A DNA stretch of 61,076 nucleotides, counting the filler, from Hausera hauseri (Eukaryota), in assembly GCA_046269625.1 (NCBI GenBank). It is 10 parts of 10 records of this genome, joined end to end, with 100 filler letters (N's around TTAATTAATTAA, not from the genome) between each part and the next. Parts side by side here need not be neighbours in the genome. Positions count along the whole stretch, not along the records: positions 41,386 to 48,018 come from JBJURY010080103.1; 9 more parts are not named here. The stretch is one strand, 5' to 3'. Shown here piece after piece: positions 1 to 61,076 of this stretch. The position numbers and the translations under genes were made by a program. The notes under the pieces are model-generated. The model was not told where the DNA came from, ran no database searches, and was given only the letters and a program-made list of their open reading frames with translations. Each line of letters begins with the position of its first letter. Positions within the stretch are counted from its first letter, which is position 1.

Positions 1-1480
1 AGCAACAACACATCCGTCTTGAGGTAAACATCACTGTATTCCAGATTTTTTGAGCATGTTGGTAGTCCTCATCACTAATATCGCAGTCCGACAGCTGGCT
101 ATCAAAACCATCCTTGCCCGGTAATGAGGTCTCATCCAGTGTTTCCCATGAAGTTATCTAGTCATAGGGAAACACTCCTTTCCTTTAGACTAGATCAAGT
201 GCAGTGGGAAAGAACCGCTTCGTTTCCTTGAGTACTTCTGCAGGGAGTTTCTTCACTAAACTGTCCAGTGATGATGATATGAAACGAAATCTGTCTACGA
301 AGCGAAGCCTGATTTTGTCTACGTGCTTAGTGAAAGTGATGTATTTTTCCTCACTCTTTGGAATCACATTTATATTACAATCAATGTTGCCTAATTCTCG
401 GACTATGAAATGGGAATCATAGCCACTGAGATTATGAAACACTACAGGCACATGTGTGTATGTTTTGCAGCGAAGATTGCAATTGTTGCATGCTGCGCCC
501 CGACATTTGCCTGTAAAATGGCAGTGATCCGTGACTTTCCAATTTTCCTTGGTGAATGATTTGGAGCACAAGTAACATGCTGTTGCCTTGAGCCATTCAT
601 CTTCTTGTTTCCTCGACATGCTCATTGTATCCTTATGATGTTGCAACATATCTCCAATCCTATGAGCCATATCTTCAAGTCGTTTCATGAAATGTGCTGC
701 TGCACCTGAACCTCAGAATAAATATGGTTCACTGTCAAGTCCTTTGGCATACATGCAATAAGACGACAGGTCATGATCTTGGTATGCTCTCGTACTACTT
801 TGTTGTGAATTTGGATTGCAGCTCTGAACTTGTCTGAGAATAGCCTCAAAGTCGCAATAGACGACAATTGGTACTTTCTGCTGTTTTGCAACCGCTTTGA
901 ATTCTCTATAGTCCTCCTTAGGAAATTCATTTTTTATACAATTATTGCTATTGCAATAAATTTTATGGTCCTCTAACTTCTTCACAGCAGATTCGTCATT
1001 GAAATGTGAAAAACATATTTTGCAGATCTCAATTCTATGCTCATTTTTGTTATTTGAGAAGTTACTAAACAACTTAAGTTCTTGATCAAACATAATGTTT
1101 CTTTTCCCAATCATTTAGTAGGAGCAGATTCCTATGGTTCTCCAATTCCTCTTTGCATATATGTAAAGGATAGAATTTATCTGTTTAGTCCACTCGGAAG
1201 ATATTGATGGATATATGATTACTACGTTCAAATCTTTTTATGTCATCTATTTCTGGTGGGAATTCAATGCTACTGAAATCATAATTATGTTTCATGTTCT
1301 GATATACTGAAACTCGAGAAGCATGATGTTGACCTCGTACGAGTTTTGATAGAATGGCATACATGAAACACTTGTTGTCTTTAATTTTCACATTGATACA
1401 TGCCTTTTTCCGTTCAATTCATTCAGAAAGCTGAATATAAAAACCTCGTTTCATCAGTTCATATTCACAATTCTAAATAG
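1..1480 (-). pseudogene. Protein-primed family B DNA polymerase (Polinton/Maverick-like pPolB), N-terminal and exonuclease part, disrupted and truncated at the contig end
   Basis: Motifs in the expected order across broken frames: KKACINVKIKDNKCF, C-x2-C..H..C, VVYCDFEA, DHCHFTGKCRGAACNNCNL, VPVVFHNLSGYDSHFI, RKGVFPY, ISDEDYQHA, YLKTDVLL. Several stops and frameshifts. Confidence 0.85.
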
Positions 1481-1696
1481 ATAGTTAATTTTCATGAGAA
1501 CCGAATTAACAAAACTCACCATTTGTTTACAAGCTTTTCGGAAATAATGATTTTCGATTAAAGTCAATATTATATATTTCACGTGTGCTAGTCATTAATA
1601 TTGGCAATACAGAAAACCGATATTATTGATTTTAGCACACTTGCACATGTGCTGCGCACCTGCACAGTGCACCAATCGATGTGCACTGCACTGCAC

Positions 1697-1910
1697 CATT
1701 GATTCGTACTTTGTCCCAATCGATTCGGCCAACTGTGCAATGTGCAGTTATCGATTTGTGAAATGTGAAAAAATGTGCATAGCAACGGTGCCTAACAACG
1801 CCGTCGCGTAGCACACTACGGATCGATAGCGCACCACGTGCATTATCGATTGGCACATGAGAAAAATTGATTTATCGATTCCCCCCCCCCTTCCGGGGGT
1901 GGGACAGAAC
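1697..1910 (+). repeat. ATCGAT/GTGCAC palindrome-rich repeat; diverged inverted partner of 4082-4300
   Basis: Aligns by eye to the reverse complement of 4082-4300 (actttgtccc.atcgattcg, tagcaacggtgccta, gatttatcgatt, poly-C, ggtggg.cagaac). Confidence 0.8.
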
Positions 1911-2145
1911 ATACATTTTTACACTACTAATAGAAAAGAATATCAGCATTAATATTGAGATGCAGATTACATAGTCCGCAAAACGTAAATGTAGCAATAC
2001 ATCAAACATCAAATATGACGAATTACGACATTTTACGATCCTGAAACTAAGATAAATTGATGTTAAAAGAAAATTGAGAAAACCCACAAACTACGTGTAA
2101 TATTTAAACAACTGTATATGCGTTAAAGCATTTTGTAAAAGGAAA

Positions 2146-3709
2146 TTATTTTTCACAAGATATGCATAGAACATTATTTGCGGACAGCATATTCTTATGT
2201 GCCTTCGAGGCATGGACCTTAAAATCATTTGTGAAGGTAGGGCTTGCAAGATCAACAGTAGCTGTCATTGAGCATTGTGGAAGGAAACATTTGGGTGCAT
2301 GTCTTTTTACTTCTTTGGTAAGACGAATTGCGTCGAGCATACAGGTTGATTTCGAATGGCCATGTCGCTTTAAGACAAAGGATGATTTCAGATAAGTTGT
2401 TCGATTTGAATTTATTTAAAAGACAGTTTATCATTGTTGATTCAACGTTAAGACGACTATCATTTTGGGTTAAGCCGAGCATATAACACATTATGTAGGG
2501 CACATAGTCGTACATATTATTGGGTGACTGTTTATCTACTTGTTCAGGTGCTTTCCTACCAAAGTTTAGGTTTTGAATTCTTAAGGCACATGCAAGAGGT
2601 AACAGCATACCCTTTATGTAATCTTTACCCGCTAGCTGATGGCTTCTGTCATCAATAGAATCTATAATATATGCGTATTTAAAACTTACGAGATACATAA
2701 CCTAGCATCCAGTGGCAGCAGTGAAAGGTCGGAAAGAAAACAAAGTGAACTTTGAAAGCTCGTGCTAATTTCTCAGACGAAAAAAGTTTAATAGCACAAG
2801 TTTCTTCATTATTAGGAAAGAAAAAAGGCCTTCTGATGGGCTTAGATAGAGAGTATTTGGAAATACCTCCATAGGAGCAGCACCAAAGAGGTCAAAGTCA
2901 GCATCAATGGGCTTTTCAGTTTGTAAAATAAATGGCATATTATTTATAAAGTCTGGTGACAGAGGTGTCTAAGTCTTCATGTTCCAACTGATGAAGTGAT
3001 TCAGATATGCTACCATTGGACCTTATTTTAATTTAAATTGTTAACAGCGATAGCTATGATTTATATTTCTCATCAAGAAAATAATCACGAGTATCTGTGG
3101 AGTTAGGATTTTAAGATGCTGTTTCTACAATTTTAAATAAGGTCTTGGGCGTAACAGGTGTTATAATATTCTGAAAGGCACTCAGAGCATCAGTGTCATC
3201 GGTCAGTGCAGCACGCCATAGTTTGTAGAGAAAGAGAAAAGTGTACACTACGGTATGAAAGCAATGTTTGGACAGTTGATTGACCGGAATATTGCAATTG
3301 CTGCGATCAAGAACAAAGCGCAGCAAGTTAAGGGCTCTGGCTACATATATGGCTTCTTGCCGCATGATTTCAATGTCTGTGAAAAATCAGGACCGATTTA
3401 GCGCCCAGAAAGAAGTTACGAAGTTCTAAGCAGACTGGAAGATAGTCATAGGCATTTGAAGAGGTCCTGGTACTAGCTGGCATAGTCTTATTTGGAGGCC
3501 ACAGAAAGATTAGTTCCAGAGGATGAGGTGCGAAATTCTTGGATTTTCTTTGCTGGTAATATTTTTGAGGCCAAAAAACAGACATGTGAGTCACTTAGTT
3601 GATGATGTAACGGTATTGGATCATATGTAATATGTAAGCTGGTGTCCAAGGTCAAAGAGGGTTTAGTAGATGGCCCTATAGTTTGAATAACAAAGTTCTT
3701 ATTTTCCAA
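2146..3709 (-). pseudogene. Unrecognised coding-like region broken into several same-strand ORFs
   Basis: Minus-strand ORFs 3488-3709, 3370-3594, 3111-3365, 2252-2698 and 2146-2340 are nearly contiguous. No motif recognised. Confidence 0.35.
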
Positions 3710-4081
3710 ATGGTTAGTTGGAAGTTTCTAACTGAGTGTGTTACATTTTCAGAAAATGACAAATGATGGTTGACTTTAGGATTCTTTTTTCCATTTCCTC
3801 ATGCTTTCTTGTTACATATGGTAGATGTTTTGGACTGAATATGCGAATTCCAGTGAAACTCCAAATATGCGAAAATCGTGAACTTGCGAACATCGCGATC
3901 CTTATTGATTAATTCTCTGCATGCCAATAAGAAGTATTGGATTATGTCATAACCTTGAAAATAGAAAGATCGAGGGAGTCCATAGAAATGTCTTCTTTTA
4001 TAAAGTTCTTGATAATTGGATTCGCAGTATTAACACAGTCTTTGCTTTGTCTTTCAATAACAAAGTAGGAGGAAAATGGCG

Positions 4082-4300
4082 GTTCTGCCCCACCTCTGGG
4101 GGGGGGGGAGTAATCGATAAATCGATTTTGCACATGCGCCGATCGATAGTGCATACTGTGCACAGTCGATCCAAAAAGTGCCTAGGAACGGTGCCGCTAG
4201 GCACCGTTGCTAAGGGCACTTTTGCACTTTTCACATATCGATCGCTGCACAGTGCACTATTGATCGAATCGATCGGGACAAAGTGCTAATCGATAGAGCA
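4082..4300 (-). repeat. Second, inverted copy of the ATCGAT-rich repeat, running to the contig end
   Basis: Reverse-complement similarity to 1697-1910; many ATCGAT and GTGCAC hexamers. Confidence 0.8.
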
Positions 4301-4400
4301 NNNNNNNNNNNNNNNNNNNNNNNNNNNNNNNNNNNNNNNNNNNNTTAATTAATTAANNNNNNNNNNNNNNNNNNNNNNNNNNNNNNNNNNNNNNNNNNNN
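4301..4400. other. Artificial contig spacer (N44-TTAATTAATTAA-N44). Others at 11377-11476, 21813-21912, 29696-29795, 36137-36236, 41286-41385, 48019-48118, 52327-52426, 56413-56512
   Basis: Identical 100-nt linker with stops in all six frames, present nine times. Confidence 0.99.
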
Positions 4401-4510
4401 GGGAGGACGAGCACCGTCAATTAGGTCGGAACCCTAACCCGGCCGGCGGGGATGTTTGGACGAACACGGCCGGATGTGACATCCAGCCAGGACGTGACAT
4501 CCAGCCAGCC

Positions 4511-4560
4511 GGACGTCACGTGGACCGGATGCCAATCAGCGCGGCCCTACTTAAGCACCT
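4511..4560 (+). promoter_or_regulatory. Putative Pol II promoter of the recombinase gene
   Basis: GACGTCACGTG (CRE/E-box-like) at 4513, GCCAATCA (CCAAT box) at 4531 and TACTTAAG (TATA-like) about 40 nt upstream of ATG 4592. Confidence 0.4.
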
Positions 4561-4591
4561 CGGCTCCAGCTGGAGCTCCTTTGTTAGCCGA

Positions 4592-7150
4592 ATGTCACCA
4601 GACATGACAGCCAGCAAGTTTAGACAGCGATGCCCCGTGTGTAGGGTTTTCTACTGGCGCCTGAGAGTCCACCTGGACTCCGTGCACGGAGTGCTCAACC
4701 CGCAGGTTGGTTCTCGCGCTTCTGTCTCTTTGTCTTGATTGGGGTGGGGCGGTTTTTAATCTCTGCTCTCTCGTTTGTGTACCACACCCAGGAGCGCCGA
4801 CTCCTGCTGAGCTACGCTAGCTCCAGGGTGTCGGTGAGGGGAATGGCCTGCTCCATCCGCGGCTGTTCATATCGCGGACCCAGGGTGGCGGACCACCTAA
4901 ACAACGCCCACCGTGACATGAGCGCCAGAGCGAAGGCCCGCGTGCTTCGCAAACTCCAGTGGGCCAAGACTATGGAGGGGATGAGGGAGCTGAGGGCTTC
5001 CGGTCCACGCCCTCGTCTGGCCACTGCCCTGGACCTGGAGGAGGAGGCTGGACCGCCAGCGGACCAGGCTCCAGAGCCAGCCGACCAGGAGGACGCGGCT
5101 GCCATGCCACCGCCAGCCGCACCTCTGTCTCCTGCGGTCCCGCCCGCCTCACCACCTCAGTCTCCTGCGGTCCCACCTGCCCCTCACCTCTCTCCTGGAG
5201 ACCCGCCCGCGGCTCCGACGCCTCCGGAGCTGCCACCGTCGGCCCCACGCCCTCCTGCGAGCCCGCCAGCTGCCCCTGCGAGCCCTGGGGTCCCCTCGCC
5301 TCCTCCGAGCCCCTTCAGGGAACCCAGGAGCCCCACCCCGCCTGCCTGGAGCCCTCCCACACCGTCGGTGCGCCCAAGGAGTTCGGGCTGGAGGCCCTCC
5401 CCGCCCAGACGCTGGTCCCCGCTGCGCTCCCCGGCGCCGGGCCCCTCCGGGTCACCGAGACTGCTGCCTCGCCTCACTCCCTACTACCCTCCCCGCTCCC
5501 GCTCTCCCACCCGCTCCCGCTCTCCCACCCCGCCCGACTGGTCCCCAGCACCATCTCAGGGATCCTCCAGTACCCCCAGGGCGCTCCCTCGCCTCAGTCC
5601 CTACCCTCTGCGCTCCCGCTCTCCCACCCCGCCCGTCTGGTCCCCAGCGCCATCTCCGGGACCCTCCAGGACCCCCAGGGCGTTGCCTCGCATCTGTCCC
5701 TACCCTCTCCGCTCCCGCTCTCCCACCCCGCCCGCCCGGTCACCGGCACCATCTCCGGGACCATCCAGGACCCCGAGGGCGCGCGCTGCTCGGCCGGCCG
5801 TGGCCGCGGACGATCCGGGGCCCGTGAGCTCTCGCCCCTCGCGACCGGCACCGGTAGGTGAACTGCTAGCTTTGTTCCCCGACTCTGTGCGCTGCTACGT
5901 GGAGGAGTATGCGTCGTTCCTCGTGGGCGCGGTACCTTCCACGAAGCACAGAGAAAATGCAACCTCCAAGGTGGGCCGGGTGGCCGCGTTCATCGCCCAC
6001 ATGGCCCAGGGGAAGACCGGCCTGGGCTCGTGGCTCTTCCTGCACGATGCGCCACGGCTCCTGGGCTGGCCGGCCGAACTGACCAGGCTGGACAGGGCCG
6101 TGACGACGGTGAGGGTGTACTTGGTGAACACCAGTCAGTTCATGGGCTACTTCGTGGAGACGCCCCCACGGGGCTCCAGGATGACGGGCCGGCAGATCGC
6201 GGTCGTGACCAGGGCCTTGACGGCGGCGACTAGCCAGATCGGGACCGCGGTGGTGCTCCAGCAGATCAAGGTGAAGCGTGACAAAGCTAAGCGCATGGTA
6301 ACGCCAGGCTCCGTCCGCAGATGCATAGCGCTATGCGCGAGCCTCGTCCCGCGGACCTTGAGGCGGCTCTCGCGGAGGAGCGGCGACGAAGGAGAGCGCC
6401 GACGGCTCTTTGCGCTCCTTGGTCTGTTCGTGACCTGCCTCTACGGCCATCGACCGGGGGTCCTGGTGAATATGACCGTCGATGAGCTGGAGGAGGCCAA
6501 GGAGGGTTCGTCGGCGAACGACGCCGGACTCGTCATCAACGTGAGTAGGCCGGCGCTCGGCCCATCCACACACACACACACACACATCCATACATCCACG
6601 TTAGCGTTCCCTTAATTCGGTTCTCTCGTCCCGAAGGTGGCCCAGCACAAGACCAACCGCGCCTTCGGGTGCGCCCAGCTATACCTCACCAGGGAGGAGT
6701 ACGGGTGGCTGGAGCGCTGGATGGAGCTCCGGGCCGAGCTGCGGCCCACCTGCGACCTGGTGGTGTTCAACGCTAACTTCGGGCCGCTCACCCGGCTTAC
6801 CAAGCACGCCAGACAGGCCTGGGGGGAGATGGGACTTCCAGGAAGTCCATCCTTAACCGACCTGCGGACGGCGGTAGCCACGATGGTGGGTCGGCCAAAC
6901 ACAACACCCACCCTAACCACACCATCGGTAGTGACTACGCCACCCTAACCCATCTCTCTCTCTCCCCCAGGCCCGAGACGTCCACTGCGGCGAGGTCAGG
7001 AGGCAGATGGCCAGGGTGATGTGTCACGACACGTCCACGGCGGACCGCTTTTACGCGCACCACCTGAACGTGACCCAGATGGCCGAGATGCGGGCGAGGT
7101 TCCACCAGTCACTGGGCACTGCCCCGTCCGAGATAATAAACTTATGTTAG
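4592..7150 (+). CDS. Intron-containing tyrosine recombinase with two N-terminal C2H2-like zinc fingers and a Pro/Ser/Arg-rich linker (~763 aa), Crypton-like in general plan
   Basis: Exons 4592-4705, 4792-6540, 6637-6885 and 6971-7150 join through phase-0 GT..AG introns into one open frame. Fingers CPVC..HLDSVH and CSIRGC..HLNNAH. Catalytic set YGHRPG (R), HKT (K), TDLR (R), MCHD (H), RFY (Y). AATAAA at 7135-7140. Confidence 0.88.
5326..5780 (+). repeat. Coding tandem repeat, about four units of RSRSPTPPxWSPAPSPGPSRTPRALPR
   Basis: Repeated cgctcccgctctcccaccccgccc units about 96 nt apart. Confidence 0.85.
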
Positions 7151-8588
7151 CACCGACTTCCACAGTATCTTGCGTGTTTTTTTCTTGTTGTGGTGGTGGG
7201 TGGCTGCTACTGTTCAAGGGTTAGCCGGCTAGACAACCGGCCTCCACACCGAGAACCGACAGCCGGGCCAGAGAACAAGTCTCCACATCGAGTACCGAGA
7301 GCCGGACCAGAGGACCGGCCTCCACGACCGGTTCGGAGAACCGGGATGGAGGACCGGCCTGCAGATCCGGCCCGGAGAACAAGCCTACAGACCCGGCCCG
7401 GCGAGCCGGGATGGAGAACCGGAACCACCGAGACCCAGGAACCAGACACCCAGAGGACGGCATCCTCCGGAGGAACCGGCACCGCGGACCAGCAGACCCC
7501 CGAACCAGCCAGGCTGTGGGGGGAACCAGCATCGCGGACCGGAACCATCCAGAGAACCAGACACCCAGAGGACCAGGGGCTATGCCCCTGGTAAGGCACA
7601 GTGCAACCAGGAGAGGGGGGGAAAGAGTGAGGGAGAGGATGGAAGGACGGGAGGAGAGGGCAGAGGAGAGGGCAGAGAAGATGGGAGAGGAGAGGGGAGA
7701 GGAGGGGAGAGGGGAGAGGGGAGAGGGGAGTGGGTGGAGGCCCCGGAGGTCGGCCAACAGACGGGTGGCTGTCACGGACTGGCTCTCTATGGATCGTGTC
7801 GAGGACGACGGACAGCCGTCCAGGACAGTCTGTACTTAGGGGGACGAAGGCCACGGAGGGAGCATGGGGAGGAGGGAGGCGGGGAAGGGGAGGACGGACA
7901 GCGATGGTCCGACTCCCCGTCCGCCCCCCAACCACCGTGGCTCCACGCCAGGCCTGCGACAAGCCCCAACCGCGAAAGGAGAGCCACGGAGGGCTCCCCT
8001 TCCGATTGATTTTGCAAAGGGATTTGCTTGGATTTAAGGTTACGAGTTCGGGGCCGTCACCGTGGTTCACCGTGCGCGTGGCGCCGTCCGACGCATGCTC
8101 CAACGTTCGCTCCGCCGGCCGGCCCGGCGAGCGGGACCGGCGCGGCGGTTACGCGCGCTGTGGAGGCGGCCGGCCGGCGCCAGAGGCGCCTTCGGTGGGT
8201 GGTCGGTCCCAGACTAAGCGGTGGAGACGGCGCAGGGGGGCGGACGGTCGTGCGCCGGAGGTAGCGGGTTACGGACGGACACTTCTCCCGTGGAGGGAGA
8301 GCCCCGCCGCTCCCGTTCCCTGCCGACGCCCGGCCGCCGAGAGCCCCCGCGCCGGGACGGCCACGTGGGGGGGGGCAAGCGGCCGGTTGGGATTAGTGGG
8401 GGGTTGGCCAGGCCGGCCCGCGAGGACCGGCCTGACGTCCCCCACCTTCCCCCTGTCCGCTCCCCCGCCCCCTCGGCCAGAGTTCCGAAGCTTGTCTGCC
8501 TGCCGCGACACGGAAGAGGATGGCCCGCGAGCGGTCCAGCCCTCAGGCGCCACGGGCAAGCTCGTTTTGTGTTGACCGGAGGCTGATC

Positions 8589-9018
8589 GATCCTTCTCCC
8601 ACAGGTTCACCTACAGAAGACATCCTTGTTACGACTTTTACTTTCTCCAGATAGTCAAGTTTGATGTTCTTTCTCGGCGGTCCGCCGGGGCACCGGTCCG
8701 AGGACATCGCCGCACCATCCGATCGGTAGTGGCGACGGGGCGCGGTGTGTGTGTGTACAAAGGGAAGGGACTTGAAGCGGGCCGGCGGACCCGCCCTTAC
8801 TGGGAATTCCTCGTCGATGGGGGGGGAACAGCGGGTCACCCGCGCCTCTCGGCGGAGGGTGGACACACGCTGATCCGGCGTTTTCACAGACCTGTGATTG
8901 TTCCATCTCGTGTGGCGGCTTCCGAAGCCACCCGTCCGTCCCTCTAAGAAGTATGCCGCGAACACGGTCGCGTGAGGGCCAAGTCGGTACTTGGCACGGC
9001 GGGGATCTCGTTCGTTAT
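8589..9018 (-). pseudogene. Degenerate 3' portion of an 18S rRNA gene (vertebrate-like), with internal deletions
   Basis: The plus strand carries the reverse complement of conserved 18S blocks in the correct order: GATCCTTC..CAGGTTCACCTAC..CCTTGTTACGACTTTTACTT..AGATAGTCAAGTT, ATCGGTAGT.GCGACGGG, GTGTACAAAGGG.AGGGACTT, TTACTGGGAATTCCTCGT, TCACAGACCTGT, GTCCCTCTAAGAAGT, TCTCGTTCGTTAT. Confidence 0.9.
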
Positions 9019-10763
9019 AGGTATCGTAATTTACACCCCCATCCTCCGAAGTGGGGTAACCGAGGGACTAGAGGTTGACCCCGGGCCGAGCCCAACAGCG
9101 AGGGCCGGCTTGTTCCGGGGGACAGCCTAGCGCACGTGGCTTCCGACACGTCGCCCGCGAGAGCTACACTCCCATGGGCGTTCTCAGGCCGTCCGCCACC
9201 CTGACCCCTCGGGATGCCCCGGTAGTGTCTGTCAAAGACCACCTTTTATCCGGGGGAGAGCCTTCGGGGTGGGGGATCGGGGGCCCGGTCGCCGCCGGTT
9301 TCACCTACCTCGCGGTTGTGTACGGAAGGGTTTGAGAAACGTCGTGACTTCTGGAAGCCGCCGCACGTCGGAAGCCGGGACCCCGGGAAGGGCATCCGCG
9401 GTCGTCCTGCAGGCAGGGCGCCAGTGGAGGACAGCTGGGGGAGACGGGGCGTCTCGGTCTCGCTACCGATAGGACGACCGCAGGCTCGGGACCCGGAGAG
9501 CCAACCAGGGAACCTCCGCGGCATGCCGCGGTGGATGATAGCTGCGCTCCGGTTGTCATATGAGCCTGGGTCTAGAGGCGAGCCTGCAAGGTTGGAGGAA
9601 CCGTCCGATGAAGCGCCGGTGCCAGGCACCGGGGCCAAAGGGGGCCCTCCATGGCAGGCCACGTTTGCTGATCGGTCAGGTGTGGGGTGCGTAAAACGTG
9701 GGTGAGTGGATGCATGGTGGAGGTCTGGGCCGGAGCTCCAGACCTCCAGGGCACGTGAGGGGATCGCGCAATCCGCTCACCGTGCTTCGTTTCCGGACTG
9801 CATGTGCATCAGGAGCCATCCACGGAAGAGTCACAGACCTCCATGTGTGTGGGGGGGGGGGTCACCTGAGCGATAAGGGCATCCGCTCAGAGTGCGCTAT
9901 CTTCGGCCATGTTATCGGCTAAACCATCGGTGCTTCACGGAGCTCCAGAGAACCGTGAGAGATCCAGAGACCCATCCCTAGGCAAATGCATGCCCGGGAC
10001 GGCTCAACGCTTCGGCCTCTGGTCCCAACCCAGCCTGCTCAGATGGGTTCCTGGAGGGTGAAACACGTCAGGGGAAAACCGGTAAAAGTGACCGAAAATA
10101 AGCTCATAGAGGGCTAAAACCACCGTAGACGTACTCCCTGAGAGCCAAGCTCTCCGAAAATGTATGACAAGCATATGTTCTGACTTAGACAATATTCTGA
10201 CATACTCAGAAATTGCACTAAGTCCACTTTTTTACCCCTCTCCTGAAATCCTGCCGGTGGTGTTTTTTTCTATAAGGTCTTGGAATCCCCAATGACTCTC
10301 AGAACCGGATATTTGACCAGTACATTTTTTTAAACTCAAATTTCTCTGTCGTTTTTCAACTTGGAATCAAACGGATCGCACCGGGCTGTTCCCCGGACTC
10401 TGGGCTATCGGGCAGAATCGGATTTTCCCCGAAAATTCGCATTTTTGACCGTTTTCGGAGCACTTTTCCGGGTAGACTTTGCCGATTTTTCACGCCGCCT
10501 GCGAGCGGCCCAGAGCCGAACCGAGGCCACCGGCGTGTTCCCCGGGTTCTAAGCTTTCGCCCAGTATACGGCTTTCCTAGGTTTCGTGCGTTTTTAACGA
10601 TTTTCCTGGAGGTCGAAAATCACCCGGGGATCCGGCGCGATGCTGCGCCGGCGGGCCGCTGCCTGCATGCGGACTGAATCTGCAGCTGTTCACCGCTAAG
10701 TCTCGGCCCCTCTGGAGGTCCGATTTTTTTTACTTCGAGCTAGGCTTCTGGCAGTGACACGCT

Positions 10764-11376
10764 CGTGTTCCAGGCAATGTGTGGAGCACGGCGAGGCCGG
10801 TCCCGCGTCGCTCAGACCCGGAGAAGTGACACTTTTCCCCGGTTTTGCCGAAAACGGTTTTTGATTTTTAATAAATCGCAGGGGGGTCCTAGCGGAAATC
10901 GGAGACCACCAGCGTGTTCCCCGGAGTCTCGCGGTTCTCCCAGTGTACTGGATGTCCGGCTTAGACCGGGTTTTCACAGTTTTATCGCGGTTCGAAATTC
11001 GCCCGCCCGGAGCCGACACTTTGAAAAAATATCCGGGGACCGCGGAGAACCGCGAGGGGCGGTCTGCCGCGGTGGCGGAAGCCGAGAGAGTGAGCGGCTG
11101 CGGCTTGGCGGTGTGGCAGTGTAGCGGTCGATTTTGCTGGAGGTCCGGAAAACTAAACTTCCAGCCAGAGCTCCGTGAACCACACCATCGTGTTCCAGGC
11201 AATGTGTGGAGCACGCTGAGGCCGGTCCCGCGTCGCTCAGGCCCGGACAAGTGACACTTTTCCCCGGTTTTGCGGAAAACGGTTTTTGATTTTTATTAGA
11301 TCGCAGGGGGGTCCTAGCGGAAATCGGAGACCACCAGCGTGTTCCCCGGAGTCTCGCGGTTCTCCCAGTGTACTGG
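10764..11376 (+). repeat. Tandem repeat with ~425-bp period; second unit cut by the contig end
   Basis: 10764-10951 is nearly identical to 11189-11376. Confidence 0.9.
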
Positions 11377-11641
11377 NNNNNNNNNNNNNNNNNNNNNNNN
11401 NNNNNNNNNNNNNNNNNNNNTTAATTAATTAANNNNNNNNNNNNNNNNNNNNNNNNNNNNNNNNNNNNNNNNNNNNTTAACAAACTATGAAGAAAAAGGG
11501 TTAATTTCACCCGAAGAATTATGTTCGTTGTTAACACTGCTCCACCAAACGTCTGCTAATGGGCGCTGTTTCCGAACGGTGAAAATGGTCCAATTGCAAC
11601 AGAAGCTACAGTAACTCAGAAAAACCATAGAGAGTGCAGGT

Positions 11642-12946
11642 GTGAGTGGGCCTACTGATACACCATCAAGGGGCTATCAACTGCCGGACCATGAAAACGA
11701 ACCAGATTGGGCGGCATATTTAGACGCAATAATTGCCGAGAATCCGAAAACCCCTATACGATTGGGTGAAATGGATGTATATTCTTCGGACCAAAAATTT
11801 AACGTACGAATGCTTCTGGACCCAGTACAAATCGAGAAGGATTTAATTCAGTTGATAGAAGTAAACCTCACTGAAATCCAATTAAGACAGTTGGTCCACA
11901 CTCTAACTAAATTAGCTAGCGAAGGTACGATTTGTAGTACGGTACCTAAGCTTTTACTTTAAAAATATGCTAAAATTTTAAAAGCAAAGGCAGAGTATGT
12001 GATCCCAGTAAAGATAGCATCCGACTGGATGGACGAGAAGGAACAAGAGTACACGACGCGCTCTCTTATAAAGGATGTATTACTGTGGATAAAGAACAAT
12101 GGATACGCCAATGAACCGAGCTATAGACTTTATTTTAGAGGAAGGATACTAGATGAATCGGAACTATTAACAGAAGTCGGAATTATTCCAGGTGAAGTAA
12201 ATCGGGTAGTGGTAAACATTGCTATTGACGAAACAAAAGAGGAGGCTATAAGGAAGGCTAAGGCAGAGCCGTGAGTAGGTCGAATAATAGGAGTTCGAGA
12301 TGCGGCAGTATATTTCGAGTACCTGCAGGCAGACGAAGATAATGAGCAATACGATAAAAATTTAGTACATCTCAACATTAGTGTACCTACTGTAACAAAA
12401 CAGAAGCGTCAGGTCGGTAGACCACGGAAAACGCGGGAAGAAATCAACTATAATGGAGACCTAATCAAACAGTTGAGGCAAATGTCCATACCAACCTTCA
12501 GTGCGGACAATTAGGAACTGAACGAACTTATGAAAAATTTGATACGAATAGTAAACCACTCTAGTCTCGGTGGTGATATACTAGATGAGAAGGAGAAGGC
12601 CATATCTAATGCCGCCAAGGCCAAGAAAGGCCTTTGGTGTAAATTACCCAGAAGTACTTTAAACGATGAAATGATAATCGAGAAAATTATGGTAGAGAAT
12701 ACCAAAGAAAAATTAAGAAAAATGTTGCTATCTCTGGCCATCAATACTAACCCAAACCGAGAAAATGAATTCAACAAGGCTACTAGCTTGGCAAGGAAAG
12801 CCGCCAGGAAACTACCTCAAGAAGTGAACTGGTCGAAGCTATTCGAAAAAGAAGAAGAACATCAAGGTAGATTCTTCTTAGGTAACAATAGATTCGAAGA
12901 CATGCTACGAAATGTAACCGGAAATCACAGAGGTAATGAATCGAAC
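11642..12946 (+). pseudogene. Pre-env polyprotein segment with a ubiquitin-like domain (11999-12230) and AT-hook-like GRPRK (12416-12430)
   Basis: ORFs 11642, 11999 and 12530 share one frame and are separated by point stops. YRLYFRGRILDESELLTEVGI resembles ubiquitin [21 protein letters not shown]. Confidence 0.6.
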
Positions 12947-14870
12947 TGGCTAATTAACTTTTTGACCATGATGATGTTAATAAGACAAATGGGCGCAGTT
13001 ACATTATATGATTGTGACAAATTTAGCCTTGGCCAAAAATATTCATTAATGGACTTGGAAATGTGCGAAGACGCGAGAACACACAAATTAGAAACAAAAG
13101 AGAAAAGTTACGTGCTATATCGACAACGCGAACTAGTTACATTGGATGGAGTATGATGTATGTTGCGTCGATCTCGCAGCATCTTCCATTATGGACTGGT
13201 ACATGGACACTCGTCAATAATCAAGCCAACATACCACCAATTCCGATGAATTTAGAACGCCAGCATTGTAAGCAAGCCAGAGAGACGGGAAGAATAAAAT
13301 GGGACGGCATGAAACTGGAAATGCAGGAAGGGAAAATAATCAGAGTGTATAACGTAGCGGCAGGACGATTAGACATGCACACAGGACATTGTTATGGTGC
13401 ATAATATGATACTGTAAAAGAATTAGAGTCGAACATTGTAGTGATAGATTTTTATGAAACCGAAATGCGTTTGCAGAAGGTAACATTCCGTAGCGTTACT
13501 AAACTTTATACCGAGAATCGTAAGTACCACATTCAGGATGGCACATGCCCTTTCCGAAGTTCCGTAGTAATTTGGGAATCCCCGACTAAGACCGATTGCA
13601 ACTTTATTAGAATTAAGGAGCTTAAATTTAACAAGACGACGGGGAAACGGTATACAAGTATTACAGAAACTAATTCTACAACACGAGAAGATGTAGGTGA
13701 ACAGTCCACACCTACGATACTGATTTCTGATACTCACGGACAAAAGTTTGTGAAGAAAGATGTACTCACCAGATGTGACGTTATAATGTACGCCACCAAA
13801 TATGAAGCATTTTTCGTCGCGGAGACGGAAATGAACGCCAGAACGTTCAAGTTCTAGACTCAGGACATCCATATTGAAGATTACTTGACAAACCGAGATG
13901 ACTATTTGTACTATAAGGGACAAACAGGAATAGCCGAGCTATACCACAAGATGGTAACAAACGACTGAAAGTTGGATTTGGAAATCATGAAACTTGAGCT
14001 GGCCCTAATATATGCCAATCCCTAGTTAGCATCATCAGTAATTCCAATGAAGGAAGGTGTTTTCGGACAAGTAACCGGATAAGTCTTATTGACCTACGAA
14101 TGTGAAAAGAAGGACGTACCTATTAATGTGGAAGAAAATAGGTGTATACAGGAGCTTCCCGTAATATATCAAGACGTACCGAGATTAGTAACACCAATTA
14201 CCAGAGTACTATTGGCTAATTCTACTCAACCGACAATCTTAAGAGACTGTAAAACCAGTTTAGGAGAGCCGATGTTTAGACGTAGTGAAACCGATTGGGT
14301 AAGCTGACCAAACGGTGGTATAATCGCGCCGCCCACTAAGTTGACAAGGACAAACTTAATGAAAGGAAAAACCGACGATAAGTTTCAAGATACGTCTGCG
14401 AAAGGTATTTACCGACCCAAAAAAGCAGAGGCGTTTAGACATTTCCTTGCTGTTCCTCGACAGCGCACCCACGAATTGAATAGAGCGTGCATACAATACT
14501 GAAGGACTCACGCTATCAAGCAAAGTGGGAATCTTTACTAGGCGTTAACTACTTTAAGAAGGTAACCGCGGAAATATTGTACAAAATTTGGGGAAGACTC
14601 CTAGTATTTGGACAAGCCGCATCAGGGTTCCTAGCAATTTATTTTTTGATTCAGCAGATAAAAGCAATAATTCAAGCCATCATAAATGGATGCGAGATAT
14701 TCACCTTAACAGGATTTTTGTGCAAAATTTTAACGGCTATTATTACACCTTTCGCCAAATTTTTAAAGGCTTGTGAAGAAAATAGATGGAAAACGTATGT
14801 GGAGCGACATGTTGGCTACCATAATCGAAAACGTAAAAGATACATATTATATTACAGGCAAAATTCATAG
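12947..14870 (+). pseudogene. env: env-like class III fusion glycoprotein (chuvirus G / herpes gB-like)
   Basis: Hydrophobic signal WLINFLTMMMLI, then LYDC..YSLMDLEMC, IFHYGLVHGHSS, CKQARETG, GHCYG, LALIYANP, YECEK..RCIQELPV..TPITRVL, GIY, and TM region WGRLLVFGQAASGFLAIYFLI..IING. Matches the recalled Cys and motif pattern of chuvirus glycoproteins. Confidence 0.8.
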
Positions 14871-15439
14871 AGAGTAAGACGCGAAGAAATAATTCCGACG
14901 ATGACGAGCCTAAGGGAGGAGATGTCATCTCCAGGCCAAACCTGCACAAAAATTACTTTGTTATGAGACTACCATTACAAATATTACCACCAACGGCACC
15001 CGTATATAAAGATTGCGAAAAACAATCGATGAGCTCGTGCCAGACAGATGTCTATCGGAAGCCGTTTAGTTTAGAAAATCTTTATGAAGGAACGAAACGC
15101 TAAGGGATATTGCGTAAAATCCACGAAACGGGAAGAACATCTGCCCAACATCGTCGATCAGCAGTCGACGATCACGGTATAATTTACTCACCTAGAATAT
15201 CCAGACCAAACGAATGGCAGTCAACATTTACCGGAAGCCGTGAAACACACCATCTCAGAAACCAAGAAATTCAGCCACCAGTTAGAAACCAAGGAATAGA
15301 AAATACGAATGGTACGAATAATGAACTGTATCCAATTGGAGAATGGAGACAATTAATCGACCAGCCTGTCGGAACTACGGAGGTTACCATTAACGGTTAC
15401 AAAGTGTCCACGGTCCGACACCTTCGGGTGGCACCAAAC

Positions 15440-18400
15440 TATTACGGTACGATAATCAAAGGAAGGCCATTTGCAAAAATCCAATTAGAAAACTGAGAAG
15501 TATATGCTTTGATAAACACCGGATCCGAAATATCACTAACAAAATATGATACAATATCACAATTCCTACGGAAACAGTTGTATTCGCCTCCCACAATGGA
15601 TCCAGGAAGCGTCGAAGCCTTCGGACAATCACCGAAAAGTAAATTCCGTTGGAAACCGGAAATTCACATAATGAGACAATCCTTCCATCATGAATTCTCA
15701 GTAATTTAGCAATCAACGGATGACGTAGTGTTAGGATGTTACTTATTGAGACAGCTGCCCAATATAGCAATCGATTTCATTGAAGGCAAGTTGATAGTAC
15801 TTGGTCCAATAAAAGGGGTTAAAACCACCAAAGATAGAAAATTCGGAGAAGTGTGGATTCCAGTAGATAAAAACATACCACACAGAACTGAAGTACTCAT
15901 ATATGCCCAAATACGTTAGGATGACGACCAGCCAGTATAGTTCGAATCAAAGGAATGGCTGAATCCAAACCTTGTACTCAGCAATGTTTTGACAAGAGTA
16001 TCCACAGGCCGCGTACTAATCAGAGTAGCAAATAGTGTGCCCACATCAACCATACTGTACGCCAATACCACTTTGGGACATACGTGTAGAGTTTCATCAA
16101 TTACCATCGAACAGAAACCGTATAAGGGTGCCAAATTTCCACCCCACGTCAAAACTAAATTTTCACCAGAATCATATTGTCGATTTTACGAATTACTTTG
16201 TCGCTATAGCTCAATTATCGTGAGAGATTAAGAGGATATTGGCCGAGCCAGTGCCTTAACACTCACGATTCCGCTTAAGAAGAAGCCTGGTTCCAACGAC
16301 TAAATAGATTTGGAAAATCAAAAGATGCCAAATGGTACTCTCCTCCACACTCGTTAAGGCCAGAAATAATTAAGGATGTTGAACGGATGTTAAATACCGA
16401 CATAATAAAACAAAGCTATAGATCTTGGCATTCGCCTGTACTTATGGTTAAAAAAAACGGTACCAATAAGCATCGATTTGTATAGATTACCGAGCGTTAA
16501 ACACACTTATGATGAAAGACTCCTTCCCATTACCATCGGTAAAGGAAGCCTTGGATAGGCTTTCGGGAGATAAATGGTTCACCACACTCAATTTACAATC
16601 CGGATATTGGCAAGTAAAGATAGAGAAGGAAGATCGTTATAAAACGGCATTTAAGACACACGATGGTATATACGAATTTAATGTTATGCCATTTGGGATA
16701 ACTACCGGACCGGCCATTTTTACTCGCATGATGAATAAAATGCTAATGGAATTGGAGCACGCATTTGCCTATTTTGATGACGTCATGATTGCGTCGAAAA
16801 CGGAAGAGGATTGTTTAAAAGATATTGAGGTTACACTCATGAGGTTGAAGCAAGATGGACTAAAACTGAATCCCAAGAAGTGCAAATGGGCTCAAAATGC
16901 TGTATCTTATCTTAGACACATAGTAGGCGAAGGGGGATCGAAATCAGATAAATCATTGTTGAGTAAAATATTGGACTGCATGGAACTCCAAAACCAGAAT
17001 GCGTTAAGACACTGGTTAGGGTTATGTGGGTATTATGCTACCTATGTACCAGATAACGCGAAGATAAATGCACCTTTATATTGTTTAATAAAAAGGAAAT
17101 CAAATGGAAATGGACCTATGTCGAACAGAAAGTTTTGATGAAATAAAGAAAATTCTAACTAGCTAGCCTGTTTTAAGATATCCGGACTTCAACCTACCGT
17201 TCATAATCAAAACAGACGCCAACAAGGACGGTATTGGATATGAATTAGCTCAGAAACGAGAAGATGAGGAACTAGAACATCCGATTGCATATGGAGGACG
17301 TTCCCTAAAGAAAGCAGAGAAGAACTATTCTGTTACGGAGTTAGAAACATTAGCAGTAAAAGAAGCACTACGACATTTTAACGTGTACTTCTATGGACAA
17401 AAGATTGTAATCGTTACTGACCATAAGGCAGTTACGACCTTAAAAGGCATGGCAAATAAGACAACCTGTAGACTCAACAGATGGATAGAATTCCAATACA
17501 AACCTGGAAATAGAAATGTCGATGCCGATGCACTCTCTAGACTAAAGGCAAAAGTTAGTGCGGTTAAGGTAATTAAAAAGGCCCACCTCGAAAACTTAAT
17601 GGAGAGGCAACGGACTCTTACGCTAGATAAGGCATTGAAGATTTCTGTCGAACAAAGAAAATACAGAGTTATTCAACAAATTATTGAGTTCGTGAGCACC
17701 AGCAAAACACCAAAGGGCCATCAGTTACGAAAACACCTACGAAGATATAGTCACAAATACTGTTTCACAGGAGATTTTAAGCATGAAAATGTGTTGTACT
17801 ACGAACGAAAAGGACGAAAATTGGTAGTCATACCCAAAGGATTGCGTACAAAGGTGCTAATGGCCGAGCATGATTCATACTTAGCCGGACACATGTCGTT
17901 GAAGAAGACATTGGAGAGAATATTAAATAAATACTATTGGCCGAGCATCTATATCAACGTGAAAAACTGGGTAAATGTTTGTGAGGTATGCGCAACTAAA
18001 CAAAGAAGAGTGAAAAATTATATCGCCGAACTTACATCCATCAGCGTGCCGGATAGACCCATGCAGGCTATATCCATGGATATCGTAGGACCATTACCTA
18101 CGACCCACAAAAACAATAAGTATGTTTTGACCTGTGTGGATCGACTAACTCACTTCGTCGAACTTATAGCGTTAATAGACCAAAAGGCCGAGACTCTGGC
18201 AGAAGTAGTAGTTCGGAAGATTATTTGCAGATACGGACTGCTCGAACAAATTTTGACAGACCAAGGGAGAAACTTTACGAGCGAATTTTTCGAAACAATT
18301 ACAAAAATTTTTGAGACTGAACGACTAAATACCACAGCTTATCATCCACAATTTAATGGAATGGTTAAACGGTTGAACGCGACAGTTACATAAATCTTAT

Positions 18401-18900
18401 CGACAGTTGTCGCAAAGGACCAGAAAGACTGGAACGAATTCTTAGAAGGTACACAGTTTGCCATTAATACTATTCCATATTCTGCGATAGGATTCATTCC
18501 GTTTTTCATGATGTACGGCAGAGAAGCTGTACTGCCTACAGATTTCGGATTGATTTCCTACACAATGAAAACGGAAGATTTGGAGCAGATTTTTATCGAG
18601 GTATTACAATTGAGATTACACAAGTGTTGGAAAATAGCCAAGGAATTATCTAAAGAATACCAAGAACAATTTAAGAAACAATACGACAAGAAGGCTAAAC
18701 CACACGACCTAGAACCAGGAAATTGGGTTGATGTACACTATCCAGTGGCAAAGAGAGGCACATCTCTCAAACTTACCAGAACAGGCAAAGGACATTATGA
18801 AGTTACCAAAGTTACACCAATCACAGTTTATATAAATAGAAACGGCAAGGAAGAGGTCATATCGATTTAGAGAGTAGTTAAAACCGAAATAAGACCAAGT
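15440..18900 (+). pseudogene. pol: Gypsy pol: protease, reverse transcriptase, RNase H, integrase
   Basis: ALINTGS; DSFPLP, GYWQ, VMPFG, YFDD; TDA, ETLA, TDH, DADALSR; HDSYLAGH..CEVC; DIVGP, TDQG, YHPQFNG, PFFMMYGRE. Confidence 0.95.
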
Positions 18901-18979
18901 AAACGCTACAATCTATGTTCTAGCAGAGCGAAATCGGAGCATACAAACAGAGAAAAGAAAACATCTTCCATAACGGCTA

Positions 18980-20090
18980 GAGCAATAACGTATGTGCAAA
19001 ATGTACTCGCCTTATCGTTAATTGCTTCTTATGTACCGAAGGTAAAATCGATAACTGAAACCGAAAAACTACAATATGCGGCAAGACGAAAGGATATCCA
19101 GAACTTACAGTCACTTAGAGTATACGATATGGACTGTAGCAAACCATGTGCGTGGTTCGAAGCGAGTGAACCTATTCAGAGCCATGTAAAATTTCAAATA
19201 ATATTTGTAATTAGATCCACGGTGAGAACATGCGATTTTCCGCACGGAGTTTATAGGAAATGTTGTAATTTGGATTTTTGACAAACCTACTGATACAGAT
19301 TTCAAACGTTCTATTTTAACCAACCCGGAGCCCAAGCCTATATAATTACTGAATTTCTAATAAGGATGCCTCAACGAAATGACACGAATCGAGCCAAATA
19401 CTTTGACTCCTATTCCGGAGTATTGTTATCTGGCCTGACGACGACCTATTGTGTGCTGCGAATTGAAACTTGGACAAAAGTATCAATAACTCGATTTGTA
19501 CAATACATATCCCGGAGAACAAAGCACTTACTTAAGGGGATACCGTCAAAAAGTCGGAATATTGGAGCTTCCATTTCAAACTACTACGGGGAAATCGTCC
19601 ATTGTTCCGAGTAAAACTCTCACTACTACGGTTGTCACTTCGAAGGAACCGCTCGAGAAAGAACTAGGGAGTATACCGGTTAAGATCTTGGCAAAATGTA
19701 ACAAAATCCTATTCTACGTTGAGGAAACACTAATTTTCGACGTAAAAATTGAATGCCGTACCTCGTACACAAATCAAATCGTAATCTTGAGAAAGAATAG
19801 TCCGGAAACCAAATGCCAATTATTACGACCGCAACATAATTATATAGTCAGAATCACTGCAAAGAATAAGAACTCTAGACAACAAAATCGAAGTAATGCA
19901 GTATAAGGGTCTTAGTACCCAAAATTCGTTCACCACAAAAAGTTCTGTCGAGGAAAACAATTTATCGATAATAGCCATATTCAGTTTGTCCATTTTCGTT
20001 CTTGTCACATTAACGGCGACGATTTTTCTATTTTCCAAAAAATTGTAATAAACGCGGTAAAAATAGAAAGGGAGATAAACAGGTATAAAG
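18980..20090 (+). pseudogene. Second putative type I membrane protein, in frame with the integrase C-terminus, with an FN3-like juxtamembrane domain
   Basis: Signal-like NVLALSLIASY in the same frame as the IN tail; Cys-containing ectodomain; LRPQHNYIVRITAKN (FN3-like LxPxxxYxVxVxAxN); TM IIAIFSLSIFVLVTLTATIFLF followed by a basic tail. Confidence 0.55.
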
Positions 20091-20197
20091 CCACCGAGAC
20101 GAACTTTATAATAGCATAACCTGACAATTGCAGATCAGGTTATCATATCATCAGACAGAGAAAATGTTTTGCTTCTAAACAATGATATGTCTAATGA

Positions 20198-20229
20198 TTG
20201 ACCTTTATTTTTATTTTAGCAGAGTAAGT
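20198..20229 (+). promoter_or_regulatory. Putative splice acceptor followed 4 nt later by a GTAAGT donor consensus
   Basis: TTGACCTTTATTTTTATTTTAG-CAGA-GTAAGT-ATG; equivalent signal at 24648-24682 on the minus strand. Confidence 0.55.
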
Positions 20230-21812
20230 ATGGCCGAAAAGGCGAAGAATGCAGCAGTCAATTCCAGTCATGACATCGATGATTTCTTACAACAGCACGT
20301 AACTGTTCTCAATCCATTATCCAAAAGTTTATATCGACAAACTGGAGAGAATCTGAAAAACAAGACCTATCTAGAATTTAATCAGAAAAGTAAAGTACCA
20401 AATGGGTTGAAATGCGGTTTGGAAGAAAACCGACTGGTTCGATTATATGCAATGCAAAATCCAAAGGATGCACGGGTATATCTTTTAAGAGATATGATTC
20501 CATATGTGCCGACACATCAGCAATTGTACATACATGTCTTTGATGATGAAATTCAATACAAAATCGTAGGACAATCCTGGAGTGCACAGAAAGGACAACA
20601 ATGGAAATTTAGCATTTACGAACTATGTTGTTATAGTCTTATGAATTACGCTCTAGAGTTCAAGATTGCAGAGCTTCCAACCAAAATCATGATTGAAATG
20701 ACATGGCGAAGAGAAATGATGAAGCCACTATCACCGTTACTATATATATAAAAACAATCGGAAGACGAGATAGAGCAAAACGGAGAATCTTACAGATTAG
20801 TTCCACACGGTAGGAATACCCGGATATTAGACATCAACTATGGAGAAAAGGACGACGGATTATATATTCCGATTGAAGTCTCTATCAGAAATACAAATGG
20901 GGAAGAACTTTTAAACAAAATAATCGTGCATCGAGCTAGAGTGAAAGATACCTTTTCCGACGTTACAGGGATTACAAAAGTACAGCTTGAAGAAGGAAAG
21001 GACTTCTTAGAGATCCAGGAAGATATAAGCCATTGCTTATATGGTTACATTCTTACCGGATTTCGAGTGTACGAAGCATCAGAACGGCTAAGAATTAGAC
21101 AAGAATATATAGCCGGAATTCGGGAATTGAGCCAAAACCCAGCAGTTGTGAGCCAAATAGAAAATACTTTGATGAGGAAAAGAAATTGCCTGCTTCCATC
21201 TGCATCGCGTGAATCGCAATTTAAGATGATGCTAGAAGCCAGGAATGGCGAATGATTTAAATTCCATAAACTGATGTCGGCAAGTCAACGGACTAGATTT
21301 ATAAAGGACATCTATGATTCCTTATGATGGAAACATGAGTGAAAACCTAAAAACCCAATACAGAATGCGATATCCGACAATAACCCAAAAGCATTGATAC
21401 AAAAATTTCGAAAAGAGTTTAGTGAATACCCGAATTGTAAACAAATCGAGCCCCAAGAACATAACCGATTTTGAGTAACAGTCCATAATAATCCAATAGA
21501 AGCCCCGAACAGCCGACAAAAACCATCGACCAGTAAAATTCAAAAAGGAATGACAGCAAAATCAGATAATCCAGAAAATTCGAGAAGACAAAAGACGAAA
21601 ACTTCCTTCTTGGAATATATCAGTAAAAAGAAGAGCAAAACCAGTAAGAGCCAAACGGACGAAAACAGGTCAGCGGCAGACAGCCTAACCCTGGATGAAC
21701 AAACAAATGATCAGAAAGAAATATCGAACCGAGAAGAAAGGAAAGAAAACGACAAAAATCAGTTGAAAATTACTAAATCTAGATCTCTCAAGACGGACGT
21801 TAACGTTCTTTG
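20230..21812 (+). pseudogene. Accessory ORF X of the large Gypsy element, function unknown
   Basis: Homologous to 23199-24656 (IDDFL/IDEYL, SKSLYR/SKSIYR, EENR, ESYRLV/QSYRLV, DDG, VTG, HCL, IAGIREL/IAGLREM). Confidence 0.7.
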
Positions 21813-21912
21813 NNNNNNNNNNNNNNNNNNNNNNNNNNNNNNNNNNNNNNNNNNNNTTAATTAATTAANNNNNNNNNNNNNNNNNNNNNNNNNNNNNNNN
21901 NNNNNNNNNNNN

Positions 21913-22286
21913 AATTAGTCGTAGCAATAGTGAATAAAAATATGATTTCGATTCTGTTTCGTTCTGATCGGCTCTAAGGTCGTCAGCTGGTTAACTGTTC
22001 ACTTCTTCTCTATTACGAAGTCTGCTTATATAGTAGCAGTCTAAACCTGGTTACAAAGTCTCTAGTTTTATTTACAGTTTTCTACATTGAATTTTGATTG
22101 TTTGGATTAATTTTATTTTTACCAATTCCTGTCATTTTCAAATATGCAATTATTTTACAAATATTCGAGGCATAATTGACAATTTGCAAAGAATCAATAA
22201 ATTCTAAATATATCGACTGAATAATTTGCTAAATTTAGCCGCATTGTTAATTGTCATAGTCCAACACAGTTACATCTCTCCTCCCT
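21913..22286 (-). repeat. Polypurine tract (22275-22286) and truncated 3' LTR (22274-21913)
   Basis: Minus strand reads AGGGAGGAGAGA directly followed by TGTAAC; TATATAAG at about 22025-22032 inside the putative LTR. Confidence 0.7.
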
Positions 22287-22320
22287 GAGCGGCATCCTCG
22301 AATGAGCCTAACGGCCTGGG

Positions 22321-22797
22321 TCATCTTAATCGATTTATTCTTTCTCGCAGATCAGTTTGGGAATCTGGTTTATCGGGACTTTTTAAAGGGTTCGTCTCTA
22401 GATCATAGCTATGGTAGGACTTGATGCGGATAACTCGGGTATAACTCCCATCGGAGTAATACTTTAATTCAGTGGCCTCCGCTCGACACACTGGACATGT
22501 TGTTTTTCCATTGTTGAGTGTCCACTTCTCCAGACAATCCCGACAGTATTTGTGGCGGCAAATCTTGTTATCCAATACCACATAACCTTGTCTCAGGTTG
22601 GTATCGCACACAGGGCATTTATTATCTTCCTTGTCCCAATCATATCTATCTAAATCAACCTGGAATGTCAATTTAATGGGCTCGAATATAAGGCCATCCT
22701 CGTCGTGATAAAGGTATCCATGAATTACCTTTTGCTTAGGGTTAATGAAACTCTTCCGTGGGTCACAGCTTACTTGTATTAAGGTCCAATCCGCCAT
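22321..22797 (-). CDS. RING-HC (C3HC4) finger protein, putative E3 ligase; possibly the C-terminus of ORF X
   Basis: CPVC-x14-CRHKYCRDC..W..CPVCR. The frame stays open upstream to about 22945, and the stop lies about 35 nt before the PPT. Confidence 0.85.
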   Translation of the reverse strand: MADWTLIQVSCDPRKSFINPKQKVIHGYLYHDEDGLIFEPIKLTFQVDLDRYDWDKEDNKCPVCDTNLRQGYVVLDNKICRHKYCRDCLEKWTLNNGKTTCPVCRAEATELKYYSDGSYTRVIRIKSYHSYDLETNPLKSPDKPDSQTDLRERINRLR

Positions 22798-23198
22798 GAG
22801 GTCTCGGTCTAAGTCTGTAATCTTTCCTTCTATTCGATATCTTTGATATTGCTTCTTTAGTAATATCTGGATTTGCTTATCTACTGGGACTATTATTTTT
22901 CCTGTCCTTTTAAGCGGAAGACTGAGGTAAGATAATTTCCTAACTTAGGGTTTTCCCAAACATATGTATTTTCGAAAACTTCTTTTGCTGGGGCAACTTT
23001 CTTTGATCACTTTCTTACTACAATATTCTGTAGTTATCAGCATTCTTGGTGAGTCCTGAATCGTTTTATAGCGGGCGTTTTCTTTGATTTTCTTCCCTAA
23101 AAGGACATTAACTTCGGCTATCATGGGTTCAACAACTTCCTTTTTTACAGACTTTACCTTCTGAGAGGTGCTTGGTTCGATTTATTGGTTTGCATCTT

Positions 23199-24656
23199 TT
23201 AACTTTTTATCTTTTCTTTCTTTCTTGAATAATTAGTTATAAATAGATATCGTTTCTTGGACAGGGGCTTTTCTTCTAATTTCTGTTTCTTTATTATTGT
23301 TTCCGGCCTCGATTCTTCTTTGTGTTCTGGCAGAGATTTTGGGGTTATATTAAGCATTTTGTCTCCTTTTTTGATCGCTTGTAATACCGTTTTATTTTCC
23401 TCTTGTTCTTCCATAGGTTCTTGCACGGTGATCGTAAGACTATGGCTGCCCATCGACTGGACAATTATGATTAGAGAGTAGGGTTTGATATTCTTTCTAT
23501 ATTTGGTATCTATTAGTTCGGGCTTCAAGGAGCAGCGCAAATTGTATATGGGGTTTCTAGGGGCCCATTCATGTTCCCACTTTAATGGTTTATAAATTTC
23601 CTGCAGATATTTGGAGCGTTGGCTAGCCGTTAGAAGTCTCGGAATTCTATTCGAGTCATTGCTCATTGCTTCAATCATTAACTTAAAGAAGGGTTCTGGA
23701 GCGGTCGGTCGATTTCTTCCTTGTACGGTTCCTTCCATTCGTTCTTGGATTATTGGGTGAGTGGCCATTTCCCTAAGTCCGGCAATATTTGCATCGGATA
23801 TTTCTAGTAACTCGACTGATCGTTGCACGTTATATCCGGCAAACATACAACCTTAAAGACAATGATCCAACTCTGAGCGGACTTGTCTACTGTCTTTTCC
23901 TCTTATGAGCTGCTCTCTTTTTAAACCGGTTACTTCTTCATACGATTCTTGGACATGTTTCCGGGGGTTTATGATTGTAGAGTATATTTTGATCACATAC
24001 CTTTCTCTAATATATCCTTCGATGTGTATTTCATACCCATCATCTCCTCTACCACAATTTATCGCGATGATTCCTACGTTGCGACCATCTTGGACTAGCC
24101 TATATGACTGACGATGTTCATCCTTTTCTATCTCAGTTGGAATTTGTTCAAATTCCAGAGCTGGCAAGCGTAGGTTACAATCTTCTCTGTAGATCACTTC
24201 GAATATAAGTTTGACAGGAAGGGCTGCTACTCTAAATTCTAGGCCGTAGTCAATACGTTCTAAGCTTTGTCGGTTTATTTTAAATGTACTGAACCGGTAT
24301 TGATGCCCCTCGTTGGAGTTCCAAGGTTGGTTTTCTATTCTATAATATAGTTCTCCGTCGGCCAGGTGGATATATATGTCTTGAATTTTGGCTTGTCGGT
24401 TTCGAATTAATTCCTTTAGGGAGGATGCCTTGGCTTGATTATCTTCGCGCATTGCGTAAAGGACGACTGCGCGGTTCTCCTCCGTAATGCCCTTTAGATC
24501 ATTAGGAATTTCGCTGACTTTTGAAATTTCGATATAGGCTTTTGCTTGTAAGGCTTCGGTTATTCGCCTGTAGATAGATTTCGATTTTGGAATATATACT
24601 GTCGCTTGTTCCCGCAAATATTCGTCGATGCTAATTTGGCTATCCATACTTACCAT
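23199..24656 (-). pseudogene. Accessory ORF X, copy B (one internal stop at 23853)
   Basis: ORFs 23853-24656 and 23199-23846 are in the same frame; homologous to 20230-21812. Confidence 0.7.
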
Positions 24657-24759
24657 TCTGAAAAATAGAAAATAAGGGTCAATTCTCTAACAAAGTATTG
24701 TTCTAAATCTGAACCAATTCTTAGTTTGATGGTGGAATAACCCGATCTGTAATTGTCAG

Positions 24760-26180
24760 ATTATTCCATCATTGGTTCTCTCCTGTGGTACCATCACCCT
24801 TAATTCCCTCTCGGTGATTTTATGACGCTTATTACAACAGTTTGTGGTAATCAATCAGGAAAACGCAATAAAAGTTATGAAAGCAAACGTTGACGTCTGA
24901 ATAATCGATATTAATGACAAGGTTGTCCAATTTAGTTCGTTTTTTGTTTTAGCGGTAGACGTAGTTTTGTCCTCCGTTTTTTCGTTAATTAATGGTTTCG
25001 TTAAACCAATCTCGTTTAGGGTCCGTACTGTAAACGTTCTACTTTGTTTATTCTCTGCACCGATTTGTATTATGTAGTCTGTTCTGGATTTTAAGTAGGT
25101 ACATTTGATTCGATAGCTTCCTTTAACCAGTGTCACTTTCTATTAGTGTGTAATGTTCGACAGCTTATTTCTACGTCGTAATTCAGTGTTTCTTTGGCAA
25201 CGAACGTTATTTCATATTGTTGTGTCCAATATTTTATAGGAATCATTTCTAACTCTTTCTGAGGTAATCCAGTCGTTTGGAGGAATTTGGTGGAGGTTGA
25301 AGTAGTCATATGCGTTCTTATTGTCGTACTTCTGCTTGATCTTATTTGAGGTGGAATTCCCCAAATTGAATTTTCTAATTGATAACCTCCTAAGTAAATA
25401 CTCGACTGGTTCGGCCGAACTTCATATAGGTCTAACCGAATTTTATATTTATATCTCTGAGGTAACTTACAACACTTATTCGGCTTTTCGACGTCAATTT
25501 AACAGTACAGTTGATTATGAGCTGCTTTGTCCTCCCTTATAACTGAACTGTGATTACTCGTCCGTTAATTAACTGTCTTTTTGTATTTATTTGAATAAAA
25601 TTGTCCTTTGGGTTTTCCGTTATACTAGCTATATTTTCTTTTAGCATCCGTTTTATTGGGTCGACGGCCTGGAGAATGTCTTCTAGCTCTATATTAAGGT
25701 AGTCTCCATAACTTCGTGGTATAACTAAGTGTGCATTCAGGTTTAGTTCGGCGTGTACTTTATTATAGTTCAACAAATATGAACGATAACTGAGAGCGTA
25801 AAAGTATCCGTACTTTACGTTGCAGCAAGTTGTATCGTCTTTTGGCTCGAATTTACAATTAGACTCGGCTTGGCTTAAGAGGTCATGGAATAGTATCTGG
25901 ATTTGTCATTCATATGGTCGTGGTATCCTAAACCCGACACACGGGGTTTCCGGCGAAAAATAATCTAATTTTATTGCCCGTAAAAATTTTTCGTCTTTTT
26001 GCTCTGATTTGCGTCAGGAAGTTTTCTCCCTTGGAAGTAAAGGTTTTAACGCAATTTCCGGATTCCATATATATCGCTCAACGAAGTTTCATCGACCCAC
26101 CATTGGGCATTAGATTTGGGTGTTAGGACAGCAGTCAACGATAAGGCTACTATTATCTGTGCAAAAGATACCGGTCTGGT
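24760..26180 (-). pseudogene. Second membrane protein, copy B, fused to the integrase C-terminus
   Basis: The integrase ORF 26046-26993 runs without a stop into IIVALSLTAVL; later LKSRTDYIIQIGAEN and TM LSLISIIQTSTFAFITFIAF followed by CCNKRHK. Confidence 0.55.
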
Positions 26181-26199
26181 GACAATCGACGAGGATTTG

Positions 26200-29100
26200 G
26201 CTTCTCCCTGTCTTAAATTGTAGCGTTTAGCTGGTCTTATATCTGTTTTAACTACTCTTTGGATTGACACGACTTCCTCTTTACCATTTTTGTTAATGTA
26301 GACCGTGGTTGGCATTGTGCGGACGATTTCATATGGTCCTCTTCCGGTACGGGTTAGTTTCAAGGATGTACCTTTCTTCAAGACTGGGTAATGCATATAA
26401 ACCCAATTTCCATTTTCCAGATCATGGGGCTTAGTCTTTTTATCATATTGTTTTTTAAATTGTTCCTGGTATTCGAGTGATAATGTTTTTGCAACATCCC
26501 AACACTTTTGCAATCTTGTGTGTAAGACTTCGGCAAAGTTTTGCTCGAGATCCTCGAGGTTCTTTTCGTACGGTGTCATATCTAGATCTGTGGATAAGTT
26601 TGCCTCTCGTCCATACATCATAAAGAACGGTGTAAATCCTGTTGCTGGATGTGGTGTCGTATTGATTGCAAACTGTGTTCCTTCTAGGAATTCGTCCCAA
26701 TCCTTTCGGTCTTTGGCCACTACTGTGGATAATATTCGAACGACTGCTGCGTTCATTCTCTCGATCATTCCATTACATTGGGGGTGGTACGCGGTAGTGG
26801 TTAATCGTTCGATTTCGAATATCTTAGTAATTTCTTCGAATAATTCCCTTGTGAAATTCCTTCCTCTATCCGTTAAGATTTGTTGCGGTGGTCCGTATCT
26901 ACAAATGATTTTCCTTACCACTGCGTCGGCTAAGGTTTCTGCCTTTTGATCCAATAGTGCCACCAGTTTGACAAAATGCGTTAACCGATCCACTCATGTT
27001 AGAATATATCTGTTATTTTTGTGAGATGTAGTCAAGGGTCCCACTATATCCATAGACATAGCTTGCATAGGCCTATCTGGTACGTTTATAGGTTTTAATT
27101 CTGCTACGTAGCCTTTCGTTTTCTTTTGCTTTGTCGCGCAAACTTCGCAAGCACTTACCCAATTCTTTACATTGATATAAATGCTTGGCCAATAGTATTT
27201 ATTTAATATTCTTTCCAATGTCTTCTTCCAAGACATGTGTCCAGCTAAATCCGAATCATGTTCAGCCATGAGTACTTCAGTGAATAGTACTTTTGGAATA
27301 ACTATTAGTCTTCTTCCTTTTCGTTTGTAATATAGAATATTACCTTGATTCGATGCGCGATATTTATGTCCGTGTTTCTGTAGATGCTTTTTCAGTTGCC
27401 GTCCTTTGGGCATTTTGTCATTTTGTGCGAACTCAACAATTTGCTGAAAAACCTTATCTTTAGCTTGCTTCGCGGTGATTTTGATAGTTTTATCCAGGGT
27501 TAAAGTTCTTTGCCCTTCAATTATTTGTTCGAGTTGCGTTTTCTTCACCGTGGCAATCCCACTTGTTTTTGTTTTTAACCTTAATAGTGCGTCTGCGTCG
27601 ACGTGTTTATTACCTGGTTTGTATTGGAATTTGATGTTATATCGTGAGATTTCCTCGATCCAACGGTTTAATCTACATGTTGGGTTATTACCTCGTCCTT
27701 TCAATGTCGTAACTGCTTTGTGGTCGGTCACTATTATAATCTTTTGTCCATAGACATAGACATTAAAGTGTCGTAGTGCTTCTTTTACGGCTAACGTTTC
27801 TAGTTCGGTAACCGAATAATTCTTTTCTGCTTTCTTTAACGAGCATCCTCCATATGAAATTGGGTGTTCTAGTTCTTCGCCTTCTCGTTTCTGAGCTAAT
27901 TCATATCCTATACCTTCTTTACTTGCATCTGTTTTAATGGTGAATAGTAGGTTAAAATCAAGGTATCTTAGAACTGGTTCGCTTGCCAAAATTTTCTTCA
28001 TTTCATCGAATGCTTTCTGCTCCACTTCCGTCCATCTCCACTTAATCCCTTTCATTAATAGGCGATATAGTGTTGCGTTAATTTTCGAATTGTCTGATAC
28101 GTAAGTAGCATAATACCCACATAGGCCTAACCAATGTCTTAACTCTTTTTGATTCGGCGGTTCCGTACAATCGGATATTTTATTTAGCAGGAATTTATCC
28201 GATTTTGATCCTCCTTCTCCAACTATGTGTCAGAGGTACGATACTGCGTTCTGTGTCCATTTACATTTCTTTGGATTTAGTTTCAACCCTGCTTGGTCCA
28301 GTCGCATGAGTGTATCTTCAATGTCCCTTAAGTGTTCTTCTTCTGTTTTTGATGCTATCATTACGTCGTCTAAATATGCGAAAGCATGATCGAGTTCCAT
28401 GAGCATCTTATTCATCATTCTAGTAAAAATAGCTGGTCCTGTGGTGATACCGAAAGGCATAACATTAAATTCGTATATGCCATCGCTTGTTTTAAACGCT
28501 GTTTTATATCGATCTTCTTCTTCGATTTCCACTTTGCCAGTATCCCGACTGTAAGTCGAGAATGGTAAACCATTTCGCTCCCTATAGTCTGTCTAAAGCT
28601 TCCTTTACAGACGGTAGGGGGAACGAGTCTTTCACCATAAGCGTGTTTAATGCACCATAATCTATACAAAATCGATGTTTCGTGGTTAATTTCTTTTTAA
28701 CCATAAGTATAGGTGAGTACCATGATCGGTAGCTTGGTCGAAATATATCGGTGTTTAACATTTGCTCTACCTCTTTAGGTATTTCTGGTCTCAATGAATG
28801 GGGAGGTGGGTACCATTTTGGCATTTTTGTCATTTGAGCCGGGTTTTCTCCTTAATGGAATTGTTAATCTCAAGGCTTTTGCTCTACATATGTCTTCCTC
28901 ATTTTGTGCGATTATTGAACGGTATTTACATAGTAATTCATAAAACTTGCAATATGCCTCAGGAGAAAATTTAGTTTCAACGTGAGGTGGAAATTCAGCG
29001 CACTTGTATGGTTTTTCCTCTATTGTTACTGCCGATACTCTGCATGTGTGACCTAAAGTAGTGTTAGCGTGCAATCTTACTGGGGTTGGCGCATTGTTCA

Positions 29101-29695
29101 CTAATCTGATAGGTATGCGTCCCATCGCTACTCTACATAGGATATTGTTAAACATAAGGTTTGGATCGATATTCTTTTGAGGTTCAAAATATACTGGCAG
29201 ATCTTCGTCTTGACGAATCTGTGCGAAAATTATCATTTCGGTTCTGGGCGGAATGTCTTCGTCTACCGAAATCCATACTTCGCCCGGTTTCCTTTCCTTT
29301 ATTATTTTTGCTCCCTTGATTGGTCCAAGCTCAAGTAATTTCCCCTTATGCACATCGATTGCCATGCCTAGTATCTGTTTCAATATATCAAAACCCAGTA
29401 CTACATCGTCTGTTAACTGGTCCATTATCGCAAATTCGTGTTGAAGTTCTTGGCCAATCATATAAATGATAGGAGTCCGTTTAAATTTTGGCTTCGATAT
29501 TTGCCCAAATGCTCCTATGCTACCTGGGTCCGATGATAAGGATGGGCACAGTTGGTTCCGCAGTGTGGTTAGTATTGATTCGTATTTTCTAAACGACTTT
29601 TCTGATGCTGTGTCGATTAATGCATATACTTCCCAGTCTTCAATGTATATATTAGCGAAAGGCCTTCCTTCTACTGCTGTTCCGTAGCAATTCGA
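26200..29695 (-). pseudogene. pol: Gypsy pol, copy B
   Basis: ALIDTAS, RFCIDY, VMPFG, YLDD, TDAS, TDH, HDSDLAGH..CEVC, DIVGP, YHPQCNGMIER. Confidence 0.95.
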
Positions 29696-31499
29696 NNNNN
29701 NNNNNNNNNNNNNNNNNNNNNNNNNNNNNNNNNNNNNNNTTAATTAATTAANNNNNNNNNNNNNNNNNNNNNNNNNNNNNNNNNNNNNNNNNNNNTGGTT
29801 TATCATTGAAAATTAGTAATCCGCATAAGAGTCGAAATAAAAAGAAATATCGTGAAAAGATCGACAAAATTCGTGAACAAAACCATGGACAAGTTTCTTT
29901 GGCTACGGAATTTAGCTACCAAGAAACGTCAGAGACAATCTTTATTCAATGCGAATCAACTGCCAAGATGGAGTGTACAGCGTCATTAAAATGCGTATTC
30001 GTCTGCCGCAGTTAGAAATTGTTGAGTCTACAATCAAAAAGACATCACCAAAGCCTGCTCATCGATTGCGTCAAAAGACACTGACACCACCACCGCCCCA
30101 GAAACCGGAAAAATTGCCAAGAGAAACAAATTCAATGCGCATTTTCTGTACAAGAAAAGAAGATCGCCGTAGCAGTGCAATAGCTGTATCAACAGAAGTA
30201 AAACTAAGACGCGTTCGGCAGCTGCGGTCGCCAAGTAAAAATAAGAAAGTCGGTCCATCGGTTGTGGAAAATCGTCCACTAATACTAAAGCTTTCTTCGA
30301 AACGAGCACAGTCACCACAGTGCAAGTCCCCGCCGCCGTCCAAATCGACCGGTAGCATAAAGTTACGACTGAAGTGTACTCAGGAAATATCAACTGTGGC
30401 AATGAGGAAACAAGATTACAATGCATTCGAATACAGTTAGACCCCGATAACGTTAGCACCTCCGGTGCAGCATCGACAACGCTCCCAACATACTGTTTTA
30501 CAGTTTAGTCCGGCTCAGTCGAGTTCCGACAGTGAATCGGGTGCAGTGCACAATGAAATAAGCCGTCTTCTGCATCGTCAGGAACAGTGAGAACCACTCG
30601 AGTCGAATTCGATTGATTACGGTTGTTCATTTTCTCATCTGCCCGTTCCGTATCTAGTGGGCACCAATCCCACCGTATTCATGGATTCTCACTAGGTTTA
30701 TTTGGTAGTTGTCAAGAACGCTAGGTACAAAAAAGTGTGCAACGCCGCAGCAGATGCTCGAAAAGCGCCAGTACATGTCGTGTCTGATAATATCTCCGGC
30801 GAAATGTTCGTGCCCGGTTGTTACGTTGATCAGGAAAAAGCCAGTTTACCTTGGCATTCTTCGAGCCCATCGATTCCAGTTCTAGCTCCACAGGAACCGC
30901 ATTACAGTATTGATGAAGTAAACAAAGCAGCTAGTACGTTCGGTTATGGCCAGACTGTGTCCAACCAAAATTCTCAGCCTTACTCAGATCCACCAGACCG
31001 TGTCCAACAATCTCCGCTGTGCACGCCTGCAACGTCCCAGTTGAATCCGTATACTTCCCAATCGCCGTTCTGCCAATAACCGCAGCTACAACATGATCAG
31101 AACTACCACTATCCGTCTAGTGGAGGATACAATTACTCGTCTCAACCTACGGGCCAAATGCACCCTTCACCCGTCTGCTCTAGCGCAGCGTGTTCCACTC
31201 AACTGCAGGACTATTCATACTTTCAAAGTGGCGCACAACAATCGGTGCAGTCTCATTCTTCCTGAGATCCGTTATCATTTTTATCAATGCCGATTGCCAC
31301 CTCCAATTATCAGTCGTCCGAATCTCATGTGTCTAAATCTACCAAAAACAAACGGTCATCCAGTCTCAGTAAAAGAGGTAAGAATTCGGTTACTCCGAAA
31401 TTTGGGACCCGCCGCGGCGATGTTGAGGTCCCGGCCGCCCACCCTGCGCCAGTGGGTTAGACGGCGCCTTTCGCTGCCGTCCCACAACATGTCCCCGGG

Positions 31500-34400
31500 T
31501 ATATCACCTCTCCATATTCCATCTTTCTTTTTCTAAATAACAAATATATACACATATACAGCATTGTATTTACACACTGCAACCATTCACAACTTCATCT
31601 CTACCTTACTCCACTCCTCTGACTTCTACCTCACATACAATGGATCTGTAGTTCCTTTCGCTGAACCCTTACAACCTTCTACAACATGCGTCTGCTTTCA
31701 TATTCATTTCCGAAACGTGGTAGCATGAATTCATCACTCACAATTGATATCACGGACAAACTCACCAAACCACAGATCCCCGTCATTCATTTACCCAAAC
31801 ACAGCGCTTCAAACATCTCGACACAACACACCCTCCTTACTCATTCACCCTGCACAAAATATTTCCTCGACATCCAAAACTATACTTAAACTTGGCTAAA
31901 ACTGTACCAATTTTGGCTCCAATCACAGAACGTCGTCGACTCTATCCAAAGCCAACAGCCTCTTTTTCCACTTACCAGCTTCCATCAAAACTAAAACTAC
32001 CAATATAATCTATATCCTTCAGTACAATGACCCATATACTCAACTTTATAATGCCGTCCTCAAGCCTATCGAGCCTTCAATAGACTCCACCATTCAAAGG
32101 TTTTTCAACGATAACGCTATGGGCCTTCAGAAACCTTCTGAATTCTTACGCACATCCGTGTCTCACCTCAACACCATTGGCGTAACATCTGAGCATAGTC
32201 CAGAACTTATTCGTTGATATTTCGTAAATGCATTTCCCCTTCAAATAAGAGCTTTACTTACCGTGGTCGAAAACTCCACGGCTCTGGACAAGCTAGCCGA
32301 ACTTGCAGACAAAGCTTACGAAGTACTGCACTCACACACAACACCAATTGTCTCTGCAACATTAACAACAGCCCAACAACAACAAACTTCAATGCTGCAG
32401 CAACAAATTGCGCAATTACGCTCGGAAAATGAAAAGTTACAGAAGATAATTAACAACATAAACGAAAAATTAAATGAACTAGCGCTGCCTCGACGGGGTT
32501 TTTCTAGGGCTGCTTCCCCTAATGTATTTAATCAACATCAAAGACGGTTGCCTTCGCCCGCGCGGTCATCTACTTGCTATTATCATGTCAAATTTGGTAA
32601 CAATGCTCAGAAATGCTGCATCGGTTGCAAATTTTACTCCCCCAATTTCAATACAAGCAACATCGTTTGCATCTATCACTCAAAATTTGACACACAAGCA
32701 TACAAATGCTTATCTTGCTGTAACTACAACACAAAGTAAAACCAACAATACTAAATTCACACAACAGAGTACACCAAACTCACCAAATACAAAAAACTGA
32801 TTTCGCCGCTAGGACACATGGCAAGTCAAAGCAAAGGCAACAACCCACAAAAAGATAGCCGACACATTTCTTTTCCTGTATTCACGTTGGAAGCAGCAGT
32901 CGTCACTCCAACAAAGCAAAACATTAACTTTCTTATAGACACTGGCGCAGCAATCTCTATACTGCCACCAACAAAACACATCCAAAACAATTTCACTTCA
33001 AAAAGCAACTGTTGACTGCGTCTGGTGGACCTTTACAAATTTTTGGAGTTACAAAATTAACGTTCACTCTTCCACACTTTCCAAACACATTCACATGGAA
33101 ATTTACAATAGCCAATGTACGCACACCTATTTTGGGTTCGGACTTTCTGTCCCACTATAATTTACTTGTAGATTGCAAACGATGTTTCTTAAAGTGCATA
33201 AATAACCTTAATCAAGTTAGCAGTATTTCGGTGTCCACCCCGGCGATCGCTCCCAGCAAGTCAGTACTAAAAAAACGACTTCCGATTTGAATTATTTTTA
33301 TAATCACTCATTATACAGAAATTTTTACTACGGTGACAAATACGATATTGCCAACTGCGTGGCACCTATTACTGACAGTATTGCTGCCAACACAATCTTC
33401 AACACGAACATCCTGCACCAAATACCACCTAGTCACAACACCGTGTCTACAACTCATACCGCAACTGCATCCAGTCACGATACATCGATATCATCGGATA
33501 ACTTTTCACCGTTGCCTTCTGATTTTCAGCAATACATTTCGTCTTCCTGCACGCGTCTGTTGCAGAAGCACAAATCATTCGTATAACCTCAATCCACCTT
33601 TCATCACAGTAACAGCACATCAAAGACCAATACATCAAAAGTCCGCCCGCTATCGCCTCGACGCAGACACTCAGTGGAGGCTGACTTTCTCGAACGGGAA
33701 AAAACAGGCATAACAAGAAGATCAAAATCCTCCTGGTCTTCACTACTACATGTGGTTCCAGAAAAAGATGGCACCTTTCGCCCATGAGGTGATTACCGCC
33801 AACTCAATACCATAACAACAATGGATGCCTACCCTCTACCATTAATCAACGGTATCCTTCACAGGCTCCACGGTGCGACCATCTTTTCGTGCATTGACTT
33901 ACACAAAGCAAACCACCAAATTCCGGTGGACCCAGCAGACATTCCGAAAACGGCTGTCATTACACCTTTTGGCCTTTTCGAATACCTTTTTATGCCTTTT
34001 GGACTCCGTTGCGCCTTCCAGACCTTCCAAAGGCATGTAGATACAGTCCTATCAGGTTTAGACTTTGTCTTTCCCTATATTGATGATATCCCAATTGCAT
34101 CATCTTCCTTGAAACAACACTCTGAACACTAACGTCTAATCTTCCAGCGCTAGCACCAAAACAGTTTGCAAATTAATATCGCCAAATACTCTTTTCTTCA
34201 ACATAAGGTCAACTTCCTAGGACATGTTATTAGCTCCTCCGGACATTAACTTCAGCCAGACCTCATCACGCAGCTCAAAAACACAGCTACAACTCACATC
34301 AACAGAAATACGTTCTTTCCTCGAAACCTTGAACTTTATTCATAAGTATGTTCCACACTGTTCCACTCTCAACGCTTCATTTGCATCGCTAATTTCTGAA

Positions 34401-36136
34401 AAGAAGAAAGAGCCCATTCAATGGACCGCCAAGCTAGTCAACACTTTCGATCACCTCAAAAACAACTTAAAAACTGTAGAAATCCTGGCATATCCAGACT
34501 CACATGCAGAACTCGTCTTAACCACGGACGCATCCACAACAGCTGCAGGTGCTGTCCTCCATCAAGTCGAAAATGGATCCCGTGAGCCACTAGAATTCTT
34601 CTCGCGGAAATTCACGGCACAAAGGCAAAGATATTCCACCTTTGACCGAGAGTTGCTTGCAATGGTCCTTGCCGTAAAACACTTTAAGCATCTGCTAAGT
34701 GCACGAACTTTTACAATACAAACGGACCACAAGCCCTTGCTTCAAATTTGCACCACGAAATCGCCTTCTCCACGTCAGGAGAGGCAAATATCGTATTTGG
34801 CCACATTTAATTTTGTAATTGAGCACCTAAACCGAGTCGACAATTTAGTACCTGACGTCTTGTCCCGATCGGTCAGCTCGATTGATTTCACACAAATTTT
34901 TCCTCAATCCAAACTTTAACAAAACCAGCAACCTCCTGGCATTCTTAAATCTTTTAAATCGTGCAAAACCATCGACGGTGTGGCCTATGACACTTCCAAT
35001 TCTAAAAATCCTAAAGTCATCCTTTCTGCATCGCTTCAAAAAGAAGAATTCAACAACATTCATTCGTTGCATCACCCCGGTGTCAAGGCCACTTTTCACC
35101 CTTTACAACGCCAAGTAGTATGGTCGTCGATGCGCTCTGACGTGCAGGCATGGGTTAGGCAGTGTGCAGCATGCCAAAAATACAAAGTTACTAAGCACTT
35201 AGCCGCCACTATATCATTTTCCCTGCACGACTCGCTTTGAATCTCTTCGCACTGACCTTGTAGGCCCACTACCCTTAGACAACGGCCATCAGTTCATCCT
35301 CACAATGATGGACCGTTCTTCGCGATGACCAGAGGTTGTCCCGCTTCGCAGCACCAACAAAGATACCATCGCAGACGTTTTCATCCGCACTTGGATCAGC
35401 AGGTTTGGATCACCTCGTCACATCATTTCGGACCAAGGTCCACAGTTCGAATCCAACCTGTTTAAAGCTCTTGTCAATCCATTGGGAATTAACCACATTT
35501 ACACGTCACCATATCATCCCCAATTGAATGGCCTTCTCGAACGCTTTCACCGAACGATGAAAACTTCTCTCAAAATCCTTGCTGAGTCCAATCACAGTTG
35601 GACTACACTCCTTCCGTACGTTCTGCTTGGCTGGCGGAACACCATCTACTTCTACAGGCTGTTCACTTGCAGAAGCATAATTTGGAACTTTCATCAGATC
35701 ATTATTCGAGCTGACTGAGCTGGACAATACTCTTACAGACGAAACTATAGAGGCGGCACAGAAACACTTCGTTGACATCAGCAAAGACTCATTTTGCAGA
35801 TTGTTACACGCAAATAAACCTTACATACCCCACGATTTATATACTGCCAAGTTAGTTTGGCTAAAGAATCAGACGCTGTGTGGTTTTCAATCTTAGTATG
35901 TTGGCTCTTACAAAGTAATTCGTTTACACTCCCACAACATCATCATTCTCAAAGACGACAAAGACGTAACAGTTCACATCAACAACGCTAAGCCGGCCTT
36001 CTTCATCGACGATACGTCTCCCATCGAAGCCACTTCTCCGCCAGCATCTTTACACGACGCGCAGCAATCCAACAATTCACCTTCCATCTCTGCTCAATTT
36101 CTTAATCCACTTTCCCCTACGTTTTCTCCCAAAACT
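31500..36136 (+). mobile_element. Small Ty3/Gypsy element (Ubl-gag-pol), copy 1, decayed
   Basis: Gag QKPSEFL, LDKLAELADK, two CxYH..C..C boxes; PR FLIDTGAAIS and ILGSDFL; RT DAYPLP, MPFGL, YIDD; RH TTDAS, TDHKPL; IN YHPQLNGLLERFHR. Confidence 0.9.
32791..32800 (+). promoter_or_regulatory. Putative -1 ribosomal frameshift site AAAAAAC plus stop at the gag/pol junction (also 44725-44734 +, 39737-39746 -, 57734-57743 -)
   Basis: The same heptamer followed directly by TGA or TAA occurs between the Cys-His boxes and the protease in all four copies. Confidence 0.65.
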
Positions 36137-36236
36137 NNNNNNNNNNNNNNNNNNNNNNNNNNNNNNNNNNNNNNNNNNNNTTAATTAATTAANNNNNNNN
36201 NNNNNNNNNNNNNNNNNNNNNNNNNNNNNNNNNNNN

Positions 36237-39200
36237 TTTTTTATCAAGGTTTGTTTAGGGTTTTGGGACTGTGGTGGCGCCAGAGTCCGCGGCACCACAC
36301 TACCCCCCATAGCAGAAGTGAAACAATAGAATTAAGGATGTAAAAGAAGCAGAAACGTGGAAGGAATAATTTTTATGATCTATTGCGTCTTTGTATGGAC
36401 AAGGCGTTGAATCTTATCGACATTTTGTTCTCTGCTGTATTTGCTGAAAGTGATTGTCTTGCTTTGTTTGACGTGCTGTTTTAATGTCTGTTGAAGTGGT
36501 TGGGATAAAGTTACCTTTTGATTTGACATTTCAGCAAGTTGAGAACTGGTCGGTATGTCACTTATTGTAGCTGTATGAGTTGTTGCAGGTTTTAGAGTAG
36601 CAGTTTGTCTAGTAGGTAGAGTGGAAGAAGAATTGAACGAGTCAAGAAAATTCTGTGTAGACTCAGCTGAGGATTCAGGTATGTCATTGACGAAAAATGC
36701 GGGTTTTACGTTGGTTATGTGCACGTTTTGTTCTTTGTCGTTTTTGAGTATTGTAACCGTGTGTGAACTTAGGTCGAGAACTTGAAATGGTCCTAAGTAG
36801 TTTGGTTGGAATCCAAAAGGTGAAAGGTTTTGTAACCGCACGAACTTTGCATTAAATAGTGAGTCAGGTAAGTATGTTTTGTTACCATGTATTAGTTTGC
36901 AAAAAGAGTCCTGGTTTAACTGGACGAAATGATTTTGTGCGGACCTAATGGTTTCGTCAGTTGGTATGTTGTCCAAATCAGTGAGTTCAAAAAGTGCACG
37001 AATTGTGGTACCAAAAAGTGCTTCAGCGAGTGCGCAACCGGTGGTAGTAGACGGCGTTTTGCGCCACCCGAGTAAAACGAAAGGAAGGATGGTTGACCAG
37101 ATCGTATGAGTTTCGGCCAGAATTTTTAGTGAGATTTTAAGTGTTCTGTAAAAGAGTTCCAATAAGCCGTTCGACTGGGGATGATATGGAGTTGTGTGTA
37201 TGTGACATATGCCCAGTCGATTAACTAAAGACTTTAATAGATTCGATTCAAATTGAGGACCTTGGTCCGTAATTATATAGCTGGGTGAACTGAACCGGCT
37301 AATTTAAATTCTTATGAATGCATCGGCTATGGAATCTATATTAATGGAGCGCAATGGAACGGCTTCAGGCCAACGAGATGCGCGGTCCATCATTGTTAAG
37401 ATGAATTGGTGGTCGTTATCAGAGGTAATGGGCAAACGATATCTAGATGTACAGATTTAAAACGAGATGTGCAGGGAAAGTAAAATAAAGGATGATTGAG
37501 ATGTTTAGCTACCTTGAATTTTTGGCAAGCCACACATTGCCTAACCCAGTACTGTACATCAGATCTCATTGGTGGCCATGTTACATGAAGTTTGAGGAGG
37601 TGGAATGTAGCCTTGGAACCTAGGTGATGCAAAAAATGAACGTGTTGAAATGCAGTTTGTTGGAGAGAAGATGCCAAAATTGGCAAATGTTGCCCAAGCG
37701 CCGACGTGTCCATGGCTATTCCATCGATGATTTGTACGGATTTGTACTGTTTAAGAATTTCAGTGGAAGGGGAATTTAGGATTAATTGTTCCTTAGAGAA
37801 TATTGGTGTGACACTAATAGCACCAACTGACCGTGATAAGAAGTCGGCTATTAAATTGTCTGTGCCGGAAATATGGCAAATTTTGAAGTTAAATGTTGAC
37901 AGATGAGATATGGCGTTATTATCGGAGTGATGGTTGTTTCATGTTCATTACGTGAACAAGAGGATTATGGTCCGTTTGAAAAGTGAAGAAACGAGCGATA
38001 AGCAAATGTGAAAAATGTTTCAGAGCTAAAACAATGGCCAGGAGTTCTCTATTGAAGGTACAATAACGGCGTTCTTGTGGCTGCAGCTTACGTGAAAAGA
38101 ATTCTAACGGCTCGTTTATACTTCGAGATATTTGATGAAGAACCGCTTCTACTGCTGTAATTGATGCGTCGGTTGTTAAAATTAGGTCAGCATAAGGTTT
38201 TGGGTAAGCTAAAATTTCGACTGTTTTGAGCTTGTCGCGGAGTTCATCGAACTGGTTAATAAATTCCGGTGTCCAATATATGAGCTTTTTCTTCGGCCAT
38301 GCTCCTAGTTCAGCGAAAGGAGCAGTTAACTGGCTACAGTGTGGGAGGTATTTATGTACAAAATGTAAAGTCCCAAGGGAACTACGCACATCAGTAGTGG
38401 TTTTTGGTAGCTCGATGTTTCGTAGCTGATGGATTCTATCAGGCTCTTGACTGTGACCGTCAGGTGTGATTACGTGGCCAAGGAAATTGATCTTTTCTGA
38501 AAGAAGAAACAATTGCAAATTGTGCTTGTGCAAGCGTTGGCAAACTAGTCTGAGATGTTCTTCGTGTTGTTTGGGCAATACAGATGCGACTAGTATGTCA
38601 TCCGTGTATGGATATACAAATGGCAAGCTTGAAATAATTGCATCAATGTGCCGCTGAAAAGTTTGTCCTGCGTTCTTTAAACCGAAGGCATGAATGCGTA
38701 TTCGAAAAGACCAAAAGGTCTTATTATGGCCGTTTTTTGGATGTCTTCTGAAGCTACCGGTATTTGATGGTAGGCTTTCTCAAGATCTATAGTCGACTAG
38801 ATTATTGTCTTGTGTAAGGAATGTAATATATCCTTAATCAAAGGTAGAGGATAAGTAATGTTATTAAGTTGGCAATAATCGCTGCATGGACGGAATGTGC
38901 TATTTTTTTGGGGACGACGTGGAGTGGTAATGCCCAATGTGATTTCAAGCCTTTTATTATGCAAGCTTGCTCGAGTGCAGAGAATTCCGCTTGGATTGTT
39001 TGTCGACGGCGTGGTGAAAGTGGGCGGAGTGATGATATGATGAAACGTCGTGTTAGCCGGTCAAAATGCTGGATCTTTCTTAATTGTATGGAAACAAGAC
39101 TTGAATAAATATTGTTGCATTTCTTGGCTAAGCGCAGTAAAGGTTTGATTGGACTTAGTGTGGGAAATGGTAGAAATCGGGCCGCCTAAATCGGACTGCA

Positions 39201-41220
39201 ACAAAAAAGTAGGATTGTTTATATTGGTTTTATCAGTAAGGTTTTTATTCACATTGATTAATGGTTTCTTCAATATTGCTTTTTTATTGAGATAGGCTGC
39301 ATGATCGGTTGGTTATTTGTAGGGGTCGACTTTGTTGAACTGCTTTTAATGATCCGACGTTGTTTACAATCTACAAAAAGGTTGTAGAAGGATAAGACAT
39401 CAGAGCCAAGTTTTGGGGATTGTGTGTCGGCATCTATGAAAGTCCAATTGAAAATGTCGGAGAATGGTGGTCAAGTGAATGAAACCTTGGAAGTGCCGAA
39501 AATGTGTAAAGCTTGGCCGTTAGCTTTGTATAATTTAGTGTTAGATGGTGAAATGGATGGTGTTTTGATGGACGGTGGTAACAAAGAGACAGAGGCCCCT
39601 GAGTCAATAAGGAAGTTGATAGATTGATGGGATTTGAAAGTTAAAGAGGCTTTTAATGTGAAAACTGCATAAGTACGGCTATCATGATGAAAACGTTTGC
39701 CTGTGCCAGTATGTGCCGAAACATCTGGTAGCTTTGTCAGTTTTTTTGGATAGAAGGATTTGGGGAGTCGGAAGAATTACGATGGAATTGGTTAAACCGA
39801 CTGGAAAACGTGCAACCGTTGATGCAGTTTCGGGCTTTGTTGCTGAACCTATTATGGTAAATACAAACGATGTCAGGTTTTTAAAAAGCGGGTGTAAAGA
39901 ATTTACACCCCGGGCAACATTTGTTGGATTGGTCCTTGAATCTAGTGTGATAATAGCACTCCATAAGTCGAATAAGGGACCTAATGGATCTCGAATTGTG
40001 TGATGATGCACGGCTATGATTAGTTGTGAATCGTTCTCGTCGCGTCATGGATAAACTGTCCAGTTTAGACGTTAAAGTGGAAATAGCTTGGTATTGCCGT
40101 GTTTTCAGACCGGAGAGCGTTTATTTGGTTATTTAGCGCTAAGATTTCAGCATTAGATGGTGTCAAAAATGGTTGTAATGTGGCTGCGACAATAAGAGTA
40201 TGGTGTGTATTTAATATTAAATAGCTTTTATCAGCCAGTTGTGCTAAATTTTCTAACGTAGCGGTGTCTTCAACGACGGTTAGTAAAGCGCGTATTTCTT
40301 TCGGTAACGATTGAAAGAAATATCTACGCAATAAGTCGGCATTGTTTATCTGGTTTACCCCTAACTTGTTTAATTGGGTTAAAGATGTTTGTAAAAATTC
40401 TGAGGATTTCTGGTTTCTTATCGAATTATCATTGAAATATTTTTGGATAATGTTATCCAGAGAAGGTTCAGTGAGTTTAAGAACAGCGTTAAATAGTGTC
40501 TTGTATGGGTCTACGGTTTGGAAGATTTCGGAAAGATTTGGGAGCGGTGATTTAATACTGGCTGGCAAGAGTATTTATAGACTATTTGCTTTGAAGAAAG
40601 GATCAGTAATGTTATTTGATTTAACCACTGTACATGGAATTCTAGCCATGTACGAATGGAATGTTGTTTATCTGTAAAATAGTCGACACAAGGGAAATGG
40701 ACCAAAGAGGATGCTGAATGCAGAACTAAAGGGGACTGCTTTAGAAGTACGTGTATGGTAGAAATATCAGTGAGTTCCGGAGATTCGTTTAATGCAGATT
40801 TGGTGTTGGAGCCACCGAATAGGCGCGGATATAAAGTTATTATTAATGGTGAAGTTGGGGATAAAAAGGATGATTTTAGATCGGAATAATGAAGATGGTA
40901 TCGGGTTATGCTTAGTGTGTAGCCTTTTAAGTTAATGCGATGAGCCAAATCTACAAACATATCTGCTACTGTTGCTTTAATGTGTGTGCGGTGTGTGTGG
41001 ATGTTTATTTTGAAGGAAAAGAAAAATAGGGAAAAAGGCGAGTTCCATGTCAGGGGTACAATGCGCTACCAGGGACACGACAGTGCCAAAAATCCCTGCA
41101 TTGTAATGGTTGATCTTTCTGACAGGTGAGATCATTGATTTGTACTGCAATGGTTCATTCCTAGCGTTAAGGTAATTCTGGAGAAATTGCGGACTATTGT
41201 CGAAATACGAGGTCACCAAC
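36237..41220 (-). mobile_element. Small Ty3/Gypsy element, copy 2, near full length, with PPT and start of 3' LTR
   Basis: PBS-like TGGTGACCTCG at 41218-41208; Ubl ending RLFGG; gag NQKSSEFL; LIDSGAS; YTDD; TTDAS; IN; PPT GGGGGGTAG (36308-36300) then TGTGG at 36299. Confidence 0.9.
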
Positions 41221-41385
41221 TTTTCGGGTAAAATTTTATATTTTAATAATTTAGTAGGTTCATTAATATAGGCATAATGAAAATANNNNNNNNNNNNNNN
41301 NNNNNNNNNNNNNNNNNNNNNNNNNNNNNTTAATTAATTAANNNNNNNNNNNNNNNNNNNNNNNNNNNNNNNNNNNNNNNNNNNN

Positions 41386-43200
41386 GCAATCTTAATCTCT
41401 TGACATATGAACAATTGATGAGATATCATGGGCTTCACACCTACTATTCTGACCCCATCATCACCATAAGGATATGTAATAAGGATATATCCTTTTCGTC
41501 AATAGATCCCTTCAACCAATAATTATTGATAAATTTAAACCAAACAAAAATTACCGAGTCAGTATCGCTGCTAGAAATGACATTGGAGATAGTGAGGACA
41601 ATTTAGTCGAACTTATGACACCAGCGGAAAAACCGGAACGACAAGTTCGAAATTTAAAAGCGGGTAGTAGCAAGCCTAACGAAATTTTCGTGTTATGAAA
41701 TGATCCGGATCCGGCATTTCAAAATTGAAAAATAATTTCATATCAAGTTTGTTATCAAGTCGTATCGCAGGTCGAAGAGGTTACTGTGAGTCAAATGGTG
41801 CGCCTCAATTGGTCGGATAAAAATGATAATTCGAATGCAAATTCTTATGCTAAAAGTAAAAGTGTTATTGACGAAGAAGTTACTATTTCTGGATTGTCTC
41901 ATTTTACCAAAGTTCAAACCTTGGCAGATCTACCTCACGCTCCTCCGACAAATTTATTCTGTCGACCGCAACAACAAACAATTGATTTAACCTGGAATCC
42001 ACCTCCTCGTCAGACTCTAAATGGCATTCTCATCCGTTTTGTCGTTCAATTTTATGAACTAAATCGGATGGGAGGCGAATCTGATATGTTAAGTGTTGAC
42101 GTTCAAGGTAGAACGACTGTAACGCTGAACAATATGTGACCGTGAACTGGTTACTCAATACGAGCTATTACTTTGAACAGGAATGATCTGGGTCCACCGT
42201 CGAAAAGTTTAGTTTGTGCCATCGTGGAAGCTAAACCAGAAGAACCAGAACAAGTTAAAGCTGCTAAAATTAACAACACATGTATCAGTATTTCTTGGTT
42301 ACACAGTACTAGAACCAATGGACGAATATTGGAGTACTGTGTTGCGGCGATTGGTTATGGTCTAACGGAACCCCTGCCTCGATGTCGGCCGCCTAATTTC
42401 GAAAAACGATATAATTACATGATTTGCTGTAATCGACAACATATTTCACGAGTATACGTCTTGACCAGAAATGCGTACAATGGCGAATACAAAGAGTCTA
42501 CGAAGATTGACGAATTCCCTGCAATACTATCATTAGAATTCATTTTAATTGTTAAAAAGGCTACTCCTTTAGTCCTCCGTGCTAGGTTATCCTTGGTTAT
42601 GCTCAAAGGCCAACGTGGAAAGAAGATTTATTAGACATTTCGAACAGTGACCATTCAAATTTGGATGTTCTTAAAAAAAATTCGCGATTAACAAAGTCCG
42701 TCGAAAAATTCCGCACGTTCTCATATGTGTGCAGTACAATTTACAATTCCATCGAATGCAATCTGAATATCCAAAAATCAACAAATGGTTTGCCACGAAC
42801 ACCAATCATTAGTGATATTCGAACGAGGGAAAATATTGTTTTTATGAGCTGGAAATCTCGTGGTACAACTGACAGTACGGCACCAATAATTGGGCTCATT
42901 GTGAACTGGACTAATCGGTACACAAACAAATTCAAAACTGTACCACCCGAACACAGTGCTCGAATGCTTTATATGAACAACGTTACTTGTTCGTCAGGTT
43001 TTAATTTTCAAATCAGGTCCCAGAATGCGATAGGCAAAAGTGATTATAGCAATCCAAAGAGTTTTCGAACTCAAGGAACGGCTTCCAAATTCGCAGATAC
43101 TAATACCCTTTTACCACAAAGGCAGATCAGGTCACACGGCGCCAATGTCAATTTAACAGCATTCGGTTCCGGCGAAAATTGTTCAGCGCAATTGTTTTAG
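41386..43200 (+). pseudogene. Dscam-like cell adhesion gene fragment (FN3 repeats with an intervening Ig-like segment), disrupted
   Basis: Successive FN3 units (TLADLPHAPPTNL..LTWNPPP..LNG; EAKPEEPEQVKA..ISW..TNGRILEY; TAPIIG..TCSSGFNF..NAIGKSDYS..RTQG..NLTAFGSGENC) follow the Dscam FN3 pattern. In-frame stops present. Confidence 0.65.
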
Positions 43201-43202
43201 AC

Positions 43203-46200
43203 CGTGGCACTACAGCAATCATTCCATATTAAAATCACATCATCAATGTTTGGTCACAATGAGGATGCTGTCATGGCGTTCAATAAAACCACATTCAGAC
43301 ACAGGTTGGTGAAATACTTTTTGCTGATCTGCCCCCTCCAGTGCGATTATTTTACCACTATTCCCCGGGCTGCACGCTCAAATCTCTTTCTAGCGCAAAT
43401 GAAAACAGCTCAAAATCCCCGCGCATACAAACCTTTTCTCAAACCTTTACCTTACCGCAATTTTCCTTTCTTTATTTTTGCAATAACCATCATATAAAAA
43501 CCATAAAAGCTCCAATCAACGACACAGCACAGTTCCTATACAACTCTTTATCCTCATTATTCAATACTTCTGACTTCTACTTCACATATCAAGGTCTTAC
43601 CATACATCCTTCAGACTCCCTTTAACTCTTCACATGTCACGAACATCGGATCATCCATCTCACGCTCCACTTCCGCCTTCGGTGGGGATCGGACCCAAAT
43701 CCATCTTTCTCGGATGATAAATCTACAAATACATTCAATATTTATCGTTTACCAAACTCTCAACAATCATGAGATTCGCTAAATCTATTTTGTGTGGAAT
43801 TTTTCCTTGACAAAAACAATTCCAGTAAACCATGGCTCCAGTTCCACCAACAGTGGCTAAAGTCCAACAACGTCACTGACACTTTCACGCGAACAAACAG
43901 TCTTTTATTTCTTCTGTCTGCTAACGTTAAGCAGCAGATCAGCAAAATATCCGAAATGCCTAAATCATCGACACCTTACGAAACACTCTGTGAGGCTGTA
44001 CTCCATATCATGGATCCTTCGATAGATAATATTATACAAAAATACTTTAACCACCATGCGATAGGAAACCAAAAGCCATCCTATTTTCTCCAAACGGCCA
44101 TTTTGCAGCTTAACGCCGTAGGCGTAACGCCTACGAATAACACGAACCTAATTAGCCGTTATTTTTTGTCATCTTTGCCACCTCAATCAAAGCCTTGCTT
44201 ACCGTCGTCGACAAGTCTACTGCTATTGAAAAACTGGTCATAATGGCTGATAAGTTCTTTGAAATCTTCCATACAAATAGTTCTCTCCCAATTGCGGCTG
44301 CAACCACAAATGCGCCAGTTATAGACACAACATTCTTCACTCGACAATTGCAAATGATGCAACAACAATTCGACACATTACAACAGTCAATTTTGGCCAT
44401 TACCACCCAAATGAACAATTTTAATGGACCTCGGCGAAGTGAATCGAGACCTTCATGGGAGCGAAGCATTTAAAAACACTCTACGCGATCCATTTCACCT
44501 GGCGGATGCATAGCTTGCTTCTATCATACGAGGTTTCGAAAAGATGCAAGGAAATGTTTCTTGGGCTGCCGGTTCTACAGCGAATGATACGCTGTGGACA
44601 ACCCTATTTGCATCTACCACAATAAGTTCCAGTCACAGGCCAGATCATGTATGCCTGGTTGCAAATATTACCAAAATAAATCACTTCCATTTTCCTCCCC
44701 TTCTCCTTTTTTTCCAAATCCTTCAAAAAACTAATATCGCCGCCAGATTTTACGGCACACTCTGGTATAGGCAATACATTGCATTCTTCTGGCCGTCTTA
44801 ATACCACCTCTGCTGCCTTTCGGTTGAAAGCTGCAATCTTCTCTGACAATTTATCAAACATAGATTTTCTGATTGTCTTTGGAGCCGCCTTTTCCATTTT
44901 ACCCCTATCTTTCGCTCCAACATCCAACAATTTTTCTTAGCCTCAGCTATTTACAGCCAGGGAGCAGCTTTTGCGTATTGTTGGCACCACAGAGCTAACT
45001 TTTACTTTTCATCACTTACCAGACAAGTTTGTTTGGAAGTTCCTCATCGCTAACATAAATTCACCAATAATCGGCTGGGATTTCCTAGCCGCACACGATC
45101 TGTTGGTTGATTGTAAATATGGTCGTCTTCTGTGCAGGAATTCTATCGCAAATCCAGTCAAATGTCTCACAGACAATCTAGCGAACAATTCATTGCACTC
45201 ATTTGTAAATATGTTGAACGCTTCATCAACTATTGACAAAACCTTCGATAAAGTAGGTATTCATTCAATTATAAATAACAATCACAAATCTATTTTAAAA
45301 CAAAAATCCAAATTCAGTCTTAACAGTGGCAATGCCAGTTGATTTTCGTCAATTACTGAAACTGTCTCTTCCGATGATATGCCTCAATCGTTCTTATCTC
45401 TAGACTCCGATTTTGAATCATACATAACAACGTCTTGCTTTCGCATAGTTAACAGGGACATTAACTTCAAGTCTCCATCCTCAACTTATTACCATATAGT
45501 AACAGAGCATCAGAGGCCTATCAAACAAAAGGTCAGACCCTTGTTGCCACGCAGACGTAAAGCTGTGGAACAGGAGTTTAATGAACTGGAAAGGTCTTGC
45601 ATCATTCGCAGATCGAATTCACCTTGGGATTTTCCTCTTCATATAGTAGCAAAGAAACATGGGACTTATAGGCCATGCGGCAACTATAGTAAATTAAACA
45701 ACCTTACTATTACAGATGCCTATCCAATACCACTCATTAAGGATATCCTTCATAGTCTCAATAACACAAAAACCTATTCTACCATTGATCTGCAAAAGAC
45801 CTATCATCAAATTCTTGTTGCACCTGATGACATTCAAAAAACTGCTGTCATCACACCTTTTGGCCTTTATGAATGCATTTTCATGCCTTTCGGCCTACGT
45901 AGCGTATCTCAGACCTTTCAACGCCATATTGACACCGTACTCTCAGGTCTTGATTTTGCTCATCCATATATAGACAACATACTAGTCGCTGCCATCTCCA
46001 TCAAACAACATCAAGAGCATCTCCGAATTATTTTCCGCAGATAGCATCAAATCAACCTACAGATTAATTTATCCAAGTGTAATTTCTTCCAGAAAAGCAT
46101 CAACTTCTTAGGCCACATAATTACTCCCGATGGTCATTCTCCCAGCCTGATCGCTTACAACAAATGAAAAATGTGACGTTACCAACTACTACTACCGATA

Positions 46201-47840
46201 TAAGGAGTTTTCAAGGGACATTGCATTTCGTACACAAATACGTGCCACACTGCTCCGAACTAACGGCACCTTTGGCACACTTCTCATCCGGGAAGAAAAG
46301 ACATTTAATCCACTGGACTCCCGATTTAGTAAACCAATTTGATCGCCTTCATGAAAGTCTGAAAATCGTTAAAATCTTGGCCTTTCCAAAACCCAACGCG
46401 GAACTAATATTAACTACTGATGCCTGAACCACAGCCACTGGTGCAATATTGCATAAAGTATACAATGGTGTCGAGGAGCCATTAGAATTCTATTTCCGAA
46501 AGCTCACGCAACCAGAAAATCGATACTCAAATTCGATTGTAAGATCCTGGCCATAGTTCTCTCCGTAAAGCATTTCAAGCATTTGCTTCTATCACGTCAT
46601 TTTATCATCCAAACCAACCATAAGCCTCTACTTCATATCATGACGTTAAAACAGCCATCATCCAGAAAAGAACGACAGATATTATACCTGTCGACATTTA
46701 GTTTTTCTATGAAATATATTTCAGGCACCGAAAATTTAGTAGCAGACTTTCTGTCGCGGTAGGTCAGCTGAATTACAGTTCAGCCAATTTTCTCCTCTGA
46801 AATCCTGCGAAGTAATCAGCCATCATCTGATATTCTCCAAGCTTTTAAATCTGTTGATATCATCGATGACATCGCCTACGACACATCCAACTCGATCAAT
46901 AAAAAAAATCATTCTCGCTCCATCGTTACAAAATATAGCTTTCACTAATTTTCAATCTCATCATCCGGGTTCAAAAGCCACATTTCGTCTACTGCAACGC
47001 CACGTGGTATGGCCCACTATGCTTACAGATGTACAGATATGGGTTAAGGGATGTGTAACATGTCAGCAATATAAAGTCCATAAACACATTAAACCACCAC
47101 TTTACCACTTCCCTCGTACGTCTCGTTTTGACACGTTCATTTGGATTTTGTCGTTCCTTTACGATGCGACAACGGTTATCAATACATCTTATTTATGATA
47201 AATTGCGCTTCTCGCTGGCCGGAAGCTCTTCCTCTTCGATCAACCAATACCGATTCCATAGCAGATGCCATTATCAAAATAGGGATCAGCCGCTTTGGTT
47301 CACCACGTCACATTTTAACGGACTAGGGTCCGAAATTTGAACCTGATCTTTTTAAATCTCTAGTAAAGCACTTGGGGATAGCCCATTTCCATACAACACC
47401 GTACCATCCCCAAGCAAATGGTCTTCTTGAGAAATTTCACCACACCATGAAGACTTGCTTGAAAATCTTGGCAAATAACAATCGTAATTTGATCTCAATT
47501 CTTCCTTTTGTCCTGCTCGGTTGAGGCAACACGCCATTTACCACCACAGGTTGTGCTTCAACTAAGGCTCTCTTTTGGATACCAATTCGTGCCATATTTG
47601 AGCTCTCCAATCTCGATGAAAGTCCGTCAGATGAAGTTATTTGTGTGGCACAGTCCCACTTTGTAGATGTCAACTCAAACGCCTTTTGCCGTCTTATAAA
47701 TAAAGCCAAATCGTATATTCCAGAAGACTTATACTCAGCCTAGTTTGCGTGGCTGAAGGATCCGTCACCTTCTGGTTTTCGGCCTCAGTACGTTGGCCAT
47801 TATAAACTACTCGACCTTTCTTCGCACACCGCTACTACTT
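43203..47840 (+). mobile_element. Small Ty3/Gypsy element, copy 3, decayed, abutting the Dscam-like fragment
   Basis: Possible short 5' LTR (AATAAA at 43282, ending CA at 43303) then TGGTGA; Ubl ending RLRWG; gag IGNQKPSYFL; IIGWDFL; DAYPIP, MPFGL, YIDN; TTDA; IN RWPEA, YHPQANG. Confidence 0.9.
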
Positions 47841-48118
47841 TACGTAATAGTAGGTAGAAAAGAGTCCACTGCCGCAAGCCCCCCCCCCCGCGGAAAGAAA
47901 GCATTGAGCGTGGGAAAATTTTCGGACCGTGGGAAAATTTGTTATGTTATCGAGAAAATTTTTTTTCCTTGGTAGCTAAATTTTTTTTGAAAGTTCTATC
48001 TTGTGCAGAATTTAATTCNNNNNNNNNNNNNNNNNNNNNNNNNNNNNNNNNNNNNNNNNNNNTTAATTAATTAANNNNNNNNNNNNNNNNNNNNNNNNNN
48101 NNNNNNNNNNNNNNNNNN

Positions 48119-49371
48119 TCACTTTCACAGCTTTCTCCGACCTGGTCTGTGAGTTGGATGTCTTTTGCGAAGATTTTCGCTTGATCAATTTTAAAATAAC
48201 GGAGAGAAAAAGCACCGGAGCCAAGGAGACGGACATGGGACTTTCTCAAGACAACCAGAGGCCGTGGTTCACACTCCCGGATCACGAGGGGGAGCGTAAA
48301 CCACGCTCTGCTACCATTTGTAAGAGATACAATATCAAAATATATAAATGATAGCATCGTGGATCGAAACCACGCTCTGCTACCATTTGTTAGAAATACA
48401 TAATAATATTCATATAAGAAATTCATTTCACTATCATATGGTTTGCTGGGCCCATTTCTAACAAACCTTTTTCCCTGATTCGTACTACCCTTTGAATAAT
48501 CCACTATATCCCTTTTGTTTCCCCTCCATTCCCCACCTGATATATAATTATATGTCAATCCATTTAAAGTGATGTTTGCGATTTTCGCAGCCATTGATTT
48601 CGGAGGGCTGCTCTCCGGGGGAATTTCTCCACCTTTAAACAGGTATCTGTAAGCAAGCATGCAGAGTTTAACAGTCATACAAACCCTGGCAGGGTTCATC
48701 ATACTAAAACAACGAGAATAAACTAGAACAATCTTATTAACACGACACACAAATACCTTACAAGCTTCTGGAACAGACATATTTCGACGGATAATTTTTG
48801 GAACAGTCAATACATCTAACTGATCAGCGCCTTCGAGATCTGATATACTTTTTCCATGTTTTTTCACAACATTAATTCGTATTTTGGTTTCAGAAATTTG
48901 TTGAGAATTAGAGACAGATACTGGAGCAGACATATTTCGACGAATAAATTTTGGAACAGTCAATAAATTTATCTGATCAACACTTTTGAGATCTGACATA
49001 CTTTTTTTACATCTTTTCCCATTGCTAATTCGTCCTTTAATTTCAGAGATATTCTGAGATATAGACTTAGAAGCCATTTGTAATGCTTTAAATTCCAAAT
49101 AAATCATGTCAGAATGTTGTATTTGTTTCTGAAGATACGACGATTGGGACAATTTTATTCTGCTGTGTTTCTGAGGCCTTTCCTGGCCCAAATTCTCCAT
49201 ATTTTTTGGTGAGGTTTCACACCCCTGTCCTCCAAAATCTTCTGCGTCTATTGGCGTTTCTTTTTTGTCAACATGATTGTTATTTTTCCTGTAATTCCCG
49301 CTTTCCGATTCCGTCCGTAACAGGACTTTGGAATCATAATTTACGATTTGCATTATTGCAATTTTATTCAA
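48119..49371 (-). CDS. Uncharacterised open frame with an internal ~51-aa duplication; may be chimeric
   Basis: Long stop-free frame; SxSDLxxxDQxxxLTVPKxIRRNMSxP occurs twice about 153 nt apart. Confidence 0.35.
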
Positions 49372-49446
49372 TAATTTTTATCAATGCCAATTATCAGCTG
49401 CTATAGCAGCTTATATTTCCCTATATAAAGAATATATGTATATATG

Positions 49447-49977
49447 TCAATATTTATATTTATATATATAATGATCCTTTGTACTATAACGTTTCTGGAA
49501 TGAGGAAAATGCTTTATTCGTTTTCTGAAGTTTAAGTCGGACTGCAGCACTTCTCCACCATGCCTGAATTTTGATAACAGCCCAAACATTCAACGAAATA
49601 TTTGTCTGATGCATGGAACTTTGTTCCAAAATAGTCAACAGTTTTCGAAGATTTTGCGAAAACGTTTTAGACACACCCATTTCTGTTGCTTTTTTGTAAG
49701 GCAGCGCCCACTTTAATAGTAATATCTTGAGGCCTTTGTAGTGAAATTTTACCGTTGAAATTAAAGAGGAATCTGAGTTGAGAAGTTCGATGAAACACTT
49801 TATGGATATCTCCGCTAACTGCCTACTTTTACTGATAGCCAATTGATAAATAACTTCATCGATAATTGTTGTGACAATGTTTCCAATACCTTGTACTTGC
49901 TCCTTTCCAGTCTGATTGACAACATCGGGTTTTATTTTTATCAATTTAATAACGTGTTCTGTCATTAACAGACTCAA
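49447..49977 (-). pseudogene. IQCB1/NPHP5-like fragment with an IQ motif
   Basis: IIDEVIYQL, HYKGLKILL, FSQNLRKLL, IKIQAWWRS..RLKLQK..FQKRY parallel the recalled IQCB1 segment (ILDEVVFKL, YKGLRRLL, FSQELRQL, LIQAYWKG..RKRLKK..LQRSF). A probable short intron follows, then stops. Confidence 0.6.
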
Positions 49978-50149
49978 ATCTTCAATATCACTATACCAAT
50001 ATTTACTGTTTTGTTATATAATTCAATTAATAAAAACAATTTGTTTGTTTCCATTTTTGATGGTTTTACGATTTTAGAAATTCAACTAGAAATTCTACTA
50101 GAAATTCAACAAACTAATGTCCTCTTTGTCGTTATTTTGAGTACATTTG

Positions 50150-51305
50150 GGGTTAACATTTGGATTTTGTTGGAGTAACTCGTCATTCTCCGCTAACCAT
50201 GAATTTATATTGTCGATACAATCATTGCATTCTTCAATCTGATGCTGTTACATCTCAAAGTTCAATTGCGTTATTTTTGTTTTGTTGACAAAGGTATTAT
50301 CATATTCTTAGTCGGCACTATATTTTGTACGTATCTCCGATTTACGATAAATTCACCTCAACTTTATTGTATTCTACATCTCACCCACTTGTTCATGCGG
50401 TTTGAAAATTTTTGAATTTCATGTTGAACACATGTTCATGCGACAGTTTTGAAACTTCCAAGTTTAGTGAAGCATTCTCACGTCGTAAACCCTCTCTAGT
50501 CACAGAGTTTGATAGGGCCTCCGCATTAGTGGCCTCAATCTTCAAATATGATTGTTCCAAAGAACATTTCAATTTTTTCCTTTTCCGATTCAATTTTTCG
50601 AATTTTCTGCATAAGATCACACATCTCCTTTTTATGGTTGATTTCATCTGATTCCTGTTGTACAAACAAACTTAATACTTTGTGACGCCATGCGTGAAGC
50701 AATTTTTCAACTTTCACTTCATGATTTACGAAAGCTTGTCTCGATGAACTGACAATTTCCTTTTCCAGTTCTCTTTCTTGAATTGATAAGATTTTTTTTT
50801 CAAAATTCTCTAACTATCTTTTGAGACTCGATAATAGATTGCGTTCATTACAAATTTCTTTCAAGTCACCTACCTCGTTAATCAACCTTTGTTTTTCCTT
50901 CAACAATTCGTCTTTATTCTCAATGCCATTAATATAAATCTTCAATTTTGATAAGTCTTCGCAAAGATTAAACTTTTCTCTACTTGTGTCTTCAAATTGT
51001 TTTCTAATATCATCCAGTTCATTGACTAATTGCGTGATTTCCTTTTTGTGTACCTGGTCTAATTCGTAGATTTTGTCACGATACTTTTGTTGCTTGGCTT
51101 TAACTTTTGTTTTCATCTCGTCCACAGATATTATAGACTCCTGAGTGAACGAACCTCGAGTTTCAGTTTTCAAATAATCCGTTTGACAGCATTTATTAAT
51201 GAATTTATTCAAAGCCTGTATATCCTGATTTCTACGAGGAATCATTTCACGACATCCAAATGCTGATGGAGGAAGTAAATATTCTTCATACGACATTCCA
51301 TGCAA
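50150..51305 (-). pseudogene. CCHCR1-like coiled-coil protein, frameshifted
   Basis: N-terminal LLPPSAF and ILSIQERELEK..LLHAWRHKVLSLFVQ resemble recalled CCHCR1 LIPPSHF and ILALQEEELTR..LLNRWREKVFALMVQ. Confidence 0.6.
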
Positions 51306-52426
51306 TTATAAAACAATAGTTTTGTAAAGACCGTCTAACGGCTTTCAACTCTTGGTAAGCTATGATCACTATTGCTCTCCCAGTCCTCCGAACCCTGCCA
51401 GGGATCATGTCACACTCACATTTATTTTTCACACTTTTTTATTTCACGCACACTCATTCAACAATCTAACCTTTAACAATCCAATTTTTATTACAATCAT
51501 CATGCACAACGCAACCAACCTATGAACACTCATACATATATATACAGACATACACATATATATATACACTATATACACCCCTACCCTTTTTCACTTAATC
51601 TTCTTGATGTTGGCCGGATTCCCCAACTAATCAGTCAGGTTTCAACAATCTTTGCTTGAAGAAGAATACAAATTACCTCAAGCTAAAAACCGAAAAGTTT
51701 TACGGCAAAAATCCGCGTTTCTTCTTTCGCAAACTCAAAAGAAACGAATTCTCGATAGAAAGAATCATCTAATTTCGACTACTGAATTGGAAAATATAAA
51801 AATGACAGAATTCTTATACAATACCGATTATGACAAATGTTCTATTTTAATATCGGAATTAATGACACCAAAATATCGGATGACAAATTATTTGTTTCTG
51901 AAATCCACTGAAAATAAGACATACGAAACTGTAAATCATCTAGAAATAAAATATCCTACCGATTTGTTAACTATTAAATTAATATGGATTACTGTCTCTA
52001 AAAAGCAAACAAAGATTTTACAAACGATATATATCTGATGATAAATGACTGATTTTTACTGAATGGTGTTAATACGGATATTGGATTGATTTGTCGGAAA
52101 TTTCAAACAGATTTTGAAAGTATATTTTTATATTTTCAATAAAAAATGTTTTGAAAATTTTTATGACGAAATCATACATATTTTGTTCAAAATTGTGAGA
52201 CGACAAAGAAATTACTGAAATCTGTATTATGACAATTTCAATAAAGAACATTTACATCAAATTCTATCAATCAACAACCTAAATGTTTTTCGTGGAGCAG
52301 TTTGCTTGCAGGTGGCATGTCGAATTNNNNNNNNNNNNNNNNNNNNNNNNNNNNNNNNNNNNNNNNNNNNTTAATTAATTAANNNNNNNNNNNNNNNNNN
52401 NNNNNNNNNNNNNNNNNNNNNNNNNN

Positions 52427-52998
52427 AGTTACCTCAAAAGTTCCTATTTGATCCCTCTGGAAAGGGAGGATATAAGAATTTATACGAAGAAAGTAACGAA
52501 AGGATGAGACAGTCCAAGATTTTGTCTGTGCACTGGAAAAGTTAGCCACAAGGGTTTATCCTGATGCAGCAATAAAAAGTAATGTACTGTTGGCTCAATT
52601 CCAGTACGGGTTGGAAGAAAAGTTAAGAAGTATAATTTTACAAGCTGACCCACCTAAATTTCAAGAAGCAATAAAGAAAGCACGAAAAATCGAACGGGAC
52701 GCCGAATTATATCTGTGGACAAAGTCACGAAACAATAATAATAATTACGATAGACAATAGTACACAAAAGTATCAACGATACGATAGAAACCGAAGTCCC
52801 TCACAGACGTCAGCCACAGAGACTGAATCAGATGTAGAAAAGAAGGTGAGGTTTAAATTAAAGAATGATGGAGAAAAGTCATGTAAGAAAAAGTGTTCAA
52901 CAAAGGACGGAAGGGTGTTGCCTAATATAGCTTCAGAAGGATGGTTAAAGTGCTTTAACTGTAACAAATATGGCCTCTTAGCAAAAACATGTAGGTGA
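52427..52998 (+). pseudogene. gag: Retrotransposon gag C-terminal region with a degenerate zinc knuckle
   Basis: KDETVQDFVCALEKLA..QFQYGL..PPKFQEAIKKARKIE; CFNCNKYGLLAKTC at 52951-52992 (CX2CX4HX4C with H to L). Confidence 0.75.
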
Positions 52999-53423
52999 AG
53001 TAAGAAAGGATAGGCAAAGTCTAATGGTGATAAACGAAAGAAAGATTACACATCAGCTATCTCGGACGAATCTTCCGATATGGAATATGCGATGGAGGAT
53101 AGCGAACATGAAATAAAGAAGAAAGATAAAAAGAAAGTGTGAATCTTGTTAGTAATATATTATCTCAACGTGTGAGAACGCAGTAAGATATGGAATTAAA
53201 GGGTTATAAAATCCAACAGAAAAGATTGAAATAAAACAGTATTTATGGGACGGAAGAAAAGCCCGAAGGAAGAATACCTCGTCAAGGAAGAAAGAAAGGT
53301 AACAAAAAGATAATAGATGTAGAATCCAGAGAAACCTCTGTGGAGAAAAGTGATGTGGAACAAAAGAAAAGATAACGAAGAAGTAAGCACGGCGAATCTC
53401 CATCAGAGGAAAGCAAAAAAGAA

Positions 53424-54478
53424 GTGCAGCCTACAAAGATATTCGATGAAGTCGTGATTGAACAGGTAATGCACGATATAGAGGTAGACTTAGATGCTGA
53501 ATACGACCTTATCCAATCAGTGATTGCTATTGATCCTGAGAATATAATCGAAGTAAACCAAGCAACAAGTACGATATTAAAATTGATAGACAGTAAAGTA
53601 ACTACAGTTAAGATAAACGAAATTTTACTTCAATTATTACTACTCGCCCACGATACCAGTCCAATAAGAGAAATAGCACGAACGATACTATCTAAGGTTC
53701 TGAAGATGAAAAGGGAAGAAATAAATCGGCAAGAATAACGTTAAAGGAAAAAAACAAGATATGAGAGTCATCCGAATGAATGAAACGGATGATATACTAA
53801 CGTTGCTAGAAAAGATTGAAGAGGTAGAACCGTTCTATAAAGAAAAAGTATACGGGTTAAGTTTTCATGGAAGAACGCTATATGGTTACGATAAATTATT
53901 ACGAATTGGTTGTAGAAGTGAGAATTACAACCCAATTACGATAACGGAGATACACTCTGACGCAAGAGCAGAAGAAACGATAGGCAATATAATGGAGAAA
54001 CTACAACCACCAGAAGTAGAACAACCAACAGGTGATACTCAGGATGTCACAGTACAAACTGAGGTTAAAAAAAGGGGACGGCCGAAAGGAACGAAAATAA
54101 GTGATATCCGAAATAAAAGAGATAGGAATGAGGAAATAGTATGACGTCTGTTACTGGTAGAAACGGATACAATGCCAGAATCGGTAGACAGACCTATTGC
54201 TAAGAACGTTGTTAGCAAAGTTACATACATCATTTGCGTCGTTCGATATGCAAGTTACTAACTCCCACGAACTGTTCCAGACGTTGCGTAATTGCATGTT
54301 AAGAATTAGCAGACAGTTTTATGAAAATATTAATGAAGAGAGAATTAACGAGCTACACGAACAAGACATATTGGAAAAGATGTTTGCCACAGGGATCACT
54401 AGAGAAAAAGTCGTAACAGTCGTCGCTTATCTGCTATATAAAGTAATAGTGATTAACTACCAAACAAAATTTAGATGA
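53424..54478 (+). pseudogene. Pre-env segment with a ubiquitin-like domain and AT-hook, copy C
   Basis: YGLSFHGRTLYGYDKLLRIG (Ubl-like) in 53761-54144 and KKRGRPK at about 54067-54087, in the same order as copy A. Confidence 0.5.
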
Positions 54479-54657
54479 GATTGAACGGAACATAAAAGTA
54501 ACAGTTCAGATATTACGAAATACTTTGGACAGTTGGGTACAATGCCGGGTTGGATGGATACCAAGTTTAATGAATGGTAGGATAAGACCCGAAGGAGGGT
54601 CACATGAAAGACCAATCGCAACTTCCCCTAGTGCTATAAAACAGGGCCTAGGTGGAA

Positions 54658-56412
54658 TGTCATTTATGAAGATATTACAATTGCTATTAATAGAATCCAT
54701 TTGTATGCCTAAAACAATTGGCATTGTGGCTCATAATTGTTCAAAGCCTAAAGGACAAAAGAACTCCCTAATGGATTTGAAAATGCCCTGGAGCTGACCC
54801 AGAACAGTTAACAATTAATGGCCACAGCTATTGGGTCTACAAGGAGTCAGAATTTATTAAAGCTAAAATCCGAGAGTGCTGCGTAAAGAAATCATTCTTC
54901 TTATTCAATTGTGCGTACTACTCTGGGAATTCCGCTATTATTGAACCAACGACACCTTTTGAACCGATAATAATATCACGTGCGGAATGTCAAGACGCGT
55001 TTAAAATAGGAGTCATAACAATACAAAACGCGCAAATACCAACAGTACAAAATAAAATAAAATATACTCCCATTTTCAGAGCTGGAAGAATAGATAAAAC
55101 AAAGGATGGCAGTTGTAAAGGAGTAAATTACGATGTTGGAGGTACTATTGCACCTAGAACAGTAGCCATCGAAGACTACCAAGTTTAATTGAAGGAATAT
55201 GAAAGATTATTTGACTCACAAACTAAACTTATGACAACAATGAGTGAGTGTAAATATTAGAATGGAGAATGTGATATTGGAGAGTCTAAGATGACTTGGG
55301 AAGTGTCATCAAATAGATGTCATTTGACGTTGCTGAAAGAAGGAAAATTTAATAAAACAATAAGAAAAACGACCGATAAAGAGACAACGACTTATAAAGA
55401 AGGAGCTAAAGAAGTAAAGATGACAGAAGTGGCGACGGTAGTATATTCAGAAAATCCTGAAGAAATGATGAGATTTAAAATTATTGGAACGATCAATGAA
55501 TGTAATGAGGAAATGTCTAAAACTAATTACAAAGGTATCTACCTCTCGTCGAAGGAAATAGCGTAAGCTAAAACAAAATTAGATAAAAAGGACATAAAAC
55601 TGACGCAATATTTTGATAATAAAATCGACTTTCTGATCAACTACGTCAGAAAAGAGATCAGAAGTCTATATACAGCGATAATACTAAACGAATGTAAATT
55701 AAATAATGAAATAATACGAAATAAAATGGCATTGGTAATAATGAACCCCGATATGGTAACACCAATGATGCCATTCGGAGACGGAGTTATTGGAAGAGTG
55801 ATGGGGGAAGCATTAATAGCTATAGAATGTAAGAAAATAGAATTATCGATAAGGCCAACTGAAGAGTGTATGGCGGAATTACCAGTGATTGATAGTATGG
55901 AACCTCGTTACGCAATGCCAGTAACGAGGATATTGTTGGATGTTAATGCCCAGCCCATCTTGATGGACAATTGTACTTGTAATATGTCACCAATGTTTAA
56001 ATTAGACGATAATAAATGGATAAAAATACCAAAAAGAGAACCGGTTCCAAAACCAGAAACACTAAGTCTAATTATTTTACAAAGAAACCAGAAGTTTGAA
56101 CCATTAACCGGTATATCGCAGGGAGGAATTTACATACAACAAAATTTAGAAGATTACCGGCGAATGTTGTTATTTCCTCAGCAGCGACAGAGGGTGATAA
56201 CAGAGCTAAAAAGAAGAGTGATGTGGAACGGAGAAGGTTCGCCACAATGGGAAAATCGGATGGGGAAGGATTACTTGAAAAAGGTTGCAAGAAACGTAAT
56301 GGAAAAGATGCGGGGAAAATTTTTATATTTTGGTCAAGCTGCGTCAGGATTTTTAGCAATATATTTTATTATTAGTGCCTGACGGACAATATTTACGGCA
56401 CTCGGCAAAGCC
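54658..56412 (+). pseudogene. env: env-like class III glycoprotein, copy C
   Basis: Signal MSFMKILQLLLI, IVAHNC..SLMDL, ECQDAFK, DGSCKG, NECKL..ALVIMNPD, GEAL..EC..ECMAELPV..PVTRIL, GGIY..LLFPQ, FGQAASGFLAIYFII. Confidence 0.8.
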
Positions 56413-56512
56413 NNNNNNNNNNNNNNNNNNNNNNNNNNNNNNNNNNNNNNNNNNNNTTAATTAATTAANNNNNNNNNNNNNNNNNNNNNNNNNNNNNNNN
56501 NNNNNNNNNNNN

Positions 56513-59190
56513 GGATATACAAATGGCAAGCCTGAAAGTACTGAATCAGTGTACCGTTGGAAAGTTTGTGCTGCGTTTTTTAAACCGAACGGCATGAATG
56601 CGTATTGGAAAAGACCAAAAGGTGTTATAATGGCTGTGTTTGGGATGTCTTCTGGTGCTACCGGTATTTGGTGGTAGGCTTTTTCGAGATCTATGGTTGA
56701 ATAAATCGCAGTCTTGTGTAAGGAATGCAACATATCCTTAATCAAAGGTAGAGGATAAGCGTCAATGGCAGTGACGTTATTTAGTTGGCGATAATCGCCG
56801 CATGGACGGAATGTGCCATTTTTTTTCGAGACGACGTGGAATGGTGATGCCCACGGTGATTTTGAGCGTCTTATTATTCCAGCTTGCTAGAGTGCGGAGA
56901 ATTCCGCTTGGACTGTCTATCGACGGCGTGGTGAAAGTGGGCGGAGCTTTTGCCTAACGGGCTTAGGATTTTCTGTGATGATATGATGAAGTATCGAATT
57001 AGCTGGTCAAAATGCTGGGTCTTTTTTGTTGTGTGAAAACAAGACTCGGTTAAATATTGTTGCATTTCCTGGCTAAGTCTAATAAAGGCTGTTGTTGTTA
57101 TGGCAGTGGACAGATTGGATTCAGTGTGAGAAACGCTAGAAATCGAGTCGCCTAAATCGTCCTTGCCAACGCTATTTATTCCTCTATTACAGGACTGCAA
57201 CAAAATCGTTGGATTATTTATATTGATATTAAGGACGTTATTATTTGCGTTGGCTGATGGTTCTTTTAATATCGAGTTTATAGGCGAGATAGGTTGCATG
57301 ATCGGTTGGTTATTTACAAAAGTCGGTTTTATTGAACCGCTTTTGATGATCCGATGTTGTCTGCAATCCACAAGGAGATTGTAGAAAGATAAGAAATCAG
57401 ATCCAAGCATTGGCGATTGTGTGTCGGCAACGATGAATGCCCAATTGAAAATGTCGGAGATTGGTGGTAAAGTGAATAAAACCTTGGATTTGCTGAAAAT
57501 GTGTAAAGCTTGGCCGTTAGCTGTGTATAATTTAGTGTTAGATGTTGAGTTGAATGGTGTTTTGATAAATGGTGGTAACAAGGAAACAGCAGCCCCTGAG
57601 TCAATGAGGACGTTGATTGGTTGATTGGGTTTGAATGTTAAGGAAGCTTTTAATGTGAAAACAGCGTAGGTACGGCTATTAGAATGAAGACGTTTGCCTG
57701 TGCCAGTATGTGCCAAAACATCGGGCGGCTTTGTCAGTTTTTTTGAATAGTAGGATTTGGTGAGTCGGGAGAATTACGATGGAATTGGTTATGTCGACTA
57801 AAAAGCGTACTACCGTTGATGCAGTTTCGGGCTTTATTGCTGAACCTATTATGATAAATGCAAACAATGTCAGATTTTTGAAAAGCTGGTGTAAAAATTT
57901 ACACCACAGGCAACATTTTTTGGATTGGTCCTTGAATTTAGTGTGATAATAGCACACCATAGGTCGAGTAGGGGACCTAGCAGATCTCGAATTTTGTGAT
58001 GAAGCACGGTTATGATTGGGTTTGAATCGACCTCGTCGCGGCATGGATAAATTGTCCAGTTTCGAAGTTAAAGCAGAAATGGCTTGGTGTATTGCCGTGT
58101 TTTTAACCCGGAGAGCGTTTATTTGGTTATTCAGCACTACGATTTCAGCGTTAGGTAGTGCCGAAGGTGGTAATAAAGTGGCTGCGATGATAGGAGCATG
58201 ATGTGTTTCTAATATTTCATAGCTTTTATCAGCCAGTTGTGTTAACTTTTCTAACGTGGCGGTGTCTTCAACGACGGTTAGTAAAGCGCGTATTTCTTTC
58301 GGTAACGATTGAAGGAAATATCTACGCAATAAGTCGGCGTTGTTTGTCTGAATTGCCCCTAACTTGCTTAATTGGGTTAAAGATATTTGTAAAAATTCTG
58401 AGGGTTTCTGATTTCCTATTGTGTTGTCGTTAAAATATTTATGGATAATATTACCCAGAGATGGTTCCGTGATTTTTAGTACAGAGCTAAAGAGTGTTTT
58501 GTATGGGTCACCACTTTGGAGATTTCCGACAAGTTGGAAAGTTGTGACTTAATGTTAGAAGGCAAAAGTATAAGCAGGCTGTTTGCTTTAAGAAGAGTCG
58601 ACGATATTATTCGACTTCAACCAAACCGCATGAAAGTCCAACCACGTTCGGCTAAAATGTTGCTTATCAACGAAGTATTCTACGCAAGATAGGTTTACAG
58701 TGGATGACGAAGGTAAAGGTGGATTTAGCGGCACGCATATAGTAGGAATGTCGGCAAAATCTTGTTAGTCGTTAGATGAGGCTTTTAATTCATATCCACC
58801 TAGTAGACGGTAGTGTACAGTGAGTATAGATGTTGAAAATGAATGGGTGTAACTTGTAATAATGTCGGATTGTCGAAGAAAAATCCGTTATAACTAAGGC
58901 AAAAATTAGCAAGAGTTGTTTGTCGCCGTAATGTCTGAAAAATTTGCAATTATTGATTTGTGTATGTAGAAGGTTTGCGTATGCTTATTTTCGAATAATA
59001 AGACGAGAAACGAAAATGTCACATAGCTCAGGCGTGCAGTTTGATGCATAAGACACGGTCGTTCCCAAAATCCCTGAATTGTAGTAACTGATCTTTCTAA
59101 CCGCGGAGATCATAGATTTGGTTTGTAATGATTTATCTGATATTTTTGACCAACGGTATAGTATAGCTGAGATATTGAGTGCAGTGGTTG
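56513..59190 (-). mobile_element. Small Ty3/Gypsy element, copy 4 (Ubl-gag-PR-partial RT); close relative of copy 2
   Basis: Extensive nucleotide similarity to 38610-41200; RLLGG, LEKLTQLADK, CYYH, LIDSGAAVS, DLEKAYHQIP, MPFGL. Confidence 0.9.
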
Positions 59191-59246
59191 AACTACTTTG
59201 GTCGACATTATTTTACAAATTATTATGAAATAAAAATGTAGCAAAT

Positions 59247-61074
59247 TCACCGACCTTTTTTTAATCCTGGGTCCAAAACAGCTGTAGAGTACGGGATTTT
59301 TGGGTTTCTTTGCTGTACAACAGCCAGATAGGCCATCTGACGAACTTCATCACTGCTCTGTGCCGTATACGAATTTGCGTTGATATCTCGTGAAACCTGT
59401 CCAACTAAGGACGCACTGATATTCGAATTACATACCGAATGTTTAGAAGTCAATTCGTGTTTATCATCGATGTTAGAATTTCCTCCAAATGAATGACGAA
59501 CCATTCAATTCATTGGTTGAGTATTAAACTTTCTCCTTTTAGGTTCGGCCTTGATTGCATTCGGTCCGATTGTCGGTTCCAGCATTTTTATATTGGGTAA
59601 CAAACGAGCTTTAAATGTAATCGGCATGAAAATCAGGGTCTTTGTAGTATGACGATATGACTTTAATATCTTTGACATCTTCAAAAAGAACATTGGCATT
59701 ATGTACAGTGCTGCCTGGTAAACTGGATGCCTTGTCTCTCCATTTGCGGCCACAAACACTGTGCGTCAACTGGATCAATAACTGTATCACAAATTAGTAT
59801 GAATACGTCGAGATATTTCTTTTAGAATTCATCTAGCAATCTATTGAGATTTGGATTACTATTTTCAGTCTGTTCAGCAATAAACACTCTGGATTCAATT
59901 TCGTTTTTCAATCCGTATACTATCGGATAGTTCAAACCGATCTTTAGTTTTTCATTAATAATCCTCGAAAACCACAGAGCCCAATTTGCGAGTTCTTTGC
60001 ACCATGCGAAATAATAGTCAGGAAGTGCTTCGAAATCAAATCTGATGTCGTTTAGGATAATTTTTAATGGAATCAGTTCAACATAGTTAAGAAAGGTACT
60101 GCTTAATTTCAACGGTGATATGGAATTTTTCGAAGGAAAGAATATTTGAATTGGTGTTGAATCAACTATTGTTTTCGTCGAATTAATATCTCCAACTAGA
60201 ATGGTTATTACCTGTTTGTTTTTAAATGCAACTTTTATCTGCTGATAGTTTAAGCAATATTCCAGATAAATGACCGTTTGCATCTCAAACTCGCTCAATA
60301 ACTTGAAACAATCTTCTATATTGACAGATTGTTTGTCAGTCCAGAAGTAAAACATAATTCTTTTATCTGTTAAAACTAACATGGCGTTCGTTGATGGGTA
60401 TTTCATGTACATCTGTACAAGGAACGTTCCAAGTAATTATTCATCCTTTTTCATCACTGGTTAGGAAAACCAATTTAATTCTACCATCAATTTTTTGGGT
60501 GTATTCATATAAAAGGACACATCATTAAGCGGTTCAGTTATTATTAAATTTGATCTTATAGCTACTTCCAATTCCGTTAAAACTGCCGTATGAGGTTTAA
60601 ATTCTTGTTTAATTTCTTTGATGAAACTTGAAGATTAACTAAGATTGATAGATTCACTCAAATAACAATAATTCGCAGATGATACTGAAAGTGTGGACGT
60701 TCCCGCTTGAACAGTACCCTCTGACTCTATAGAACGTAATGTTTCGAGGCCTTTTTCTTTTCAATAACCCTTAGTTCTGAACCGGCGATCGAAGTCCTTT
60801 GTCCTTCATGTTCGATATTAAAATTTGATTCGTCACATATAACACATTTAAAGGACTTTATTTCGTTTAATGAAGGTTTGAAAATTCCTTGACAGTTTCG
60901 ACACCATAGCATAAAATTTGATAATGGCCATATATTTGATATTCCAATGACTTCTAACGTACCAACGAACGCTAATAATTTTAGTTGAACTTCCTCTAGA
61001 TTACTCTTTTCCTTGAATTGCATTTCTTGAAATGACAAATCGGGTTTATCATCTTTTAACCAATAGTTTTCCAT
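59247..61074 (-). pseudogene. Host-like gene fragment, possibly the STK11IP-like C-terminal region
   Basis: CRNC..CVIC ribbon, then IDGRIKLVF and MLVLTDKRIMFY, reminiscent of the STK11IP PH-like region. Broken by stops and frameshifts. Confidence 0.35.
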
Positions 61075-61076
61075 AA

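What the first reader, a model, noticed from the sequence alone, without database searches (positions are those of the whole stretch)
4401..11376. Intact tyrosine recombinase gene embedded in a decayed rDNA-like unit
Seen: a complete spliced zinc-finger YR gene with the expected catalytic residues points toward a decayed 3' 18S rRNA fragment on the opposite strand. Read right to left, the contig is tandem repeats, GC-rich spacer, 18S fragment, GC-rich stretch where ITS1 would lie, then the antisense of the YR gene where 5.8S/28S would be. Established: eukaryotic YR elements (Crypton, DIRS) work through circular intermediates, and the well-known rDNA-specific elements (R1/R2, Pokey) do not use YRs. 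Inference: a selfish rDNA-mimicking or rDNA-targeting YR element that may exploit nucleolar localisation, Pol I transcription or rDNA amplification. An intact gene beside a heavily decayed rRNA suggests the rDNA relic is part of the element.
Basis: partly seen in the sequence, partly recalled or inferred. Interest (0 to 1): 0.72.

Follow-up and report, generated by a model that had tools for sequence, protein, structure and literature searches.

The report
Fish recombinase transposon beside decayed rDNA
An intact jumping-gene recombinase of a widespread but unnamed fish family sits next to a broken, low-copy ribosomal DNA pseudogene; the two are really joined, but the link looks like an insertion into old ribosomal debris rather than a new ribosomal-DNA parasite.

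Summary
Contig 4401-11376 carries an intact four-exon, 763-aa zinc-finger tyrosine recombinase (YR) gene (a 58%-identical homologue folds like XerA/Int/Cre). Facing it is the last ~490 nt of 18S rRNA, badly decayed (8589-9032), with no 5.8S or 28S trace. The YR belongs to a large teleost family (676 cluster representatives) that is multicopy and dispersed in other fish: it works like a Crypton DNA transposon. Contigs of two public runs bridge the rDNA/non-rDNA junction at 8032/8033 without differences, at YR-like depth, so a chimera is unlikely. But the same data show relic-type ITS1 that continues without the YR side, a spacer part about four times deeper than the YR, and far deeper host rDNA-like paralogues. 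Best reading: a young YR insertion in one copy of an old low-copy rDNA pseudogene family. Whether homologues flank rDNA could not be tested. The premise that rDNA-targeting elements lack YRs is wrong (Starships, 5S; nimaviruses, 28S).

The parts
4401..4591 (+). Upstream region with Pol II promoter-like motifs (two GTGACAT repeats at 4476 and 4494, ACGTCA 4513, CCAAT 4532); the element's left end is not in the contig or not recognisable
   Evidence: motif positions; 18-bp repeat; function inferred
4592..4705 (+). YR exon 1: start codon and first C2H2-type zinc finger (C14...H27)
   Evidence: matches N-termini of fish homologues
4792..6540 (+). YR exon 2: second zinc finger, Pro/Ser-rich repeat linker (about 5040-5860, 33- and 99-bp repeats), core-binding domain, catalytic R592
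6637..6885 (+). YR exon 3: K626 and R698
6971..7150 (+). YR exon 4: H723, nucleophile Y732, stop; AATAAA at 7135 followed by a T/GT-rich tract
7223..7600 (.). 39-bp minisatellite and related degenerate repeats
7610..7734 (.). GA-rich microsatellite (7- and 12-bp periods); possible insertion target
   Evidence: role inferred
7735..8032 (.). Unique non-rDNA stretch ending at the junction with the relic (8032/8033)
   Evidence: bridged without differences by one contig each in X1 and X5; other contigs leave the window sequence at 8033 and 8049
8033..8588 (-). ITS1-like GC-rich spacer of the relic, truncated at 8033
   Evidence: position after the 18S 3' end; deeper, divergent paralogous contigs align at about 8050-8230; identity as ITS1 inferred
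8589..9032 (-). Decayed 3' quarter of 18S rRNA, about 77% identical in aligned blocks to intact non-vertebrate 18S, about 24 indel breaks
   Evidence: folding no better than shuffles, z -0.72
9033..9760 (-). 5'-ETS-like GC-rich region joined directly to the 18S 3' part (about 1.35 kb of 18S missing)
   Evidence: much deeper paralogous contigs align in pieces at about 9230-9660; identity as ETS inferred
9761..11376 (.). IGS-like region with 47-bp dispersed repeats and a 425-bp-period repeat running off the contig
   Evidence: exact-match contigs at about 4 times YR depth and short very deep paralogues; IGS or satellite not distinguished

Best explanation
A Crypton-like DNA transposon of a widespread teleost family, encoding one spliced zinc-finger tyrosine recombinase from its own Pol II promoter, has inserted into (or been joined by a rearrangement to) the ITS1-like part of one member of a small, old family of rDNA pseudogenes (IGS - ETS - 18S with its 5' three quarters deleted - ITS1). 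Shown: the intact gene, its fold class (on a 58%-identical homologue), the dispersed multicopy family, the decayed relic, the junction, and relic-type copies without the junction. Inferred from what is known of YR elements: the recombinase excises the element as a circle and reintegrates it by tyrosine-mediated strand exchange. Inferred: the insertion is much younger than the decay, and the relic is a harmless landing site, not cargo.
For: Intact 763-aa frame with five catalytic residues whereas the relic's indel rate would put about 124 breaks in a stretch of that length. Top PDB fold matches are all YRs. 676 family representatives; 26 of 30 clusters looked up carry a species name and all 26 are teleosts; the closest cluster has 11 members on at least 7 sequences of different length in Xiphophorus hellerii, 5 of them chromosome-sized, and another has 7 members on 7 contigs in Gymnodraco. 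In X1 and X10 a contig follows the relic to 8033 and then continues with other, ITS1-like letters that do not occur in the window. Exact-match ETS/IGS contigs are 3.8, 4.3 and 2.7 times deeper than the YR in X1, X5, X12, and further relic variants exist (loose end at 8877, duplication joint 9016-8896). Degraded rDNA units outside arrays are documented in the human genome (PMC5381670, abstract).
Against: YR, junction and decayed 18S have the same depth within a factor of about 1.4 in X1 and X5, as expected also if they travel as one unit. The relic is not CpG-depleted (observed/expected about 1; 12 of 19 aligned CpG kept) and shows more AT-to-GC than GC-to-AT changes (30 of 117 against 13 of 101, p 0.026, non-vertebrate references), which fits an actively converting repeat family better than an inert orphan. 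The element's left end and any target duplication are not in the contig. Dispersal is shown for sister families at 34-58% identity, not for this family. Contig depth is not copy number.
Confidence: 0.56

Rival explanations
1. The YR is target-specific for rDNA spacer sequence: it recognises a site in ITS1 (at 8032/8033) and inserts in functional and pseudogenic rDNA units alike, as some Starships do in 5S and some nimaviruses in 28S; the relic is the target, not cargo.
For: Sharp junction with a relic-type copy continuing without it; the two sides share a few similar letters at the join; YR targeting of rRNA genes has precedent; target choice can differ between families of one clade (PMC11162782 passages).
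Against: Only one junction seen; no contig listed joins the element side to the deep, host-type ITS1 (64 loose ends were not shown); the continuation of ITS1 is not at the contig's left end; sister families sit on many chromosomes; the nimaviral 28S target motif is not at the junction.
Confidence: 0.13
2. One reading: the truncated rDNA is part of a composite selfish unit (spacer - ETS - partial 18S - ITS1 - YR) that the recombinase moves or amplifies, with selection keeping only the YR intact and the spacer repeats drawing the unit to the nucleolus.
For: Equal depth of YR, junction and decayed 18S in two runs; relic keeps GC and CpG; 9 of 13 listed runs hold at least 83% of the sampled words of the whole contig; several relic variants exist per genome.
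Against: Relic-type ITS1 without the YR side, and spacer about 4 times deeper than the YR; low depth against host rDNA-like paralogues; gene antisense to Pol I with its own promoter-like and poly(A) signals; the relic RNA has no retained fold.
Confidence: 0.12
3. CryptonV-type microsatellite targeting: the element ends near 7600 and inserted in the GA-rich repeat at 7610-7734, which merely happens to lie 300 bp from the broken end of an rDNA pseudogene; the 8032/8033 junction is then an older, unrelated break.
For: GA-rich microsatellite just downstream; the contig's left end begins with GA-rich letters; some CryptonV families insert specifically in microsatellites (PMC8869645 passage).
Against: The 9-nt match between the contig start and 7888 is not beyond chance (p 0.064); left flank unseen; no CryptonV sequence was available to compare.
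Confidence: 0.1
4. The contig is mis-joined at the 39-bp minisatellite, so the YR and the relic lie at different loci.
For: No listed contig in the four runs spans the minisatellite from YR to junction; X5's YR contig has 8 listed differences at 7317-7381.
Against: Depth over 7197-7662 is not raised (6.7-8.5 in X1, 16.6-19.8 in X5), so the minisatellite looks single-locus; contigs from both sides end inside it; the 8032/8033 junction itself is bridged in two runs.
Confidence: 0.05
5. The YR is a domesticated host gene fixed beside an rDNA pseudogene and acting on rDNA (for example excising or resolving rDNA circles).
For: Spliced, low-copy, coding region without differences in X1 (3 differences in 2846 nt, all upstream).
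Against: Homologues are multicopy and patchy with full catalytic residues; domesticated animal Crypton genes mostly lose them (PMC3212892 and PMC13465315 passages).
Confidence: 0.04

Closest known systems
Crypton DNA transposons (broad sense; CryptonV the likeliest subgroup, from recall)
   Same: Single YR gene with introns, no reverse transcriptase, multicopy in animal genomes; Cryptons make up 0.9% of the zebrafish genome (PMC9341512 passage); some CryptonV families are site-specific.
   Different: No DUF3504, so not CryptonA; two N-terminal zinc fingers and a Pro-rich linker; NCBI names the homologues only 'uncharacterized'; no Repbase sequence could be compared; no rDNA link found in the papers searched.
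Nimavirus tyrosine recombinases (telomere- and 28S-rDNA-targeting; PMC10871703)
   Same: C2H2 zinc finger + SAM-like + catalytic layout (majanivirus type); multi-exon genes (28S type); integration into repeats.
   Different: No viral genes in this contig; junction in ITS1-like spacer, not 28S; their 28S target motif is absent from the junction; sequence relatedness not tested.
Starship elements (fungi; PMC11162782)
   Same: YR gene near one end of a mobile unit; 23% of curated insertion sites lie in 5S rDNA.
   Different: Fungal DUF3435 recombinase and large protein cargo; neither seen here.
Degraded orphan rDNA units (PMC5381670)
   Same: Spacer plus partial, decayed 45S sequence at low copy.
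   Different: Here with a large 18S deletion, undepleted CpG and an intact transposon gene at the break.
R1/R2, Pokey, Dada
   Same: Association of mobile elements with multicopy RNA genes.
   Different: Retrotransposons or DDE transposases inserting in intact genes at fixed sites; no YR.

Membership tests
Tyrosine recombinase superfamily | Catalytic R, K, (H)xxR, H/W, Y residues | tested here: met
   R592, K626, R698, H723, Y732 conserved in 41-46 of 49 homologues; first His is Thr
Tyrosine recombinase superfamily | Core-binding plus catalytic fold | tested here: met
   Model of homologue P0009 (58% identical over the domain, mean pLDDT 84.5) matches XerA, XerH, lambda Int, Cre, E 3e-6 to 1e-3; the window protein itself was not folded
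Crypton (broad sense) | Single YR gene, no reverse transcriptase or other mobility enzyme | tested here: met
   16 of 17 other frames of at least 120 aa in 7151-11376 scanned, no Pfam family; holds for the contig only
Crypton (broad sense) | Interspersed multicopy distribution | tested here: inconclusive
   Met for sister families; this copy looks low-copy by contig depth
Crypton (broad sense) | No terminal inverted repeats; short direct repeats at both ends | tested here: inconclusive
   No long inverted or direct repeat between the left end and the junction; left end probably outside the contig
CryptonA | DUF3504 domain | tested here: not met
   Not among the 25 of 27 Pfam families shown for 48 homologues; the two not shown have one member at most; Phage_integrase weak in 8 of 48
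CryptonV | Clusters with Repbase CryptonV recombinases | not testable with these tools
   No Repbase sequences; defining report and the 2020 review not held
CryptonV | Insertion in microsatellites | tested here: inconclusive
   GA-rich repeat at 7610-7734; left flank missing; end match p 0.064
DIRS/Ngaro retrotransposons | Reverse transcriptase/RNase H and inverted or split direct repeats | tested here: not met
   None in the contig
Starship | DUF3435 recombinase and protein cargo | tested here: not met
28S-targeting nimavirus YR | Viral genome, insertion at the 28S motif | tested here: not met
   No 28S sequence; motif matches only at chance level and not at the junction
rDNA pseudogene (orphon) | rRNA homology with loss of invariant positions and of whole parts | tested here: met
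rDNA pseudogene (orphon) | Low copy and distinct from the host's working units | tested here: met
   Deeper divergent paralogues at ITS1- and ETS-like positions in X1, X5, X12; rough, contig depth
rDNA pseudogene (orphon) | Position outside or at the edge of the nucleolar array | not testable with these tools
   No host assembly held

The most novel reading that the evidence does not exclude
A vertebrate tyrosine-recombinase transposon subfamily that either targets the ITS1 spacer of 45S rDNA or carries a truncated rDNA unit (spacer repeats, ETS, 3' 18S, ITS1) as part of a self-mobilising nucleolar-mimic element; the relic's undepleted CpG and several co-existing variants would reflect ongoing copying. 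None of my eight literature searches returned such an element in a vertebrate.
Probability: 0.2. Interest if true: 0.75.

Novelty: new member of a known kind. Interest (0 to 1): 0.38.

Why it matters
On the best reading it is a tidy, apparently intact member of a large teleost YR transposon family that public protein annotation leaves unnamed; such intact vertebrate-adapted recombinases are candidates for testing site-specific integration, and this copy gives one end of a natural insertion. If the subfamily proved to target or carry rDNA it would extend YR-based rDNA parasitism from fungi and crustacean viruses to vertebrates and offer an rDNA safe-harbour integrase. As it stands, one junction in one lineage does not show that.

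Tried and rejected
Three-exon model starting at 4843: replaced by four exons after an upstream exon matched the homologues' first zinc finger. Pfam on the window's exons: no family; sequence search of the PDB with the family profile gave only XerA at E 1; identity as a YR rests on residues and fold search. Search for homologous loci to test rDNA linkage: none in viral contigs or JGI metagenomes; the one candidate L038 is chance, best E 0.37 with the family profile. No host genome held. No RNA holder listed among 13 runs, so expression is untested. No joint from the contig's left end to its right end among the listed joints, and no cover of 4401-4441 in the four runs: neither says anything about circles or arrays. 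Terminal 9-nt direct repeat 4401/7888: chance-level. Weak Rfam hits to microRNAs and others in the contig, E 2-9: chance. Longer fused forms: one 1132-aa Poecilia protein without Pfam domains. Earlier scan notes: nothing found in five look-ups. Literature searches listed no paper on this family beside rDNA; a 2024 review of rDNA and transposons has no occurrence of 'tyrosine' or 'Crypton' (PMC10946416 term search). Repbase and subscription papers were not searchable, so the family may be catalogued there.

Full report
Setting. The window is ten contigs joined by N spacers. The finding is one whole contig, 4401-11376, 64% GC, sharing no DNA with the other nine, which are 34-44% GC and carry retrotransposon and polinton-like frames. 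No host genome is held.

The gene. Four exons (4592-4705, 4792-6540, 6637-6885, 6971-7150) with three short phase-0 GT-AG introns give 763 codons without a stop. All four exons hit a profile built from 48 homologues without the window sequence. The protein has two C2H2-type zinc fingers, a Pro/Ser-rich repeat linker, a core-binding domain and a catalytic domain. R592, K626, R698, H723 and Y732 are kept in 44, 43, 46, 44 and 41 of the 49 homologues (of 155 proteins held) that cover the whole domain; the first His of HxxR is Thr here and in 31 of 49. Pfam does not recognise the exons and gives weak Phage_integrase hits in 8 of 48 homologues. A model of the closest homologue (P0009, 58% identical over 358 residues, mean pLDDT 84.5) matches XerA, XerH, lambda integrase and Cre in the PDB and phage integrases among viral models. 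Upstream lie CCAAT and repeated GTGACAT/ACGTCA motifs; AATAAA and a T/GT-rich tract close the gene. That it is a Pol II gene and an active enzyme is inference.

The family. One homologue finds 676 cluster representatives at E<=0.001. Of 30 clusters looked up, 26 carry a species name and all are teleosts, from eel and tarpon to zebrafish, trout, killifish and icefish; names are 'uncharacterized', 'hypothetical' or evidently unrelated labels. The closest cluster has 11 members on at least 7 sequences in Xiphophorus hellerii, 5 of chromosome size; another has 7 members on 7 contigs in Gymnodraco. Language-model neighbours are unnamed chordate and mollusc clusters. This is the pattern of an interspersed DNA transposon.

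The relic. Rfam finds the 18S 3' end at 8596-8747 on the minus strand (59 bits). A profile from intact 18S genes fetched as contaminants of public contigs extends the match to 8589-9032, positions 1362-1851 of 1862 (E 2.7e-43); profiles of 5.8S and of the first 1.8 kb of 28S find nothing at E<=10. Aligned blocks are about 77% identical with about 24 breaks; of 271 columns invariant in six references 162 are kept, 53 deleted, 56 changed; the RNA folds no better than shuffles. The references are not vertebrate. CpG is not depleted and AT-to-GC changes exceed the reverse (30 of 117 against 13 of 101, p 0.026); this is a hint of gene conversion among copies, confounded by lineage composition.

Other samples. 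Thirteen public runs hold the stretch, 9 with at least 83% of sampled words, none on record as RNA; one may be the source sample. Four of the 13 were laid on the contig at 82% likeness (the tables were cut to the best-supported rows). In X1 and X5 the YR gene lies on one contig each (depth 11.2 and 15.3; X1 has 3 differences, all upstream of the ATG). The junction at 8032/8033 is bridged without differences in both (14.4, 13.8), and the decayed 18S has similar depth (8.3, 12). No listed contig spans the 39-bp minisatellite between gene and junction, but depth there is not raised. Divergent, deeper contigs align at the ITS1-like and ETS-like positions (ETS-like 6, 102 and 42 times the YR depth in X1, X5, X12); I read these as the host's working rDNA. 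In X1 and X10 a contig shares the relic's letters up to 8033 and then continues with other sequence absent from the window: a relic-type unit without the YR side. Exact-match spacer contigs are 2.7-4.3 times deeper than the YR, and further relic variants appear at 8877 and 9016-8896. Contig depth is a rough guide, not copy number.

Reading. The join is real; the relic is old and belongs to a small family; the YR is intact, where the relic's decay rate would have put about 124 breaks in it. The simplest account is a young insertion of a Crypton-like YR transposon at the ITS1-like part of one pseudogene copy (0.56). The decisive test, the flanks of homologues, could not be run: no homologous locus was retrievable, and the element's left end is not in the contig.

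Comparison with what is known. It works like a Crypton; CryptonA, DIRS/Ngaro, Starship and nimavirus membership each fail a defining test; CryptonV (my recall of the likeliest group) could not be tested. YR elements in rRNA genes are already described: 23% of curated Starship sites lie in 5S rDNA (PMC11162782, passages) and two nimaviruses with multi-exon YRs insert in 28S rDNA (PMC10871703, passages and section 11; three supplements searched for fish names without result). Other papers seen: PMC3212892, PMC8869645, PMC4455052, PMC5753468, PMC13465315, PMC9341512, PMC7599744 and PMC10946416 as passages, PMC5381670 as abstract and outline. Eight searches listed nothing on a teleost YR family beside rDNA; Repbase and subscription journals were outside their reach.

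Verdict. Observation confirmed and refined; interpretation partly supported. New member of a known kind, interest 0.38; the novel case (a vertebrate YR element that targets or carries 45S rDNA spacer) has probability about 0.2 and would deserve 0.75.

Noticed in passing
window 7019-7056, run X5: Very deep contigs match only the conserved His/Tyr motif of exon 4 (bin depth 731 against 15), pointing to a second, high-copy YR subfamily in that genome.
   Followed up: no
window 10562-10618 and 11320-11362: A very deep tandem unit joins these two stretches in X10 and X12 (depth 163 and 2793): an IGS sub-repeat or a satellite related to the spacer.
   Followed up: no
window 8033-11376: The relic is heavily decayed yet keeps high GC and CpG observed/expected near 1, unusual for an old vertebrate pseudogene (background level from recall).
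   Followed up: partly
window 4401-4409 and 7888-7896: The contig's first 9 nt recur in the GA-rich patch before the junction; chance-level (p 0.064) but worth checking once the left flank is known.
   Followed up: yes
proteins P0020 cluster, P0038, P0108: Some homologues are called as long single frames on short metagenome contigs (possibly intron-poor forms); one carries a C-terminal SET domain and one an ATF7IP domain.
   Followed up: no
window 4432, 6911, 6943: Single CCCTAA (telomere-unit) words upstream of the gene and twice in intron 3; significance not tested.
   Followed up: no
window 1-4300: Fragmented DNA polymerase B and endonuclease VII frames, polinton-like; unrelated contig.
   Followed up: no
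window 11477-48018: Several contigs with reverse transcriptase, RNase H and integrase frames of LTR retrotransposons; one has a RING-finger frame at 22321-22944 and one a fibronectin-III-like frame at 42586-43200.
   Followed up: no
window 55567-56382: Frame matching the Monjiviricetes fusion glycoprotein family (E 6e-51), probably an envelope-like gene of a retroelement or an endogenous viral piece; unrelated contig.
   Followed up: no
L003-L037: At least 35 stretches in bacterial genome records match a eukaryotic 18S pattern; 7 of 7 checked are eukaryotic rDNA: contamination of public assemblies.
   Followed up: partly

Follow-up and report, generated by a model that had tools for sequence, protein, structure and literature searches.

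The stretch of DNA analysed here (hereafter the window; 61,076 nucleotides from the Hausera hauseri assembly GCA_046269625.1) is made up of ten short contigs with 100 N between each and the next, and carries four gag copies on four different contigs. In all four copies a segment of about the size of ubiquitin precedes a CsRn1-type gag, and all four are decayed. The features assigned to them are listed below, together with the evidence for each; P0157 and P0002 are intact relatives described later in the text.

29796-36136: contig of copy 1 (gag on the + strand)
31519..31724, + strand: copy 1 ubiquitin-like domain, frame-broken, ending R..RGS (profile E 5.7e-4)
31725..32739, + strand: copy 1 linker followed by gag, which has two knuckles (matched by P0157 and P0002 in tblastn)
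36237-41285: contig of copy 2 (gag on the - strand)
36237..36310, - strand: copy 2 purine tract with, from 36299, the first part of a 3' LTR that is truncated where the contig ends (sequence; presumably so, by the general anatomy of LTR elements)
36383..38779, - strand: copy 2 pol pieces in the Gypsy order reverse transcriptase, RNase H, integrase (Pfam)
39810..40810, - strand: copy 2 linker followed by gag, again having two knuckles (tblastn, knuckle motifs)
40811..41032, - strand: copy 2 ubiquitin-like domain ending RLFGG at 40825-40811 (profile E 0.21)
41046..41141, - strand: copy 2 coding-like leader 5' of the domain, common to copy 4 at 59119-59024 (codon-position differences)
41386-48018: contig of copy 3 (gag on the + strand)
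41417..43200, + strand: candidate cargo 5' of copy 3, a decayed fibronectin-III-repeat host-gene fragment (Pfam fn3 E 4.8e-9, 1.6e-3 and 7e-4)
43282..43312, + strand: possible 5' LTR end and primer site of copy 3, tentative (AATAAA at 43282, TGGTGA at 43307; from sequence only, no second LTR)
43461..43688, + strand: copy 3 ubiquitin-like domain ending RLRWG (relatives-only profile E 1.7e-8; predicted beta-grasp over residues 6-77)
43674-43688, + strand: copy 3 tail motif RLRWG (Trp private to this copy)
43689..43790, + strand: copy 3 flexible linker from tail to capsid (pLDDT <50 over residues 94-111)
43791..44734, + strand: copy 3 gag, capsid followed by two CX2HX9CX3C knuckles (44516, 44609), with one frame break (DUF7041 E 0.004)
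45343..47195, + strand: copy 3 pol pieces, reverse transcriptase and integrase zinc finger (Pfam RVT_1 E 3e-15; Integrase_H2C2 E 1e-12)
56513-61076: contig of copy 4 (gag on the - strand)
57800..58794, - strand: copy 4 linker and gag (tblastn with P0157, E 2e-69)
58795..59018, - strand: copy 4 ubiquitin-like domain, frame-broken, ending RLLGG at 58809-58795 (profile E 0.028)

Over the parts aligned by blastn, the four gag copies were 64-80% alike in DNA. The CX2HX9CX3C knuckle was found twice in each of copies 1-3 and once in frame in copy 4. In copy 3 the domain and the start of gag share one frame, which is interrupted by stops at 43623 (inside the domain) and 43770 (in the linker), and the gag product was 54-55% identical to that of P0157. 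Frame breaks lie inside the domain in copies 1, 2 and 4; in the tail of copy 1 the R (31711) and the RGS (31716-31724) are in different frames, and in copy 2 the first strand sits in another frame. The tail, linker and gag start of P0157 matched copy 2 at E 4e-6, and the 32-codon leader common to copies 2 and 4 differed at 8 first, 4 second and 17 third codon positions (p 0.005). In the pol region of copy 2, reverse transcriptase and RNase H (38779-37922) are followed by integrase (37938-36383) on the - strand. The 63 nt of the likely 3' LTR start of copy 2 had no second match that would give paired LTRs within this window of short contigs. Of the tRNA-Trp primer site of CsRn1 elements, copy 3 shows only the TGGTGA at 43307, and after a stop at 43284 it contains no ATG up to the domain. 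An ORF encoding a RING domain elsewhere in the window is part of a different element on another contig.

A preliminary description of this DNA had proposed a Gypsy family whose Gag begins with a ubiquitin-like domain, the body of which diverges while its RLxGG end is kept. The four tail motifs lie where they had been placed, reading RLRWG in copy 3, RLFGG in copy 2, RLLGG in copy 4 and R..RGS in copy 1. Conservation of the Gly-Gly end did not hold among the window copies, only two of which (copies 2 and 4) retain it, and was recovered in the larger alignment of relatives presented below. A six-frame translation of the window contained four RLxGG motifs, two of them before gag.

Variation within the copy 3 family was read from the contigs of one public sequencing run that contained the copy 3 contig and from which that contig may derive. 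Summed contig depth over the domain and gag, which is not a copy number, reached several hundred to several thousand (single listed contigs had about 4-16) and shows that the domain belongs to a many-copy repeat. For positions 43560-43800, 224 related contigs were aligned, and none of the indels reached 25%. Most of the depth differed from copy 3 at its Trp codon (617/729 and 710/729 at two places, tallied separately) and read Gly, and the same was true of both of its stop codons (164/216 and 283/300). The Trp and the two stops are private to copy 3. In the intact relative P0157 the domain ends in RLRGG. Of the 26 commonly variable places, 17 were third codon positions of the gag frame (p 0.0008); inside the domain the number was 9 of 15 (p 0.03). 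On the copy 3 contig the multi-copy depth begins at 42900, and we infer that the fibronectin-III fragment is linked to the element.

Used as a single query, copy 3 identified none of 1392 candidates and no ubiquitin among PDB sequences. A profile built from seven window pieces matched 2568 proteins at E 0.001 or better, the best 150 of which were examined; this profile contained the domain, which favours domain-bearing matches. The intact relatives are gene calls on short contigs and are known from protein sequences; a scan for their DNA loci produced 70 pattern matches, none of which was confirmed. Gly-Gly was present 27-61 residues before a fixed gag anchor in 30 of these best 150. A phylogenetic tree was then reconstructed from the gag core only, with the domain columns excluded, for 141 hits and copy 3, using a quick method with midpoint rooting (nine of the 150 hits had no anchor region and were left out). 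One branch of 38 rows (SH-aLRT 99) united all 30 Gly-Gly proteins, copy 3 and seven proteins with short leaders. Among the 37 relatives on this branch, 30 had the Gly-Gly end, mostly as (R/K)LxGG, just before the capsid; outside the branch there were 104 rows, 47 of them with at least 40 upstream residues, and [LI]xGG was found in one of these 47. The seven branch relatives called without the domain include three that form a branch of their own, and some of the seven may be truncated gene calls. The CX2HX9CX3C signature, which defines CsRn1-like Gag in the published account of that clade (PMC2582038), was doubled in 27 of 31 members of the lineage versus none of the 104 other rows. One further relative, P0157, had 54% identity with copy 3 over the domain and gag together. 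The intact relatives have a frame that is open from unrelated leaders through the domain into gag. The ubiquitin-like domain before gag is real and characterises a whole lineage, to which the four copies in the window belong as defunct members.

When a domain profile made from 29 relatives was run against 1224 six-frame pieces of the window, the four copies were the top four loci, with the E values listed above; the best unrelated place scored 0.27, so that by this profile alone copy 2 is inseparable from background. After its five nearest kin had been removed from the profile, copy 3 still scored 2.3e-4. A 33-row domain profile aligned with residues 2-78 of ubiquitin, in register through the Gly-Gly, at about 1e-8 per domain, and a 19-row profile lacking the two most ubiquitin-like members again placed ubiquitin first (about 2e-7 for single-domain chains). 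The Pfam ubiquitin model matched 9 of the 46 proteins scanned, two of them above its cut-off (E 3.7e-23 and 2e-7) and seven at 4e-5 to 1.3e-3.

For copy 3, with X entered in place of its two stops, AlphaFold2 predicted two strands (residues 6-13 and 17-24), one helix (30-40) and three further strands (45-49, 52-54 and 74-77), with pLDDT 82-88 over residues 21-60. Foldseek matched this model to ISG15 and ubiquitin with probability 1.0 and TM about 0.72 (E 1.2e-3 or weaker), and comparison with the ubiquitin-like domain of OASL gave Z 7.7 and rmsd 2.6 over 78 aligned residues (VIA). The gag model of copy 3 resembled the dArc1 capsid (Z 8.6, rmsd 7.0, 146 aligned, which is moderate for a helical domain) as well as the Arc, Ty1 and RSV capsids. 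In the model of P0002 the leader (1-96) was disordered and the domain (100-168) folded; Gly-Gly and linker (172-207) were again disordered, matching the flexible linker of copy 3, and were followed by capsid, coiled coil and two knuckles. Its domain model matched SUMO and ubiquitin about equally, here too with Foldseek E values of 1.2e-3 or weaker. The beta-grasp fold that had been suspected, a beta-beta-alpha-beta-beta-beta order over about 75 residues, was predicted in both models and, judged by fold prediction and profile alignment together, the segment before gag is a ubiquitin-like beta-grasp domain homologous to ubiquitin. A chance motif and a flanking host ubiquitin gene were also considered, and both were ruled out by the variation in the run, the gag-core tree and the ranking by the relatives-only profile.

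The body of the domain has diverged much further than gag, with a mean pairwise identity among relatives of 16% versus 35% for the gag core. With positions numbered by P0076, the ubiquitin core positions 43, 50, 67 and 73 were hydrophobic in all 28 domains compared. Ile44, Arg42 and His68 belong to the surface by which ubiquitin is handled by E1 and E2 enzymes and bound by its readers; Ile44 was kept in 0, Arg42 in 3, His68 in 2 and Lys48 in 10 of the 28. In 29 tails, whose rows had been selected for Gly-Gly, P5 was Arg or Lys in 22 (Arg in 17), P4 was Leu or Ile in 28 and P3 was variable; some tails, such as KAYGG, TLPGG and SLSGG, are far from that of ubiquitin. Retention of the fold core and tail with loss of the Ile44 surface would fit a protease site on a folded scaffold and not a binding surface or a modifier.

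The domain of one relative, P0076, is identical to ubiquitin at 55 of 76 positions (72%). Its gag is 60-72% like those of five neighbours, whose domains are only 12-21% like its own; three of these five have domains that are 30-36% identical to each other. The simplest reading of these sequences is that P0076 has probably recaptured a host ubiquitin.

The domain is not N-terminal, as had first been thought, but internal, and lies behind unrelated leaders, the longest of which has about 870 residues. Leaders of at least 90 residues were present in 19 of the 30 domain members, versus comparable extensions in 4 of the 104 Gags of the other branch; about a third of the members have a short leader and keep the domain. 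No fixed Met was found at the domain start among the domain members, and in 21 leaders the nearest upstream Met was a median of 73 residues away. A blastp comparison among the leaders gave a single matching pair. Several leaders hold pieces of host genes, namely DIS3, CNOT1, histone H2A, 5'-nucleotidase, a methyltransferase and, weakly, a cohesin HEAT region, and others resemble translated AT-rich non-coding DNA. A shared primer-site peptide was considered for the leaders and set aside, since it was found in a minority only. Since the leaders are gene calls on short contigs and one hit, P0166, looks chimeric, some of the cargo fusions may be assembly artefacts.

The distance from the first residue after Gly-Gly to the gag anchor had a median of 33 (n=30), and Gags of the other branch had their start Met 37 residues from the anchor (n=104; p 0.53). 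The residue after Gly-Gly was S, M, G, A, T or V in 25 of 31 cases (linker background 35%), Pro in none of the 31 and, by the usual N-end classes, a primary destabilising residue in one. The relatives are related and not independent rows, which makes such p values smaller than they should be. Of the seven branch members that lack the domain, six start with a Met 28-44 residues before the anchor, and the start Met of P0022 falls at the position of the residue after Gly-Gly in its near twin P0102. A Met lies in the linker between Gly-Gly and the gag core in 11 of the 30 members, in which Gag could also arise without the domain, and is absent in the other 19. Gly-Gly and linker are predicted to be disordered and would therefore be accessible.

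It is likely, with a probability that we put at about 0.7, that this CsRn1-type Gypsy lineage carries its in-frame (R/K)LxGG ubiquitin-like domain as a site at which a host deubiquitinase cuts after the Gly-Gly and so gives Gag a fixed N-terminus; this reading draws on sequence comparison, structural models and analogy. Translation would begin at any in-frame start in the leader, often inside captured scraps of host genes, and an enzyme of USP or UCH type would recognise the fold and the tail and cut after the Gly-Gly. The piece made of leader and domain, now ending in Gly-Gly, would be discarded, possibly by the di-Gly C-degron route, and the first residue of mature Gag would be a small one, placed where an ordinary CsRn1 Gag has its start Met.

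Other uses of the domain, and other fates, have to be weighed against this. The cut could be real and yet serve mainly to control Gag or its yield, with the leaders as passengers; it would then help Gag to fold or to be expressed, or time its release, as happens in fusions of ubiquitin to ribosomal proteins and in SDE2. We consider this unlikely, even if the members that combine a short leader with a retained domain would suit it, and even if SDE2 is described as being activated by USP5 cleavage behind a ubiquitin-mimicking domain (PMC13572447), because the excess of leaders open for at least 90 codons would be left unexplained. It is less probable still that the domain stays attached and serves on the Gag particle to bind the proteasome, ESCRT or further readers of ubiquitin. 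Fusions of ubiquitin to Gag can recruit ESCRT, and the modelled beta-grasp fold agrees with such a role. Burro elements, as far as their description goes, offer a parallel with an internal Ubi2/SUMO-like domain (PMC6431247). However, Gly-Gly and the P4 and P5 residues are the best-kept positions of the domain while the Ile44 patch is lost. To our knowledge, ubiquitin-like domains that are not cleaved need no Gly-Gly. Recruitment of ESCRT, which the preliminary description had raised, appears unlikely, since the Ile44/Arg42/His68 surface is not kept and a variable leader is attached.

The same surface and leader argue against another earlier proposal, that the element releases a conjugatable modifier of its own for host or element proteins, which we regard as very improbable. 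Cleavage would indeed expose a di-Gly end, Arg is common at P5 and the domain of P0076 is nearly ubiquitin, but the surface is unconserved even between close families (the 30-36% identity given above), the released piece would carry whatever leader precedes it, and the element showed neither an activating nor a conjugating enzyme, although a dedicated E1 is possible; the RING ORF of the window, being part of a different element, does not supply one. Very little weight is also given to the readings in which another protease, of SUMO or NEDD8 type or the aspartic protease of the element, makes the cut, or in which Gag starts at a later Met and the domain in front of it is a leftover. The model of P0002 resembles SUMO no less than ubiquitin and 11 members do have a linker Met; against these stand the sequence profile, which ranks ubiquitin first and in register, the third-position bias inside the copy 3 family domain and the 19 members in which the linker Met is missing.

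If a host deubiquitinase does make the cut, the domain might act as an adaptor that uncouples the N-terminus of Gag from the start codon, leaving the 5' end and LTR free to capture host mRNA pieces and have them translated with no damage to the capsid, and could be refreshed by recapture of ubiquitin; the severed leader-domain pieces would then be a steady supply of chimeric host-gene products, either degraded through the di-Gly degron or put to use. We offer this extension tentatively and place it somewhat below even odds.

With CsRn1-clade Ty3/Gypsy elements, as described in the sections available, the lineage shares the CX2HX9CX3C signature of Gag, a helical capsid of DUF7041 type and the order reverse transcriptase, RNase H, integrase; it differs in the doubled signature and in the Gly-Gly-bearing domain and variable leader before Gag, and the word 'ubiquitin' is absent from the available text of that paper (PMC2582038). 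Cytopathic pestiviruses provide the closest device. In the part of the account that covers them, ubiquitin insertions in BVDV are cut by cellular hydrolases to yield the authentic NS3 end, and in the strains Osloss, CP1 and CP Rit a captured ubiquitin within the polyprotein is a processing signal for host hydrolases, through which the protein that follows obtains a fixed N-terminus (PMC8310069). Those are near-intact ubiquitins in single RNA virus strains (PMC8310069), whereas the present domain is lineage-wide, deeply diverged and located before the capsid, and its cleavage is putative. Similarly, the host proteins SDE2 and FAU are reported, in the excerpt available, to be cut at di-Gly, with N-terminal pieces that are substrates of KLHDC2 (PMC8013793), and USP5 is reported in summary to cut SDE2 through ubiquitin mimicry (PMC13572447). 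They thus combine a diverged ubiquitin-like domain ending in di-Gly, a cut by a host deubiquitinase and an N-terminal piece removable by the KLHDC2 C-degron route, but they are host genes and not mobile, and their ubiquitin-like domain is fixed at the N-terminus with no variable leader (PMC8013793). The giant planarian Gypsy elements Burro/GYPSM1 also have a ubiquitin/SUMO-like domain in the polyprotein; there, however, Gag is N-terminal, the domain lies downstream between MATH and BCL-2, and the accessible portion of the report mentions neither a Gly-Gly site nor a role in processing (PMC6431247). Helitrons are reported to carry deubiquitinase domains of their own (PMC9741609).

A Gly-Gly-ending ubiquitin-like domain before a retrotransposon Gag was not found in the openly accessible literature that was searched. 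What we describe is a known class of element that apparently uses a known processing trick. If this is true, capsid maturation in a whole lineage of retrotransposons depends on a deubiquitinase of the host. Such a device has been described from strains of pestivirus and from a small number of host genes, and the literature searched does not describe it for LTR elements. It would also offer a testable reason for the in-frame host-gene cargo upstream of gag. LTR-mediated retroposition in animals joins pieces of host mRNA to LTR elements, frequently in frame and in the sense orientation, and the abstract of the study describes no device by which Gag would tolerate an in-frame upstream fragment (PMC5131818). 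Finally, about 30 natural variants of the ubiquitin-like domain that keep only the fold and the tail constitute a panel for studying what deubiquitinases require for cutting.

Among the relatives recovered by profile search, a tandem pair of CX2HX9CX3C knuckles was observed in 27 of 31 members of the Ubl-bearing branch, the gag-core-tree group with a Gly-Gly-ending ubiquitin-like domain (Ubl) before the capsid. The other CsRn1-type Gags found had one such knuckle at most (two in 0/104). Judged from sequence, the doubled knuckle is a second marker of the Ubl-bearing lineage. Window coordinates of the pair in the decayed gag copies are:

32575-32721, knuckle pair, copy 1
39958-39812, knuckle pair, copy 2
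44516-44662, knuckle pair, copy 3

An A-run lies immediately 5' of the copy 3 gag stop (44722-44734), and many relatives of this gag terminate in Lys-Asn. Such a pattern may mark a -1 frameshift that carries translation from gag into pol.

Residues 177-252 of the relative P0076 are near-canonical ubiquitin (55/76 identical), at a position where its close relatives have a diverged domain; this is probably a recapture. Another relative, P0166, joins a bacterial-looking, unrelated N-terminal half to the second half of a Ubl-lineage gag and is a probable assembly chimera.

Upstream of the Ubl, the variable leaders of P0003, P0013, P0021, P0040 and P0157 contain a Gly-Val-Arg peptide, which may represent a primer-binding site translated in frame. 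In the fibronectin-III cargo, a decayed host-gene fragment upstream of copy 3, a 42-nt in-frame GT..AG stretch (42956-42997) is absent from 1 or 2 contigs of the public run X1, possibly reflecting cryptic splicing during a copying round.

Two mutually related Gypsy elements of another family (~70% alike; 11477-21812 and 21913-29695) occur with extra ORFs. One contig (4401-11376), with 99-nt repeats and a long, unassigned ORF, has a GC content of 64% versus 34-44% for the remaining contigs, and may be DNA of another organism. Other features are:

185-712, endonuclease VII and protein-primed DNA polymerase B fragment, presumably Polinton-like
8596-8747, small-subunit rRNA 3' piece, in the GC-rich contig
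22324-22944, RING finger, in one of the two other-family Gypsy elements
55567-56382, Monjiviricetes-type fusion glycoprotein gene piece (Pfam E 6e-51)
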